A stretch of 63,822 nt of DNA, filler included, from Neolecta irregularis DAH-3 (lineage: Eukaryota): the NCBI GenBank assembly GCA_001929475.1. It is 9 parts of 9 records of this genome, joined end to end, with 100 filler letters (N's around TTAATTAATTAA, not from the genome) between each part and the next. Parts side by side here need not be neighbours in the genome. Positions count along the whole stretch, not along the records: positions 49,164 to 51,320 come from LXFE01003167.1; positions 51,421 to 63,822 come from LXFE01003168.1; 7 more parts are not named here. One strand, given 5' to 3'. The translations under genes and the position numbers were made by a program. Under the pieces are notes generated by a model. The model did not search any database, was not told the origin of the DNA, and saw only the letters and a program-made list of their open reading frames with translations. Within the stretch, counting starts at the first letter, position 1; each line of letters begins with the position of its first letter. This document shows, piece after piece, positions 1 to 63,822 of this stretch.

Positions 1-66
1 ATTTACGTGTTTTTTTGGAAAGGTGGCCGGTTCAGGGTGGTGGCCATTTCATCGCCGCCCATCTTA

Positions 67-537
67 CTTGCCACTCCGACAACCTCTACCACGTGTCTGG
101 TAAGAACTAATGTTCTTACAATATGGCATTAACAGGCCACTTTTGCGTAATTTCACGGATAATGTAGTCATTTCTTCTAAACATTTTGCACCCGCAACAT
201 CAAAATCCAATTTTATTGATTGGCCCTTGCATTCTGAAACTAAATATGCTTTCCCAGATTTCATACATCAGTTATAACTGGCGATCTACACATAGTAAAA
301 GTGTCTTGGACCATTATGAATGCAACACTATCCCAAGAAGAAAACGGGGTAGTCTAGATGTAAGAGTCACAGTTCTTATGATAGGAATCATGAAGGCGTA
401 CCTCACGCGGAGATGTTATCATTAGTATATAAACCTGTCACATTACACATGCCTAACCATGTCCATGTACTGAGGTCAGGTATTGTAAGAACGCAAGGTC
501 TTACCAGACACGTGATAGAGGTTGTCGGAGTGGAAAG
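67..537. mobile_element. MITE-like non-autonomous DNA transposon with 57-bp terminal inverted repeats and TA flanks
   Basis: 67-123 (CTTGCCACTCCGACAACCTCTACCACGTGTCTGGTAAGA...TTCTTACAATA) is the reverse complement of 481-537 with 6 mismatches. TA lies on both sides (65-66, 538-539), as expected for a Tc1/mariner-type target duplication. No credible internal ORF. Confidence 0.65.
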
Positions 538-563
538 TATATAAACGAGTGGGGTTAGGCATA

Positions 564-700
564 CCTAACCTTGTACAATTACTTAGGTTAGAATATACCT
601 GGTCTTATTCGTACTTCGGCGATCGCTTACAGGTATGCTCTCATGTATATTGATGTCCACGTACTGAGGTTAGGAATAAACCTTAGTCTTATTTGTACCT
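564..700. repeat. Dispersed repeat fragment (TACTTAGG(T/C)TAG...GGTCTTAT(T)CGTACTTC...GCTTACAG family)
   Basis: Similar to 22825-22927 at another contig start; internal partial duplications at 452-480 and 653-700. Confidence 0.5.
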
Positions 701-947
701 GGGTTACTTCTTACACTAGACCTGTTGTAATTCAAAATCCGTTACCGTTTTGGGTAGGCACACTTTTTCATGTACACCTGATGATCTGAGGATTGCGAAT
801 AATCACGAGTGTAGAACGCAATGTGAGCAATATCTGTGAAACTCTTGTGACATTGACATCAAAGAAAATACGGACGCTACGAAACAGAAATTTATAAAAT
901 GAAGGGCTCTCCCCCAAGTTTTTATCATCATCAACCGATTGCAAAAC

Positions 948-1376
948 ATGTCCAATCCTCAATTCAATCTTCAAGTCGACGGCCAACCTGATAAATTTCT
1001 CTCTGGGTACCAAACCGCACAAAATTCGAATCTCGCTGTCATTCAAGACCCGGGTCTCAAAGCTCTCTATGAACAACAAGGATCTACCATCAACCAAGTC
1101 ATAGGAAGTCAAGTCTATCTCCGAGCCACTACCAAGAACAATGATACTACTAAAAACATTGGACAGTTATATTTCACTGCTAGCGGTAATGAAGCTTACT
1201 TTGATTTCGACGTCAACGGATATTTACGACACAACGGAAGTCCTGATGTCTTCTTCGTTGGACCAATCACCGTCGATGGTGTAGAGGTTCAAGGTGTCTA
1301 TTTGCAACTTGACAACAGCCAACCAGTTGACTCAGATGGCTTGCAAGCTATTAGATTGCAGCAAATTTTGACTTAA
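948..1376 (+). CDS. Small intronless hypothetical protein (142 aa, Cys-free, beta-rich, no signal peptide)
   Basis: ATG at 948 in AAAACATG context, TATAAA about 55 bp upstream, clean ORF, AATAAA downstream near 1451; family not recognised. Confidence 0.65.
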   Translation: MSNPQFNLQVDGQPDKFLSGYQTAQNSNLAVIQDPGLKALYEQQGSTINQVIGSQVYLRATTKNNDTTKNIGQLYFTASGNEAYFDFDVNGYLRHNGSPDVFFVGPITVDGVEVQGVYLQLDNSQPVDSDGLQAIRLQQILT

Positions 1377-1610
1377 CTTGTATGATCAAAGTATTTGACG
1401 CCTAGCCTTTGTATATGATATGAAGTGTTAAGGGGTTGTAGGCTTTTACAAATAAAGTTTTTTGAAAATCTATCTAAAACTTCCAGCTTCAATATCAGAT
1501 GGTGCCCTTAAGTGTCCAAATTCATACAAAGGATCACGTTGCAGGATTCATATCACAATTAAGCAGAAATACAGTACAGTGAAATCTGATTCAAAGCCTG
1601 AATCTCTATG

Positions 1611-3597
1611 TTACACCTTTACGGTCATAAATGAAACGCCTGCCCTTGCAACCTCAATAGCCTTATTCAACTCAGTCTGGTCCGTGTCCAGCCATTTATC
1701 AATAATATGGTCCCATTTCTTTGTCATGAATTCATGCATGTAATTTTTCTTCCTAGCAGAAAGTCTAGCGTCAAAATCCAAAATCCAAAAATACAAGTAT
1801 ACCTCGACATCTCTGTTGGATCTCCAGTCCCACTAAGTACGACAAACGCTGTATTATTTGGTAATGATTGGTAAATATCTTCAAGTTGTTTGCTTAATTT
1901 CTTCATGACCTGCGCTTTATCGGAAGGTTGCTCTCCAATGTCCGGAACCCATTTTCGACAAACTTCAAGATCCCTTAATCGACTCCATATAAAAGCAGTC
2001 TGTTCGTCCTGAACACCCTCCTGTATTCTTGTGACCCGTTCATCATCAGTTTTGCAAGAAATGCACCGATCTGCTCGAGAGCCGTACCATTGTCCGGTAT
2101 TCCCTTGATCAACTACCAAGCTTTTTACCCCATTTCTGGATAACCTCTCAAATAAACTCTCCCCATCACTTCCGAAAACACCGAAATCATGTCCATTTTT
2201 TACTTTTAATTTCAAAAGGTCGATGCAAGTTCGCGCATCTTCCGCAGAATTGTGTCCTTGTTCACCGAGCTGTATTTCCTTCTTAAGCCATCGCTGTGCA
2301 AGCCATTTTAATCCTGGTTTATAAGGTGGACCCCGGGAATGCGTGTAGATCTCGGTCGTGTCAATAAGATGGGGATGGCGAAGTTTCAATGCACGGAGAT
2401 CGCTCTCTATCGAGTGACCAATGAGAATGGTGTTGTCATTGATGAATTCCAAAAGGTCTTGCTGGATGTCAAGAAGGGTTGTCGTTATGTCGCGAAGCAT
2501 TTCTTCTGTAATTCCAGAGAATCTATATCTATCAAAATCCGGGATTGAGGATATTTTTACCTGGTAACGTAATCTACAATTGGCACTGTTGGCTTCACGA
2601 GTTTATCGTAAATTACCGTTCCTTCGTAATCGACTAAAGTCACCCTTGTGACTTCAGAACCATTTGCAGTGATACACATTTCGCAGTCTAGACCGTAGAC
2701 TTTTGAAGGGCGCAAAAGATCGCCCGGATTTACGAATCTGGCCTCTGTATCTAACCAGCCAGTCTCTAATTCTCCTGAACCCTGCATGCTCGAATGTAAA
2801 GGGAGTTCCCGCTCGATAAACTTTTCAGTCGATAAAAGATACTCTGACACTAGAATCTTATTCCGAGTACCCGCACCTTTAATATGGTAAGATCTATTGA
2901 TAGTAAGAAATTGTACCTTCCAGATTATGTTTTTTCAGTTTCTCTTCAGGCGTTAGAGGTGAAGTTAATAAGACATGTATAGGCGAGTGCAATCGGGTCT
3001 TATCACCAGGTGCTTTTGTGGGCCAAACACTTTTGAATATTTCTTTCAAGCAAGACAATTCTACCGGAGTATTCTCTTCCGTTAACGGAATTGGAAGGAA
3101 ATGATTTGGATTGGAAATCTGGAAATCTGTTGGGTCGATTCCTGGAAGGAGAATCACGACGACTTTCTTGATACATTGCTTGTTCTGGTTTGTTAGATCT
3201 TTAAAATATGTTGAATTACCTGGACCATAAGCCACTGTGGATTTATTCCATCGGCTAAAAGCCAGATTACCAGATCTCGAAGTTGCTGTGGAATCAGGCC
3301 ACTCAATATTGGATGGTAGCCTTACTGAAACTCCGATCTTTTTATTCAGCCCAGATGGCGAAGGTGTAAAAGATGGCAATTGTTTCTAAATGTGTTGAGT
3401 GACATTTCAAGTAGCTCCAATACCTTTAATTTCTTCTCTTTCTTCTTCTGTTTTTTCGATTTTGGTTGTTCCCATCCTTCATCGTCATTACCAACCACAT
3501 CCTCCGCCCTGTGTCCTTGACTTTTCTCAACAATAGAGGATGAAGAATCTGAATTTTTTGCATCTTGGAGTTTCCTTTTCCTGATATCCGTTGCCAT
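1611..3597 (-). CDS. REX1: RNA exonuclease 1 (REX1/RNH70-like DEDDh 3'-5' exonuclease), multi-exon
   Basis: Motifs [25 protein letters not shown] and HNSAEDAR; Lys-rich N-terminus; C-terminal [16 protein letters not shown]. Confidence 0.9.
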
Positions 3598-3964
3598 TAC
3601 TAAGAAAACCCAACAGAGAACGAAGGCGACTAAGGGGAATGAAAAATCTTTTGCGAATGATGGGGTCGATCTCCAAAACATCGATGGGCAGAATTTTGGA
3701 ATTGGATCGGTATAGGAACTAGAGATTTTTTTCATCAATTATAGAAGAAATATATTGATTTGATGTATTGAGATCGTTCTGTTACAATACTGTGTTGACG
3801 CAGTCAACTTGATATTATCGAGTACATCAATAATCTCGGACCTCGAACGATAACGTAATATTATTCGACAATATTCCGTATTTTATTTTTCACGGCAAAA
3901 GAAAAAAGGAGTTGTGATCATATTTCAAATGGTACAAATACAGAATATCTGCTATCACATCTAC

Positions 3965-4815
3965 GTTCTCAAACCATTGTAATTAATATCAAACCATTGG
4001 GTTTTCCCTGAGCCACGATCTTGGATTTTAGTAAAGGTCGTATCCAGATCTCGAGACTCTTCTCTGGCTGTGGGTCGGCATCCCAAGCATCGTTTTGTAA
4101 ATATAGGTTCAAAGGGACATTTCGAAAACAAGACTCGGATCTAATGTGGATCCCGGAATCAACGGCTGAAGGACCAGTTGATCAGATGCACGATTCGTTA
4201 AAGTCATCAAATAGCCTAATCCTACAAACTAACGCCCGCCAGCCTGCCCGTCGCCCCATACGCATTTATTTGCCTCTACTACTGTACGGTTTTCCTCTCC
4301 TTTTGAACCGTGACAATCGTCCCCGTCGTGATGTCCGAAGCGGTTCTTTTTCATTAGAATCCACAACAATTGAAATTGAATCATCGGCCGGGATACTCTG
4401 ACCATTTATTTCTTCCGCTTTGGAAAAATCGGGTTGGTGGTCCCCGGTAGTTGTTCCGTATACTTGTTGTTCAAGGAGCTGTAGTCTATCGTACAAGCCT
4501 ACTGAAAGCGATTGCAACTAACCCCCATATCAACAATTTCATCCAGAAGAAGAAGTACCATGCTAATCTGCTTCATCAGGGTTTCAGTGTTTCCTGAGAA
4601 TATATCGCTTGGGTTACATTGCTGAGGGGCTTCCCCGGTCCCGAATTCATATCTACAAATAGATTAATGATAGGGGTTTTATAGTGAACATTTGTATACG
4701 AAATAACTGCGTCTATCGAAATTGAATACATATCTCTAGACAGTTTCAATTATCAAGAGATATAATAAATAGTACCTTATCTCGTCAAGAAACCGTGGTG
4801 TCGTTCGATACATCT
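3965..4815 (-). CDS. Probable multi-exon hypothetical protein (boundaries uncertain)
   Basis: Coding-like exons (e.g. GLYDRLQLLEQQVYG) separated by short GT..AG introns with branch-site-like motifs; no family recognised. Confidence 0.35.
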
Positions 4816-5276
4816 TTCCTAGTTCTATATTACATCCTTTGCAGTTTAATGTTGTGTATGTGCTGTAGATAAATATGTGTTTGTAAAGAGGGAAATGTGC
4901 CTTCCGATATCGATGCCCTCGGAGCTTGTTCTGAGTATTTCTGAGAGCTCGACAGATTTATTGACGGCTAGATTTATTTAGAGATGGTGGGGCATGGGAT
5001 TACTTGATAGTGATATTGAATTTAATTCACGATGAGAGCAGACCCAACTCCAGCTGTCTCCGACTATTCGAAAGCATTTTGCGCATTGAAATGCTATTGG
5101 CGGGCGAGACTGTTCTTGATGCTGTTCAGCGGGTTGAGAGGCGGTTGACATTTACTAGGTCGACGCTTGTTCATACACAACCCAACGCCACAGTGTATAC
5201 TTGTAAATTCCCATACATGACCTTTAATATAATTTACAGATATCATAAAAACAACTCCAAATGCAAGACCAAGATT

Positions 5277-6619
5277 TCACTTTTTTCTGAATTCCTCCCG
5301 CTCCTCGCTTTTCCAAGCATTTCGGATATCGGCTTCTTTGGCTACAAGTTGTTCCTTTGTAACGCCGTCCCGAATACTCTGCAAGACTTTTTTAACGGTA
5401 GTAATATGGTTTCCCTGTTCTTTGTCGTCTCGAAATCGCAACATTGTCCAGCGGCCGTCTTTTAAAGCGCATTCAACGGTCCTTTCATTCAAGGGTCGTC
5501 CTTGTGCTACTAATTCTTGGAATTGGGCATCAGAGAGAGGAAGATCCGCCCAGTATTCGTAACTGTCCCCGCCTTTCCAAACATACAATTCGAAACTCGG
5601 ACGAGAATTGTAATCATTAGAACCATCGGGGAATTTATTGAAGGCGAGTCGTAACTGAAAATCTATAGAGTTTTCTTCCGCAGGTTTCCATTTGAGACTA
5701 CAAGTTGGTGATTGTTTTGAGATAAGCGCACATACATGTTTTCATTTGTTGCAAAGACATAGGGAGCGTCCCATGATGTAAAGATAAGGCCGTCGTTCCC
5801 GTGTTTTAGTTCGGGCAAAAGTTTATTAAAGAGGAGCGAAAGACCATATGCGAATTGCATTTCTTTAAACTCGACTCTTCTATTAGGGTGGTGTTTGTAA
5901 TAGCATACCTAAAGGGCATATCACGAGAAAATGTCAAATTGGCTTTAAGGAATTTCTGTAACGGCTTGAGAAGCAAATTTTGAACATGCTAGATATTAAT
6001 TCGTTTACTGTGTAGGAAAGAATACGCCCAATCGTTTAGAGTAGTCTCTTTTAATCAAATTCTTGCCATTGATGACCAAGCAATCAAAGACCAAATATCT
6101 CATGACTTGAGATCCGTCGGCTTCAGTATCAATGACTAATTCGCCGTCTAGTATTGTTCGATCGTGAAATGTTTTGCATGTGGGGTCATCTGGAAGGGGA
6201 AAATGAAGTCGAGGAACTTGATAGTAATGATTTTTACGATCAATCTATGTGATGAAAGGGGCGAGAGAAGGAGGAGTAATACCAGATAAACGACTTCGCG
6301 ACAAGGTCTGCTTGGATCTCGATCTGGTTCTGAAGTGATAAACATCAAGCACCGAACTCCATCTGACTTCTCACAAACAAAGAAACTTTAATGAGTCTCT
6401 AGGTTAGAAATTGCATACTCTCTCTGGCGTAGTTGATCCAAGTGGTGCGTTGCGAAGCTGACAGGCTGGGCACCTACCATTACCATATATAATACAAAGT
6501 GTCGCACCAGGAAACTCGTCTACCCTCCGACCAAGGATACTGGCAACTTGTCTACGCAGCAAGGCCATGTGGGTGTCTGCCAACAGTTCTCCGGGAATTG
6601 TGGGAATGGCAGAAGGCAT
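5277..6619 (-). CDS. CEG1: mRNA capping enzyme alpha subunit (guanylyltransferase), multi-exon
   Basis: FPG/AQPVSF, motif I VCEKSDGVRCL, DGEL, YLVFDCL, LKHGNDGLIFT, and W..LRFRDDK..GNH OB-fold motif. Confidence 0.95.
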
Positions 6620-7101
6620 GGAGGGGAATTGTCCTGAGTCGAGCAATGATGGTTCTTTTTGAATGGAGAAATCGCTTGAATGTTTTCCAATATATAAATA
6701 AGATTAAAAGAATAATCGAGTATAGTTTGATGTTTTTGTGTATATATGAGGAATATATGCTTTAGAGTAGACTTGAGGAGATGGGGCCAGACAACAGCCA
6801 TTCCAATGCCACGAGAAATTTCATGTCCGGAAGAGACGCACATCTGTTACAATCACCGGATGCTTTCCTGTGCCGACCGCTTTGTCACGATTAGACATTC
6901 GCTCTTGACACCTGCCAAGATTATATCTCATTTGCGTTCTCTTGATGGAACTAGTTCTGCACAAGTCATTTGGGAAAGATATCTCTGTATGCTTGAACAG
7001 ATTCGAGTGTTGAGTGCGGAGGGGAGTTTAGCACGAAAGGTTATTGATAAGAGATTGCAGAATGAACAGGTTATCTATTATGGGATTGGCGTTGATGATA
7101 G

Positions 7102-7854
7102 ATGGAGAGAATGCTATTTTCTACGGAGGAAGCTTTGAAAGGGAGGGAGATGAAAGAGGGAGAGAAAGAAGGAGAGAAAGAGATGAAAGAAGCAGAGAAA
7201 GAGAAGAGAGGGAGGGAGATGAAAGACGGAGAGAAAGAGAAGAAAGAACAAGAGAACAAGAAGGAAAGAGAGAAGAAAGAAAGAGAGAAGAAAGAAAGAG
7301 AGAAGAAAGAAAGAGAGAAGAAAGAAGACAAGAAAGATAAAGAAGACAAGAAAGATCAAGACAAGAAAGATAAAGGGGACAAAAACGATCACCACATTCA
7401 AGCTACACTGGTCAAATGCACCTCAGAAGAAGCTGTTTCCTCTCTTTCTCAACGAAATGAAGATGCAACGATGGACCGGAATACAATGCATACACCTATG
7501 GAAGCATGTGTGTATACAGTTCAGGTGGGAGAGAGTGGCAATTCGGCTGACAAGGGATGCAAGAAGCGGAGTAGAAAGGCGAAGCAGACTTTACCATTGA
7601 AGCGGGTGAATATGGACGTGGATATGGATGCGGACACTCTCAATTCTCTCAATTCACTCCCTCTCAGTACCTTTTCTCTCAATCCTTGCACTCGCCAATC
7701 AAGCGCGTCCCCTGCCGTTGCGTCCCCCTCACTCCCACTGTATGCATTTCTGTCATCGCAGCAGCCCAACATTCAGTCGAAACAGGCTGGCATTCAATCC
7801 CTGGCTATCGCGCAACCGTTGGATAGAGTATCAGGATGGCGGGTAGTAGAATAG
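7102..7854 (+). CDS. Low-complexity Lys/Glu-rich hypothetical ORF, possibly spliced to upstream 6859-7100
   Basis: 250-aa ORF with (EKKER)n and (DKK)n repeats and a basic NLS-like KKRSRK; the openness may be due partly to purine-only repeats. Confidence 0.35.
   Translation: MERMLFSTEEALKGREMKEGEKEGEKEMKEAEKEKRGREMKDGEKEKKEQENKKEREKKEREKKEREKKEREKKEDKKDKEDKKDQDKKDKGDKNDHHIQATLVKCTSEEAVSSLSQRNEDATMDRNTMHTPMEACVYTVQVGESGNSADKGCKKRSRKAKQTLPLKRVNMDVDMDADTLNSLNSLPLSTFSLNPCTRQSSASPAVASPSLPLYAFLSSQQPNIQSKQAGIQSLAIAQPLDRVSGWRVVE
7140..7385 (+). repeat. Purine-rich tandem repeat including a 15-bp unit (AGAGAAGAAAGAAAG) x about 4
   Basis: Directly visible A/G-rich tract. Confidence 0.85.
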
Positions 7855-7899
7855 ATGACGCCCCAATCAGGTGTATCTGCCACCACCACCTCCTGTGCC

Positions 7900-8907
7900 A
7901 TGCTGCTGCGCCTGCCCAACGAACTGAAGCTGCAGGTGATGCGGGCGCTGGACATTGGCTCTGTGCTGCGGCTGCGGCTGGTGCACTCGCAGCTGTACGT
8001 GGTGATCGACGGGTCGCTCGACGCGGGACTGGGCCAGGCGCTGCTGCGCAACCGCATCGCGGACCACGAGCTGGCGGTGCTGCTTCTGCCGCCGGCGCCC
8101 GCCCTCTGCTCGCCCTGGATCTACATCGGCCAGCTGGTCGCGCAGCACCGCCGCCTCGAGCTGCTTGTCGCCGCCCTGCGCCCGTGCCTCGACCGCGCAG
8201 GCAATGCCGCCGACAAGTCCTACCCGCCCGACTACGCCGCGCAGATGCTGAGTGCGGCCTACGCGTGGTGGCTCGTGCTGCGCCAGTGCTCGAGGCAGCC
8301 TGTCGTCTGCCAGGCGCATATAGCCCATCCGCCGCATATATTCGGCCACCTGCCTGTAGCCGGCCAGTTGCATATAGTCCACCAACCACCCGGAGGCAAT
8401 CGGCCGCCTGTAGTCGGTCAGCCGCCTGTATTCAATCAGCCGCCCGCAGTCAATCATCCGCCTGTAGCAGGTCTGTTGCCAATAGCCAGTCGTCAGCCAG
8501 CCCCCAATCACCCGCCGTTCCTCAATCAACCACCCGTCAAAGCTGTGCTCGCCCCGCTCGACTCGCCGCGGCTGCTGTGGATAGCACGCTACCTGCGCGA
8601 AGTCTTCGAGGCCGGCCAGAGCGGCCACCTGCTCATCGCCCCCACGTTCGCCCACCTGCTCGACACAAAACTCATCGACGACCTCGACCCGCCCGCGCTC
8701 TACGACCTCTTCTTCCACTCCCACTGCCCCTCCCCGCGTCTGCGCGCCCTCAAACACATCCGCGTCTCCACAGAGCTCTACTCAGAAATCGGCGACCTCC
8801 TCAGCGAGCGCGGCATAAAGTACCGCTCCGGCGAATTCGACGCCCTCTTTGACCACCTCCTCCGCACAGCCCGCACAGACTCCTCAGACGACGCCATGTT
8901 GACCTGA
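7900..8907 (+). CDS. F-box-like protein with internal Pro-rich repeats, intronless, GC-rich
   Basis: N-terminal LLRLPNELKLQVMRALDIGSVLRLRLVHSQL fits the F-box consensus; strong GC3 bias in this frame; 18-nt tandem repeats (PPVVGQ/PPVFNQ/PPAVNH/PPVAGL). Confidence 0.7.
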   Translation: MLLRLPNELKLQVMRALDIGSVLRLRLVHSQLYVVIDGSLDAGLGQALLRNRIADHELAVLLLPPAPALCSPWIYIGQLVAQHRRLELLVAALRPCLDRAGNAADKSYPPDYAAQMLSAAYAWWLVLRQCSRQPVVCQAHIAHPPHIFGHLPVAGQLHIVHQPPGGNRPPVVGQPPVFNQPPAVNHPPVAGLLPIASRQPAPNHPPFLNQPPVKAVLAPLDSPRLLWIARYLREVFEAGQSGHLLIAPTFAHLLDTKLIDDLDPPALYDLFFHSHCPSPRLRALKHIRVSTELYSEIGDLLSERGIKYRSGEFDALFDHLLRTARTDSSDDAMLT

Positions 8908-9080
8908 TGTAGGTGCCCTTCATGTATTCATTAGATATCATTACTGTCAACCCATCCCTTGCTTCTTCTCCCTGTATAATTACTTTCTATCACCCCACCG
9001 TTGCCAATCATCAAGCCACACGCCAATCATCAAGCCACATTGCCAAACTGGGAAAGTTTCTGCGACCATCTTACATCATC

Positions 9081-9280
9081 ATGCAGTCAACTGCAGTACT
9101 CTCTTTTCTCCAACGTACGTCATTGCAATAAACTGGTTGGAACTTTATACCATTGACGAGAAATATACAAAGTTATGTAGTTCAATACATGTACAAATAC
9201 ACTTGGTCAGACCTACAGTCTTGCAAAAGCAAATGAAACATGACGATATTCCATCGCCACTTTTATTACATCCATAAAGT
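9081..9280 (+). pseudogene. Frameshifted paralogue of the secreted PAN-like gene at 10521
   Basis: ATCATCATGCAG...TACGTCATTGCAA(T/C)AAACTGGTTGGA...TATACC shared with 10515-10595; a frameshift in the signal-peptide region and a later stop. Confidence 0.65.
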
Positions 9281-10520
9281 CTTACTCTGCTGATTTTCAT
9301 CAATACACGACCAAATGTCTAATTAATTTATTAAATAACAGTCCTTGAGATTTAATATTGTCGAAAATGTCATTGTAATCGCACTCTGTCTGAAATATAA
9401 TTGTTAAGCCATAGCCTGAATGTTTGCAACAGAATGTATATATAGCTCTGACCTATACTTCATCCTCTCTTAGGCTGAATATAGCTTGGTAATTGGTTGC
9501 CTTGCATTCCATGAGATCTCACTGCTCAGATACCTCATAAGCACTCGTTAACATTTCACCGTATTTAAACAAAAATAAACTCCAACTACTAGAACAATCA
9601 AACTATTATCTTGCATACAAAGACTGTTACAAAACCAGGTGCGTTTGACCTTTGCTTTACTTTGAATCAAGTATCACTCATGTTTGATGATAATGTCATT
9701 GAAAGCGCCAGTTTTGGTCTTTTGGAACATACTCTTTTGGAACGAAGTATCCCGGATCCTTCCATATACTCCAAATAGCACTGCGGTTACAAGATCGCGA
9801 TAAAATATTATCTCCGGGACCGACGCAGCATGTCCTGGCGAAGGTTGAGGTACAATGAGTGGCTGTGCCACAATGTTCAATACCTGTACCGCAATCAATT
9901 GCTCATAATTTTCAATGTTAGTAACCATTAACCTCTCCGGAGGACCAGGAACTGCTGCTTCTTCCTGCCTGTTTTTATTATTTTGGAATTCGGTTTGTTA
10001 ATATCTAAGCGGATAATTGGGAATCACAGCCGTTGCTCCAGCTGCCCTATCCAGCTGCCACTCCAGTACTGCTTGGCAGATCCAGGTCGAGTGGGAGAAT
10101 GAACTTGCGCTGTGGAAGCCTGAGTTTGAGAGGCAGAAGTGGGTGGCAAGTATGATGTCTGATGAGGGCAGTTTGCGTGACGATGCGGCATCTGCGGCCT
10201 CCTTGGGACGAGAGTGGTCTGGATACCGTGGTAGTAGGTGTAGCCACAGCAGTACTGAACTCGGATAAATAACCAGTCGGGATATCGACCTACACGAGGC
10301 AGGCAGAGGATGCAGCGACGGAGTCGGAGCGGGATCCTCAACCTGGTAATCTTGTAATGAATTAAACATCCCTGAACGCCACATTCGTTATAAGCAGGTT
10401 CGACTATAAGCATATTGGACTGAACATGGTGTCTCGTTCTAATTTTGGATACCAGAGACAAATCGTTAGTGGCAGACACTGGTATAAGTTTCCGCAATTT
10501 CCACCTATCTCTAAATCATC

Positions 10521-10922
10521 ATGCAGTTCACCTACAGTATTCCCTTGATTCTCGCACCATACGTCATTGCAACAAACTGGTTGGATCCATATACCACAGC
10601 TCACGATGGCGGCATATATCATGATATCCCGGCCATCTTGATCAAAAAGTTATCCTACATTGTACCATTGTACGAGCAAGATACAGACTACTTGGCAAGT
10701 TGGAATTCAGTTGTCCAGTTTTGCGCAAAGGCTTGTACGGAATCAACTGAAACGCACGATCCATGCCGTTCATTCCAAATCGAATTTCCTTCCTCAAGCA
10801 CCCCCGAACGCATCTTTACATGCAACACTTTTCGTCTGCCAGCAGCGCGAGATCTCGACTCGCAAGTCATTGAACCATTTGAAACTGAAAGCATGGCTCG
10901 TGTTACCTTTACGTACATTTAA
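10521..10922 (+). CDS. Small secreted Cys-rich protein, PAN/apple-like
   Basis: Hydrophobic N-terminus; CAKAC...CRSF...CNTF pattern typical of the PAN core. Confidence 0.7.
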   Translation: MQFTYSIPLILAPYVIATNWLDPYTTAHDGGIYHDIPAILIKKLSYIVPLYEQDTDYLASWNSVVQFCAKACTESTETHDPCRSFQIEFPSSSTPERIFTCNTFRLPAARDLDSQVIEPFETESMARVTFTYI

Positions 10923-11165
10923 TTCTCTGATTTACGTTAATCATCTAGCCTTGCCGATTCCAAATTCTTTGTTCCAGATTTTGAAAACAAGCTTTATCGC
11001 AGTGTTTACGATTTCAATACCTGGACGAATAACCTCGGCCAGTCCTACAATATCCCAGACCTAGAAAATTGGAATAGCCAATGGAAACATAACGATATTT
11101 TACATCGGCATCTTTATCCAACCTTTCCAAGCCGCTTTCGACCTAATCGTGATATACATAATATC

Positions 11166-12137
11166 ATGCAGGTTCTATCGACTTTAAAAGGACAAAATTC
11201 TTCTCCAATCTCTCCTTTCGAAATTCTGTCAAGTTACTTGCCGATATTGGCATCGTCCATTGATGACAGAGATGGGGAATCGTTTTCAGTAACAGTGGGA
11301 AACGAAGATATGCAAGTTTATTCAATGTCCTGGGTAAACAGACAACCACGGGAAACATATCACTCCATTGTCAGCGTTCGCGAATATACTTTCGAGTATG
11401 AAGGAAAGAAAAAGGGAGCATTAGGTTTGTTTGTAGCCGAAAAAGAGACGTATGGTGATGATCCCTTCACTGATAAATTCTGGTCAAACAGCATCTACTT
11501 TCCCACCACGATTGATGAAGAAATCCCAGAACCAATACGGAATCAAATTCAAACCGATTTCATCTCTTTTCTCCAAAATGCTCTTCCGTCATCATGGGAG
11601 CTGTCCCAAACGGTTCCGCTACTTTCTGGAATTGAATTCAATTACTGCACCAATGGGAGTTCCAACAGCTCTCTTGACTCCATTTACGGTTTAATATCTT
11701 ACTTGATCAAAAAAGTCGTACCTGGATTTTACGCCCTGCGCGGCGACAGTTGTCTTCTACTTCAAGACTTGGTGATGAATGCTTTGGGAAAGGTATATGG
11801 AATCACTGCACGTGATCTGGACCGGGGTATCCCGCGTTTCAACCCGCCATCAATTTTTAAAGCAAAGTTGAGTGATATCGCGATTATGACGTTTGAAACT
11901 CAAGAGAGTGAAACTGAATCATGGAACGCTTTCGACGTTGCTCAAACTGAAAATGACCAAGAAAATCTTACTGAGTCGATTTTCATCAATAATGAACTGG
12001 AATACATCGATACTCCACCCGATGTATTCTTTCAAAATGGATTCTGGTTTTCCTCTACGATTGAACCTTCGATTTCGCCCACTCATCATAATCAAGTCGT
12101 CTTAAGCATGAAGAGATTCAATTATTATTCAAGATGA
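11166..12137 (+). CDS. Intronless orphan hypothetical protein (323 aa, acidic)
   Basis: Long clean ATG-initiated ORF; family not recognised. Confidence 0.6.
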   Translation: MQVLSTLKGQNSSPISPFEILSSYLPILASSIDDRDGESFSVTVGNEDMQVYSMSWVNRQPRETYHSIVSVREYTFEYEGKKKGALGLFVAEKETYGDDPFTDKFWSNSIYFPTTIDEEIPEPIRNQIQTDFISFLQNALPSSWELSQTVPLLSGIEFNYCTNGSSNSSLDSIYGLISYLIKKVVPGFYALRGDSCLLLQDLVMNALGKVYGITARDLDRGIPRFNPPSIFKAKLSDIAIMTFETQESETESWNAFDVAQTENDQENLTESIFINNELEYIDTPPDVFFQNGFWFSSTIEPSISPTHHNQVVLSMKRFNYYSR

Positions 12138-12685
12138 TCGTGGGTCCATAGTGTCTGGACTTGGTACTCGGGGCAGACTTGGGGCTCGGGGCAGAGTTAG
12201 TTTGAATCGTTGACTATAGTGTGGCAATAACTACGTTTATTCAACACTAGGTTTAAGCCTAATCTGCTATCCAGATTTAGGCGTGCTTATATACTTATTC
12301 CCTGGGGCGTATTCCCCCAGGCCTACTTTCTCCAGCCTCTACGGATTGATTAAATCGGCCCTGAAAGATGCAGCGATGAGAAGACAGATTTAGAGGTACT
12401 ATGTCGGCACGCGACCTTAGGTTGAGCGCTGATGTGGACTTAGGTTGGATATGCTGCCATAGATACTGTTAAAGAGAGTAACTACGTATATTGAATATCA
12501 GGTCAAAGCCTAGCCAGCCTATCTGGCTGGGCGCTACTTATGTACAGAGTCGCCACATGGGCTGCTGCCGTCCTCTGCCTGCCTGCCCTTCTGTCGATCT
12601 GCCGAGTGGCGATGCCTGTGACTGGCCCGCCTGGGATGATCGGCGACCCTTGCTGCTGCTTGTGCCGGTTCCGATACTTTGGCGG

Positions 12686-12785
12686 NNNNNNNNNNNNNNN
12701 NNNNNNNNNNNNNNNNNNNNNNNNNNNNNTTAATTAATTAANNNNNNNNNNNNNNNNNNNNNNNNNNNNNNNNNNNNNNNNNNNN
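12686..12785. other. Artificial contig linker/gap (N44-TTAATTAATTAA-N44); same at 19909-20008, 22683-22782, 25375-25474, 28078-28177, 47654-47753, 49064-49163, 51321-51420
   Basis: Identical six-frame-stop spacer embedded in Ns, eight times. Confidence 0.98.
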
Positions 12786-13048
12786 GACATATAAATGTGG
12801 AGCGCACCAAACGCGAGCTTAAAATTACAATTTGTTAAAAGCCACATTTTACGAAATTTAGCGCGCGCCAAACGCAGCCTAAGCAAAGAAATCACATGAG
12901 TGGTTGAAACCAAGAAATAACAAGTCTGGTATATCATGAAAAATTGATAGAATTTTCTTGTAACCACTACAAAAAGATATAAGGTGCTGATAAGAAACAG
13001 AACTCGTATCTCATTTGACAATATGCCACAGAAATAACAGTCGAGTTA

Positions 13049-14663
13049 TCACTTCTTTTTCGGTTTAACTGTCTTTGAATCCTTCCATCCCAAAGCTTTT
13101 AGCCGTTCTACAAAAAGTCAAATGCGGGTTAAGTGGGTTGATATATACCCGTCAGTATCGGATGAGAAAAGTGATAAGCTGAATAAAGCGGATCTACCCG
13201 AATGTGAGAAAAAGATAAAGGATAAAATAAGAGTGTATTGCATACCAGCGATCATGGTCGACAAGTTATTCTTGTGTAATCCGATCAAGGCTTTCGAAAG
13301 ATCTTGTGCATATCCCAAATTCAGGGCAAATGCATCTTCTGTTAATTGCAAACGTGGAAAAGAGATTCGTACCAGCTTCGAATTCGTGCTTCCTGCTGAG
13401 AAGATTCATACCGAATTTAAGGAGGCAGTCGATAGGTTGGAGGATATCGTTAAATAAGAGGAAGCCGATAAAAATAGGGTTCTCAAAGAAGAAACCAAAG
13501 GATTGGTAGAAGGAGGCATTTGTGATGAATACGCTGAATAATGTGAACACAGCAAAGAGATGGACTTGTGAGATTATAAGGAGCTTTAGCGTATGATAAA
13601 GCGACCAGTGGCCTAATTCGTGAGCTATTTTGAATTAGTTTGTGGTTTGAACAATGAAGAACTTGCCGAGGACGGCTGTTACTTCCGAGGTCGTGGAATC
13701 ATTAAGAAGGGTATCATATATTACAATCTGTTTGCTCCATGGTAGCCCAAAGAAATACGCGTTGCTATGATTGGATCGCCTTGAACCATCGATGACGAAG
13801 AGCTCTTTCAGCGGAAAATTAAGCTTCGAAGCGAGAACTTCGACATCTTTTCGTATCTCGCCATCCTGAGAGTCAGATGAGAACGATTCTAGAAGGCTAC
13901 ATACTTTGAGCTTGATGAGTTTATTGAACAGGGGTTGAATAAATGTGGGGTAAATGGCGATTCCAATGATCTGGACAGCGACGAAGAATGCCCACATGTA
14001 GAAGAAGAAATTCTTTCCAAAGATCTTAACGATTTTGAGACATCCAGCCAAAACAAGACCGCCAAAACCAAGAGTTAGGAGTTGATGTTTGACGATGTCG
14101 GTAAAGAAGATGTAGTATGTTTGTTTATTGAATCCGTATGCTTCTTCCAGGTGGAAGGCTTTGACAAAATTAATGGGAATCGAGGTCCAGTTGGAAGGCC
14201 AGAAGAAGAGAAACATCAAACAGTGAAAAACCTGATGTATTAGCTAAAACCCTTTAAAACATGACTGTCATACTTCGCCGTGCATAATTCTGGGAAGATA
14301 ATCTAGCTGCCAATAGCCGGTCAAGTCCCACAATTTGAAGATCACGTTATATTGCAAAATGAGGACAGCCTCTACGAGACAATACAATCCCGTAACGAAT
14401 TCGAATTTTGCCTTGGCTCGCTGGTAATCACCCGCCTTCTCAAAAGTGGTCTGATCGACTACACCCTCGAGAATCTTGGGGAGGTGCTTGGTCTTGAGTG
14501 TTTGATATTGTCGGACAGCGAGATACTTTTCGAAAGCGAACTGGCCAATCGAAAATGCAATTACAAGCGATTTCCAGGGAATTTTGGGATTATCAACTAG
14601 TTTCTCTAGATTCTAGCTGGTCAGAGATGAGGACCAAAAGGTTGATGCCCCTAATGCCTCCAT
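13049..14663 (-). CDS. STE24: CAAX prenyl protease 1 (M48 zinc metalloprotease), multi-exon
   Basis: F.LEEAYGFNKQT, DGSRRSNHSNAYFFGLPWSKQIVIYDTL, HELGHW zinc motif, DPLYSAYHFSHP, C-terminal KPKKK; start codon approximate. Confidence 0.95.
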
Positions 14664-14814
14664 ATTTGATTCGGGATTTGATGTGGTTAACGGAAGGGAG
14701 GTTGGCTGACACTACTACATTCTTGGGACCTCTTATAACAAGCAAGGGAAATTCCAGAACAAAAGGAATATCTAAAGAGCAAATTTAGAAACCGAATCAT
14801 TCCCATTATAGTCC

Positions 14815-15295
14815 TCATAAGGACACTAGCCTGTAACAGTCTGAGGCGATATAGCATTCTTCCACCAGTCCTTCCACGGGATGCACGACGAAGCTCTGTG
14901 AGAAAATGCGTGCGCGAAGCTCTCCTGCAAATTTGACGGTCCCATTCGCAATGACCATCATGCCCGCTCCCACGGGTTGGGCATCGTAGCTCTCGACATG
15001 GTGGGTAGTCGCCGGAAACTCTGTTGTGCAGTAGAGGGCAAAGGCGGCGAGGTCGGGAAAGGCACGGCCATTCCAAGCTATACGGGTGTCTGGACGGTAT
15101 AGGGCGGGCAAGGTAGGCCGAGCATTGTCGAGGCGCTGGTAGTAGGCTTTTACGAAGGAGTCGGCGCCTGGACTACTAAGTATGGGAAGTGGAAGTGGGG
15201 GATGCAACGAACGCTTTGAGGATTTGTCAAGGTCGGGCAGCAGAGACAAGGACTGGCAGGTCAGGCAGACTCAGATACATATAATATACATCCAT
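14815..15295 (-). CDS. NXT1: NTF2-related export protein, probably with two short 5' introns
   Basis: ADSFVKAYY..LD..R..L..LY...I.WNG, FSQSFVV and IASDCYRLV indicate the NTF2-like NXT1 family. Confidence 0.85.
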
Positions 15296-15352
15296 AGCCA
15301 GTGGGAGGAGAGGAGCAGCGGAGCTGCAATTCACCACCACACTGAGACCACC

Positions 15353-16276
15353 ATGGACGAACTGGTGAGCTATGCGAGTTCAGACGAGGAGCGCGATAGG
15401 ACGCAGGTATTACGCTGGACGGCTGCTCTTTTCCCCTTTTGACGGATACAGCACCGCTATTAGACTGCAGCAGACATCCACTCGCCGCCATTGCTCGGTC
15501 CGCTTCCTCAGGACAAGGACTACAAAGACCTGAATAAGTACAAACCAGACTTAGACTCAGTCTATAAGCCAGAAGCAGAGTTGGTCTATACTGCCAGTCA
15601 CGACCAAAACACTCCCCCACCACAATCACCCCTTTCTCAAGAACGCGCTCTCGTTCGTCAGCTCGCGCTACCACCACCTTCTGCTGCAATATCTGGCTAT
15701 GGATTGGTCCTCGACTCTCCACCCGGCTCTCCCAATCCCGCCCTCACCACAAAAATCGAGCACTTCCGCCTGCTCAAACAGCGCAGCACCCATTTCAATT
15801 TGACTCTTGCCCAGTCCGCCAGTTTCCGCAACCCAAGACTCCTGACCAACCTCGTCGATTTTGTTGGCCTAAATGACCAATACGGCTCCTGTTTTCCCAA
15901 GGAGGTATGGGATGCCCATGCTTTCAGCGAGGACGCCTATGCACACAGTATCTGTATCTTCCTATTCCGTCTCAGCAGCTGGACTAACGCCCTAGCAAAA
16001 GCACAGGCTATCGCTGAACAGCGCAAAGCACAAGCACAAACTGAGCGTACAAAAATCGAGTTTGAGTCAGGTAAGCAGTCTTCTCGCCCTGAGAAGAGCG
16101 CTGCTGAACGTGTCATGGAGGGGCTCTATAACGGCAGCCACTCTAGTCGCTCAAATAGTTCGAAAAGTCGATGGGATGACAGAGTCAAGACAAGACATGA
16201 TCATTCTGACCACCATCAGCGTGGACAACGAAGACGATCTCGATCACCGCTGCCGCATCACAGTCGACGACAATAA
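15353..16276 (+). CDS. SAP30-binding protein / HCNGP-like protein
   Basis: MDELVSYASSDEE start; KIEHFRLLKQRSTHFN..L..S.SFRNPRLL..LVDFVG...YGSCFP..VWD HCNGP core; RS-rich tail. Confidence 0.85.
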
Positions 16277-16375
16277 CAATGCCAGATTCTTAGTCTATTC
16301 TTTTTTGAATTTATGTACAACAAATAAACAGAACCAAAGACAATACGCCGCCCCTTTTATTATTGTGCTATATAG

Positions 16376-18194
16376 TCAGTGCCCGGCAAATGAAGTCCTA
16401 TTCATTGCCATCATGAGTTGAAGTCCGAGCAACCGTAATGACCACATCCCAACTTTTTGTAACCTGCGTCGTCTAACCTGATCATCACGTACATTCCTTA
16501 CAAAGGCTTCGTAGACCTAGATGTCAGCCGGCGTGTCCCTACTGAAGGGAAACTACTTTGTCGGATACATCGCGCAACAAGCCGCAGTCGCAGACACCCC
16601 ATGCACCGTCGAATTCAGATAACGGTTTGACGACATGGCAATTCAGTGGAATAAATGTTCGTTGAGAATTGATAAATGCAACGATCGGACGGACGAGGGC
16701 GTTATTCGTGTATGATAGATCCGAGGTGAGATACGGAACAGCGGCTTTAACATTGTTTAACTGGACTCTAAGATCAAAAACCACTAGCACCGGGTCTTTT
16801 TCCTCAGTGGAAGTGGGAAGTTGTGTAAATCCTAGTTGTGTGTTGCGTTCGATATTTTCGATGATATCTTGGAGAATATTGATGAGGGTTGCTTTGCCTG
16901 GATTGGGAGGGAATATCATGTCTGCTGTGAAATCCGCTGTTCCGCTGCGAATCCATCCGAAGGGTCCCGAAATATCCCTGTTCAAATGGTCGATTTTCAC
17001 GTCATCAATTCGGAATCGAGAGGTTTGACGAGTTGACGTCAATGATGTAGATTGAGATTGTCGGGGGTGCAACGTGAATAAGGATCCATCGTATGACCCA
17101 GACATTGAGTTCGCGCACAAGAAATCGTAAAACATCCATTGTTTTCGAAGACGTGGAAGTTCGCAGGAGAAAATGCTTATTTGAAATGGCCGGAAGGAAT
17201 TTGGTTGCAGAACTGTTACAAGGAGGTCTTCTAACCGAAACGACTGGATCTCAAAGTCGCCTTCCCGATGCACTCGGAGTAACTCTTTAGGGAATTTCGA
17301 CTGTTCTTCGCCCGTCCAGGATACATGTGTCCGATCTATTCATTCAGTCTTTTTTCCAAGATATTTTTGTGCATACCGACAACTCCTCTGACACCTTTGA
17401 TTTCAACATCGTGAAGCAGGCCTTTTCCATTCCACCAATTCATGAATGATAGCGTGACATCTACGGTATCGATCGTAAGATCAAACTGGGTGCAATTGAC
17501 ATCCTCAGCCTCAGCCTCGAAATCCCAGTCTTGATAATCGACTTCAGTGCGTACTAGAGTAGCCGCCGCAGTAGCTGCAGCCATTGGAGATCCTTTTTTC
17601 ATCGTGCCGTAACTCCTGCCTCGAATACGATTCAGCCGTTTGGACGCGAATACCTTGTTTAACTGGATCTTTCCGGACTTGGGAACAATGGCGGATTCAA
17701 ATATCACAGTTATTCCGGACTGACGAGTTAAGTAATTTCCTACTGAGCGAGCGAGGAATTCTGGGACTCGTTAGATATGGGATCGGGAAAGGTATGTATG
17801 TACCTTGGGCGGACACTGTATTGATAGCCGCAATGGCCAGACTAACAAAAGTCGTAGTTCCGACTACGATCCATAAGACATGGCCTGCCAGGATCCAAGT
17901 GAAGAACGCGCTAATCTCGTCGGCAGTGAAGGCGCGATATTGCCTTATGGTAGCGAACTTGAATCTGATTTTGAGTCTCTGGTAGAGAGAGGTAGCCGCA
18001 GAGAGGAGCTCTACTTTTGAAGGGGCGTGGAAGTAGGTTATGCGCTGAAGATGCGGGTTTCCTGGCGGGCGAACCGTGGGAGGTGGGACGGAGACATGCG
18101 GGCGGCGAAGGAGAAGGCCATGTGTTTTCACCCAAATATTCCTACCGGGAAAAGTATAGAGCGGAAAGTGGGTGTGGACCAGGCCTCTGATCAT
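16376..18194 (-). CDS. MDM31: Mitochondrial distribution and morphology protein Mdm31/Mdm32 family, multi-exon
   Basis: RAFTADEISAFFTW, GTTTFVSL, NCTQFDLTIDTVDVTLSF..WWNGKGLL, ELPRLRKQWMFYDFL, NNALVRPIVAFINS. Confidence 0.93.
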
Positions 18195-18303
18195 TTTTGT
18201 GCTGCCTGGATCGACATGGGGTGCCTGGTATTGTTGAATATTGCGGTGTGACTAGATAGAGTAGGTGGAGGTGAAAATGTTGCAGGCTTCAATCCCGCTC
18301 ACT

Positions 18304-19139
18304 ATGCCAGCTCCTACAGCTCTCCTGCCACAAAATCCCATTCCCATACAGCTTGACAACGGTATGCGTTTGAGCGCATATAGTTCTGATTCTAGACATG
18401 CACATACCAGCAAGCCCGGTGCTGATCGACCAAGTTCTCGCTCCACCACATGTGCTTCACGTAGATGAAGAAGGGCGTCCACGATTCCCACCAGACGCAG
18501 ATGTACCAAAGGAAATATCCTCGCAAACACAGAGAGTCCCAGTCCCGCCCCATAGAATGACGCCCTTGAAACAGACATGGGTGAAAATCTACCCTCCCCT
18601 TGTCGAACATCTCAAGCTGCAGGTAAGAATGAACGTGCAGAAGCGATGTGTCGAACTCCGGGTTTGCTCTCCCGCATCACCATGTCTGACTCATTTTCAG
18701 ACGAGCAAGTTTACTACAGACTCTGGAGCCCTGCAAAAAGGCATCGATTTCGTTCGTGCGTTCACTCTCGGCTTTGATATTGACGTATACCTTCCACTTC
18801 CACCAAACTCTAACTTCCCAGGACGCAATTGCATTATTACGACTAGACGACCTTTACATTGAAACCTTTGAAATCAAGGACGTGAAAACCTTACATGGCG
18901 ACCATTTATCCCGTGCAATCGGCCGTATAGCTGGAAAAGACGGGAAAACGAAATTCGCTATAGAAAACGCCTCGAGGACGCGAGTTGTTCTGGCCGATAG
19001 TAAAATACATATTCTTGGTGGCTTCGCAAATATCAGAGTTGCAAGAGAAGCTATTGTTCGGTTAATCTTAGGAAGCCCTCCAGGCAAAGTGTATGCCAAC
19101 TTAAGGACTGTGGGAGCAAGAATGAAGGAGCGTTTTTAG
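18304..19139 (+). CDS. PNO1: Pre-rRNA-processing KH protein Pno1/Dim2, multi-exon
   Basis: [80 protein letters not shown]. Confidence 0.97.
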
Positions 19140-19844
19140 ACAAGTTTTATGTACAATTTGGTGTTTGCCATATTTTGGTTTTGTGCGATGTTGACTTTGG
19201 CAGTATGACATCAGTGACTGCTCCAGGTACCATATACGCTAATCAAAAGTGGCTTCCTTATATTCCTACTTTTTGCAATCTTTCTGGTCTCGACCGCTTA
19301 GCCTCAAGCAAACATTCTTAGCTCATTTTTCGGGTCAAGTGGTTTGTGTATTACCATCAATCCATCATGCATACATCACATACTGAACAAGTGTTCCTAA
19401 CCCCTCAATATTCTCTTGAATCGCATTACAAAAAGACCCTGCTAGGTGACATATCGGTTCCAATACCACCGTTGGAAGCGCTCGACAGGAGTACAAATAA
19501 GCCTCGCTTTTCTTGATGACCAAGCTTAACACAAGTGAGTGAACTTGGTTATGTATACGTAATTATTCTAGCTTATATTTTCCATAGTTCATCATGTGTC
19601 TCCTAAGAACTCATGTTCTTACACCTGTCCTTCTAAGGAAGACTACCCGAAAAGTCTTCTCAAGAACCTTGAATAATCTACTTACCGTTATATCCGAAAC
19701 ATGGTTGAACGTCATTCTATCGATATGACATTCTCCTCTGACTGGCATGTCATGGGAGTATGAAACTGGATATGCTAGGTTCTGTAGCTGCTTTGTTTTT
19801 TTAATTCTGTAATACCTAATTTCATCTCACATCTTGACCCTAAT

Positions 19845-19900
19845 TGTGAGCGTTCAGGTGTTCCTTTTTGTCGCTCGTGGACTTAGGTTGGTATGTTGAT
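19845..19900 (+). repeat. Dispersed repeat terminus, probable LTR 5' end; identical to 63758-63813
   Basis: 56-bp exact match starting TGT; both copies lie at contig or window ends. Confidence 0.75.
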
Positions 19901-20008
19901 CGTAAGGCNNNNNNNNNNNNNNNNNNNNNNNNNNNNNNNNNNNNNNNNNNNNTTAATTAATTAANNNNNNNNNNNNNNNNNNNNNNNNNNNNNNNNNNNN
20001 NNNNNNNN

Positions 20009-20156
20009 TTTGGTAAAAGCTCCAGAAGGATAACATATTGATGGAGGATTGGATGATATGTGATATAACATATTAATGGAGGATTGGATGATGTGATATA
20101 ACATATTGATGGGTGGAATTGATATGTGATATAACCCATCAAAAGCAACGCCCAAT
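20009..20156 (+). repeat. Direct repeat with about 33-bp tandem subunits; second copy at 21453-21567
   Basis: TTTGGTAAAAGCTCCAGAAGGATAACATATTGATGGAGG...CAAAAGCAACGCCCAAT; three subunits here, two in the second copy. Confidence 0.9.
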
Positions 20157-20401
20157 NNNNNNNNNNTTGAATCTGAAGCCTCGTATGTACGCGTCAGCTG
20201 AGGTGAGTTGACAGGGCCTAAGTAAAAGCTCGAGCTGAGGCGAAATATATCTCGATCCTATGGGCGATATTCTTCACAGTATATAAATCATCTTTATGGC
20301 CATATTTCCAGTAAACAATACCGACAGCAATCTCTCCTCCGTCCCTTATATACTATCTTGTTGTTAGGTATATGAGCACATTACTCTGAATCGTCTTCAT
20401 C

Positions 20402-21055
20402 ATGGAAGATCGGCACTCGACAATCCTGCCTCAAGAACAGGTCCCATTCCTTTCTCTAGACCCCGAGAACAGCAATGTCAAGTCAGATCGAAGTAGCAGC
20501 GTCATCGAAGAGGATGTGGATATTGAGCAAGAACTGGAGGAGAAATGGGTCCGGAACTTGAGTATGCATTTTCGCGACGGGAGCAAACGAGAGAAGTTCT
20601 TCTTCACCTACTTCAAAACACCACATGTTTCTTTCAGAGTCACTGTGAGCATGGACTATACGTCTCCTCCGACCGATTCACTTGAGCTTGAGCTTTCTAA
20701 ACTCAAATATCAGAGAGACAAGAGCAGACGCATATACGAAGCTATCAGAACATGTCTGGAGGATATCGAATTTTACCCCACAGTCACGAACCTCAAACTG
20801 AAGACGGATTCAAAGGATGGCCATTTGCAAGTCAAAGTTACTGAGGATATCAATGAGATCATCCCTTACCCCTTACTCGAGGAGCTTAAGCACCACGTGG
20901 ACCCCGTGACTGGCGAAAAGCTTTATCCAATCTTCAACCAAAGCGAAATCGATTTCGACAACCACATGCGTGGCTTCGTCTACCAGATGTACACAGGCAA
21001 CGAGATCTGCATCAAGAAAAAAGAGATTCCAGGGCCCAATAGCATCGCGTTTTAA
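20402..21055 (+). pseudogene. 3'-truncated fragment of a fungal protein-kinase-like gene
   Basis: N-terminal domain (WVRNLSMHFRD..KREKFF.TY, YQRDKS.RIYEAIR, TVTNLKL, VTEDINEII.YP) recalled from a filamentous-ascomycete kinase family. It ends just after the F..HMRGFVY..KKEIPGP subdomain I/II region, followed by repeat sequence. Confidence 0.6.
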
Positions 21056-21689
21056 CACCACCTGCCCGCCGCCGCTGCCGTGCAGTGAGACGAGGTAGAC
21101 GTGCGAGGAGAGTCATCGCCACCCAGGCCAGCTCATGGCAACCCTCAGACAGAATCTTGTCGACACAGACTCGGTGTTAGCCGACGGTGATCAGAGGCCT
21201 GCAGTGAGAATCGCTCAGTTTTGAAAGATATTGAAGATTGGTAATGGGGGATGAAAACTGAGTGTAGTTGTATTCATAATTGGATCATTCCTATTATTAG
21301 TGCCTCGATATCTTATCAATATCGATTGCCATCAAGAAAGAAAGGCAAGGTGGTCCCGGACTATTGAGGCATTGTTCAGCACCAATTCACAGTCAGGCCC
21401 CCGTATTTCTGTGGTGTCTGCTGCTTAATCATTCTCTCAATTGATGAATTTGTTTGGTAAAAGCTCCAGAAGGATAACATATTGATGGAGGATTGGATGA
21501 TATGTGATATAACATATTGATGGGTGGAATTGATATGTGATATAACCCATCAAAAGCAACGCCCAATTTGCAAAAATCACATAAGATTATGACGTTTGGG
21601 CAGGAATAACACCTTATCTTCTTGCCTTATTCCACATATACCTACTTCTCGTTCACTCAGCAATTCCAATTTCTCTCTCCAAACATACC

Positions 21690-22410
21690 ATGTCTACATT
21701 CAGCATTGTTCTTTCCAATTCACCCAAAGATATACCAACCGAGGAAACACTTGCAACTGCCTGCTCAGGAACTCAATCCTCATTTGATTCACCAGTCTCT
21801 TCTCAGAGAAATGAGCAATCCGCAATATGGGAGTACTGTGTCCCCCGTATTGGTGGTGAGCCATTTCGAAATTCAAATGGAGCCAAGATTTGGAAATGTA
21901 ACGTTTGTGTCGCAAACAATATATGTACGGAATTCAATATTCAAAATGGTAATAGTGCTGTATCCCGACATCTTCAACAGAAACATAGAATTTTACTTCA
22001 AGATAGAATAGCCAAGCGACAGGAAACAGTCCAGAAAAAAGTCACTCGTATTACAGAATTAAATGAAGGAATGCCGCCTCCAAATAAGCGGCAAAAATTG
22101 GGTTTGGATGCTACAATTCTTCGGGAGCTATGGCTTCAATTTATCACCCAAAATAACCTTCCATTAAGGCTACATGAATCACCTTCCCTCCGCAAGCTTT
22201 TAGAATATCTCAATCCAGAAGCCAATGCAATTCTATCATCGAGTGGCAAATATTTCATAGCACATGGAAGAAGAAAACTAAGTTGACCGGAATTTAATAA
22301 CTCCCTCCCATATATCCTCGATCTCAACTATGCAAAAGATGCAAAAGCTAAGCCCACAGTCTTTTAATGGGCTGGGCTAGGGCTAAGTTCAAAGCCCATC
22401 TGCAACACTG
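21690..22410 (+). mobile_element. Truncated hAT transposon: BED zinc finger plus dimerisation region, no catalytic domain, right terminus retained
   Basis: ORF 21690-22286: SAIWEY, WKCNVC, RHLQQKH (BED) and FITQNNLPLRLHESPSLRKLL..LNP. The terminus ...GCCCATCTGCAACACTG (reverse complement CAGTGTTGCAG) carries GGGCT subterminal repeats. Confidence 0.8.
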
Positions 22411-22561
22411 CCAGTATCACCTTCTCCACTGCCACGTGCCTGCTGCNNNNNNNNNNCGCAAAAGATGCAAAAGCTAAGCCCACAGTCTTTTAATGGGCTG
22501 GGCTAAGGCTAAGTTCAAAGCCCATCTGCAACACTGCCAGTATCACCTTCTCCACTGCCAC

Positions 22562-22682
22562 GTGCCTGCTGCACTCTGTCTACCTCGTTGCAAACATCGC
22601 ACCCTATCCTTTGACTGTGCCTGCTGCACTCTGTCTACCTCGTCGCAAACATCGCACTGTATCCTTTGACCGTGCCTGCTGC
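22562..22682 (+). repeat. 55-bp tandem repeat running into a gap
   Basis: Units start at 22562, 22617 and 22672 (GTGCCTGCTGCACTCTGTCTACCTCGT...). Confidence 0.9.
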
Positions 22683-23322
22683 NNNNNNNNNNNNNNNNNN
22701 NNNNNNNNNNNNNNNNNNNNNNNNNNTTAATTAATTAANNNNNNNNNNNNNNNNNNNNNNNNNNNNNNNNNNNNNNNNNNNNGTAAATAGTATATAGTGA
22801 CGGGAATGGGGAAATACTTAGCCAAGTACGTCTACTTAGGCTAGGTATATTCCCCTCATGCAAGTACGTCTACTTAGGCTAGTTATAACACTTGGTCTTA
22901 TCGTACTTCTAAGCGCATAGCTTACAGTCTCAAAGGTTGAAATCTATAGCAGAAGTGAGCTAGAAAAATAAGACTAAAAATTTCGCCGTCATCGTGACAA
23001 GCTTTTGAACCAATCCAGACAAAGGACTTTCTGGGTCAGGAAGTTTCCTACCAAGATTCAGCCTCCAATGGTATTTTCCAACCACAATACCCGCATTCAG
23101 AAACAATCGTGTTGAAAAAGAGTCATCCATTGGTCTTTTCATGAAAGTTTCACCGAGACTGGAACGCCAAGCGCCACTGGGTGTCTCAAGAAGCGTTCAT
23201 GGCGAAAACAAGGCTTTTCTTTTCTTATTAAATAGCACACCGTAGCCCACTAAGGAAGCAGGATTTTAAACAACAACCTGAAACCCGACCCTTCCCTCAA
23301 GCGAGTCAGTTTAACCTATATT

Positions 23323-23658
23323 ATGTTGACAAAGCTCTTCTTGCTGATCATACTTCATGCGAATGAGATTTGCACTGCATCTTATCTCAATCATTTCGTT
23401 GAAACGTACGATAGTTTTGCACAACAGGAAGTATTTATGGATACAGTAGGCCCAAATTTTCGGGCGGGATGGATGACTGAAGAAGTTGCAACATACTTAT
23501 GTGCAAAGCAATGCTACAAAAGTCAGTATATCTGCAAGTCATTCATCATATTCTCACAGATTGATGACTACGAATGTCTGAAATTTGGCACTTCTTCATC
23601 AGAGATTGCTACGACGACACCCGGTCCGCTTATGGAAGTGCGAGGAGTATACACGTAA
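23323..23658 (+). CDS. Small secreted Cys-rich protein, PAN/apple-like
   Basis: Signal peptide MLTKLFLLIILHA; CAKQC...CKSF...CLKF pattern. Confidence 0.75.
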   Translation: MLTKLFLLIILHANEICTASYLNHFVETYDSFAQQEVFMDTVGPNFRAGWMTEEVATYLCAKQCYKSQYICKSFIIFSQIDDYECLKFGTSSSEIATTTPGPLMEVRGVYT

Positions 23659-23740
23659 GCAACCTGCGATTGAATGGAAAGTCTGAGATTCTAGTATTCG
23701 TGAACAACGAAAATTTTCTCTAAAAGATATCTCTCACGAT

Positions 23741-24664
23741 ATGAGAAATAAACCAGGAGATGAGTGGGCCAAGGACATTTTAAAAAAATATGGGGGAGAT
23801 TATGTATTCTCTCCAGCGGTCACAAAAGCAGTCTACGTCCCTCTTCTACTCTTGTGCAGGAACATTGCGATGCATACCACCCAACCAAAATCATTAAATT
23901 TTGGAAAACGTCAAGAAAAGGAACAGAACGAAAATGAAGAGCGACCGACCAAACGCCACAAACCGAATCAGGAGGCCGTAGAAAAGACGGCTACTCAACT
24001 GGTTAGCACGGACCTAGATTCATTGGCAGTTCCTTCGAAAAGATGGTCTTCCCCAGAGTACTTTCAAAATATGGCGTTGACTTTTCTACAAATACTCGGC
24101 GAGAATATTCGTGGAGGCATTACCACTCATTTTCATGAGCAGGATCGGTATTTACTTTTTGCAGAAAAAGATCTGAAGTTACTCGTTGGATTCCCTCACG
24201 TCGGAATGTATATTATCATACTGGGCAGACCGGCTAAAAATGACGACGATCCAACTGTAGTAGAGATATATGAACTCTATTCATCAAGTTTCAATGGAGA
24301 TGACACGGGGATAGCTGTTTCAAACTATTATGAAATTTTTTCAAAATTGATGATTCCGTTCGGCCAAAAATATGATTATAAGGGTCAAGACGATACCCAG
24401 TATTTCAGACATGCGGATGGGGAAATGTTAACGACAAAACTTGTTCTACAGGTGGTAGACTTATTACTTAGGCCTCCTCAAGATACCGGCGATAAATTTT
24501 CTCAACCGACAAGTGCTACACCATTCTTTCGCGATCTCATGGCAATCGTGCTATTTACTGACTATGGGAAGAACCTGCGAAACAGTGTTCAACATCAACT
24601 AAACGACCGCCGATTACAATCACATTTATATGATACAATCATTACAACCCACAACAATACTTGA
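23741..24664 (+). CDS. Intronless orphan hypothetical protein (307 aa) with NLS-like RPTKRHK
   Basis: Long clean ORF; family not recognised. Confidence 0.55.
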   Translation: MRNKPGDEWAKDILKKYGGDYVFSPAVTKAVYVPLLLLCRNIAMHTTQPKSLNFGKRQEKEQNENEERPTKRHKPNQEAVEKTATQLVSTDLDSLAVPSKRWSSPEYFQNMALTFLQILGENIRGGITTHFHEQDRYLLFAEKDLKLLVGFPHVGMYIIILGRPAKNDDDPTVVEIYELYSSSFNGDDTGIAVSNYYEIFSKLMIPFGQKYDYKGQDDTQYFRHADGEMLTTKLVLQVVDLLLRPPQDTGDKFSQPTSATPFFRDLMAIVLFTDYGKNLRNSVQHQLNDRRLQSHLYDTIITTHNNT

Positions 24665-25073
24665 GAATATCCTTACAGGAGCCTTGCCGGCAGGGATTGC
24701 AGTCACCCGTTTTTTCTTGTTAGATAGCCAATTGTTTAGCAGTTTGGGTACTTGATCTAATCAGTGTAAACGGTATCTTATTGAAACTGGACTATATACC
24801 GAACTCGGCGCATATCCACGTGTTTGACATGCAGGGAAATTTTGTCGCTTTAGGCTTTTGCTTAAGCATGGAACCCTTGCTTTAGACTATAACAACCTTG
24901 ATAACATGTTCACTGCCAACACTGCGCTGCAAGGCGCATTTGCCAAACACATGCACACCCTTGCCTGCCTCACCTACTCACTTCCTCTTGCTCCCCTGCC
25001 CGTCACTGCCCTGATCACCTCGCCTGCTGCACATCACCCTCCTCATCCGTACACAAATTATCTCCGCGAAGCC

Positions 25074-25265
25074 ATGTTTTCGATTTTATTTTTCATCGTG
25101 TTGTGCGGAAAGCTTACCTTTGCAACCGAGTATCTCTTACAATACAAAAAGAGTGATATGGCTATGGACACGACGGTATTTTGTCACTTCTTGGAAGAAC
25201 ATGCCATTGGTGGTGGTCCCGAGGCTTCAATTTTCGAGCTTCAGGATCGAAAAAGGAGCAGATAG
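25074..25265 (+). pseudogene. Truncated paralogue of the secreted PAN-like gene at 48650-49048
   Basis: MFSILFFIVLCGKLTFATEYL vs MLSIFLFIALCGKLSFATLYL; shared upstream CGCGAA(G)CCATG; ORF diverges and stops before the CAxxC core. Confidence 0.7.
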
Positions 25266-25914
25266 AGAATGTCGAGACTGACAGAATAGTGAAATATCGA
25301 TTCGATCATGTCAGCACACTCGTCGGTATGTGGTGCTGGTTGAGACTTGGGTTGGGTGCTCTGACTTAGTTACTNNNNNNNNNNNNNNNNNNNNNNNNNN
25401 NNNNNNNNNNNNNNNNNNTTAATTAATTAANNNNNNNNNNNNNNNNNNNNNNNNNNNNNNNNNNNNNNNNNNNNCTACTTATTCCACCAACGCCTGATTA
25501 CTGTATTGGTAAGGTATACCGACTGGGTATATCCTTACAGTAGGGGTCAAAAGTCACAATCATTTCCGAAACATGGTAGCTATTGTGAACGAAATCCTTA
25601 AATTTGCGGTGCAAATGAAAGACAATCATGAATAAAAAGTCAAAAGAGACCTAAAGGAAAAACATGGAATTATTTTCGATAGATATCGACAACACGTCTA
25701 CTGCTCTCCCGTTATCGAGAAATCCAAACTATAGCCGTTTGATGCTCTGAACAGGGCTGTATGGTTTTGACCGTCATCTATTATGAATTTGATCATGGAT
25801 GTGAAAAATGAGTGTTGCATGTTTCAGTTTTCTCCTGTCATTCAAACGCACTGGCAGGTCAAGTGATACGCTGAGACAATTTCAGTCAAAAATGACCGTT
25901 TTTATAGGTTTACC

Positions 25915-26333
25915 TAGTGTGTCCAACTGCCCGTCCGACGGCTTACTAAGCCGTCTGTCCGTCGAAAAAAGCTGAGCCGTCCGTCCGTCGGAGAGTTGTC
26001 CGGCGGCGGATGAACGCCGGCGGGCAGATTACTAAGCCACACACCCGCCGTAGAGATATGAACCACCCGCCTGAAGAGTGCTCTAGTGGCTTTTTGTAAA
26101 TAGTAACAAGTAGAAATAATAGCGATGGAAGAAATGGCAAGATAGAAATCAATTTATATTAGCAACTGACATTATTTAGTGAATGTGTAGTTGAACCTAT
26201 AGAAATTGTTAATTCATGCGGCTGCCGGCGGCTTCCAGCCCATCCAGCCGTCCATCGGAGAACTTTTGAGCTGTCCGTCCGTCCGTCCGTCGTGGGGTCG
26301 CCGACGGCGACAGTCTGATGGTTGGACACACTG
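25915..26333. mobile_element. hAT-family MITE (419 bp) with 8-bp target-site duplication
   Basis: TIRs TAGTGTGTCCAAC and GTTGGACACACTG; perfect TSD GGTTTACC at 25907-25914 and 26334-26341; CCGTC/GACGG subterminal repeats around an AT-rich core. Confidence 0.92.
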
Positions 26334-26596
26334 GGTTTACCTTTTCGAATGTCTCTTCTAATCACAGTACATAGTACAGTAGAACCTGACTATAGCGAAT
26401 GTGGCATTCAGGGGTGTTGAACTTGTTATAAGGAGGATTCGTTCTATCATGATATCACGTTAGACCTTATACAAATTGATTTTGGAAGGTGGTTGGGTTC
26501 GTTATAACAAGGCATTCGTTGAACAGCGGTTTCCTATACCGTATACATCACGTGGATAGTCAACCCAACCCACCTTCGCCATCACAACAATACAAA

Positions 26597-27598
26597 ATGC
26601 AAGGTATGTCGCCGATAATCGCCTATGCTGAATTCGCCAAGGCTTCAACCGCTACTATCCGCCTACATATGATGGTAAATCGACCATCAACCAGCTTAAC
26701 AATTCCCATGCGCTGGGTAACAGGGCACGCAAACTTCACCAAGGGTGCATCTTGCCCCGCCCCTTTTCTCCGTTGACGCCAGCATCCTCATTGTGCGCTT
26801 TGAGTTGCCCTATGACATCTTCTGCGAACAGTGTTCTTCTCATGTCGCCCAAGGTGTTCGTTACAACGCCGAAAAGAAAAGGGTTGGCAGTTATCATTCT
26901 ACACCTATCTGGTCGTTTCGTATGAAATGCCATCTATGTTCTTCTTGGTTTGAGATCCAAACAGATCCTCAGGTCTCCTTTATTTCTGTTTCCCACCCGT
27001 TGATCGGCAGAATACCGCTTACAAAATTATCTCTGGTGCCCGGAAACGTATTCAGGAATGGGACACCAGTGTCGCTGGGAATATCGTTACCTCCGAACAA
27101 GATCGGGAGCGCATTGAAACAGATCCGATATTTCGTTTGGAAAGGGAAATGGAAGACAAAAAGGTTGCCGAGGAACGAAAACCTTTGTTATCAAAAATTG
27201 AGGAGGCTAATAGACGACAATGGGCAGATCCCTACTCCCTCTCTCAAAAGCTGCGAAGATCATTTCGTGAAGGAAAAAAAATACGAGAGGCGAAGAATGC
27301 TGCTGATCAGAAAATATTAGACCGGAATGGCCTTAATATCAAGCTTTTGGAAGAGGCTCCCCAAGATCTTGTAGCCGCAAAAAAGGTTGAGTTTAAGCGT
27401 GGACGAGAAGACATAGCCAAGAAGAAAGCGGTTCTTGGTGTGAAGCACCCATTAGATAAAGGTGTCCGTGGAGAGATATTTGTAAATGAGCGGATTAAGA
27501 ATGATCCATTCTTAAACTCGGAGTTTGTTAAAAGGCGGAAGCGATCAAGGGAGGAGAGTGAATGTAGGACGGGATTAGTGGGTTATCAAAGCGATTAA
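26597..27598 (+). CDS. Splicing factor Saf4/CCDC130 (YJU2B) family, multi-exon
   Basis: FNRYYPP, HALG.RARKL, IVRFELPYDIFC..C...VAQGVRYNAEKK.VGSYHSTPIWSFRMKCHLC...FEIQTDP. Confidence 0.92.
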
Positions 27599-28859
27599 TT
27601 ATTGAAATAAAATTGACTTCTATCGTTAAGCGAGATCTTGGACCTTGACAGTTGACAATGTAAAAGCTCCAAGCCCTACTTTGAAAATTGTTCATTCTTG
27701 GGTTGATTCTGTTCACCGTTAGAGCCAGTTTATTGTCCTTGTTATCTATTGATGAAGATTGTAACTGAGGACTAACTATGTGGCAGCTAGTTGTCACCAT
27801 AAGGATGACAACTATCTTCCACATAGGTGGTATATATACATGATACTTAGTGTTTATGCTATACCTCTCTCATACGCTGAGGGAGTCTCCACTCTCTGTA
27901 CAGATATCCAAGTGTGGGAGCTCTTTGTATGCCTGGGAGGCTAGAACTCCTGTATCAGACTCTAGGTGAACTTCTTGGAATAGGGTGCTAGTCACTTAGG
28001 AAGTAACTAACTCTATTCAAGTTGTTGGTTAAAAGCCTGCCCTCCTAGTGAGGTACAAGCCTGCTACTTATAGTGAANNNNNNNNNNNNNNNNNNNNNNN
28101 NNNNNNNNNNNNNNNNNNNNNTTAATTAATTAANNNNNNNNNNNNNNNNNNNNNNNNNNNNNNNNNNNNNNNNNNNNGTGGTAAGGTTGGTGGAGGACGG
28201 TTACAGATTTGGGGGTGTGGCTGTGCGATTCCACAGGTGGGACAGAACACATTAATTGGTGTGCTATAAGTCGGAGTTACGCTGTTTTCTAATAAAGAAT
28301 CGGGACATGGGAGAGGATCGCTTGCAAAGCCACGCTTCTTCGGCTATTACTTTCTAAATGTCTATGTAAATCTTTGTTAGCCGACATGCTTTCTGTTATC
28401 TTTTTGCAACAATCCTGCTTTGGAAATATCTGGATCACCCCTTGTTAGCACCATGCAATGAAAAGCATATATGAGGAGAACGTATCAGATACAACATGGG
28501 GCAATCTTCGCCGAGTCTGACTCCGTTATCTCATCTTCAAAACAGTAATCCGCATCCTCCTTCCATTCATGTTTTCAGAAGTCAATCATGGTGTGTTCGG
28601 GAAGAAAAGTAATACAAAAATAGCATTCTTAGAGTCATGATGTGTGCGTAAGCGACCAAACTTTTGTTGCAGATGGGCCCTAATAGTATTCTACTAATTT
28701 CATTCCATGATTTAGTACCACAAATGCAAAACTCCATTCTGTTTCTGTGAACTTGTGTATCCTCTAAACCAACATGGCAACGCCTTAGAAGCAACAACAG
28801 ATTGTGTAAAGAAAAACCCCGAACATGAAAGACTTTGAAGTGGTCATCAAAGGACGAAC

Positions 28860-30245
28860 CTATGAGATGCGTTGATTTTCAGGAAGTTTTTCATTGGCCA
28901 AAGCCCATTTGACAGCATCTAGGACGTTGTTCTGAACGCTCCTGGCAGGGTAGTCTTCGGCATTCTCGCCTCCCTGGAAAACACCCGTTCGTACGAGAAT
29001 GGAGATCCATCCAAACTGGTTCGCACCTCTGATGTCACTGAATGGCGAGTCACCAATCATATATACACGAGTTGGGTCCTTATTAATGTTGTGAATTTCA
29101 CGACGCCATTCAGTAAGAACTTGGGTTGCATATTTGTAAGTGGTCGAGTGCGGTTTGCCCATGAGAGTGCTGCCAAGTCAGTTCAGAAATATGCATAAAA
29201 GAACCTCCCAAGATCTTTTCCAGTAGATTCTGTATACAAAGTTTCGATGCATTTTCGAAGAGCACCCATGCCAAATCGAGGAAGACTATATGATGTGGCC
29301 TGATCATATTAAAAGAAATGTTAACGTGGCATGTGATTATACCCACACAACGTCACCGTGACTATAATATAATGGAGGCCCCTCCTGACTAGTTTTTGAG
29401 ACGGTGCCCATTCGACCGTTGACAGAAGTCAATAATTCGATGATGATTTGTTGATCTCCGGCCCAGTCCCTGCTGTCTGCAAATACCAGAATGGCTTGGA
29501 TATCCACTTTAGTGAAATCCCTCGGATGACAAGATTTGAGCTCTTCTTCTGTCAATGTCCTGAAGGGCACACAGTCTGGCTTCCAAGCGATGATATCTCC
29601 GGGAGTGATAACATCTTTGAATCCGTAGGTTTCAGCAACCTTACGGCAAGTATCTCCAACACCACCCACCACAAGAACTGTATTGTATAGTTCAACGAGA
29701 TTGCGCATCGGAGTGTGGCCCTGGATGAATTGTGACGTGGATACAGGCACCTAGTAACTCCTTAATAGGCTCAAGACTAGGATTATTTACTTCGAGTTTG
29801 TCACTCAACTCCTTACACCTGTCTTGTTCAAGTTTTCCGCCACCATTTGTGAGAAAGATATACGGCACAACACTATAAATAAGCAATTCCTCATGAAGTA
29901 AAGTGCATACATTCCGTCTTCATTTTCTCCGTTCAACATTCGAAGAGCTTCTTTTGCTTCTGGGATGACTTCGCCTCCCTTTAGCAAGACGCCATCAATG
30001 TCAAAAGCAACAGCAAATTCGACTTTCGGAGACTCGGTTGAAACATCACTGACTGACGATCCTGATGAAAAGATGCCTTCGTCGACCTGTTGACGAGCGT
30101 GGTCAACCGGACAGGCAACAGCTGGTGCCATTGCTATTGAAAGAGGAATGCCAACCCTTGGAGACGAACGAAGAACAGAAGCACTGATAGAGTTCATTCC
30201 GTTGGGCATAGAAGTGGGTTGAGACGAGATGATAGCAGTAGACAT
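28860..30245 (-). CDS. HAD-superfamily class IIA hydrolase (CECR5/HDHD5-like), multi-exon
   Basis: AFDIDGVL, PYIFLTNGGG, IQGHTPM, GKP, MIGDSPFSDIRGA, SILVRTGV. Confidence 0.92.
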
Positions 30246-30347
30246 GATTTATGAAAGAGAATTTGGGACGAGCCCCTATATATCATTTTTTAACTTCCTC
30301 TGACGAGTATTAACTGCGGATATAGGTCCTTGGACTATTCTCCTTCA

Positions 30348-30355
30348 TGACGTCA
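30348..30355. promoter_or_regulatory. Perfect CRE (ATF/CREB bZIP) palindrome upstream of the HAD gene
   Basis: TGACGTCA about 100 bp upstream of the ATG; TATATA near 30277; further TGACG half-sites at 30301 and about 30455. Confidence 0.4.
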
Positions 30356-32445
30356 CTCGTCTTACCGTGCTCGAACCATGCAACAATTAATGCAAAGGCA
30401 TGGAGTCGGCAATGGTATTCCGAAAACGTCTTCTTGATGAATATCTTTGGCAAATGACGTCGTGGGTTCTGGTCATATTCTTTGTGAGCCGTAGCTTTCC
30501 CTAAGAGCAGCAATCGCATTTCCCCAAATAAACCTGTTCTCAAATGCTGAAAGCGTGTTGTCAACTTTCCCTCAATCATACGAATGCTATTGAAAATCGA
30601 TGATTATTGGAAGTGATTAGTCCTCCGGGTTTCAGGATTGTAACATCGCAGTGATCTTTCTAGCATCATCGCAAGGAAACTTCTGAGCGGTAGCTGTACC
30701 AAAGGGTGAAAATTTTGCGACTAGCTCCAGACCTTCTATCCCCTGGAATATTAGTCTTTGGAAACGGTTGCCTGATATTCACAACATTGCATGTAGATGC
30801 CCCTGTAACGTCTTGTCCACGCCAGGGAGTGATGTGGATCATTAGAATTCGATTAAGGAGTTCTTATTAAGCTCGAGGCCAAATTTCCGTTATAATATGG
30901 TACAAGGAGTGAAACAGTCGTTTCAATATACGACAACAACCTAGATGTCTCGAAGCAACTTGATTTCTGGTGTTCCCTTGAAGTTGTTGCATGACTACCA
31001 CAGTAGTCGATCAGACTAGACTCCTGAAGGAAGAAAAACGGTATAATCCAGTATATACACTTTTTGAGAGGAAAATAAGAAGACGTGAGATTCTTTGGTA
31101 TTCAATCCTGTAAGATCAGCGGTTGGGCTTCCACCAGATGTTGAACACCATGCAGATTCACGAATATGAAACGAAGATGACATAGTTCTAATCCTAGATT
31201 CTAGCGTTGTGATTGGCGATCTGTTCGATAACATAACTGAACGGAAGAGGGGTATGCCTACTTTGCCCAATTATTGATTTTCTGAAGTGGGATGGAAAAT
31301 ACTTTCCTCAATTGATTTGAGAATGCAAAAACTTTCAGAGCGCAATTGCAACTACAATAAGAGGTGTTTCGTTTCAATGCACCCATCATGGTTGTGTGTC
31401 AACTTCTTGATTTTGGCTTCGGCAACCCTTCTCTTACAGGGGAGTCTAGCCCGTTTAATGTAACAGAGGTGATGTCATCAATGAAAACTGCGGTATTAGC
31501 AATGATAACATCATACGCTAGCGTGTTAGTACTTGACTGAGTAGTATTTCAGGATCCTGGACTGCCTTTTCAGTCTCTTTTAAATAAATTACATATTCTT
31601 TTTCGAATTCAAATGCGGCATTCTGAGATATTTCTCCAAGAATCAATGCAATATTGCTTGTGGCCGGTCCTGGTCTATACATCTGTGCTCCATGCATTCT
31701 TCCTTAATAATTCATCGTTTCTATTCAGGAAATCTTTCATTGGGATTGATATCGAAATAAGAGAATAAAGGCTCGGACATGCATCGACAGTGATTCTGTG
31801 TAACTTCAAGGTCGAACAAGGAAAATATTTGGAAAGATTCACGAATTCAACCATATTAAACTTGAAATCGTTTTGGCAAGACAAGTCTCAAGATCATTGA
31901 GATTTGATTTAAGTTTTGGAGACACTGGATTCGGGGATGTAAAAGGTATCTTCCGGGTCGTCTTGATGACCTAGTCTAGTTTTGGAATTAAGAATAAAAA
32001 GGGGCGAATATGCCCTTTCCATTCTCAGTAATGTATGCTGATTCATCGGAATGATGAATTTTCCTTCCATTTCAGTTTGGGTGGTGCGAAAAACAAAGCC
32101 TTTGTGGAACTTCCAGTGGTAGCCCGACAATATACAACTTTGTTTATCCCGAAATTTCAAGACCACTGATCTGCTTGCGCAAGTTCATTGCGTGAGATAC
32201 AGAAGCCGAGAATACCCTTTCTGACTGGCGTGCTACCAAGTATAGGCTGACGACCGTGTTCCACCGCACCAAATAGGCAACCTAGACCACGATGCGTGGA
32301 AGAATCGCAGAAATCGCTCGCTCCAATCAAATGCTGTTGTTCTTAACATAGCCCTGTTTATGCGCCCCCTGCCATTATTTATCCAAGAGCGATTGTTGAG
32401 ACTGGGAGCGTCAGTATTTGTCAGCCTGTCTCGATCATCGATGTC

Positions 32446-34366
32446 ATGAAGCGTACCCCACGCTCTTGTCTCTGACCATACAAGTACGAATTCCCTGGAT
32501 ATCTCTCAAGGGGGTAAAGACAGAATCAACATCCTTCCCGGGTCTAAATACAACCGAATTAGAAATAAAGACTTCTCTAGCCGGGCCTTTATTGCCTAAT
32601 CGTTGCCGCTTTTACAGATCGTGTCAAACCCCACGAAACCCACAAACTTGAAACAACGCTGTCGCTCACAACTAACCCTCCAATATTTTATTGGGGTCCT
32701 TTCTACGACAGGCACTCTTAAAGGGTACTCTTCAGTCGATCCAACATCGGAAGATTCAGTCTCCAAACTCCACAACAGCAGCTCTTCTAGCAAAAATAAC
32801 AACGGCAGCCCCGGTCGATATGGATATGGAAAATCTCAAATTACCATGTTACTTTCATGAGCGGTTCGATAATCTTGTTGAAATTGATAAAATCCTCGAA
32901 GAAATGCCAGCAGAGGAATTGAACTCTCATTGGCAGGTGCAGACGGCAGCAGGTGTACGAGAAGTTCCCAAACAGATTGGTATGATCGTGCTATTCCCGG
33001 CTTTCTGTAACAAGGACAGCTCGGAAGACGGTAACAATCATGAAAACGAAGAACATTCTTATTGTCACAAAAGCTCGAGATAATGATCTGATCACGATTA
33101 CCCAAGAACTTGCTCTGTGGTTGCTCGAGACACCTCGATATGACAGAGATATTGGGGTTTGTGTCTATGTGGACGAGCAACTTCGAAATTCCAGAAGGTT
33201 TGATGCGGATGGTATAATCCAGAAAGATCAAAGATTTGCTAGAATGCTCAATTACTGGACCCCAGAACTTTGCTGGTCGAACCCTGATCTATTCGATCTC
33301 GTTGTTACTGTACCCGCTAACAATCTTATCCCTTGCTGATCTGTATAGTTGGGTGGAGATGGGACAGTTTTGTATAGTATAGTTCACATGGGTTTACTCA
33401 ATTGACTTTTCAGCTTCATGGTTGTTTCAGCGTATCGTACCACCAGTTTTATCTTTTGCCTATGGAAGTTTGGGTTTTTTAACGAATTTCGATTATCATG
33501 ATTGGACAAATATTTTAGACGAAGCATTAAATAATGGAATTAAAGTAAATTTGAGAATGCGGCATGCTGTACAACGGTTTAGGACCTAATCTTTCTAGAT
33601 TCACTTGCACGGTATATAGAGCAGAGCAGGACACCGTTAACGAATCTGAACAATACGAGGTTTGGAGGCTCTTTTATCCAAAGTGGAGCTAATCCAAGGT
33701 CCTCAACGAAGTCGTCATAGACCGGGGCCCATCCCCCTTCATTTCCAGTCTTGATCTGTTTGGAGATGATCATCTTCTCACGATCGTCCAAGCTGACGGT
33801 CTGATTCTCTCAACGCCAACTGGCGTATTTCACTTTTGTATGAATGGCGAAACTAACTCTTTATAAGAGCACTGCGTATTCATTATCCGCTGGCGGTTCA
33901 TTGGTTCATCCGGAAATTCCTGCCACCCTCGTTACTCCGATCTGCCCTCATACTCTCTCTTTCAGACCCATGTTACTCCCAGACTCTATGGTTCTACGGG
34001 TCTCGGTTCCAAAAGAGTCGAGATCGAAGAGTTACGCATCGTTTGATGGCCGGTGCCGAGTTCCTTTGCGACGTGATTTCTTCTTGAACCCTCACCTACT
34101 AAGCTTTGCCAGAAGGAGACTACGTCACTGTTCGAGCAAGCCAATTTCCGTACCGGCAAGTGGTACAATCGCGTAACGAATGGATAGATTCGATCTCTAG
34201 AACATTGTCATGGAATGTCCGCGACAAGCAAAAGGCGTTCACTCAAACCATCAGCCAGGAAGAAGATTGGGATATTTATGATAGCGGGATGGGTACAAGC
34301 GTTGAGAATAACAGCGATAGAGGCGAATCTCCAATCTTTGTACGAGCAGCTGGTCTGCGGCCTTGA
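32446..34366 (+). CDS. ATP-NAD kinase (UTR1/YEF1-like), multi-exon; start approximate
   Basis: [77 protein letters not shown]. Confidence 0.93.
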
Positions 34367-34673
34367 TTTCCCATCAGTTACACTGGACTGCACAGGGTAC
34401 AAAGGTAGCTGTAAAGCTTGGTCCGACATCATGTTGCTCTTCAGACTGGGGTCATTAGACTACCGGCTTCTATTTTTCTTTGGAGATATCTATTACTTGA
34501 TCACTGCCATGCAACCTATCACATCCATGTCCACACTACTTGCAAGCCGTAGTTGACCAACCTAGCTGGTGAACCAGTTGACGTGGCCTTGGCGTTTACG
34601 GCGTCTCAGCCTATTTAACTGCAGTTCGCCCACCAGCTGCCCCTCCTACCAGCCTCTATTTTGCCTCTTTGCA

Positions 34674-36399
34674 ATGAAAGTTTTTTTCAAGTCATTGGTG
34701 ATCGCCATTGCCGCAGTTTCTGTGTCTGCAGACGTCTTGGAATCTTCGGACGTCTTACAGATGACAAAGGCTACTTTTGATGATTTCGTCAAAGACCATG
34801 AACTGCTACTGGCAGAGTTTTACGCACCATGGTTTGTCATTTCATGCACTTCGGATTGGGACTAACATATAGGTGTGGACATTGTAAAGTACGGAGTACA
34901 TCACTTTTGATGCTAACGACATAGATGCTCGCTCACGAGTATGAGCAAGCTGCCACGAAACTAAAGGAACAAGTATGCTCTTCATTCTGGACTCAAAAAT
35001 AACTATTTCAGAATATTCCCCTTATCAAGGTCGACTGTACAGAGGAAGAAGACCTTTGTAGTGAGCAGGAAGTACAAGGGTACCCTACTTTGAAGGTACC
35101 TGGTTATTCGAGTCCCAGTCTCATTTCGAGGTCTTTCGTGATGCGAAATCAGCTCCATACCAGGGTGCGAGAAAATATGAAGCAATTGTCTCGTATATGA
35201 CGAAGCAACGGCTTCCTGCTGTTTCGACTCTCACTAAGGAGAGTCACGACGAATTTACAACCTCCGACAAGGTTGTTGTTATTTGCTATCTTGACAAATC
35301 GGATTCCACTAATGCTGAAACCTTCGAAAAAGTTGCCAATGCACTCCGAGATGACTTCTTGTTTGGAATTGTTACCGATGCCAATGTCGTCGCCTCGGAA
35401 AAAAGACCTTCTATCGTCCTTTACAGGAGTTTCGATGAACCAAAGACCGTCTATAATGGTAAACTAACCGTCGAACAACTACAAAAGTTTATAAAGACTG
35501 CCAGCGTTCCTCTTATCGGAGACATTGGACCCGAAACCTATTCTACCTACATCGAGGCTGGAGTTCCACTGACTTTTATCTTCACCGAAGAAGCTGACAA
35601 AGAAAGATTGGTTGAAGAATTGAAGCCTCTTGCCAAAAAATTCAAGGATCATTTGAACGTTGCCACTATTGATGCCACTGCTTTTAGTGCCCACGCTGGT
35701 AATCTCAATCTTGAGGCTAAATGGCCTGCCATTGCAATCCACGATACAATCAATAATCTCAAATACCCCTTAGATCAAACCAAAGAAATCACGTTTGCCG
35801 TTGTTGAAGCCTTTTTCGAATCCTTCATTGCCGGAACATTGGAACCCAAGATCAAGTCAGAAGAAATCCCCAAGACTCAGGATGGCCCAGTTACTGTTGT
35901 CGTCGCCAAGAATTACGATAATATTGTCCTGGATGACTCGAAAGATGTCCTTATTGAGTTCTTTGCCCCATGGTGTGGACACTGCAAGGTATGTAATTGG
36001 TCAAAGCACACTTCTAAGCATCAGAAACTTGCTCCGGAATATGAAAAATTGGCTCAATTTTATGAATCCTACAGTGACAAAGTTGTCATTGCTAAATGCG
36101 ACGCCACGCTCAATGATATCCCGGATAAGATTGTAGGATTTCCCACTATTAAGCTCTATCCTGCAAACCAGAAAAAGGAACCTGTTGAATATACTGGGGA
36201 TCGAAGTCTCGCTGGACTCGCTGCTTTTATCGCCGAACAAGGCACCTACAAAATCGACATAGAGGATAAAATTAAAGAATCAGAAGATGCTACAGCTGCC
36301 CCTGAAACTGATGGTCCAGGAGCAGGACAAAAAGTATTTGAAAAAATCAAAGAGGCTGGAGAAGCTGTTGGTGGTGATGAAATCCATGACGAATTGTAA
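34674..36399 (+). CDS. PDI1: Protein disulfide-isomerase, multi-exon
   Basis: Signal peptide, two APWCGHCK sites (the first split by an intron), C-terminal HDEL. Confidence 0.97.
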
Positions 36400-36759
36400 G
36401 CTATTAACTCTTTCAAGGCTTTGTAGAAGCAAATTTGTTGTGTATGTAATGTGAAGCACCTTCTATTCCTTCCTGCTTTTGTTACCTTTGGAGGCAAATG
36501 ACTCTGGATATGTTTGTTAAATTCTGTCACATGGAATGACCTCCTTCCTCAAGGGCCATCTGACTGACAAATCCTATTCGCCGGCCACCGGCCACATGGA
36601 CTCTGTTTTATAGGATCAGATATCAGGCTGACTTTTTGCTGACGGAGCAGCATTTGCCTACCACAGCTTCCAAGAATCGTGTTGCAACGTGACAAAAATA
36701 GCTCCACAGGCCTTTATATACGTTCGACAACTTGGTTTCTCCTTGCCATCTCCAATCTA

Positions 36760-37425
36760 ATGACCACAACAACAGCCCCTGGAAGTAGTACCCCATCAGG
36801 CAGTAAGCACAGGCTTCGTCGGGCAACTTCTGTATTGACAGAAACATCAGATCCCCCTGTCTCTCAAACCATGCCAATCAAGCGTTCCACGTCGATGATG
36901 TCCAAGAGCAGCATTCGTACAGCAGTCAATGATACCGGGCTCAGACCTGGAAAGCGACCGCCCTGGGATACGAAAGGACGTCTTGAAGATGTTGAAAGAG
37001 CCTTTGATCATGTCCAGAACCAGTTGGTCGTCAAAGAAGATCAAAGGGATCAATTGTCTGATCTGGTGCGTATTAAAGATTCAAGAAGCATTGTCCACAC
37101 AAAGAAAACAACTAACTAAATAGTTCATGAACTCGAAGAACAACTAGAAAGATTCTCTCAGATAAATCAAGCACAGAAAGATCGATTAGAACACTTCGAG
37201 CGCATCATCCGACGAGGCGATATTGATCAAATGGTTGCTCATCAACATCACCAAATTATCGAGATTCGGAAAAAGCAGAGAAAAGAACTTGAAGAGATGA
37301 TGCTTCCCTATGAAGCTCGAGTCCGAGAGATGAGACGCGAGATTATCCGTGAAGAAGATGGGGATTGTGGTGATCATTGCGGGATGACGGAGGTTGGATT
37401 TTGTGACCCTTGGGAATTGATATAG
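36760..37425 (+). CDS. Short coiled-coil protein resembling a kinesin-14 (Kar3/KlpA) tail, without motor domain
   Basis: KRPPWDTKGRLEDVE motif followed by coiled coil; a GC-AG intron 37088-37123 joins the two ORFs in frame; stop at 37423-37425. Confidence 0.55.
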
Positions 37426-38456
37426 TACAAGTGTGGGGCAGATGGTATTCTATTTTTATGCGTATTTTCTTCGTATCTCTATGTACTTTGGCATGACGAC
37501 TAATTTATTCGGTTACTGCGGTCAAAGTGGTGTTGATGATGCTGTGTTCTTCTGTCATGACATATCCTTCATATATCAGTAATTATCTCTGAACCAGCTT
37601 CGAATTTCGCATAACTAGATCAGCTTGGATGATAACATATGACCCAGAACTCCAAGATTCGAGTTTTGGTATTAGAACCTTATCGGCATCATGTCGGTGT
37701 TCTTTGGCATTGAATCATTCTTCCAAAGTCGATGAAGTGTTAAATATTACCACCTCCTCAATGAGCTATTGGGATGTTGGTAGTCAGAAAGAAACTTATC
37801 AAGCAGGTTTCAGATTTCCTCTAAGGACATAACACATTTGTACGACTTTTAATGACGATTTTTCAAAGCCAGCATGATAATTTTTAGGATATGTGAAACT
37901 TTGAATATCTTTGTTAAAGCTATTTCCATGTGTATTGTTCCACAACACACTCATTATCATATTTTGAATTCTCATGAAGCCAATGGATGTGACCAAATAC
38001 TCATAGCAAACTGAACATTGATCTCAGGAGATATTCATGACTGCTGCAAGAAAGGGTTTCAGATCAAACACTTTACGTTTCTAGTGTTTCTGTAGATCCG
38101 AACAAAGTAGCAAATTTTAGATGTCGCGAATTTTGACGTCATTGGATAATACTGTGAGCATCGAAATATGATTTCAAGAAGCTTTTCGAGTCGAGTTGGT
38201 TTCTGACGTGGTAATTAATTACCTTTCGAAATATGTTTATTAGATTAGACCAGAGTTTTCGAGAAGTCATAATTGGAATGCATTTCTTAGCCCTGATGCT
38301 CGTTTTTGTGCTTGGAAGCTGGGGTCGAAGCTAGACTGATATGGTACTTCCACGCTCACCCCTTTAAAGAGGAGCATGGATAAAGTCAACTGTGGCCAAA
38401 GCTTTGGTAGACCGATAATCTCTTCTTCAAAATAGAGCAAGGCGTTCTGATAGTCA

Positions 38457-39545
38457 TCAAGGGAGCGTCAATGATGAGATGAATCCTGGAATTTTGCATT
38501 TCACTCCCCTACTCCAATACCCGTCCACACAGACAGCGCCAAATACTGCGCCTTCTTCAACGGGAAGCACGTCAGTTGCTGCAAATATTGAGCCAGCCCG
38601 AAGACTGTCAGCCTTTTCTGGTTTGTGAAAGTTGCAAAGTTGAAGATGATCTGAGGGTTTTGGATTGTATCCTTCGAGTGCGATTATGCCTCGAGAAGGA
38701 TCACCAGACAGTACGCTTACAGCAAAATCGTCGTTAATGAGGACATACCAGCCTGATACATAGCCTTCGGGATGTTGAAGAAGCCATTTGATGGCGTCAG
38801 TGTTGTTTATCGTTAGAAGTATGTTCCCTTTAGCCCTGTGGAACTTTTTAGCGCAACCCTTTGAACGCCCCCAACATACGTGAAACAAGTGACAGGGCTT
38901 CCAACTTTACGAAGACCTGAATTCCGATTGACTGGTCCGGTAATGCCAGGCAAAGAAATCCTGATACATTCGTCACTTTGCAATAATTTACCCCCCAGAG
39001 AAATGCAATGTTTGCGATCGAAAGTGAAATATGTCTTCGCTGGTACAATCCCTAACTAAATATGTCAAATAGAACTCACTACAAGCCTCTACCGAATTTT
39101 GATCTAGACATTCCTGACCAAGCACTACAGAAGTGGTATTACAGACTCGACTCTGTGTCTTCCCTAACTCAAGATTGGGATTTTCGCCAGATCGATCAAT
39201 TCTCCAGAATCTTCCTACGCGTATTTCTTGCTCCGTACACTTTTCAAGAGTTACGTTAAACATTTCTTCTTTGGTAGCAAGAATCGAACAGCCGTTCCCC
39301 AAAATTGTATCATCTACAATAGCCGTGATCGTTTTCCTTGCTCCAAAGGTTTGCAGCAAAGAAGACAATTCCATATCGCGGCACAACGAATGTGAATATA
39401 ATAGAACCATTAGATCTGCATCTTTCGGCGCAGATGAAAGACAGCGAGGAACACAATCGTTCAAAGTCTCTGATTTGACAGTCCGGACTGTGTAAATACT
39501 GCGTCGAAAAGCAATGGCAGCCATCAACGATTGATATACACGCAT
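38457..39545 (-). CDS. Probable FIST-like domain protein, multi-exon; 3' end uncertain
   Basis: KVTNVSGNILLTINN..AIKWL and VLSGDPSRGIIAL resemble fungal FIST-family proteins; basic N-terminus like a mitochondrial presequence. Confidence 0.45.
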
Positions 39546-39832
39546 CTGCTTTACCCGGAGAATTTAATTGATGTCCTTTCAGCGAGAAACGCTTTTTCAG
39601 AGCCGCCAATGAAAAATTCAACAAGGATAAATTGCATTTAAAAAATTCCAAACTCTTTTGAAGGCTTTGTGATGACTAGAGCCGATGCGAGCTTAGGGTC
39701 AAATGTCGTCTGATCGATCAAAAGCCAAGTATTTATAAGGAAAAAAACGTCGTTATGGCGATTGAGTTTTCAAATAGTTGCGAAACCACCTCGGACTTCA
39801 AAATTTTCCCAACTTTGCCTTCTCCGCCGTAA

Positions 39833-40872
39833 ATGACCGCACAAGCAGAGTATCGTTCTTTCAGCATAATTACCATCTAACCAGCCTTAGGCGCTTGACT
39901 AGAATCATCGGCAAACTTGCCATCCCAGTTGCAATTGCAATCGGGGCGGTCAATAGCTCTTTATATGACGTGAAAGGTGGGTATCGAGCAGTCATCTTCG
40001 ATCGGCTAGCAGGAGTGAAGAAAGAAGTTATCGGAGAGGGGACCCATTTCTTATTTCCATGGTTACAAAAACCTATTCTGTTCGATGTACGGACCAAGGT
40101 ATTGATATTTTCACCTGAAAAACGAGCTTATTGGACCAGCCGAGACATATTTCAACTACTACTGGAAGCAAAGATTTACAAATGGTCACGTTGACCTTGA
40201 GAGTCCTGCATAGACCCGTCCTTGGAGCTCTGCCTCAGATTTATCAAGTAACTCTCCTCGCTGTATCTGACTGATCTTCAGTCTCTTGGCCTTGACTACG
40301 ATGAGAGAGTGCTCCCATCCATCGGAAACGAAATTCTCAAGTCCATCGTGGCACAGTTTGATGCAGCCGAACTGATTACCCAGAGAGAAGTTGTTTCTGC
40401 TCGGATCCGAGAAGATTTAGTTAAACGAGCTACCGAGTTTAATATTGCACTCGAAGACGTCTCAATCGTATATCTTGCCAAAGATTTGATTTGATATCTA
40501 GACCCATCTCACATTCGGTCAAGAATTCACAAAAGCAGTCGAGCAGAAACAAATTGCCCAACAAGATGCCGAGCGAGCCCGATTTATCGTCGAGAGGGTA
40601 AAACTGTTTTTCACCGATTGTGACTTACAATCTAGGCTGAACAAGAACGACAAGCAAGTGTCATTCGAGCGGAAGGAGAAGCTGAAGCTGCGGATGTGAT
40701 TTCCAAAGCTCTGAATGTCGCAGGAGACGGACTCATTAAAATTCGACGTCTCGAAGCATCCAAGGAAATTGCTCAGGCTCTCTCTCTAAATCCAAATGTT
40801 ACATATCTTCCTTCTGGGAGCCAAGAAGGATCTTCAAATGCAGGGAGCTATCTTTTGGGATTGGGTCGTTAG
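39833..40872 (+). CDS. PHB1: Prohibitin 1, multi-exon
   Basis: [76 protein letters not shown]. Confidence 0.97.
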
Positions 40873-41196
40873 AATAGCCCTGAACTTGCTCATTGATTTT
40901 CCAAGAGGACATTTCAAGTGTATATCTCGTGATTTGTCTGTGCATAAATCCTCCAGTTATTTTTGATTGATACAAAGAGTGATCTTTCATTGACAGGTTG
41001 TCAAATTTGCCAACTCCCAGAGACGGCATTAGCCATTGAATATAGACCAAAAGCAAATTTTAGAATTTTTTCACAAGAAAACCCAGACCGAGAACAGGAT
41101 TTGGTTGGAGGGCATCTTTTCTCACAGCTGCTTGGACTTTTCAGCACAAATACTGAAGAATGCAAGGCTAAATTCCTAAAAGAATAACAATACAAC

Positions 41197-42413
<1,217 letters not shown>

Positions 42414-42697
42414 CTTGGAATGAAGAAGAAGCTGACTGATGTGTGAGTATAGACAAGTCATAAATTAGATACTTGAAATTTTCTGTTCCAGGAAAGAGAG
42501 AAGTAGAGGTTTAAGCCAAAGCAGGATTTTTACGGAATCACCCACACCTTTTTTCCCGCAAAAGAGGGAAATCAACCAATGATATGTATTAAGCGCAGAC
42601 ATTTACCAGAACGGAAGTAATAAAAAGATGTGTAGTCAACCAACCAGAAACTACCCTTGTACCACAAAGACACCGCTTGAAAAGTCCAATCCAACGC

Positions 42698-43872
<1,175 letters not shown>

Positions 43873-43991
43873 AGAGAGGAGAATGGTCGAGTTGGGGGTA
43901 GTGTAATTAAACCCAAGAAAGACTAAAAATAGAATATTTCACAAAACTTGTACGAAAGACTATTAAAAAGAAATAACATTCCCCTGTGATC

Positions 43992-45513
43992 TTAGATCAC
44001 TATTGCCATGACACCCAATACAATGAATATGGAGGGAATGGTGACCATGACACGTCCAGCAGCACCTTTCTTGTTTGAAGAGGTGGTAGATCCCGATGCA
44101 GTAGAAACCTTGCTTCCTGATCCTGCAGATGGGACATCGGTGGCATATCCTTGATTGGACGGACCGGTGTTTCCGAGGGGAGTACCTGCTCCCTTTTGAA
44201 GGTAAATCTTTGCAGCTAAAGAGTGAGCACAATTCAAACACGAGATGTACCTTCAGGCATGGGCGGAATGATGGTGGTGACCTCAAAGTTGGTGGTGTTT
44301 GAAGGATAGTTGTTTGCTGTAATGCTTGCGTTGTAACCTCCGTCGCCACTTGGATTAGGAGTCTTTGCAAATTCAGCCTTCAAGTTGTTGAAATCAGTGA
44401 GGTAGCTGACTGATTTCTTGTCGGTAGAAATTTGGACGAGACCATAGCTGTTGGCTTCCTGGCTGTATTCATAGACTAGACCTCCAGAGAGAAACGAAGT
44501 CATCTGAGTGGAGTAGATGGCCTCAACTTCGCTAGTTGTCAGTCATGCAGAGACAAAAATATACGTAAAGGTCCTGGGCGCGGGCTTGTTACAGCCGTAT
44601 TCTGAAAAGAACAATGGGATAGTTAAGCCTTGAAACAAAGTTGCAAACTGGTCATATCCACTGATAGTGTAAGATGAGGCACCGCACCATTCATATGAAT
44701 TCAATCCATAAAAGTCAATCTATTGTCAAAAGGATTATAAAATGCATATACCCTAGTATCATCTTCACCGGCATTAAGATAAAACGCCAAGGGGCCACGG
44801 TTTTCAGCAACAGAAGCGGCAGAATAACCGACTGGAATTGTGCGTTTAGATTGTTTAGCAATATAAGCCTTCATATCTCGAACAACAGCTTTGACATAGG
44901 GAGCAGCTTCGACTGTAGCTACATCATTGACAACCTCGTTTCCGGCAAAGAAACCAAGGACATTGTCGTAACTACTGAACGCATCTATGGTAGCAAATAT
45001 ATTTTGCAAAAGAACGGCGTTGTAGGAAGAAGCTGGATTTGCTCGCTACATGTCAGGGGGAAAGCCAACGTTTAATACGTTGATGGAGATTAGAGGAGTA
45101 TTGACGTCGAGAATCAAGTAAATGCCAGCATCTGCCAAAAGATTCATGCAATGGGAGTGATCGCCATTATTCAAAATGGAATAGACCTAGAGTCAATGCT
45201 GGTTGCATATAAGGATACTCGAATAGTGTTTATTCCCAGCGATTTGAAGGCGGCTACGTCTCTGTCACAGCCAGCAGAGTCTGCCAATGGGTCATAGGTA
45301 GTAGCGAGAGAGGAACCGCCTAGCTGGTAGTCTAGACCACGGATGTAGAATCGTTGGTTTGTTTTACTAGAATGTTGGAATTGCGATATCTAGAACCAAC
45401 CTGTCGAAAAAAGCATTGCCTTTGACGACGATGGGGTTTATCGCAGAGACTGCCGATGAGAATAGGAGAATTGCAGTAGCAGCGAGTGTGAGGGCCATGC
45501 TAACGAAGGACAT
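43992..45513 (-). CDS. GPI-anchored 1,3-beta-glucanosyltransferase (GH72, Gas/Gel, lacking the X8 domain), multi-exon
   Basis: Signal peptide, RFYIRGLDYQ, GFFAGNEVVND, IPVGYSAA, PLFFSEYGCN, SGGLVYEYSQE, S/T-rich linker and hydrophobic C-terminus. Confidence 0.95.
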
Positions 45514-45759
45514 TAGGCAGCCAGGGGAAAGAAGCTGTTCAGGGGAAGGTAGGTGGTTGTGGGCTAAGTAATGTGATAACGTGAGGGCTGCAAATTTGCA
45601 GCCTTTCCGCGTCACGTTCCGCGGCATCGCGTCTGTCATTAATACTGCCGGCCATATTCACTGGGAGCGCAATACAGACAACCCTGCAGGGATATTATTA
45701 TCCACTGGAGCAATCGATGCTATTATGTAATGGAGTAGTGCGGAGCAATGCTGCGGTAA

Positions 45760-45890
45760 AGGATGACGGATGGGGTGACGGTGAAGAATGACGGCTCATT
45801 AAAGGATGACGGAATGGATGACGGCTCTACGGTTAAGGATGACGGTAAAGGATGTCATAAGACGGTAAGGATGTCTACTGCCATGACGAG
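45760..45890. repeat. Degenerate array of (GA)TGACGG motifs
   Basis: About six TGACGG copies plus variants within 130 bp. Confidence 0.75.
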
Positions 45891-46014
45891 ATGCAGCTAT
45901 TACATTTTATAAAAATAGACATCCCCAGGGCACTGGATTTGATGGTAAAACAGCAGAGATAATTTGTAGTAAAACAGTGTCAAGGACTGAAGGCTTTAAC
46001 ATTAATGTTGCAAG

Positions 46015-46355
46015 TTACTGGGGCAGGATGCCGCTTTGCATGATAGCAGCGCTGGGGTTAACAGGAGAGAGTTTGGAGGAGTACTTTTTTTCCGAAAAGC
46101 GCTGTCCGACGCGCTCGGCATGTTTGAGGCCCTTTTCAGCGCATTTTAGGATGCAGGACTCTTCCTTCTGGGAGAGGGTGTTTGAGGTAAAGTCGTGTAT
46201 GCAGTCTGTGAAACACCTGCTGACGAGATTGCTGTACATGTTCATAAAGTCTTTCATCTGTTTGTTCTCTAGAAATGAGCGGGGGGGGCGAGGGGCGGGG
46301 GCGGACCCAGGATCCTCTGCATGTGGGCCTGTTCAGCGGGATTGAGGTTTTCCAT
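46015..46355 (-). CDS. TIM9: Mitochondrial small Tim chaperone Tim9
   Basis: [21 protein letters not shown]...[18 protein letters not shown] twin CX3C motif. Confidence 0.95.
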
Positions 46356-46708
46356 GGTGGGGGGCACGAGTTTGCGGTTGCCCGATGGGGATGAGGGATA
46401 ATTAGGGCGCCAGGCGGCGGTTGCCCGCTTGGGATGAGAATGCTGCGGGGCAGGCGGATAACGGGGAAATGCAGAGGGCGGCAAGCCGAGTAGAACGCAT
46501 GTAGCGGGAGGCTGCGCGGCGGGCGGGTGCCGCTGGGGAGCGTAGCCACTGCAGCGGGTCTCCGCCACAGTCGTCGCGCGTCCCAGCCCGCCCTCTTCTC
46601 TCGCTTGACCGCTTTCGCTTGCTTCGCTCTCTCGCTTGTCGCGGCTTTCCCGCATCTCGCTTAATCTCGCTTGCACCCGCCGCGCGCTTCCCCCCCCGCC
46701 TACGCCGG

Positions 46709-47653
46709 ATGACCACGGCCGACTGTGCGCCATCGTCGTCGCCGTCGCGGCCGTCGGGGCTCAGGGACTGGTGGAAGAAAAACATGGGCAGGGCAGTGGA
46801 CCGGCGCCGCAGCGACTCGCCCGACGAGCACGCGCACGGGCGCGCGGCCGCGCACATCTTTGGCGCGCCGCTGGGCGAGTGTGTGCAGCGGGCGTCGGTG
46901 GCGATTTCGCTCAACCAGCCGAACGGCGAGTACGTGCAGTACGGGCACATCCCGGTTGCAGTCGCCAAGTGCGGGATCCTGCTCAAGCGCAACGGTACGG
47001 GTCGCCGCCCTAAGCTGCTGACGGCGAGCAGCGCTGGAGACGGAGGGCGTGTTCCGGGTGAGCGGCTCGGCGCGGCGGATCAAGGCGCTGCAGCACATCT
47101 TCGACTCGCCGCCGGACTACGGGCGCAAGCTCAAGTGGGCGGGCTACAACGTGCACGACGCCGCCAACGTGCTGCGCCGCTTCCTGCTGAGCCTGCCGGA
47201 GCCGCTGGTGCCCGCCGACCGCTACGCCGCCATGCGCGCCCCGCTCGGCAACCCCGCGCTCGACCCCCACAGCCGCATCTTCGAGTACCGCCGCCTCATC
47301 CGCGCGCTGCCCACCGCGCACCGCCAGCTGCTGCTGTACATCCTCGACCTGCTCGCCGTCTTCGCCTCCAAGGCCGACCACAACCGCATGACCGCCGCCA
47401 ACCTCGCCGCCATCTTCCAGCCCGCCATCCTCAACCACCCCAGCCACGGCCTGCTGCCGCACGAGTACCGCCTCAGCCAGGACGTCCTCGTCTTCCTCAT
47501 CCAGAACCAGGCCCACTTTCTGCTCGACGAAATGAACCCGCCCACCCCCCGCAGGGCCTCCCTCGACTCAAAGGCCTTCCTCGCCCGCAGAAAGCCCGCC
47601 CTCGCCCCCGGCACCCTGCCCTGCGCCGCCCTGCCCTGTGCCGCCCCGCCCCC
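46709..47653 (+). CDS. RhoGAP of the Sac7/Bag7/Rga5 type, 3' end truncated by a gap, GC-rich
   Basis: IFGAPL...ASVAISL, YGHIPVAVAKCG, VFRVSGSARRIK.LQ.IFDSPP.YG, NRMTAANLAAIFQP. Confidence 0.92.
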
Positions 47654-48324
47654 NNNNNNNNNNNNNNNNNNNNNNNNNNNNNNNNNNNNNNNNNNNNTTA
47701 ATTAATTAANNNNNNNNNNNNNNNNNNNNNNNNNNNNNNNNNNNNNNNNNNNNCACGGTTCTGCTTCCCACGACGGTCCTCTGTCTTCCTTAGAGTATCT
47801 TCGTACCGGGAGTATGGGGCGTGCTGACGAGTCACCGTATGTAAACGGGGCTTAGTTTAGCTTTTCCTTTTTTACCTACAGCGTGTACTGGAAGGAAGTA
47901 TGTTGTGTTCTGCAGGTATATAGATTAGCCCACCGCCCCTCTTTCAAACAAAATCAAAATATATCAAAGATCCAAAGCACAACTTTAAGAACCTTATCCG
48001 CTACCACCCTCCCATTCATCACAATCAACTATCACTCCATATCCATCCTCTTCCTGACTTTGACCCTTGGGACGGATTCTGCGCGACATACTGTCTGAAT
48101 AGCGAATCAAGTCCTTTCTTTAATAACCTGATTCCTCGCTATAAGACACCGCCTCGCACAACAAAGCATCAACCCCGTTTTCACTAATAACCTACCCTTC
48201 GTCAAAGCAGTCAAACCTCACCGTAAACACTGATTGGAACCTGTGTGCTAACAAGCCTGTTGTAAAGAATCGTGTAATTGGGGATTTTGGGAACTTTGTC
48301 CAAAACATGAGTCCCAGCGTTCCT

Positions 48325-48420
48325 AACCGACTGGACCAGACCAAGGGTCTTGGTCGGTCTGGACCACTGGATGCCTTCGTCTGGTCCGTCTAAACAGACC
48401 ATAGACCGGTCCAGTCGGTT
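48325..48420. repeat. Small inverted-repeat (MITE-like) remnant
   Basis: AACCGACTGGACC (48325-48337) and GGTCCAGTCGGTT (48408-48420) form a perfect 13-bp IR around GGACC/AGACC repeats. Confidence 0.6.
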
Positions 48421-48649
48421 TAGACTATCTTATACATTCTGAAATCTTGCCCACCTGGCTGCCATGGCTGCAATGGAGTAGATATTATTTGTATGGAAGG
48501 CAGGAAATAGTCAATACTCTAAATTGACAAGAATTGAATTATAATATTATTGTTGAATTGCATCCTTTACTTATCGAATTACTCTTGAGTAATGATATCC
48601 ACCATCCCAGATTGCAGAGTAATATCCATGAATTTCCTTGCCTAAAACA

Positions 48650-49048
48650 TCAGATGACTTTTAAATCCCAACTAACCCTAATTTTCCTGCTCTTGTAGTA
48701 CGCATATGCGATGTAACGGAACTTAGCTGCACCATGTGTGATTGGCGTAAGGTTCACAGCTGATCCTTCATTAAATAGCAAGCACTGCATACTTTCCATA
48801 TTCTTATCAAATATCACAAGGAAAGAACCACATGAAAGGTCCTTGAAGCAGTGTTTAGCACAGACTGCGTCGCCTTCGCCCCTCTCGCCTTGGCTCTTCG
48901 TGAGCATGAGACCGATAATATGAGACGGTTGCAAGAGGTCCTCATCTAATGTGCAGACGGGCATCAGATCCTTCTCAAATTTGTCAAGATACAATGTTGC
49001 AAAGGAAAGCTTTCCACACAAGGCGATGAACAAAAAGATCGACAACAT
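48650..49048 (-). CDS. Small secreted Cys-rich protein, PAN/apple-like
   Basis: Signal peptide MLSIFLFIALCGKLSFA; CAKHC...CGSF...CLLF pattern. Confidence 0.75.
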   Translation of the reverse strand: MLSIFLFIALCGKLSFATLYLDKFEKDLMPVCTLDEDLLQPSHIIGLMLTKSQGERGEGDAVCAKHCFKDLSCGSFLVIFDKNMESMQCLLFNEGSAVNLTPITHGAAKFRYIAYAYYKSRKIRVSWDLKVI

Positions 49049-49163
49049 GGTTCGCGATAAATTNNNNNNNNNNNNNNNNNNNNNNNNNNNNNNNNNNNNN
49101 NNNNNNNTTAATTAATTAANNNNNNNNNNNNNNNNNNNNNNNNNNNNNNNNNNNNNNNNNNNN

Positions 49164-49776
49164 CATCCGACACCGCCGCATACCGCACTCGCCGTCGCTT
49201 CTCTCCAGCCTTCCGCGGTGAATACTTGTAATCAGGATATTGTTGTTGATGCTGAACCCGAGCACTTTGAGCCAATTCTTGATATCGCTGCTTGATGCTT
49301 GATGATTCGGCTTTCCACATCTCCCCAATAATCCTAGAAACGTCATTGTTGCAGATCCCATCATTTTCAGCAAAAATAAGTGGCTGCTTTTCCTTGCGGT
49401 ATAGAATAAATGCGTTTGGCGGCCGCGGAGGCCTTTTTGGTACCTTTTCTGGTTTGGGGGACTTCTTCCGCTTCATTGGTCGTACAATAAAGGTCGGTAA
49501 CTTGCTCTCTCTTAATGAAAATGGTATCCTGATGCAGGTGGTGTGAGCCCGAGGATTTAGTTTGAGAAATTCACTTTCATCGTCTTCCGCAAATAATACC
49601 GGAATGAACCCGTCCGGAACGAACCAGGCACTCCCTTTATTTTGCCGAACGAGCTCAAGGGCGTCTTTGGTGCTAAACTTTTGCACCGGCTGAGCAAGAG
49701 TCTCATCACTATTTCCTAAATGTTGGCGAACTTGGCCGGATTCTGGAGATTCAGCGAAATCGGAAGACGAAGACAT
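49164..49776 (-). CDS. matMc: Mating-type HMG-box transcription factor (Mc / MATa2 / MAT1-2-1 class), 3' end truncated by a gap
   Basis: PRPPNAFILYRKEK...NNDVSRIIGEMWK.ES...RY......QH...YPDYKYSPRK closely resembles the S. pombe Mc HMG box; ATG at 49776; no intron in the box. Confidence 0.85.
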
Positions 49777-49862
49777 GACTGATCGAGCCAAATGAGAGAA
49801 AGAAAGAAAGAAATGGGATAGAGAGTCGACAGTATAAATATAAAACGGTCTGTGATGTGAAT

Positions 49863-49963
49863 GACAAAGAAAAGAGATGCCGGAATGGTCTCTTTCTGAT
49901 TAGAAACTTCTTGCTGATCACGGTCGCTAAAAACGCCCCAAGCGCCCCCCTTCATCCTTTGTC
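49863..49963. promoter_or_regulatory. Two oppositely oriented TR-box-like (Ste11/HMG) sites in the divergent MAT promoter
   Basis: GACAAAGAAA at 49863-49872 (reverse complement TTTCTTTGTC, 9/10 to the TR-box TTTCTTTGTT) and TCCTTTGTC at 49955-49963. Confidence 0.45.
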
Positions 49964-50081
49964 TTGCTTTCGTCAAAGCAAAGCGCGCGTGATTTAGATC
50001 ACTTAGGGACGCTCCGCCCCTCCACCTCACTTCATCTTAATAAATAACAACTCTCCCTACCCCTTCATCATCACCCGCAAA

Positions 50082-50810
50082 ATGCCTTTGCGAAAAGATG
50101 TTCCTCTTGCGCATCTTGCTGCGCTAGCGGATGAATTGGCTGTCACAACGTCTCAGTACGAAACACCTTTGGAATTAATGCAGGATCGAATCGTACATCC
50201 TTTTTTCCTGGCTGAGATTTCGTCGAAATATCCCCTGACGGCTATCGAAAGTCAAGGCTCGTCCCCTGAGTCTCAAGAGATGCTCCGCGGTGCGCTCGAT
50301 AGTCTACAAAGCGTTCACGAAGGAGCCTTCAATGACTGTGCTTTGATTACGCAGCGCATATGTTGGAGTGATCCAGTTGCCCAAGATATGGAACTAGCCG
50401 ATCTTCATCGTTCCCTTCAACGCGAGCTTGCACAAGTTTGTGCTTCCGTCATTGCTATGACGGAGAATTATAAAGAGAATGCTGAAGAGGGCGATAAGTC
50501 AGGTGGCCGCAAACGACGATTTGGCAACGACGCTCGCCACATTCTCGAAGCCGCTTATCTTTGCAAGGATAGACCTAATCGTCTTGAAAAGGATCGTCTT
50601 GCAAAGCGATGTGGTCTCACTCCTCGACAGGTTGGGGTTTGGGTATTACTTTCTTTTTTTAAAAAAGAATGAAACTTACTTCAGTTTTCAAATAGGCGTT
50701 CGCGGGGCCGAACTGAGAAGAAGGATGTAGTTTACTATTGTTCTCCTCCCTCTACAAACTCGCCTTCGTCCGATATGCACTTCCCATCGCCGCAATATGA
50801 GTTTGTCTAA
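50082..50810 (+). CDS. Mating-type HD2-class (MATa1-like) homeodomain protein, 228 aa; exons 50082-50642 and 50685-50810
   Basis: Reads on the + strand (the ORF track strand label is wrong). A 42-nt GT..AG intron splits W|FSNRRSR. Canonical non-TALE spacing (F8, L16, P26, W48, F49, N51, R53); ARHILE...N..EK..LAKRCGLTPRQV.VWF resembles a1. Confidence 0.88.
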
Positions 50811-51946
50811 AAGTCTTCGTCAAGAATTCGGTATACATTATAAGAATAATGGGGGTTTGGTCTTCAAGATTGGAAAAGCTCTATGGATTTGGACATGTTT
50901 GAGCACTCATCATCTGTATATTGTTTGATACCTATCGTCTCGTGTAGATACTTAATTGTGATAGATACCTACTGCTGGCTAGTGACTTAGAAAATTGAGT
51001 TCATCGTTAGGCGATTTTGCGCAATTGTTGTGCAGTGTTCCATGGTTTCCGCCAATTATTTACGTAGGCAAGCTTATTTAGAATGAGAAGGATTGCCCAA
51101 AGTGATTTAAGTTCCTATTACGAGCTGATGCAAACTAAGACCCGATGTACGTGTGCACATACACGCTCTTCCGCAGAGGCCCCTAGTCATCCTCGTCCTG
51201 TCGATAATATGAAACTTTCCGCATTTCACCTAGGACACGCCTTGCATTTGATAAATCGTTCTCCAATTTCAAAATTTCTACCTGTTGCTCCATCTCTCTG
51301 ACCTTGAATTCATGAGAACCNNNNNNNNNNNNNNNNNNNNNNNNNNNNNNNNNNNNNNNNNNNNTTAATTAATTAANNNNNNNNNNNNNNNNNNNNNNNN
51401 NNNNNNNNNNNNNNNNNNNNTCTCTTTGTATCTTCTGAGATAATAGACTTGTTCATTGTTGCTTATTAAGTAACACAGCCTGGAGTATCACACAAGATCC
51501 GCTAGTGCGCCTAGTGTAACCTGATCGCATTCGTGTAACAATCGCGGATCTTAGCTGTTTACATATAGGGTAAAACTATCTCATTATACATATGAGACAT
51601 ATAGATAAGTCTGAAACATTATAATAAGTCCAAAATATGATAATAAGTCTGAGACATATGAATAGGTCATTCATATGAGAGAGATGACATATCATCCCTT
51701 ACACCAAGGGGGTACCTGAGACAGGGGCCCACTATAAGCGAGGGGAAATTCCTGAGATAGGGGAGCTTGTAAGATAGGGGTGCCTGTGGTTATATAAATC
51801 ACTGTAAGGAGGTCTGATTAGCCATTATCCTCACAAATTACTGCTAAATATTCATAAAAATTAATAAACTAATTATTATTAATAATTATTTTTGTTAACT
51901 TCTCTATTGGATTTATATACTACCTATCTTTCTATATAATATTCTC

Positions 51947-54299
51947 ATGATTCAATCTAGTAGTATCATATTTATATTTCCAAATCCCAAGGGATGTGAA
52001 GCTCTATCAATTGATTTGATTAAGGGAGCTCTCTATATCTCAGGAACAATATGGGATAGAATACTTAAATGTTCAGAAACAGAAACTTGTTTATCCTCAA
52101 TAGTTATACCTTACAGTGATAAAATGCAACTAGTTATCAAGGAAAGAATTGAATATTTGAATAATAATCCTAAATCTGGGGTATCTGTTTCCTTGGAGGA
52201 TACACCTTTATCAGTTATGATAGTTGGACATATTGAAGCTTGTAGGAATGCTTTACACAAAGATTTATTAGCTTATATTCCATCAATTGTACTTATTTTA
52301 AATTTTAGTAAGATATTAACAATAGGGTATAATGTATATTGAGATTTGTGGATCTTCTTTAGCTCTTATCAATAGTACTGGATATAGTAGATATTGCTTT
52401 AAAAGATTTCTTACCCAAATAAGCAAAAGCTTAGATATTGAGATTTTACTATCTATATCTACAAACCTAACTGGATCTTCATTGAGTAAAATATTTCTTT
52501 ATGGTGAAATTAGTAAAATAAGTTATGGAAAAATTGTTATTCTAATTGAATTAGACTTAAAAGTAGGTTTAACAATTATTTTGGCAAAAATAATTGATTT
52601 AAATAGGCTGGACTATTATTAAGAGCTCTAGAAATACCTTCAACTTATCACTATTTCCTGAAAAAGCAAAATGGAATACCATTACAAGATATTCAAATCA
52701 AACATCAAGTTAATATATATTTGGTAGACTCTGAGATTGTCAAACAAATTGAAGCCTGCAGTATTATACTTCATAAAAGCAGGCTTAATCAAGGATTTGT
52801 CTTGATAGCTGGAAACCTAGAGAATTGCAATTTAGCTTCTCAAGATATATTTGTAAGGCTGGTTAATAAAAGTTTCCTAAGTTTTATCAGATACAACTAA
52901 ACTCTCATTCATTTTCAAGTGAGATTTATTTAAGTTATGAAGAAAGCTTTTTTCTCAAAGAATGGTGCAAACAGGAACTTGAGTTAATTGAACTTCAGAA
53001 TGGTTTTTATATTTATATCTATATATTTGCTAAAATTAGGTTGTTTATTACAATATCCTTCAGTATATCATAGAGGCAAATCTATTAGAATTCATTGTAA
53101 TACAATTCAAAATACTGAAAGAGCTTGCAGACAAATTGAAAAATTATTGGAAGGGTTCCTAGAGATAACATTTACTTCTTTGGAAAAAGGCTTGAATAGA
53201 GATTTGAAATCTACAGTCAAGTATAACATAAAGTTAAGTAAAGAACTCAGAAGGATTTCTGCAAAGGTCCAAATTATATGTACTGGAAGTCATTATAAGA
53301 TTCAAGGTTATGCAGATGAAGTAATCAAAGCTGCTTTGCTTGTCAACACACTTCTCAATCCAATGTTATTTCATGGATTGGTAAAAAAGAATAGTAAGCA
53401 AATAGAAATAGAAAAAAACCTCAATCTTAATAAGATATCTACTTATGAATTTGGAGTAACACTTCTTATTAGAAATGAGATTTTCAAAGTTGTAACTGGG
53501 AATGGACTTGGAAAGCTTCACAAGATTTTACAAAATTCTCAGTCTCTGGGAATTGAAATTTATAAAGAAGGGACACAAAATAGTAAGATTAAGAACTCAA
53601 GTTTTCAGGACAAATATTTCCCAAGAATATTTAAGATTAGTTTTCACAGCTCTATTTTCAGTGAAATTATTAAAGCTTTGAAAATATTCCAAGGGGAATT
53701 ACCTGCTGAAATATCATTTTATTTACCAGATAAACTACATTCTGACCTTATTGGTCCTGAAGGAAGGAGAAGCAAAGAGATTCAAGAGAAATATCTAATG
53801 CATATAGAATTTATCAGATCTGATAAGCTTGCTGCACAAGGAGGTGGTCCTCTTTTTGTTGAAGATAATGTATATATTTATACACCTAGATATAACCATC
53901 AGCAGCTAGGTGCTTGTAGGAATGCTATCATGGAAAAACTACCCAAACATGTATCTTCTATTGGAAATTATAATATCCTAATATAATAAGGCTGAAGGAC
54001 ATAGAAACTGGATTCATATAAATCTATTTATTCACCAAAAGCTACACAGGTTGCTCTTCAAATGTTACCAAAGTTTTGAAGGCTTTTTGAAAAGATTTTC
54101 TGTAATTGTCAGATTTCCTAGTTGTTCAAGTGGACAGAATTATATCACTATGATTGGGCCAGAAGCAGGAGTTCAACAGGCTTTGGAAGACCTTGAGGCC
54201 AGGGCTTGCCAGCTGGAGAAAGAGCTCAAGTCCATTGAGGAACTAACTGGCAGAAATCACAGTATAGTATCCACAGGTTGGTCTAGTGGAAGTACATGA
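51947..54299 (+). CDS. Multi-KH-domain RNA-binding protein (Mug60/YLL032C-like), divergent, multi-exon, AT-rich
   Basis: VVTGNGLGKLHKIL, ELPAEISFYLPDKLHSDLIGPEGRRSKEIQEKY...IEF, DNVYIYTPRYN...L..CRNAIM, FSVIVRFP...ITMIGPE. Confidence 0.75.
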
Positions 54300-54681
54300 A
54301 AGCACAGGCTTAAAGAAAAGCAGTTTTTGTTTGTATTATTAATGTAAAGGAGCCAAGATGAATGTATCGGGCCCAAAGAGGAAAGCGGGCTTGCATGGCT
54401 GCTAAGCGAACCCAGGATTTCCCCGGTCTGCTGTCTCAACGTCGCTTACTCAAATTCCCAATCCCCCCTTGGTCTTTGATGTCCGGACTTGCTCCTTTGC
54501 CTTAGTCGGGAATTTCTCAATTGCAGCGCCTGTTTCCACTCCGGTTTTTCCACGTAGGATCAAGGAGCGATACCCCTTCTGTCCTCCATCGTGGGTGTCC
54601 CGGCGATTTTCCAGGGGTCAAGATCACCCGCCTCGCTTGTTCCATTTAGTCTTTCTGTCTTCTAGTCTCTCTGGGGGAATA

Positions 54682-57600
54682 ATGTCTGCCGTCCAACAGC
54701 CTAACAATGGGGGATTGGAATTGAGGCTCGACGATGAGCCTGTCGGACAGGACCCCACCTGCAATGGTTGCGGAGCGGTATCAAGAGTCGTAGACTGGAT
54801 GAGACTAAGTGAAACTAGATCATTGAAGAAGGGTCCGTTGTGGCGTTTGGAGATCATATCTGGCACGTTGAATGGTATATCATACCCAATGGCTCGGTTT
54901 TTCTTACGGTCCAGCTTTCGGTGTGCGAAATGTCGCACTCAAGTAGATCATGACTCAAATCTTCTACTTCTTTCGGACGGAAATCCAATATGCGAGAATT
55001 GCAGTTACAATTGTCGAGCTTGTAACAAGAAAATCGATGAACTGGCGATTATGACTGGTATGCACCATACTCGATTGCAAAGACTCAAGATTTATAGGAG
55101 ACGAAAGCTACCATGCGGATTGTTTCAGATGTCGGCATTGCAAGAGAAAGATTGACGATCTGGTGTTTGCAAAAACGAGCCAGGGAATTTATTGCATCGA
55201 TTGCCATAATGAAAGGATGGCTCGAAGCCGACGACATCATAAAGAGAAAAAGGCCGCACAGCGAGCCGCCGCCGAATCTTCGGCAACTAGTCATCCATCG
55301 CCGCCATTTGGGATGGTCAAGGATAAGAGTTTACCAAAACTCCCGCCATCTCAGTCTGATGAATGTTTACCCGTAAGATTTTCGACTCAGTCAGCACCTT
55401 CTGACACTTTGAAGATGCTATATTCAAGCTCCAAGTCGAGAAATAAGTCCCCATCTCGAGATGGTATCGGCCTGCTCGAGTCATACTGACATCAGGGCAA
55501 CTTTCACCTTCATCTAACCGTTCATTTTTGGCGATGGACAATGAGCATGACTTACCATCTACAGATGCATTTATACCACTCGTGTTCGACCCATCGCCTC
55601 CGTCACCACAACCTTACAATCAGCAAATTTCCCGTTCTCGGGACCTGTCCCAATCCAAGCAGGTCCTTGATCCAAGCAAAGCACCCGATCCAAGCAAACT
55701 CTGGACCCATCGCGGAGCATTCGATGATTCTAAACTCGGCGTAAAACCTCCAAGCAGCAAAGATAAAAGGCGATCAATGATGGTTTCCTCATCAATGGGA
55801 CAACTACCTTCCCCTGCATGTCAGAGTCCTCTTTTGCCATTCTTCTCTGAGCCAAACGCCCAGCATGCGAATCCAATAAGGCCGATTGCAGACAAACCGC
55901 CTAGGAAAGCACCAAAGCCCACTCCGTTGCAGAAACCTCGAACATTACCTACCACGCCCTCTGGAATGCCAGTTCACTCACCGGGAAAGCACAGGTCACC
56001 AGTTGACTGTCTCACATCGCCAAAACCAGGACTAGCATCCTCTTCATTCATGAAGTCACCGCAGAAAGATGTTTTTCCAGTCTCCACGATGGGCTCCTCT
56101 GAACCCCTTCAAAAGATCTCCCCCAGATCTTCTAACCCAGTTGCCGTCGAAAGATCTCCTGTGCTACCACCCTTGCATGAGCCAATTACATTAACTTTTG
56201 AGGATGACATCGCTAAAATATTTGCCGACAACGACCCTTCCGATGAAAAATCGAAAGCCTTCCTTCGACTTTCTCAATCATTGCGCCACCATCGCTCATT
56301 AAGTGATGTCTCTGGTCAAGCATCAGAAGTAGCTAGGATGTCAGCGATGCGACGAAACAACTCAAAATCTCAACGTCCTATCTTGAAGGATTCAATGGTC
56401 TCTACCTTGAACGGTAATTCTGGGGAAACGGATGCTCTGAAAAGGGAGTTAAGGAAGAGTACACAGAGAATTGTTGAATTGCAAAGTCAGCTGGTTGTCC
56501 TTGATAACGATACGGAGAGAGAGGCAGTCAGTATGAAAGAGACTATCGCAAGTTTGGAGGCCGTTCGTGAGATTCTCATTAAAGAGATTGACATTTTGAA
56601 AGGGATTAACGAGAACGAGTATGCCTTTTTCCCAAGGTATATTTTAACATTCAGATTTAGCGGTATCGAGGTTCGAGAAAGCATCCTTCAAGACTTGAAG
56701 AAGGCGCTTAATAATCTAAAAGACGCTTACAAACCCAAAATAGCAGAACTTATCGCCCAACGAGATTCTCTAATGGAGGAAAATGTACGTCTTCAGAGGA
56801 CTCGAGCTCAAGCGATCGAGGAAGCCAGGTTCCTGAATGCGAAGAACCTCGAATTAGCCGATCTAAACAACGAACTTGTGCGCCAAATCCAAGAAAGCTT
56901 CAAAGGTTCAAAACGCCATATACCAAAGTCTCAAAGTCAATGTACAGCCGCCAGCCTACCCCTGAGTATTTCGACAACCGCAGCAACTATAACACCTAGC
57001 GACTTGGATCGTCCGCGTACCCAAGACACGAATGACGAAAATGTGATCTCCGTTTCCAAAGTGATAGATAGAAGACGAAGTCAAGAAATCAATACGACTG
57101 CTCCCAAAAAGTTTAAGTGGAAGAAGGGTGTTGCAAAAGGATTCAATCAACTATGGAATGGGATCGTGTTATCAAAGGACCTTGTTAAAGGACACACTTT
57201 CGTTGAGAGTAGGTTCCTTAGACTGACGAAATGTGATCATTGCGGGGACAAATTATGGGGTCTAGAAGTCCGTTGTCAGAGTTGCGGGTTTGGTGCACAT
57301 GGCAAATGTATTGCAGAAGTCGTTGCGGCATGTTCAGGTGTCAATAGACAGATCATGCTTAGAGATGGGGATTCGATGTCTGACCATAGCTTGATAGAGG
57401 GTTCATATATTTGTTGGAACAGACTGACGTCCAGTTCCGATATTCGGGAACGATCTTTGCAAACAAGCTGAGGTCGAAGGTGTTCCGATACCGTACATCG
57501 TTGCAAGGTGTATTGAGGAGGTTGAATTTCGAGGTGAAGGTTGAAACAACGAACGCCTCTAATAGCTTAGGAATGGATTATGAAGGGATTTATCGAAAAT

Positions 57601-58113
57601 CCGGAGGAGCTTCGCAAATGAAGGTCATTATCGATCTCTTCGAATCTGGTCAAACGGACCTCGATCTAACTGAACCAGGTGGTTCAGGTGATATTTGTGG
57701 TGTAACGAGTGTGCTCAAACAATATTTCCGACAGCTACCAAATCCGTTGATAACGTTTGAAGAATATGAAGATTTTCTAAAAGTCTCACAAGTGGTTGAT
57801 ATCGAAGAACGATTTGCTGCGATGATCATGGTTCTGAAAAGATTGCCGACTCCTAATTATGAGACATTGCGGTTTTTGCTATTACATCTCAATCGAGTTT
57901 CTGAACAAGCTGATGTAAATTTGGTATGTTATCTTATTAAGTTATCTGACCTTTTAGATGAACACGAGAAATCTCGCTGTAGTTTTTTCGCCAACGTTGG
58001 TACGAGATCCAACAGGTCTGAGAGAATTCCACGACATGCAAGCCAAAAATCTCTGCGTGCAATTTCTCATCGAACATGCGGAACGAATCTTTGGACGAAA
58101 TCTGAATGGATGA
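54682..58113 (+). CDS. LIM-LIM / coiled-coil / C1 / RhoGAP protein (Rga3/Rga4/Rga1 family), multi-exon
   Basis: LIM motifs (FRCAKC...PICENCSYNCRACNKKI, YHADCFRC, IYCIDCH), C1 domain (HTF...KCDHCGDKLWG..RCQSCGFGAHGKC), GAP (GMDYEGIYRKSG, TSVLKQYFR.LPNPL, MNTRNLAVVFSPTL). Confidence 0.92.
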
Positions 58114-58811
58114 TATTTCTAACCGATAAGGGTTCCAGGATGGTAGGAGTACTTCCTTTTTTCAGGTCTGTATATAAAACATTTGGTTGCGATTCGACAG
58201 GATAATCTTTCGAATTAAGTATAATATGATTGCCCATCTTATCCTCTTGATGTAGATCTGTGACAATCGGAAAACACGCTGTAGGAAATCTTGTTGTCAA
58301 ATTATTTGACTGGAGAGATCGCAAAGAAGGGTTCAACACTTCTTTCGTTTCACTTGAGTTCCTATCAATATGATTGCATTGTATCCTTTTAGAACTGAAT
58401 ACCAGGACTAACTTTTGAGCCCTTCCAACGAGAAATATTTGTCTAATTCCCGTTCTGCATCCCAGTTTGTGACTTAGATTACAAGCTGGCAATATGCATT
58501 GGTCTTATTATCTATATATAGCCTTTCGATAATGGGAACAGTTCCTGGTTTATTCTACAAAAGCAGTTTTCACAAACTGAAATACGTCGAATGTACCCAT
58601 GTGTCTCAATTGTAGCCTGGAATGTATTAGGCGGAATTTATAGCCTGGAGAGCTTCCTTTGGCCCAGATAGTATATCTATAAAAATTCTCTCCCTGACAA
58701 ATTACTCACAATCATCGGACAAACCCGGCATGTATCGGAATAATACGGAAACTTTGAAATAATCTGGACGGAGAAATTTCCTACCTTCGTGATAAACCCC
58801 TCATTGGAACG

Positions 58812-59945
58812 ATGATGTTCTCGCGCCTTGCCGTAGCCTCCATCACTAAGCGTCAATTCTCCCATACCGTCTCAAATGTATGCTATAAAAAGGGATATAA
58901 AGAATAATGGATGTCAGGCTACAAAAATTGCAGTTCTTGGAGCAGCCGGTGGAATTGGTCAACCGCTTTCGCTACTGCTCAAATTGAACCCTTTCGTTTC
59001 TGATCTTGCTCTCTACGATATTCATGGGGCTCCGGGTGTTGGTGCTGACCTTTGCCACATCGACACCAAAAGCACAGTACACCCCTTCCCGTTATGTTGC
59101 CTGACCTAATGGTTAGGTCAAAGGCTATCTTAGTGAATATGATGGTCTTCAAAAGACTCTAGATGGTGCTGAAGTCGTGGTGATTCCAGCTGGTGTACCT
59201 CGAAAACCCGGAATGACACGAGACGATCTGTTCAAAACGAATGCTAGTATTGTCCGGGATCTTGCAAAAGCAGCTGCCCAGCATTGTCCAACAGCCCATA
59301 TACTCGTTATTTCAAACCCCGTAAACTCAACGGTTCCAATCGTTGCTGAAGTTTTCAAAAAATTCAAGGTGTACGATCCCAAGAAATTATTCGGAGTTAC
59401 TACTCTGGACCTAGTCCGAGCCCGCCGATTTGTCAGTGAATTGCGAGAAAGCGATCCTGCTAGTGAGGAACTCATTGTCATTGGAGGACACAGTGGGTTT
59501 ACAATTTGCCCCCTCTTCTCACAAACGAGCCACAACTTTGAAGGTCAAGAACTTGACAACCTTTGTAAACGAGTTCAGTTTGGCGGTGATGAGGTGGTTA
59601 GAGCTAAAGGTGGTGCTGGTTCAGCTACTCTCTCAATGGCTCATGCGGCCGCTCAAATGACGAATTCTCTCCTTGAAGCTATGAGTGGTAAGAGCGGAGT
59701 AGTTCAGTGTTCATTTGTACAATCGGATCTATACCCAGAATGTGCATTCTTCAGCTCACAGGTTGAACTTGGAGTATACCACGTTATAAAGAACATGCTA
59801 ACATAAATAGCAGGACGGCGTTGAAAAGGTCCGGGATATCGGAAAGATCAACGAATATGAAGAAAATATGTTGAAAGTCTGTCGTGCAGAATTGGCTAAG
59901 AACATTGAGAAGGGGAAGACATGGATAGCTGCGAACTGGGAGTAA
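58812..59945 (+). CDS. MDH1: Mitochondrial malate dehydrogenase, multi-exon
   Basis: Presequence ...[68 protein letters not shown]. Confidence 0.96.
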
Positions 59946-60577
59946 GTCTCTCTGAAATACATGGTTTGCTGCATATACACTAAATTCGACAGTATGACAA
60001 GTTAATATGATAACTTTTACACCTCTGAATTGAAGCCAATGCGCCTGTAGATCAAGTCATCGGACATCTTTCCGCATCATAGCCATCCTGATGACTTTCT
60101 GATGACTTTCATTCAAAAGCATTACTATTTCTTGAATGATGCGGCTCTCTTAGGTTCGGAGAAAAATCCACCATTCTTGAACCCAAACATAAAAATGGAT
60201 GAAAGATTAAACATTTGATGCAATCATGCTCTCTTAAGAGAATTCTCACACTCTGGAACTCGAATTGACCCATGGGCATTTTATCAGGGTGCGATTAATA
60301 CATTTTCTAGTCCAGTAGGTTAACTGGTCTTGGGAGTGTCTCAACATTTTCGGCAGAGAACGGTCTTTCAAATAATTCTGCTCGAACCATATGCTTGACG
60401 TTAAATCGTTGAACTTATACTCGGAAGGAAGACTGGAAACAGAGGAAAAAGGCACAAGGCAATGCCTGTCAGGGAAAACCATCAAAATATTATATAATCA
60501 TCATATACCAGGCCAAGCGTTTTCAGAAGTCGACATACTATTCGTCAATATAACCATGAGAGAAAGTTATTACACCA

Positions 60578-63367
60578 TCACCAGAATTCGTTTATGTTCA
60601 GTTTCACTAATAGATCTCCCAAGAATCCCCCAGCAACAGAAGCATCGCTAACATCCATGGCATATTGCACACTGGAGAAATCCTCCTTGGCACCTCTTCC
60701 CAGCCGACCACCTCCCTTTTCATTCAACTTAGAAATCGTGCTGACAAACTCGCGAATAGAATTCCCAAGATTATGATTTTCGTGAAGAATTTCAGAGAAA
60801 ATATTGTTCAGCATGTCCATGAATGGCTCCTGTCCAGCTGATAACATCGAACCATATAACATTCGATCAAGAGCGTGATCATGCATCTCACGTAACTGCC
60901 GAATACTGCTTTCGTGATTGATCTGCTTGATGAAGCTATTCCAGGTTATCGTGAGGTGCTCAAAGGTATAATTCATAATTGCTTGTGCAAATGTCAAAGC
61001 GGCATATGCTGATTTTCCTAACAACCGGAGACGAAGACGGCAGCAGTGATCGATACGGATCAACTTTATCAGAAAGAGAAATATTTGGTCGTATTTCTTG
61101 ATAATCGAAGTAGAAATGATTCCGTCAACAAGGAACGGCGGAGTATAACTCATTTTGAGAAATGAAAGAGCTTCGATGTCTAGCTCTATCAATCACGAAA
61201 GAGAAAGAAAATACCATTGATACTTGTCGGCTTGTATTCTTCGCGAACCGCAAAACTGATGCCTTTCTCAATGCCTAGACCTCCAAAAGCGCAACTAACT
61301 TCAGTACCGGAAGGGGGCCAATCTTTCCTATTCACTATCTTCAACTCGTCAAACACGCTCTCTTTGAACCTAACAGCAAATTGTCCATCCCCGAACAAGA
61401 AGGTATCTCTCAACATCGAGAAATGATCGTTCAATTTGAGATCGTCAAACATGAGAGATGATAACATGGTATTTACCAGGCGAGCCTGGCAACGGAGAAC
61501 TGCAAGAAACCCTCTACGATGAAACGTTGGAAGTGGTGGTCTGCGTTCATTTGAGCTTTCGATGGATGCAATGTCTTCGAATAAACTCTTCGCTGATGAA
61601 GATTTTACTGTTGGAATATCGTGGTTCATGGCCATACGTAAAGATACGAGCGCAGATGCAATCCCGTCTTTGGAAAGGCCCCATATGTCGAGAGGATTTG
61701 CCTTTTTGGCAGCGAACATTGGTTGTGCCTCCAAAATCGATATTTCTTCGAGGACATCAAGCTCATATCGTTCAACTTCAATCAATAGTCTGATGGTCAA
61801 CTACATCCGTTAGGATAGCAGTACTCTTCGTATTCAGCCCATGTTCTCTGAAATTCAAGATTAATGCCACGGACACGTGTATTCAGCTTTAACGCCCAAC
61901 AGACACTCGAATCCGGAACGCATCGTCTTAGTAAACGAATATTCTTTCCAGTCTCAAATATCAACTGTATAATTTCATCTGTCAAGAATTGCGGTATCTT
62001 TGGCTCGATAATCTTGATAAATCAGGTCTGATCAGAAATCAAAGTGTGATACCTGATAGCGAGAATCCAGAGCATCATATGAGTCACCCTCATTTCCAAC
62101 CTTTTGTACAAAGAACTCTCGACTTGGATCTATATTATCCCAATCCTGGAGATTCTCAATACCTCCAAAGCTATCCATCTTTTGCAAACCAACCCATTTA
62201 CCGATCAAAGCGAGGTAAACTTTTGAACAACTTCTTAACATGGCGAATAAGATTGGGCCAATCGGGTTGCCGGTTCTATCGTATTGAACCGTTGCATTGT
62301 ATAGAATATCAAGTAATTTCGTGCCTCGAGGTTTTTCATCAAAGATCTCCTGGAAGAAGGAAAGAATGCGCGACGCATCGACAATTTCCTGGGTGATTTG
62401 TATTAAACTGTGATTTGAACACAGTTTCGCGAGTCCTTGATTATAGGAGTCGAGAAGAATTATCAGATGTGTAGAGAGCGCGGTTAATGTTGGTCCATAA
62501 TAACTAACGGTATCAATACGTAAATAATGTACAAGCACTTACTCAACATCATCCAAAACCTCGTCAATCAAAGAACGAAGACATCTGAACTCACGTCCAC
62601 AGTCGAGCGCTATCTGAACGATTCTTCACGTATTATTTTTAACGAAAATACAAGACTTACTCGCGCATAGTACATTCAGAGACATCTTTAATTTGGAGAT
62701 GTGCTACATTCTTCACGAATTGGTTTTCTGTCACATCCCACTTGAACAAGAGAGAATTACGTCCTGATGCCGCAGATATGAGTGACTTTCAGTCAAATTC
62801 AACTCACATAACTGTATCGTACAGAGCATAATACACTAATTGAAACATCGCTGGATACCCTGATTTCTTGATAATAGGGCAGATCTATTAGCTGAAATGT
62901 GTTTTCCCAAGTGAAAATAGGCTCCTCGAAATTCAATGTAAAAATGGATAAGGACACTTACTCCTATTAATTCTTCTCTAAAGTTTAACCAGGGATCTTC
63001 CATTTGTACAGATCCCGAATCGATAAATTCAGATGATTTTCCGGTAGTAGTTGCTGCTATATTACCTTCTCTGGGGGACAGATCGATCTCGCTACCGTCA
63101 CTCGAAACGTGTTCAAGATCAAATATGGTCCTTGCGTTACTTCCAACTGATGGTATTACCCCGCCTTGACTTCCTAAGTCAAGTAACGTGGATGGGGTAG
63201 ATTCAAGAATTGCTACTGGTTTCTGATCAGGTTTGGTGTGAGGAGTAGTATGTACGGGAACAATCGAGCTCCCCAAACAAACTTGTAGAATTCACATTGA
63301 GGTATGAAGACTGTGGATATAAGTCTTGAAATGAGAATTTTGAACGATCATTGTGAGATACGGACAT
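60578..63367 (-). CDS. Gamma-tubulin complex component (Spc97/Spc98 family, probably GCP6/Alp16), multi-exon; start approximate
   Basis: IFETGKNIRLLR, DHFSMLRDTFLFGDGQF, LKMSY.PP...DGII...IKKYDQIFLFL, MHDHALDRM, LLVKLNINEFW. Confidence 0.8.
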
Positions 63368-63757
63368 GATTAAAGTTGTTGTCACATCGAGTCACGTTAC
63401 CAGAATTCTCTTGCAGTCTTGAGAACAGCTTATGTGACAGTGTGAAAGTGATGAAGATTTCTATTCTTGTCGGAAACTTTCGGTTATCAAGCTTGCAGGA
63501 TTGGAAATCACTTGCTGTTACTATATAGCCGCTGTAAGGATATAAGGTATATTCTTACCAATATGGCAAGTGGCTTAAGTGCATTAAATAAGAGGGTCTA
63601 TAAAGAAGGGAACCACATATAGCTAACCTGGGTTACATTCATATAACATAGGTTAGATATGTTCCTGATATTTGTACCCCAAGCGAACCACTTGCAGCTG
63701 CCCGCTTTAATTGTTATTGGGCATGACAATTCAGTTAAAATCCAGCGGGCTATATAC

Positions 63758-63813
63758 TGTGAGCGTTCAGGTGTTCCTTTTTGTCGCTCGTGGACTTAGG
63801 TTGGTATGTTGAT
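63758..63813 (+). repeat. Second copy of the 56-bp LTR-like terminus
   Basis: Identical to 19845-19900. Confidence 0.75.
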
Positions 63814-63822
63814 AGGACGGCA

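What the first reader, a model, noticed from the sequence alone, without database searches (positions are those of the whole stretch)
49164..50810. Mating-type idiomorph with an Mc-like HMG gene divergent from a full MATa1-like (HD2) homeodomain gene
Seen: an HMG-box gene (minus, ATG 49776) and a homeodomain gene (plus, ATG 50082) share a 305-bp divergent promoter. The homeodomain is only complete after splicing a 42-nt intron at W|F, and the ORF track gives the wrong strand, so it is easy to miss. It has canonical 60-aa non-TALE spacing and an a1-like helix 2-3 (EK..LAKRCGLTPRQV.VWFSNRR), preceded by about 140 aa of helical sequence that could be a dimerisation region. Known: in fission yeast Mc is paired with Mi, a tiny protein lacking a homeodomain, and the homeodomain partner Pi is TALE/HD1 class; budding yeasts pair a2 (HMG) with a1 (HD2), and S. 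cerevisiae a1 has an intron at this same W|F position. Inference: if the host is Taphrinomycotina, this is an ancestral a1+a2 arrangement retaining the homeodomain that Mi lost, linking basidiomycete HD2, a1 and Mi.
Basis: partly seen in the sequence, partly recalled or inferred. Interest (0 to 1): 0.88.

Follow-up and report, generated by a model that had tools for sequence, protein, structure and literature searches.

The report
Neolecta mating-type allele: Mc plus a1-like homeodomain

Summary
Contig 49164-51320 (2,157 bp, bounded by assembly linkers) carries an HMG-box gene on the minus strand and a homeodomain gene on the plus strand, 305 bp apart. The 42-nt intron at W|F is real: one contig of run X2 joins 50642 to 50685, and a 92%-identical 228-aa relative has the spliced sequence.

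The HMG protein is an orthologue of fission-yeast/Pneumocystis Mc. The homeodomain has no TALE insertion. Its best solved-structure match is S. cerevisiae a1, and it ranks directly behind budding-yeast a1 proteins in a profile test. The host is Neolecta (Taphrinomycotina).

New evidence that this is MAT:
- The contig's right end is the 3' end of SLA2, the classic MAT neighbour.
- In the source DNA run, a second contig shares both flanks but has 3,274 other bases in place of 49241-51201, at about equal depth. That is the pattern of two idiomorphs.
- Mc-linked homeodomain genes with the same W|F intron occur in four soil-metagenome contigs, and an orthologue occurs in Pneumocystis.

Not shown: the content of the other allele, any link to Mi, and HD1 binding. 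The gene arrangement is ordinary for budding yeasts but undescribed, in the papers I could search, for Taphrinomycotina.

The parts
49164..49776 (-). Mc-type (MATA_HMG) gene, first 204 codons. The ORF runs off the contig end at 49164.
   Evidence: It is 42-45% identical over 86-91% of its length to Pneumocystis Mc proteins. These include T551_02162, which is P. jirovecii matMc according to PMC5821091. It is 42% identical to S. pombe Mc.
49225..49431 (-). HMG box (residues 116-184)
   Evidence: Pfam PF00505, E 2.7e-23, 82.6 bits
49591..49671 (-). Mc-specific N-terminal motif (TKDAL...KGSAWFVPDGFIPVLF)
   Evidence: Invariant A39, G48, A50, F52, P54, G56, P59 and L61 in a 15-sequence Mc alignment
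49777..50081 (.). 305-bp shared divergent promoter region. The transcript contig of the homeodomain gene begins at 49984.
   Evidence: no ATG in 49984-50081. Two ACAAAG HMG-site cores against 0.25 expected, P 0.026, which is weak.
50082..50642 (+). a1-like homeodomain gene, exon 1 (187 codons: helical N-terminal region plus the homeodomain up to W187)
50643..50684 (+). 42-nt intron, GT..AG, phase 0 between W and F of helix 3
   Evidence: Removed in X2 record 6. Absent from relative P0004. Introns of 40-48 nt sit at the same position in L051, L053, L054 and L059.
50685..50810 (+). Homeodomain gene, exon 2 (41 codons plus stop)
50511..50711 (+). Homeodomain (residues 144-196, interrupted by the intron), typical 60-aa spacing without the TALE insertion
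   Evidence: Pfam PF00046, E 2.9e-13. Ungapped alignment to the a1 chains 1f43/1yrn. pLDDT 93-95.
49241..51201 (.). Allele-specific (idiomorph-like) segment of 1,961 bp. It holds Mc codons 1-179 and the whole homeodomain gene.
   Evidence: X1 record 3 (3,381 nt, depth 196.9) shares 49200-49240 and 51202-51267 but has 3,274 other letters between them. This allele is X1 record 2 (depth 177.9). The right flank, record 4, has depth 423.6.
51183..51320 (-). 3' end of SLA2/End4 (last 45 codons plus stop), convergent with the homeodomain gene
   Evidence: Pfam I_LWEQ PF01608, E 1.3e-11, 45.2 bits, profile positions 114-150 of 151. 13 of 14 residues identical to the full SLA2 of L064.

Best explanation
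The contig is one of two alternative alleles (idiomorphs) of the SLA2-linked mating-type locus of Neolecta, in Taphrinomycotina. It is the M/a-type allele. It carries an orthologue of Mc (the a2-class HMG-box factor) and a complete a1/HD2-class homeodomain gene, both transcribed outward from a 305-bp shared promoter.

Shown:
- the gene structures and the splicing of the intron;
- Mc orthology;
- non-TALE spacing of the homeodomain and its closest likeness to a1;
- the SLA2 flank;
- a second sequence between the same flanks in the source DNA;
- linkage of Mc with this homeodomain family in other fungi.

Inferred by analogy with a1-alpha2, bE-bW and Pi-Mi:
- Mc sets M-cell identity and pheromone-response genes.
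- The homeodomain protein is inactive alone. After two compatible nuclei share a cell, its long N-terminal helices and homeodomain pair with a TALE/HD1 partner encoded by the other allele. That pairing switches on the post-fertilisation and meiotic programme.
For: Gene content
- Mc: E about 1e-42 to Pneumocystis matMc-type proteins and 3e-32 to S. pombe Mc, over 80-91% of the protein. There are 34 invariant columns in 15 sequences, including the N-terminal motif.
- Homeodomain: the best solved-structure matches are S. cerevisiae a1 chains (E 8e-9, 38.8 bits; next is ISL-1 at 1.3e-6). MATalpha2 is not among the 60 shown.
- Profile test: with a profile of 5 budding-yeast a1 homeodomains, the next ranks among 324 homeodomain windows are P0286 (68.1), Neolecta (67.1), Pneumocystis (60.6, 59.6) and soil fungi (56.2, 55.7). 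Everything else scores 51.2 or less.
- Named a1 proteins are among the phmmer hits. P0274 is 'Mating type a1 protein [Lachancea waltii]'.
- Tree of 138 homeodomains: the smallest clade holding all Taphrinomycotina-like sequences has 16 tips and includes all 5 a1 proteins (SH-aLRT 78).

Splicing
-.

MAT context
- The SLA2 3' end abuts the allele.
- Full SLA2 lies next to an HMG MAT gene in L064.
- There is an alternative 3,274-nt allele at about 1:1 depth, and the flank depth is about the sum of the two.

Conserved linkage
- All 4 Mc-type metagenome loci with at least 2 kb of downstream flank carry this homeodomain family, with the same W|F intron.
- The Pneumocystis canis orthologue PCK1_000850 is reported on a contig of the same length (355,122 bp) as the P. 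canis Mc homologue PCK1_000838.

Host
- The PDI ORF is 97% identical to Neolecta irregularis DAH-3 PDI. The next best hits are 55% or less.
Against: - The other allele's sequence was not seen, so 'idiomorph' rests on one Logan contig in a run that may be the source of the assembly.
- Single-copy depth could not be calibrated. Two cassettes with duplicated flanks are therefore not excluded.
- The left flank depth (258) is lower than the sum of the two alleles.
- The class assignment rests on a domain of about 57 residues.
- Tree support is modest (78), and the 16-tip clade also holds 5 other proteins, among them one from a chytrid.
- Pfam's TALE model Homeobox_KN also passes its cut-off (30.5 against 24 bits).
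- The Pneumocystis orthologue's best PDB matches are DUX4 and Exd, with a1 only from rank 16.
- Run X2 is labelled 'DNA?'. Its being cDNA is inferred from the spliced contig and the uncovered intergenic stretches.
- The Mc gene is truncated at the contig end.
- No HD1 partner was found, and none could be sought because the genome is not held.
Confidence: 0.72

Rival explanations
1. The homeodomain gene is the orthologue of the gene published as matPi in Pneumocystis and Taphrina. The contig would then be a fused M+P locus of a self-fertile (primary homothallic) fungus, not one of two idiomorphs.
For: - The closest full-length relatives are Pneumocystis proteins (P0169, 216 aa; P0171). They have the homeodomain at the very C-terminus and share N-terminal motifs.
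- Homeobox_KN passes its Pfam cut-off.
Against: - There is no three-residue TALE insertion, and the alignment to a1 is ungapped.
- The a1 profile and the PDB ranking favour a1.
- A second allele exists between the same flanks in the source DNA, which a fused homothallic locus does not predict.
- Whether P0169/P0171 is matPi, the neighbour called 'yox1', or neither could not be settled. Locus tags place P0171 12 tags from Mc in P. canis, whereas matPi is 3 tags from matMc in P. jirovecii.
- Even if it is 'matPi', that name would be questionable rather than this gene being HD1.
Confidence: 0.13
2. The two versions seen in the source DNA are two mating-type cassettes (expressed and silent, or two loci) in one haploid genome with duplicated flanks, as in switching yeasts. 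They would not be alleles.
For: - Flank depth is about twice the depth of each version (423.6 against 177.9 and 196.9).
- The shared flank ends carry 2 of 41 and 3 of 66 mismatches.
Against: - The shared right flank contig is at least 4,259 nt and includes SLA2. That is far longer than the homology boxes I recall for known cassette systems.
- The same depth pattern is what two nuclei of opposite type in one tissue would give.
Confidence: 0.1
3. The homeodomain gene is an ordinary non-mating homeobox regulator (Yox1/Pho2/Phx1-like) that merely lies beside Mc.
For: - Homeodomain E-values to plant HD-ZIP and animal proteins are of the same order as those to a1.
- A 'yox1' gene is reported near MAT in Pneumocystis and T. 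deformans.
Against: - The gene lies wholly inside the allele-specific segment.
- It is linked to Mc in 4 further loci and probably in Pneumocystis.
- It ranks with a1 in the profile test and the tree.
- Its best PDB hit is a1.
Confidence: 0.05

Closest known systems
MATa idiomorph of budding yeasts (Saccharomycotina): a1 (HD2-type homeodomain) plus a2 (HMG), transcribed divergently
   Same: The same two protein classes, the same divergent layout from a short shared promoter, and SLA2 next to MAT in some lineages (recalled). The a1 homeodomain is the best structural and sequence match. The short intron in helix 3 is at the position I recall for S. cerevisiae a1.
   Different: The host is Taphrinomycotina. 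The HMG protein carries the Mc-specific N-terminal motif of fission yeast and Pneumocystis. The homeodomain protein has a helical N-terminal region of about 140 aa.
mat1-M of Schizosaccharomyces pombe: Mc plus Mi
   Same: An orthologous Mc. Mc shares a divergent promoter with a second mating-type gene (recalled for S. pombe).
   Different: The partner here is a 228-aa homeodomain protein, not a 42-aa peptide without a domain (the size of Mi is recalled). No similarity test to Mi was possible. SLA2 flanks the locus here.
Pneumocystis and Taphrina deformans MAT region (matMc, matMi, matPi; Almeida 2015, Richard 2018)
   Same: An orthologous Mc. An orthologous homeodomain protein (P0169, P0171) shares N-terminal motifs and a near-identical helix 3.
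   Different: In those species 'matMi' is a small ORF assigned by position only. The homeodomain gene is not adjacent to Mc and has no intron. The locus is read as fused and homothallic, whereas two versions are seen here.
Pezizomycotina MAT1-2 idiomorph flanked by SLA2
   Same: SLA2 lies next to an HMG mating-type gene. L064 is an example of that layout.
   Different: As far as I recall, Pezizomycotina idiomorphs carry no homeodomain gene.
Basidiomycete HD locus (HD1 and HD2 pairs, e.g. bE/bW)
   Same: A non-TALE HD2-like homeodomain with a helical N-terminal region. The language-model search gives a Basidiomycota homeodomain cluster (0.94) and 'HD2 AMF mating type protein' (0.89) as the nearest clusters. 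This is a lead only.
   Different: No HD1 gene lies beside it. It is paired with an HMG gene instead.

Membership tests
Mc / MATA_HMG mating-type factors of Taphrinomycotina | HMG box of the MATA_HMG/SOX type | tested here: met
   PF00505, E 2.7e-23. PRPPNAFILYR and YP.Y.Y.PR are invariant.
Mc / MATA_HMG mating-type factors of Taphrinomycotina | Mc-specific N-terminal domain (K/RGxAY/WFV/IPxGF/YxPI/VL ... LPxY) | tested here: met
   Aligned across 15 sequences, including S. pombe Mc and P. jirovecii T551_02162.
Mc / MATA_HMG mating-type factors of Taphrinomycotina | Confers M mating type (genetic function) | not testable with these tools
   Only the Pneumocystis orthologues have been shown to complement S. 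pombe matMc (passages of PMC5821091).
a1 / HD2-class mating-type homeodomain proteins | Typical 60-residue homeodomain without the three-residue TALE insertion | tested here: met
   Ungapped alignment to a1. PBX/Exd align only with a 3-residue gap.
a1 / HD2-class mating-type homeodomain proteins | Closer to a1 than to other homeodomain classes | tested here: met
   Top PDB hit is a1. It ranks directly after the a1 training set among 324 homeodomains. It falls in a 16-tip clade with all 5 a1 proteins, SH-aLRT 78. This is modest. HD1, Pi and Yox1 references were not available for the test.
a1 / HD2-class mating-type homeodomain proteins | Encoded in the mating-type-specific DNA of one mating type | tested here: met
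   The whole gene lies in the 1,961-bp segment that another contig of the same DNA run replaces with 3,274 other bases. This rests on one run with no independent sample.
a1 / HD2-class mating-type homeodomain proteins | Intron in helix 3 between W and F | tested here: inconclusive
   Present here and in 4 Mc-linked metagenome genes. Absent in Pneumocystis. The position in S. cerevisiae a1 is recalled only, because the paper was not held.
a1 / HD2-class mating-type homeodomain proteins | Works as a heterodimer with a TALE/HD1 partner | not tested
   No partner sequence was available. The genome is not held, and no other homeodomain is in the window.
Pi / alpha2 / HD1 (TALE) mating-type homeodomain proteins | Three extra residues between helix 1 and helix 2 | tested here: not met
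   Homeobox_KN nevertheless scores 30.5 bits.
Mi of fission yeast | Short M-specific peptide, divergent from Mc, with sequence likeness to Mi | not tested
   The position relative to Mc is equivalent. No Mi sequence was available from any tool. The literature assigns Mi in other Taphrinomycotina by position only.
Ascomycete MAT locus (idiomorphic, SLA2-linked) | SLA2 adjacent to the mating-type genes | tested here: met
   I_LWEQ C-terminus at 51186-51320, minus strand.
Ascomycete MAT locus (idiomorphic, SLA2-linked) | Two unrelated sequences at the same chromosomal position | tested here: inconclusive
   One alternative contig shares both flanks at about equal depth. Its content is unseen, and cassettes are not excluded.

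The most novel reading that the evidence does not exclude
The last common ancestor of ascomycetes had an SLA2-linked M/a idiomorph encoding both an HMG factor (Mc/a2) and an HD2 homeodomain (a1). Neolecta and several uncultured soil relatives still have it. Fission-yeast Mi, which sits in the same place opposite Mc, would be what is left of that HD2 gene, or would have replaced it. The Pneumocystis homeodomain gene now read as a 'P' gene (or as 'yox1') would really be this HD2. The Pneumocystis MAT region would then hold a-type genes rather than a fusion of P and M information, which would reopen the argument for primary homothallism there.
Probability: 0.3. Interest if true: 0.85.

Novelty: new member of a known kind. 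Interest (0 to 1): 0.62.

Why it matters
Mating-type loci of Taphrinomycotina have been read through the fission-yeast template (Mc, Mi, Pc, Pi). 'Mi' has been assigned by position alone in Pneumocystis, Taphrina and Protomyces.

A Neolecta allele that pairs Mc with a full a1-class homeodomain next to SLA2 ties three layouts together: fission yeast, budding yeast and filamentous ascomycetes. It gives a concrete candidate for the missing a1 counterpart in this subphylum. It also suggests that Neolecta fruiting tissue carries two mating types. The origin of Mi and the class of the Pneumocystis homeodomain gene become directly testable.

I found no description of a Neolecta MAT locus. The main text of the Neolecta genome paper PMC5309816 has no occurrence of 'HMG' or 'homeobox', and no MAT-locus passage among the 12 of 16 places I was shown. 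It is also not among the 27 papers that hold both 'Neolecta' and 'mating'. Its supplements could not be seen.

Tried and rejected
- Whole genome: not held, so the opposite allele and an HD1 gene could not be sought.
- Sequencing runs: no RNA holder listed.
- Metagenome scan with P0004: found nothing.
- Earlier findings of this scan: nothing found.
- Other homeodomain or HMG genes in the window: none besides these two.
- The alternative allele: not on any other contig of the window.
- SLA2 in the other 79 metagenome loci: none.
- Flanks of soil contigs against the window: no shared genes other than Mc, the homeodomain and SLA2.
- HMG-site cores in the 305-bp promoter: only weakly enriched, 2 against 0.25 expected, P 0.026. 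I do not rely on this.
- Foldseek against PDB: only homeodomains, all at E about 1e-2, so it does not discriminate between classes.
- Literature searches for a conserved HD2/a1 intron, and for the TALE status of S. pombe Pi, gave nothing usable. Miller 1984 is not held.
- Complex prediction was not run because no partner sequence exists to test.
- L004 and L055 are Mc-like loci with 1.5-2 kb of downstream flank and show no homeodomain. Their flanks may simply be too short.
Full report
**What the window is.** The window is not one stretch of chromosome. Eight N44-TTAATTAATTAA-N44 linkers join nine contigs. The finding occupies one whole small contig, 49164-51320 (2,157 bp, 45.5% G+C). No whole genome is held for the window.

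**The observation.**
- On the minus strand, an ORF starts at ATG 49776 and runs off the contig end at 49164 after 204 codons. It has a full HMG box at residues 116-184 (Pfam E 2.7e-23).
- On the plus strand, 305 bp away, an ORF starts at ATG 50082 and reaches W187 at 50642.
- A 42-nt GT..AG segment follows (50643-50684).
- The frame then continues with FSNRR... to the stop codon at 50808-50810.

The splice is confirmed in two ways.
- A word-indexed search of 5.8 billion proteins found one relative among 209 candidates. This is P0004 (228 aa, 92% identical), whose sequence is the spliced form exactly.
- Of the Logan contigs of two public runs that hold this DNA, X2 record 6 (1,001 nt, no mismatches) covers 49984-50641 joined directly to 50684-51024. 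That is the 42 nt removed, allowing for the tool's stated one-base ambiguity in placing the joint.

X2 leaves the intergenic stretches uncovered. It therefore looks like cDNA, although its library type is not on record. There is no ATG in 49984-50081.

**Host.** A 444-codon PDI ORF on the 19,476-bp contig of the window is 97% identical, over 95% of its length, to 'Protein disulfide-isomerase, partial [Neolecta irregularis DAH-3]'. That protein is itself recorded on a 19,476-bp contig. All other hits are 55% or less. The host is therefore Neolecta (Neolectomycetes, Taphrinomycotina) or something nearly identical.

**The HMG gene is Mc.** Of 26 relatives with E up to 1e-3, among 103 candidates, the best named ones are:
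- Pneumocystis proteins (42-45% identity over 86-91%, E about 1e-42);
- S. pombe Mc (42% over 80%, E 3e-32).

One of the Pneumocystis proteins, T551_02162, is the P. jirovecii matMc that complements an S. pombe matMc mutant (passages of PMC5821091). A 15-sequence alignment has 34 invariant columns. These include the N-terminal motif that lies outside the HMG box.

**The homeodomain gene is a1-like.**
- It aligns without gaps to the S. cerevisiae a1 homeodomain. TALE proteins (PBX, Exd) need a three-residue gap.
- For the full-length relative, the a1 chains are the top solved-structure matches (E 8e-9; next is ISL-1 at 1.3e-6). MATalpha2 is not among the 60 shown.
- An exhaustive phmmer search of 1.84 billion representatives gave 726 hits at E up to 1e-3. 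Many are multi-homeodomain or plant HD-ZIP proteins.
- The single-domain fungal hits include a named a1 (Lachancea waltii) and likely a1 proteins of Lodderomyces, Pichia and Candida.
- A profile built from five of these a1 domains ranks the Neolecta domain at 67.1 bits, Pneumocystis at 60.6 and 59.6, and the soil-fungus domains at 56.2 and 55.7. The only untrained domain that scores higher is P0286, an unnamed Logan protein (68.1). All other windows among the 324 tested score 51.2 or less.
- In a maximum-likelihood tree of 138 domains (57 columns), the smallest clade holding all these sequences has 16 tips and contains all five a1 proteins. Its support is only SH-aLRT 78.
- The AlphaFold model has a confident homeodomain (pLDDT 93-95) and long N-terminal helices at moderate confidence.
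- Foldseek finds only homeodomains and does not discriminate. 1yrn_A (a1) has the highest identity (47%) and the lowest rmsd (0.4 A).

Evidence against the a1 assignment:
- Pfam's TALE model also passes its cut-off.
- The Pneumocystis orthologue's best PDB hits are DUX4 and Exd rather than a1.
- No Pi, HD1 or Yox1 reference could be put in the tree.

**It is the mating-type locus.**
- The last 45 codons on the minus strand at 51186-51320 are the C-terminus of an I/LWEQ domain (Pfam E 1.3e-11). They match the end of a full ANTH + I/LWEQ protein (SLA2) that sits 2.3 kb from an HMG gene on metagenome contig L064. From established knowledge, not from a call, SLA2 is the classic neighbour of MAT in filamentous ascomycetes and some yeasts.
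- In the DNA run that holds the whole contig (X1), record 2 (depth 177.9) is this sequence. Record 3 (3,381 nt, depth 196.9) shares 49200-49240 and 51202-51267 but has 3,274 other bases in place of the 1,961 between them. The right flank contig (4,259 nt) has depth 423.6, about the sum of the two.

That is the signature of two idiomorphs in one sample. It also explains why the assembly broke into a 2-kb contig here. The left border falls at about Mc codon 179, at the end of the HMG box. The right border falls in the last codons of SLA2. The alternative sequence is not in the window and could not be read. Two cassettes with duplicated flanks remain possible, because depth could not be calibrated and the left flank depth is only 258.

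**Relatives elsewhere.** A metagenome scan with the Mc alignment returned 80 loci (the best of 329 relatives).
- 48 of the 80 match the Mc N-terminal domain.
- All 4 of these with at least 2 kb of downstream flank (L051, L053, L054, L059) carry a homeodomain gene of this family. L053 and L054 are about 98% identical.
- In each, an intron of 40-48 nt, GT..AG, sits at the same W|F position.
- The two loci with 1.5-2 kb of downstream flank show none.
- None of the 10 loci with at least 1 kb upstream has a divergent copy.

In these fungi the order is Mc, then the homeodomain gene on the same strand. In L051 and L054 a second HMG-box gene follows. Linkage is therefore conserved, but the divergent layout is not.

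In Pneumocystis, P0169 and P0171 (P. canis PCK1_000850) share N-terminal motifs and an almost identical helix 3 with the Neolecta protein. P0171 is recorded on a contig of the same length as the P. canis Mc homologue.

I could not determine whether this gene is the one published as matPi, the neighbour called 'yox1', or neither. The sequences are in figures or supplements that I could not see.

**What is inferred.** By analogy with a1-alpha2, bE-bW and Pi-Mi, the homeodomain protein should act only with a TALE/HD1 partner from the other allele, after compatible nuclei meet. Mc should set M identity. Neither was tested.

The position opposite Mc fits. Published 'matMi' genes outside fission yeast were assigned by position only. 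No Mi sequence was available to compare. The statements that S. pombe Pi is TALE-class and that S. cerevisiae a1 has its second intron at W|F are from memory.

**Novelty.** I found no description of a Neolecta mating-type locus, nor of an a1-class gene in a Taphrinomycotina M locus.
- The main text of the Neolecta genome paper has no occurrence of 'HMG' or 'homeobox', and no MAT-locus passage among the 12 of 16 places shown. That paper is also not among the 27 that hold both 'Neolecta' and 'mating'. Its supplements are closed.

The gene pair itself is the ordinary MATa content of budding yeasts. This is therefore a new member of a known kind, whose value lies in where it sits on the tree.

Noticed in passing
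window 12686-12785, 19909-20008, 22683-22782, 25375-25474, 28078-28177, 47654-47753, 49064-49163, 51321-51420: Eight N44-TTAATTAATTAA-N44 linkers. The window is nine contigs laid end to end, so gene neighbourhood across these points means nothing.
   Followed up: yes
L054 14459-15409 (+) and L051 4841-5470 (+): A second HMG-box gene lies directly downstream of the a1-like homeodomain gene in two soil-fungus contigs. Pfam gives HMG_box E 3.3e-7 and a sub-threshold MATalpha_HMGbox hit at E 0.0015. The cluster of three genes (Mc, homeodomain, HMG) could be a fused or more complex MAT locus.
   Followed up: partly
L064 4176-7520 (+) and 9785-10831 (+): Full SLA2 (ANTH + I/LWEQ) lies 2.3 kb upstream of an HMG-box gene on a 288-kb metagenome contig. 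This is a textbook SLA2-MAT1-2-1 layout of a filamentous ascomycete.
   Followed up: partly
L051 3878-4003: The homeodomain gene of this locus changes frame inside helix 1 (two frames overlap at 3899-3908). This is either a sequencing error or a decaying copy.
   Followed up: no
L001-L003, L050-L054, L058, L059, L063, L067, L076: In these soil-fungus Mc genes the HMG box is split between two reading frames after FILYRK.KQ, which indicates an intron. The Neolecta Mc has none there.
   Followed up: no
window 49164-49603 and leftwards: X2 record 5 (1,254 nt) covers 49164-49603 and continues 814 nt beyond the contig's left end. The missing 3' part of Mc and its left neighbour therefore exist in public data.
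   Followed up: no
window 35065-36399 (+), 16539-17339 (-), 55447-57471 (+): Ordinary housekeeping genes on other contigs: protein disulfide-isomerase, an MDM31/MDM32 family protein, and a C1-domain protein.
   Followed up: partly

What the first reader, a model, noticed from the sequence alone, without database searches (positions are those of the whole stretch)
51741..54367. 2.6 kb with no CpG, covering an apparently intact KH-domain gene
Seen: reading by eye I found no CG dinucleotide between 51741 and 54367, although C and G (and GC, CC, GG) are common; all Arg codons are AGR. The boundary is sharp, and the adjacent RhoGAP gene has abundant CpG. Long reading frames and splice sites persist. 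CpG-poor tracts also occur in repeat-like DNA (about 27880-28077, 63540-63680). Inference: long-term CG methylation with deamination, or a CpG-targeted RIP-like process, acted on a gene that stayed under selection. This would be notable because fission yeast lacks 5mC. It may be methylation spreading from the repeat-like DNA at 51421-51830, or a multicopy gene family.
Basis: partly seen in the sequence, partly recalled or inferred. Interest (0 to 1): 0.75.

Follow-up and report, generated by a model that had tools for sequence, protein, structure and literature searches.

The report
CpG-free KH gene in Neolecta
One expressed, intact RNA-binding-protein gene of the fungus Neolecta irregularis has lost every CG dinucleotide and much of its G+C while its neighbours are normal, which points to a local CG-directed mutation process in a fungal group thought to lack one.

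Summary
There is no CG between 51740 and 54367 (2,627 nt). About 61 are expected from base composition, and the lowest of 5,000 shuffles had 39. The rest of the window has CpG o/e near 0.9.

The window is not fission yeast. It is nine draft contigs of Neolecta irregularis DAH-3 joined by 100-nt spacers.

The block covers one gene: six exons, five introns of 37-44 nt and an intact 718-codon frame. Two of the introns, and the junction into the CpG-normal RhoGAP gene, are confirmed by contigs of a second run, so it is not a chimera.

The protein is a very divergent Mug60/Khd4-type multi-KH protein. Its terminal branch is 2.83 against a median of 0.25, yet it still folds as tandem KH domains.

Neurospora-type RIP indices are not met, and there is no TpG/CpA excess, only a TpA excess.

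Best reading (about 0.5): a domain-limited, CG-targeted C-to-T hypermutation, probably dependent on cytosine methylation, still active or very recent, and filtered by purifying selection. Rivals are foreign origin, selection against CG, and a methylation-free AT-rich domain.

Still unexplained: read depth halves and contigs break about 45 nt beyond the right edge.

The parts
51421..51545 (.). Start of the 12,402-nt contig. This is the CG-normal part of a high-copy, transcribed dispersed repeat.
   Evidence: summed depth of X1 contigs at least 90% alike is 20,805 in 51421-51573, against 226-443 in unique DNA. X2 depth here is 165; 5 CG observed, 5.4 expected; no other copy in the window.
51546..51740 (.). 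AT-rich part of the repeat with a 19-nt tandem array (51586-51678). It is CG-free except for the CG at 51739.
   Evidence: depth 24,378 in 51574-51726, falling to 541 and then 226; 4 copies of a 19-nt unit; 0 CG of 5.8 expected in 51547-51738.
51741..54367 (+). The CG-free block (GC 30.7%), covering the gene with about 206 nt upstream of the ATG and 68 nt after the stop.
51947..52288 (+). Exon 1 of the KH gene (ATG at 51947).
   Evidence: the six exons join into 2,157 nt with an intact 718-codon frame; an X2 contig covers 51936-52212 with 0 differences; same N-terminus as annotated protein P0127.
52289..52325 (+). Intron 1, 37 nt, GT..AG (predicted).
   Evidence: The junction agrees with P0127. 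No X2 contig covers it.
52326..52562 (+). Exon 2.
   Evidence: P0127 omits 17 residues here. No X2 contig covers that spot.
52563..52606 (+). Intron 2, 44 nt, GT..AG (predicted).
   Evidence: The junction agrees with P0127.
52607..52852 (+). Exon 3.
   Evidence: an X2 contig is continuous over 52613-52852, so the extra 12-residue gap in P0127 is not spliced out in that contig.
52853..52890 (+). Intron 3, 38 nt, GT..AG. It is skipped in an X2 contig.
   Evidence: table 5: joint 52852 to 52891.
52891..53002 (+). Exon 4.
53003..53039 (+). Intron 4, 37 nt, GT..AG (predicted).
   Evidence: The junction agrees with P0127.
53040..53950 (+). Exon 5 (303 full codons from 53042), encoding tandem type-I KH domains.
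   Evidence: KH_1; 100% match to P0127 residues 287-589. AF2 model with pLDDT 75.8 and pTM 0.70; best fold matches are tandem KH domains (IGF2BP/IMP, FBP, Nova).
53951..53990 (+). Intron 5, 40 nt, GT..AG. It is skipped in an X2 contig.
   Evidence: table 5: joint 53950 to 53991.
53991..54299 (+). Exon 6, with the stop codon at 54297-54299.
   Evidence: alignments to homologues run on through this exon, to residue about 687.
54368..54418 (.). Right edge of the block. The first CG is at 54368. The X1 contigs end and begin at 54407-54418, and depth steps from 226 to 443.
   Evidence: table 8: records 5 and 8.
54683..58205 (+). Neighbouring CG-normal LIM-C1-RhoGAP gene (at least to 58205). It is annotated as fused to the KH gene.
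   Evidence: LIM, C1 and RhoGAP domains; five GT..AG joints of 32-42 nt. P0127 (1,813 aa) joins both genes.

Best explanation
The block is a native Neolecta irregularis gene. It is a fast-evolving member of the Mug60/Khd4 family of multi-KH RNA-binding proteins, and it lies in a domain of about 2.6-2.8 kb beside a high-copy repeat. A DNA-level process in that domain converts C to T with near-total preference for CG. The most likely cause is deamination that depends on cytosine methylation, or a RIP/MIP-like activity of Dnmt1-family enzymes, together with a weaker general drift towards A+T.

The process has acted repeatedly and is still active or only just stopped. Purifying selection removed the changes that would have destroyed the reading frame, the splice sites or the KH fold. 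The result is a gene with no CG, 31% GC, AT-shifted amino-acid content and a protein branch more than ten times longer than its relatives.

Shown here: the CG absence, the composition step, the gene structure, expression and splicing, physical linkage to the normal neighbour, and the divergence of the protein.

Inferred: that the cause is mutational, that it is methylation-dependent, and that it is tied to the repeat or to a chromatin domain.
For: 1. The depletion is total and blind to position. It covers codon positions, codon junctions (14.3 expected even with the gene's own codons, 0 of 2,000 permutations reach zero), introns, and the upstream and downstream flanks. That fits a DNA-level process better than codon choice.

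2. Introns are 20% GC and GC3 is 0.23 against a host GC3 of 0.41. Amino acids are shifted too (FYMINK 34% vs 26.5%, GARP 16% vs 22%). This is regional mutation pressure that also reaches non-synonymous sites.

3. The lost CG reappears as TpA. Against the host, after allowing for the composition shift, TpA is 1.26x and TG/CA 0.97x, as expected if CG goes to TG/CA and then to TA under continued C-to-T pressure.

4. The block holds 145 TG and 150 CA, each one transition from CG, and none has reverted. In a simple equilibrium model (my inference) the expected CG count is about 65/kappa. Zero therefore needs CG to mutate at least about 22 times faster than other C (for P(0) of at least 0.05), or the purge ended less than about 1% T-to-C divergence ago. 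This points to an enzymatic or methylation-driven process that is still active.

5. The gene is native-like. Its introns are 37-44 nt, against 32-42 nt in the neighbour. It aligns collinearly with fungal Mug60/Khd4 proteins over residues about 124-687. It keeps only 46 of 115 family-conserved columns, and its terminal branch is 2.83 against a median of 0.25. The acceleration is therefore specific to this copy.

6. High-copy repeat DNA abuts the block. GC is lowest at 52250-52749 (25%) and rises to 37-43% near the right edge.

7. Literature:
- A CpG-specific C-to-T signature in transposon copies is known in Tuber and three Pucciniomycotina species and is associated with Masc2-type Dnmt1 (PMC4352252, abstract and section 12 read).
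- DIM-2- and RID-like genes are reported in two early Taphrinomycotina, Saitoella and Taphrina (PMC7882544, passages).
- PF00145-domain proteins are reported in N. irregularis (bioRxiv 10.1101/2023.05.12.540427, 2024 version, methods passage).
Against: - No methylation data and no methyltransferase were examined here.
- The class of the reported Neolecta PF00145 proteins is not stated in what I read. They could be Dnmt2-type tRNA enzymes. The 2023 version of the same preprint said that no Taphrinomycotina has DNA methylases.
- The repeat segment at 51421-51545 is CG-normal (5 observed, 5.4 expected). This is awkward if repeats are the primary target.
- The right edge is a step, not the gradient that spreading or leakage would give.
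- There is no TG/CA excess.
- At 4 of 5 family-conserved Arg columns Neolecta has S, D, E or Y, and Arg is kept at the fifth. None shows the C, H, Q or W that one-step deamination of CGN codons would give, although the branch is saturated.
- A published sliding-window survey found no RIP in three Taphrinomycotina genomes; Neolecta was not among them (PMC7882544, passages).
- Only one such block is visible in 63.8 kb, so generality is unknown.
Confidence: 0.5

Rival explanations
1. Foreign origin. The gene-sized block was imported by horizontal transfer or introgression from an AT-rich fungus that avoids CG genome-wide, and it still carries the donor's composition.
For: - The block is gene-sized, with a step-like right edge about 68 nt after the stop.
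- Codon usage is wholly unlike the host's: Arg is 27 of 27 AGR against 34% AGR in the host.
- The nine best non-self hits are Mucorales where named (8 of 9); none is an ascomycete.
- X1 contigs break and depth changes about 45 nt beyond the edge, as at a structural junction.
- In phages and bacteria of this scan, CG-poor blocks with sharp edges turned out to be imports (AI notes, not tested here).
Against: - The introns are of host size class and are spliced by the host.
- No terminal repeats or target-site duplication flank the block.
- The best foreign match is only 35-37% identical over about 130 residues. The protein has lost 69 of 115 columns that are conserved across the homologues aligned, which among those I could name range from chytrids to Dikarya. 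A donor would therefore also need a hyper-divergent copy.
- No sequenced lineage is close: only the self-hit has E below 1e-30 among 1.84 billion representatives.
- After an old transfer CG would have re-accumulated, and none of the 295 one-step sites has reverted.
Confidence: 0.12
2. Selection against CG. Any CG in this transcription unit is deleterious, for example because it would seed silencing next to a methylated repeat, or because a factor recognises CG in the RNA. Selection, not hypermutation, keeps the unit CG-free.
For: - The CG-free span roughly matches the transcription unit plus promoter (about 206 nt upstream of the ATG to 68 nt after the stop).
- The gene is expressed although it abuts a high-copy repeat.
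- Codon order itself avoids C|G junctions.
Against: - It needs effective selection at about 60 separate sites, including introns and flanks, each of small effect.
- It does not explain the fall to 31% GC, the 20%-GC introns or the ten-fold longer protein branch.
- No CG-reading factor is known or was tested in this fungus.
Confidence: 0.12
3. A methylation-free regional effect. The block lies in a recombination-cold or centromere-type GC trough, where AT-biased mutation without GC-biased gene conversion lowered GC.
For: - The GC trough reaches 25-30% in a 44% GC genome (PMC5309816 passage).
- It sits at a contig end next to high-copy repeats.
- AT-rich centromere cores of a few kb are known in other yeasts (recalled, not checked).
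Against: AT drift alone leaves CG near its compositional expectation. The last 368 nt of the block are 38% GC and still have 0 of 13.1 expected CG. GC, GG/CC and AG/CT dinucleotides are not depleted beyond composition. So this cannot be the whole explanation.
Confidence: 0.08
4. Artefact. The contig is chimeric, or the block comes from a contaminant in the field-collected material.
For: - The assembly is a fragmented draft from field fruiting bodies (PMC5309816 passage).
- X1 holds 1.9 million contigs.
- The depth of the block contig (226) is half that of the neighbouring contig (443), and the two contigs meet at 54407-54418.
Against: - A contig of the second run, X2, runs from 53430 across 54367 to beyond 56000 with 0 differences.
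- X1 record 5 spans both edges (51534-54418).
- The introns are of host type.
- The annotated public protein covers both genes on one 12,402-nt contig.
Confidence: 0.02

Closest known systems
CpG-signature C-to-T decay of transposon copies in fungi with Masc2-type Dnmt1 (Tuber melanosporum, Microbotryum, Melampsora, Puccinia; PMC4352252, abstract and section 12 read)
   Same: Cytosine loss is directed at CG rather than CpA, occurs in a fungus, and is associated with repeated DNA. It is presumed to depend on a Dnmt1-family enzyme.
   Different: There it is a partial bias seen in 10-40% of transposon copies. Here it is a complete purge of an expressed gene with no second copy found, in the Taphrinomycotina. 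No enzyme or methylation has been shown.
RIP and its leakage into neighbouring single-copy genes, including AT-rich isochores with fast-evolving genes as in Leptosphaeria maculans (recalled; RIP distribution from PMC7882544 passages)
   Same: An AT-rich block with a sharp compositional edge sits next to repeats. A gene inside it evolves abnormally fast but stays functional.
   Different: The dinucleotide signature is wrong. TpA/ApT is 0.92 and (CpA+TpG)/(ApC+GpT) is 1.45, giving a composite of -0.53, much like the host's -0.57. CpA is not depleted and only CG is. RIP was reported as undetectable in the three Taphrinomycotina genomes surveyed.
Vertebrate-type CpG depletion through 5-methylcytosine deamination (textbook, recalled)
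   Same: CG is selectively lost while GC, CC and GG are kept.
   Different: Vertebrate genomes settle near o/e 0.2, which would leave about 12 CG here (P(0) 5e-6). They show TG/CA excess and are depleted genome-wide. Here the depletion is total, local, and without TG/CA excess.
Mug60/Khd4 multi-KH RNA-binding proteins of fungi (Pfam PF24563). Ustilago maydis Khd4 is an mRNA stability factor (PMC10450656; title and start of abstract seen in a search listing).
   Same: Collinear alignment over about 560 residues, a KH_1 domain, and tandem type-I KH folds.
   Different: The family's signature domain scores 16.5 bits, below the cut-off of 27, against 52-133 bits in five relatives. 69 of 115 conserved columns are changed, and one GXXG loop is degenerate.

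Membership tests
Mug60/Khd4 multi-KH protein family | At least one Pfam KH_1 domain above the gathering score | tested here: met
   P0127 scores 35.3 bits for KH_1 (cut-off 21.5) at residues 511-547; the raw ORF alone scores 21.0, just under the cut-off.
Mug60/Khd4 multi-KH protein family | The Mug60/KHD4 KH type I domain (PF24563) above the gathering score | tested here: not met
   16.5 bits, E 0.0076, cut-off 27. Five relatives score 52-133 bits.
Mug60/Khd4 multi-KH protein family | Collinear full-length similarity to family members | tested here: met
   phmmer alignments of the spliced protein cover residues 124-680 (P0131), 158-687 (P0201) and 166-682 (P0183). Most other hits align over about 476-687.
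Mug60/Khd4 multi-KH protein family | Type-I KH fold | tested here: met
   model of exon 5 with pLDDT 75.8 and pTM 0.70; 24 PDB matches at E of 0.001 or better; ranks 1-10 are all KH-domain entries.
Mug60/Khd4 multi-KH protein family | RNA binding and an mRNA-stability function | not testable with these tools
   Sequence only. One GXXG loop is kept as GPEG and another is degenerate.
Canonical (Neurospora-type) RIP | High TpA/ApT and low (CpA+TpG)/(ApC+GpT). The usual thresholds (about 0.89 or more, and 1.03 or less) are recalled, not checked. | tested here: not met
   block 0.92 and 1.45, composite -0.53. Host 0.70 and 1.27, composite -0.57.
Canonical (Neurospora-type) RIP | The target is duplicated DNA | tested here: inconclusive
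   No second copy among 1.84 billion representatives at E below 1e-30, or among proteins of 532-2,000 aa. Unannotated pseudogene copies could not be sought because no genome is held.
Canonical (Neurospora-type) RIP | A RID-type methyltransferase in the genome | not tested
   Literature only. PF00145 proteins are reported in N. irregularis, class not stated. RID- and DIM-2-like genes are reported in Saitoella and Taphrina.
5mC-dependent CpG decay (CpG-signature mutation) | Selective loss of CG with other C- and G-containing dinucleotides kept | tested here: met
   CG is 0. After correcting for composition, GC is 1.11x, GG/CC 1.25x and AG/CT 1.29x the host level.
5mC-dependent CpG decay (CpG-signature mutation) | Excess of the products TpG and CpA | tested here: not met
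   TG/CA is 0.97x host after composition correction, and TpA is 1.26x. This is compatible with further decay but is not the defining signature.
5mC-dependent CpG decay (CpG-signature mutation) | Cytosine methylation present at the locus or in the genome | not testable with these tools
   No methylation data are available.
Horizontally acquired gene | Phylogenetic placement inside a foreign clade | tested here: inconclusive
   in a tree of 98 sequences the protein sits alone on a branch of 2.83, with no resolvable sister group.
Horizontally acquired gene | Insertion scars or mobile-element ends at the block edges | tested here: not met
   no terminal direct or inverted repeats pair the two edges.

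The most novel reading that the evidence does not exclude
Neolecta has an active CG-specific DNA methylation or deamination system that is targeted to defined transcription units rather than only to repeats. An example would be an RNA-guided heterochromatin island on a meiosis-type gene; the family's fission-yeast member is named 'meiotically upregulated gene 60', and such islands are known in S. pombe (recalled). This system would have erased every CG from a gene that is still expressed. That would be the first footprint of cytosine-methylation-driven mutation in the Taphrinomycotina. It would also be a natural case of a gene made methylation-proof by losing all its CG. The halved depth could further mean that the locus is present in only half of the nuclei or genotypes sampled.
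Probability: 0.15. Interest if true: 0.85.

Novelty: new variant of a known kind. Interest (0 to 1): 0.62.

Why it matters
The Taphrinomycotina (fission yeasts, Pneumocystis, Neolecta) are usually treated as lacking RIP and, for the most part, DNA methylation. A 2.6-kb expressed gene with no CG at all, in a genome whose other genes have normal CG content, is hard to produce without a CG-directed process.

It therefore gives a concrete locus at which to test whether an early-diverging ascomycete keeps a working cytosine-methylation or RIP/MIP-like system. It also shows how far a protein can be driven by mutation pressure and still keep its frame, introns and fold: a ten-fold longer branch and 60% of conserved columns changed.

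Two practical points follow. The public annotation fuses this gene to the neighbouring RhoGAP. And adjacency across the spacers in this window is not physical.

Tried and rejected
- Whole-genome access: none is held for this window. I could not scan for other CG-free blocks, methyltransferase genes or pseudogene copies.
- Sequencing runs: no RNA holder is listed. X2 is labelled 'DNA?' (guessed), but its contigs skip seven GT..AG segments of 32-42 nt, which I read as spliced transcripts.
- Rfam at E of 1 or less on 51421-54700: only a chance-level lncRNA hit at 17 bits against a gathering score of 70. There are no tRNAs in the window. The high-copy repeat is therefore not a known RNA gene.
- Terminal repeats or target-site duplication around the block: none.
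The exception is the contig-end repeat 63758-63821, which matches 19845-19908.
- Metagenome scan for relatives of exon 5: 346 pattern matches, none confirmed. No orthologue from a Neolecta relative was obtained, so no dN/dS could be calculated.
- A second Neolecta copy of the family: I looked up names for 29 of the 149 non-self hits listed. 20 carried names, and none is Neolecta. This is not exhaustive.
- Arg-column test for one-step deamination products: 5 conserved Arg columns, where Neolecta has S, D, E, Y and R. Uninformative.
- Internal duplicates of contig 20009-22682 as a mutation-spectrum sample: too short and too alike, with 0-1 mismatches each.
- Transcription-associated deamination: rejected. 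It is not CG-specific, and the coding strand has A > T although C < G.
- A processed retrogene: rejected, because five introns are present.
- An engineered CpG-free sequence: rejected, because it is a spliced fungal gene linked to host DNA in two runs.
- Earlier findings of this scan: none for this genome or this sequence.


Full report
**Observation.** One search finds CG dinucleotides at 51739 and 54368 and none between. This 2,629-nt gap compares with a next-longest gap of 323 nt, and that one contains a 100-nt spacer. The block 51741-54367 is 30.7% GC, and 61 CG are expected from its base counts. P(0) is 1.4e-24 at the window's own o/e of 0.9, and still 5e-6 at o/e 0.2.

Four controls all stay far from zero:
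- 5,000 mononucleotide shuffles: mean 61, minimum 39.
- The same protein with host codon usage: mean 72.6, minimum 49 of 2,000.
- Host usage skewed to GC3 0.22: mean 47.3, minimum 34 of 300.
- The gene's own codons permuted among synonymous sites: mean 14.3 cross-codon CG, minimum 6, and 0 of 2,000 reach zero.

All nine contigs of the window have overall CpG o/e between 0.70 and 1.08. No 1-kb window outside the block falls below 0.50.

**What the window is.** It contains eight copies of a 100-nt spacer (44 N, a 12-nt six-frame stop motif, 44 N) and two 10-N gaps. It is therefore nine separate draft contigs laid end to end, and adjacency across a spacer is not physical.

The contig holding the block is 51421-63822, 12,402 nt long. 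A malate dehydrogenase ORF on it (59117-59806) matches at 95% a protein named for Neolecta irregularis DAH-3, recorded on a contig of exactly 12,402 nt. The block's own exon 5 matches at 100% residues 287-589 of a public Neolecta protein on a contig of the same length. The genome paper (PMC5309816, passages) describes a 14.5-Mb assembly with N50 16 kb and 44% GC, made from DNA and RNA of field fruiting bodies.

The organism is therefore an early-diverging member of the Taphrinomycotina, not a fission yeast.

**Anatomy of the locus.** Contigs of two public runs were laid on 51421-56000.

X1 may be the source of the assembly. It gives one contig over 51534-54418 at depth 226 and another from 54407 onward at depth 443. 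The summed depth of look-alike contigs over 51421-51726 is 20,805-24,378. The contig therefore starts in a dispersed repeat present at roughly 50-100 times the unique depth. The repeat is also transcribed (X2 depth 165).

X2 is labelled 'DNA?' by the tool, a guess. Its contigs skip seven GT..AG segments of 32-42 nt, and I read them as spliced transcripts. Two of the joints lie in the block (52853-52890 and 53951-53990). One X2 contig runs from 53430 across the right edge to beyond 56000 with no differences. The linkage of the CG-free gene to its CG-normal neighbour is thus seen in a second data set, and the gene is expressed and spliced.

With three further predicted introns, the six exons give an uninterrupted 718-codon frame. 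Four of the five junctions and the start agree with the public model. The introns are 37-44 nt, the same size class as the neighbour's.

The public protein (1,813 aa, named a Rho-type GAP) fuses this gene to the RhoGAP gene through an intron that removes the stop codon. The X2 contig is continuous over 53991-54776, so it keeps that stop. I take the fusion to be an annotation artefact, or at most a read-through transcript.

**Edges.**
- The right edge is a step. There are 0 of 13.1 expected CG in the last 368 nt, which are already 38% GC, and then 20 of 26.2 expected in the next 368 nt. It lies 68 nt after the stop codon.
- The left edge is soft. The CG at 51739 is preceded by 192 CG-free nt that belong to the AT-rich part of the repeat, which carries a 19-nt tandem array. 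Before that, 51421-51545 is CG-normal (5 observed, 5.4 expected).
- Within the block, GC is lowest (25%) at 52250-52749 and climbs to 37-43% near the right edge.
- No direct or inverted repeats pair the two edges.

**The gene.**
- Pfam finds KH_1 (35.3 bits on the public protein). It finds only a sub-threshold trace of the Mug60/KHD4 KH domain (16.5 bits against a cut-off of 27). Five relatives score 52-133 bits for that domain.
- A search of 1.84 billion representatives with exon 5 finds only the protein itself below E 1e-30. The next hits have E about 1e-12 and 35-37% identity over about 130 residues.
- I looked up 29 of the 149 listed non-self hits, and 20 carried names. These were Mucorales, Umbelopsis, Mortierella, Bifiguratus, six zoosporic fungi (among them chytrids, Gonapodya, Blastocladiella and Amoeboradix), Rhodotorula, and one Pezizomycotina cluster member. 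None is Neolecta.
- No paralogue of 532-2,000 aa turned up.
- The spliced protein aligns collinearly with these relatives over residues about 124-687. This also supports the exon 5-6 join.
- For an alignment and tree I kept the 97 of 149 hits whose match spanned model positions 525 or lower to 670 or higher with domain E below 1e-12; 52 were dropped. Neolecta keeps the majority residue in 46 of 115 conserved columns. Its terminal branch is 2.83 substitutions per site against a median of 0.25.
- An AlphaFold model of exon 5 (30-row alignment) is still confident (pLDDT 75.8, pTM 0.70). Its best PDB matches are tandem type-I KH domains.

It is a real, folded, hyper-divergent member of this family of RNA-binding proteins. 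A stop-free exon of 303 codons, in sequence where I estimate a stop about every 12 codons, shows that selection keeps it open.

**Signature.**
- Host ORFs (13 ORFs, 4,005 codons) have GC3 0.41, use CGN for 66% of Arg, use NCG for 12-21% of four-fold Ser/Pro/Thr/Ala codons, and have 249 C|G codon junctions against 269 expected.
- The gene has GC3 0.23, 27 of 27 Arg as AGR, no NCG codons and no C|G junctions. Its introns are 20% GC.
- Its amino acids are shifted towards AT-rich codons: FYMINK 34% against 26.5%, GARP 16% against 22%.
- Strand-symmetrised dinucleotide frequencies relative to the host, divided by the shift expected from composition alone, are CG 0, TA 1.26, AG/CT 1.29, GG/CC 1.25, GC 1.11, TG/CA 0.97 and AC/GT 0.85.
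- The classical RIP indices are 0.92 and 1.45 (composite -0.53), close to the host's -0.57.

The TpA excess fits CG going to TG/CA and then on to TA under continued C-to-T pressure, but it does not prove that route.

**How it most likely works.**

*Mutational cause.* CG is missing from codon positions, junctions, introns and flanks alike, and introns and silent sites are extremely AT-rich. I therefore take the cause to be mutational and regional.

*A strong CG bias is needed.* The block has 295 TG or CA sites, each one transition from CG, and none has reverted. In a simple equilibrium model the expected CG count is about 65 divided by the excess mutability of CG. Zero then needs an excess of at least about 22-fold, or a purge that ended less than about 1% T-to-C divergence ago. 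This is my inference, not a tool result. Unmethylated CG is not known to be that mutable (textbook). That leaves deamination of methylated CG, or a Dnmt1-family RIP/MIP-like activity with CG preference.

*A gradual process.* A single heavy burst would have left stop codons. The process must therefore have been gradual and filtered by selection.

*Precedent in print.*
- A CG-specific C-to-T signature is reported in transposon copies of Tuber and three rust or smut fungi, tied to Masc2-type enzymes (PMC4352252, section 12).
- DIM-2- and RID-like genes are reported in Saitoella and Taphrina (PMC7882544, passages).
- PF00145-domain proteins are reported in N. irregularis (2024 version of bioRxiv 10.1101/2023.05.12.540427). 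The 2023 version of that preprint said the opposite, and the class of the Neolecta proteins is not given in what I read.

*Why this gene was hit.* This is not shown. Options are adjacency to the repeat, a stable chromatin domain, a former duplication of exactly this segment, or transcript-guided targeting.

**Against this reading.** No methylation or enzyme was examined here. The repeat segment nearest the contig end keeps its CG. The right edge is a step, not a gradient. The product excess is missing. RIP was not detected in the three Taphrinomycotina genomes surveyed, which did not include Neolecta. I hold this reading at about 0.5.

**Rivals.**
- *Foreign origin (0.12).* It would explain the gene-sized block, the step and the alien codon usage. 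It is what similar blocks proved to be in phages and bacteria of this scan (unchecked notes). Against it are the host-type spliced introns, the absence of scars, the absence of any near relative, the loss of residues conserved across the fungal homologues aligned, and the lack of any CG re-accumulation.
- *Selection against CG (0.12).* It fits the rough match to the transcription unit. It does not explain the GC fall or the long branch.
- *A methylation-free GC trough (0.08).* It cannot remove CG beyond composition.
- *Chimera or contaminant (0.02).* It is contradicted by the X2 contig across the edge.

**Unexplained.** The two X1 contigs meet at 54407-54418, about 45 nt right of the edge, and depth halves on the block side from 443 to 226. 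This could be GC bias in the library. It could also be a structural junction: a locus present in half of the nuclei or genotypes sampled, or a duplicated right flank. I had only one read-laying run and could not compare GC-matched single-copy DNA or look for the other branch.

**Limits.** Only 63.8 kb of a 14.5-Mb genome was available. I cannot say whether this block is unique, and supplements of the cited papers were closed.

**Verdict.** I class it as a new variant of a known kind, CG-signature cytosine decay. It is unusual in being total, in falling on an expressed gene with no second copy found, and in occurring in the Taphrinomycotina.

Noticed in passing
window 12686-12785, 19909-20008, 22683-22782, 25375-25474, 28078-28177, 47654-47753, 49064-49163, 51321-51420: Eight identical 100-nt spacers (44 N, a 12-nt six-frame stop motif, 44 N) join nine separate draft contigs. 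Neighbours across a spacer are not physically adjacent. Several 'repeat' and 'CpG gap' calls that span spacers are artefacts of this.
   Followed up: yes
window 51947-58205 (public protein P0127): The public annotation fuses the KH gene and the LIM-C1-RhoGAP gene into one 1,813-aa protein through an intron that removes the stop at 54297-54299. The X2 contig is continuous there. The public model also drops 12 residues that the X2 contig retains.
   Followed up: partly
window 49164-51320: A 2,157-nt contig, cut at both ends, carries an HMG-box ORF (49164-49899, minus strand, running off the contig) and a homeodomain ORF (50007-50672, plus strand), arranged divergently. This pairing is reminiscent of the fused mating-type loci described in other Taphrinomycotina (recalled). 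The Neolecta genome paper's main text has no mention of mating type.
   Followed up: partly
window 51421-51726: A dispersed repeat at about 50-100 times unique depth, also transcribed. It has a CG-normal part and an AT-rich part with a 19-nt tandem array. It matches no Rfam family or tRNA, and it has no copy elsewhere in the window.
   Followed up: partly
window 54407-54418: The X1 contigs end and begin here, and depth steps from 226 (block side) to 443 (RhoGAP side). Library GC bias and a structural polymorphism or duplication are both unresolved.
   Followed up: partly
window 27877-28077: The last 201 nt of a contig (GC 46%) have no CG where about 9.4 are expected (P 8e-5 for this tract). 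This could be the start of another CG-free block cut off by the assembly.
   Followed up: partly
window 19845-19908 and 63758-63821: Two contigs end in the same 64-nt sequence (95% identical). This is another dispersed repeat at which the assembly breaks.
   Followed up: no
window 20009-22682: A small contig with two 10-N gaps, near-identical internal duplicates (20009-20156 and 21453-21567; 22332-22446 and 22458-22572), and the lowest contig-wide CpG o/e outside the block (0.70, with TpG 1.26 and CpA 1.18). Its two long ORFs have no Pfam match.
   Followed up: partly
runs X1 and X2: X2 is listed as 'DNA?', but its contigs lack seven short GT..AG introns in two genes, so it behaves as a transcriptome.
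   Followed up: yes
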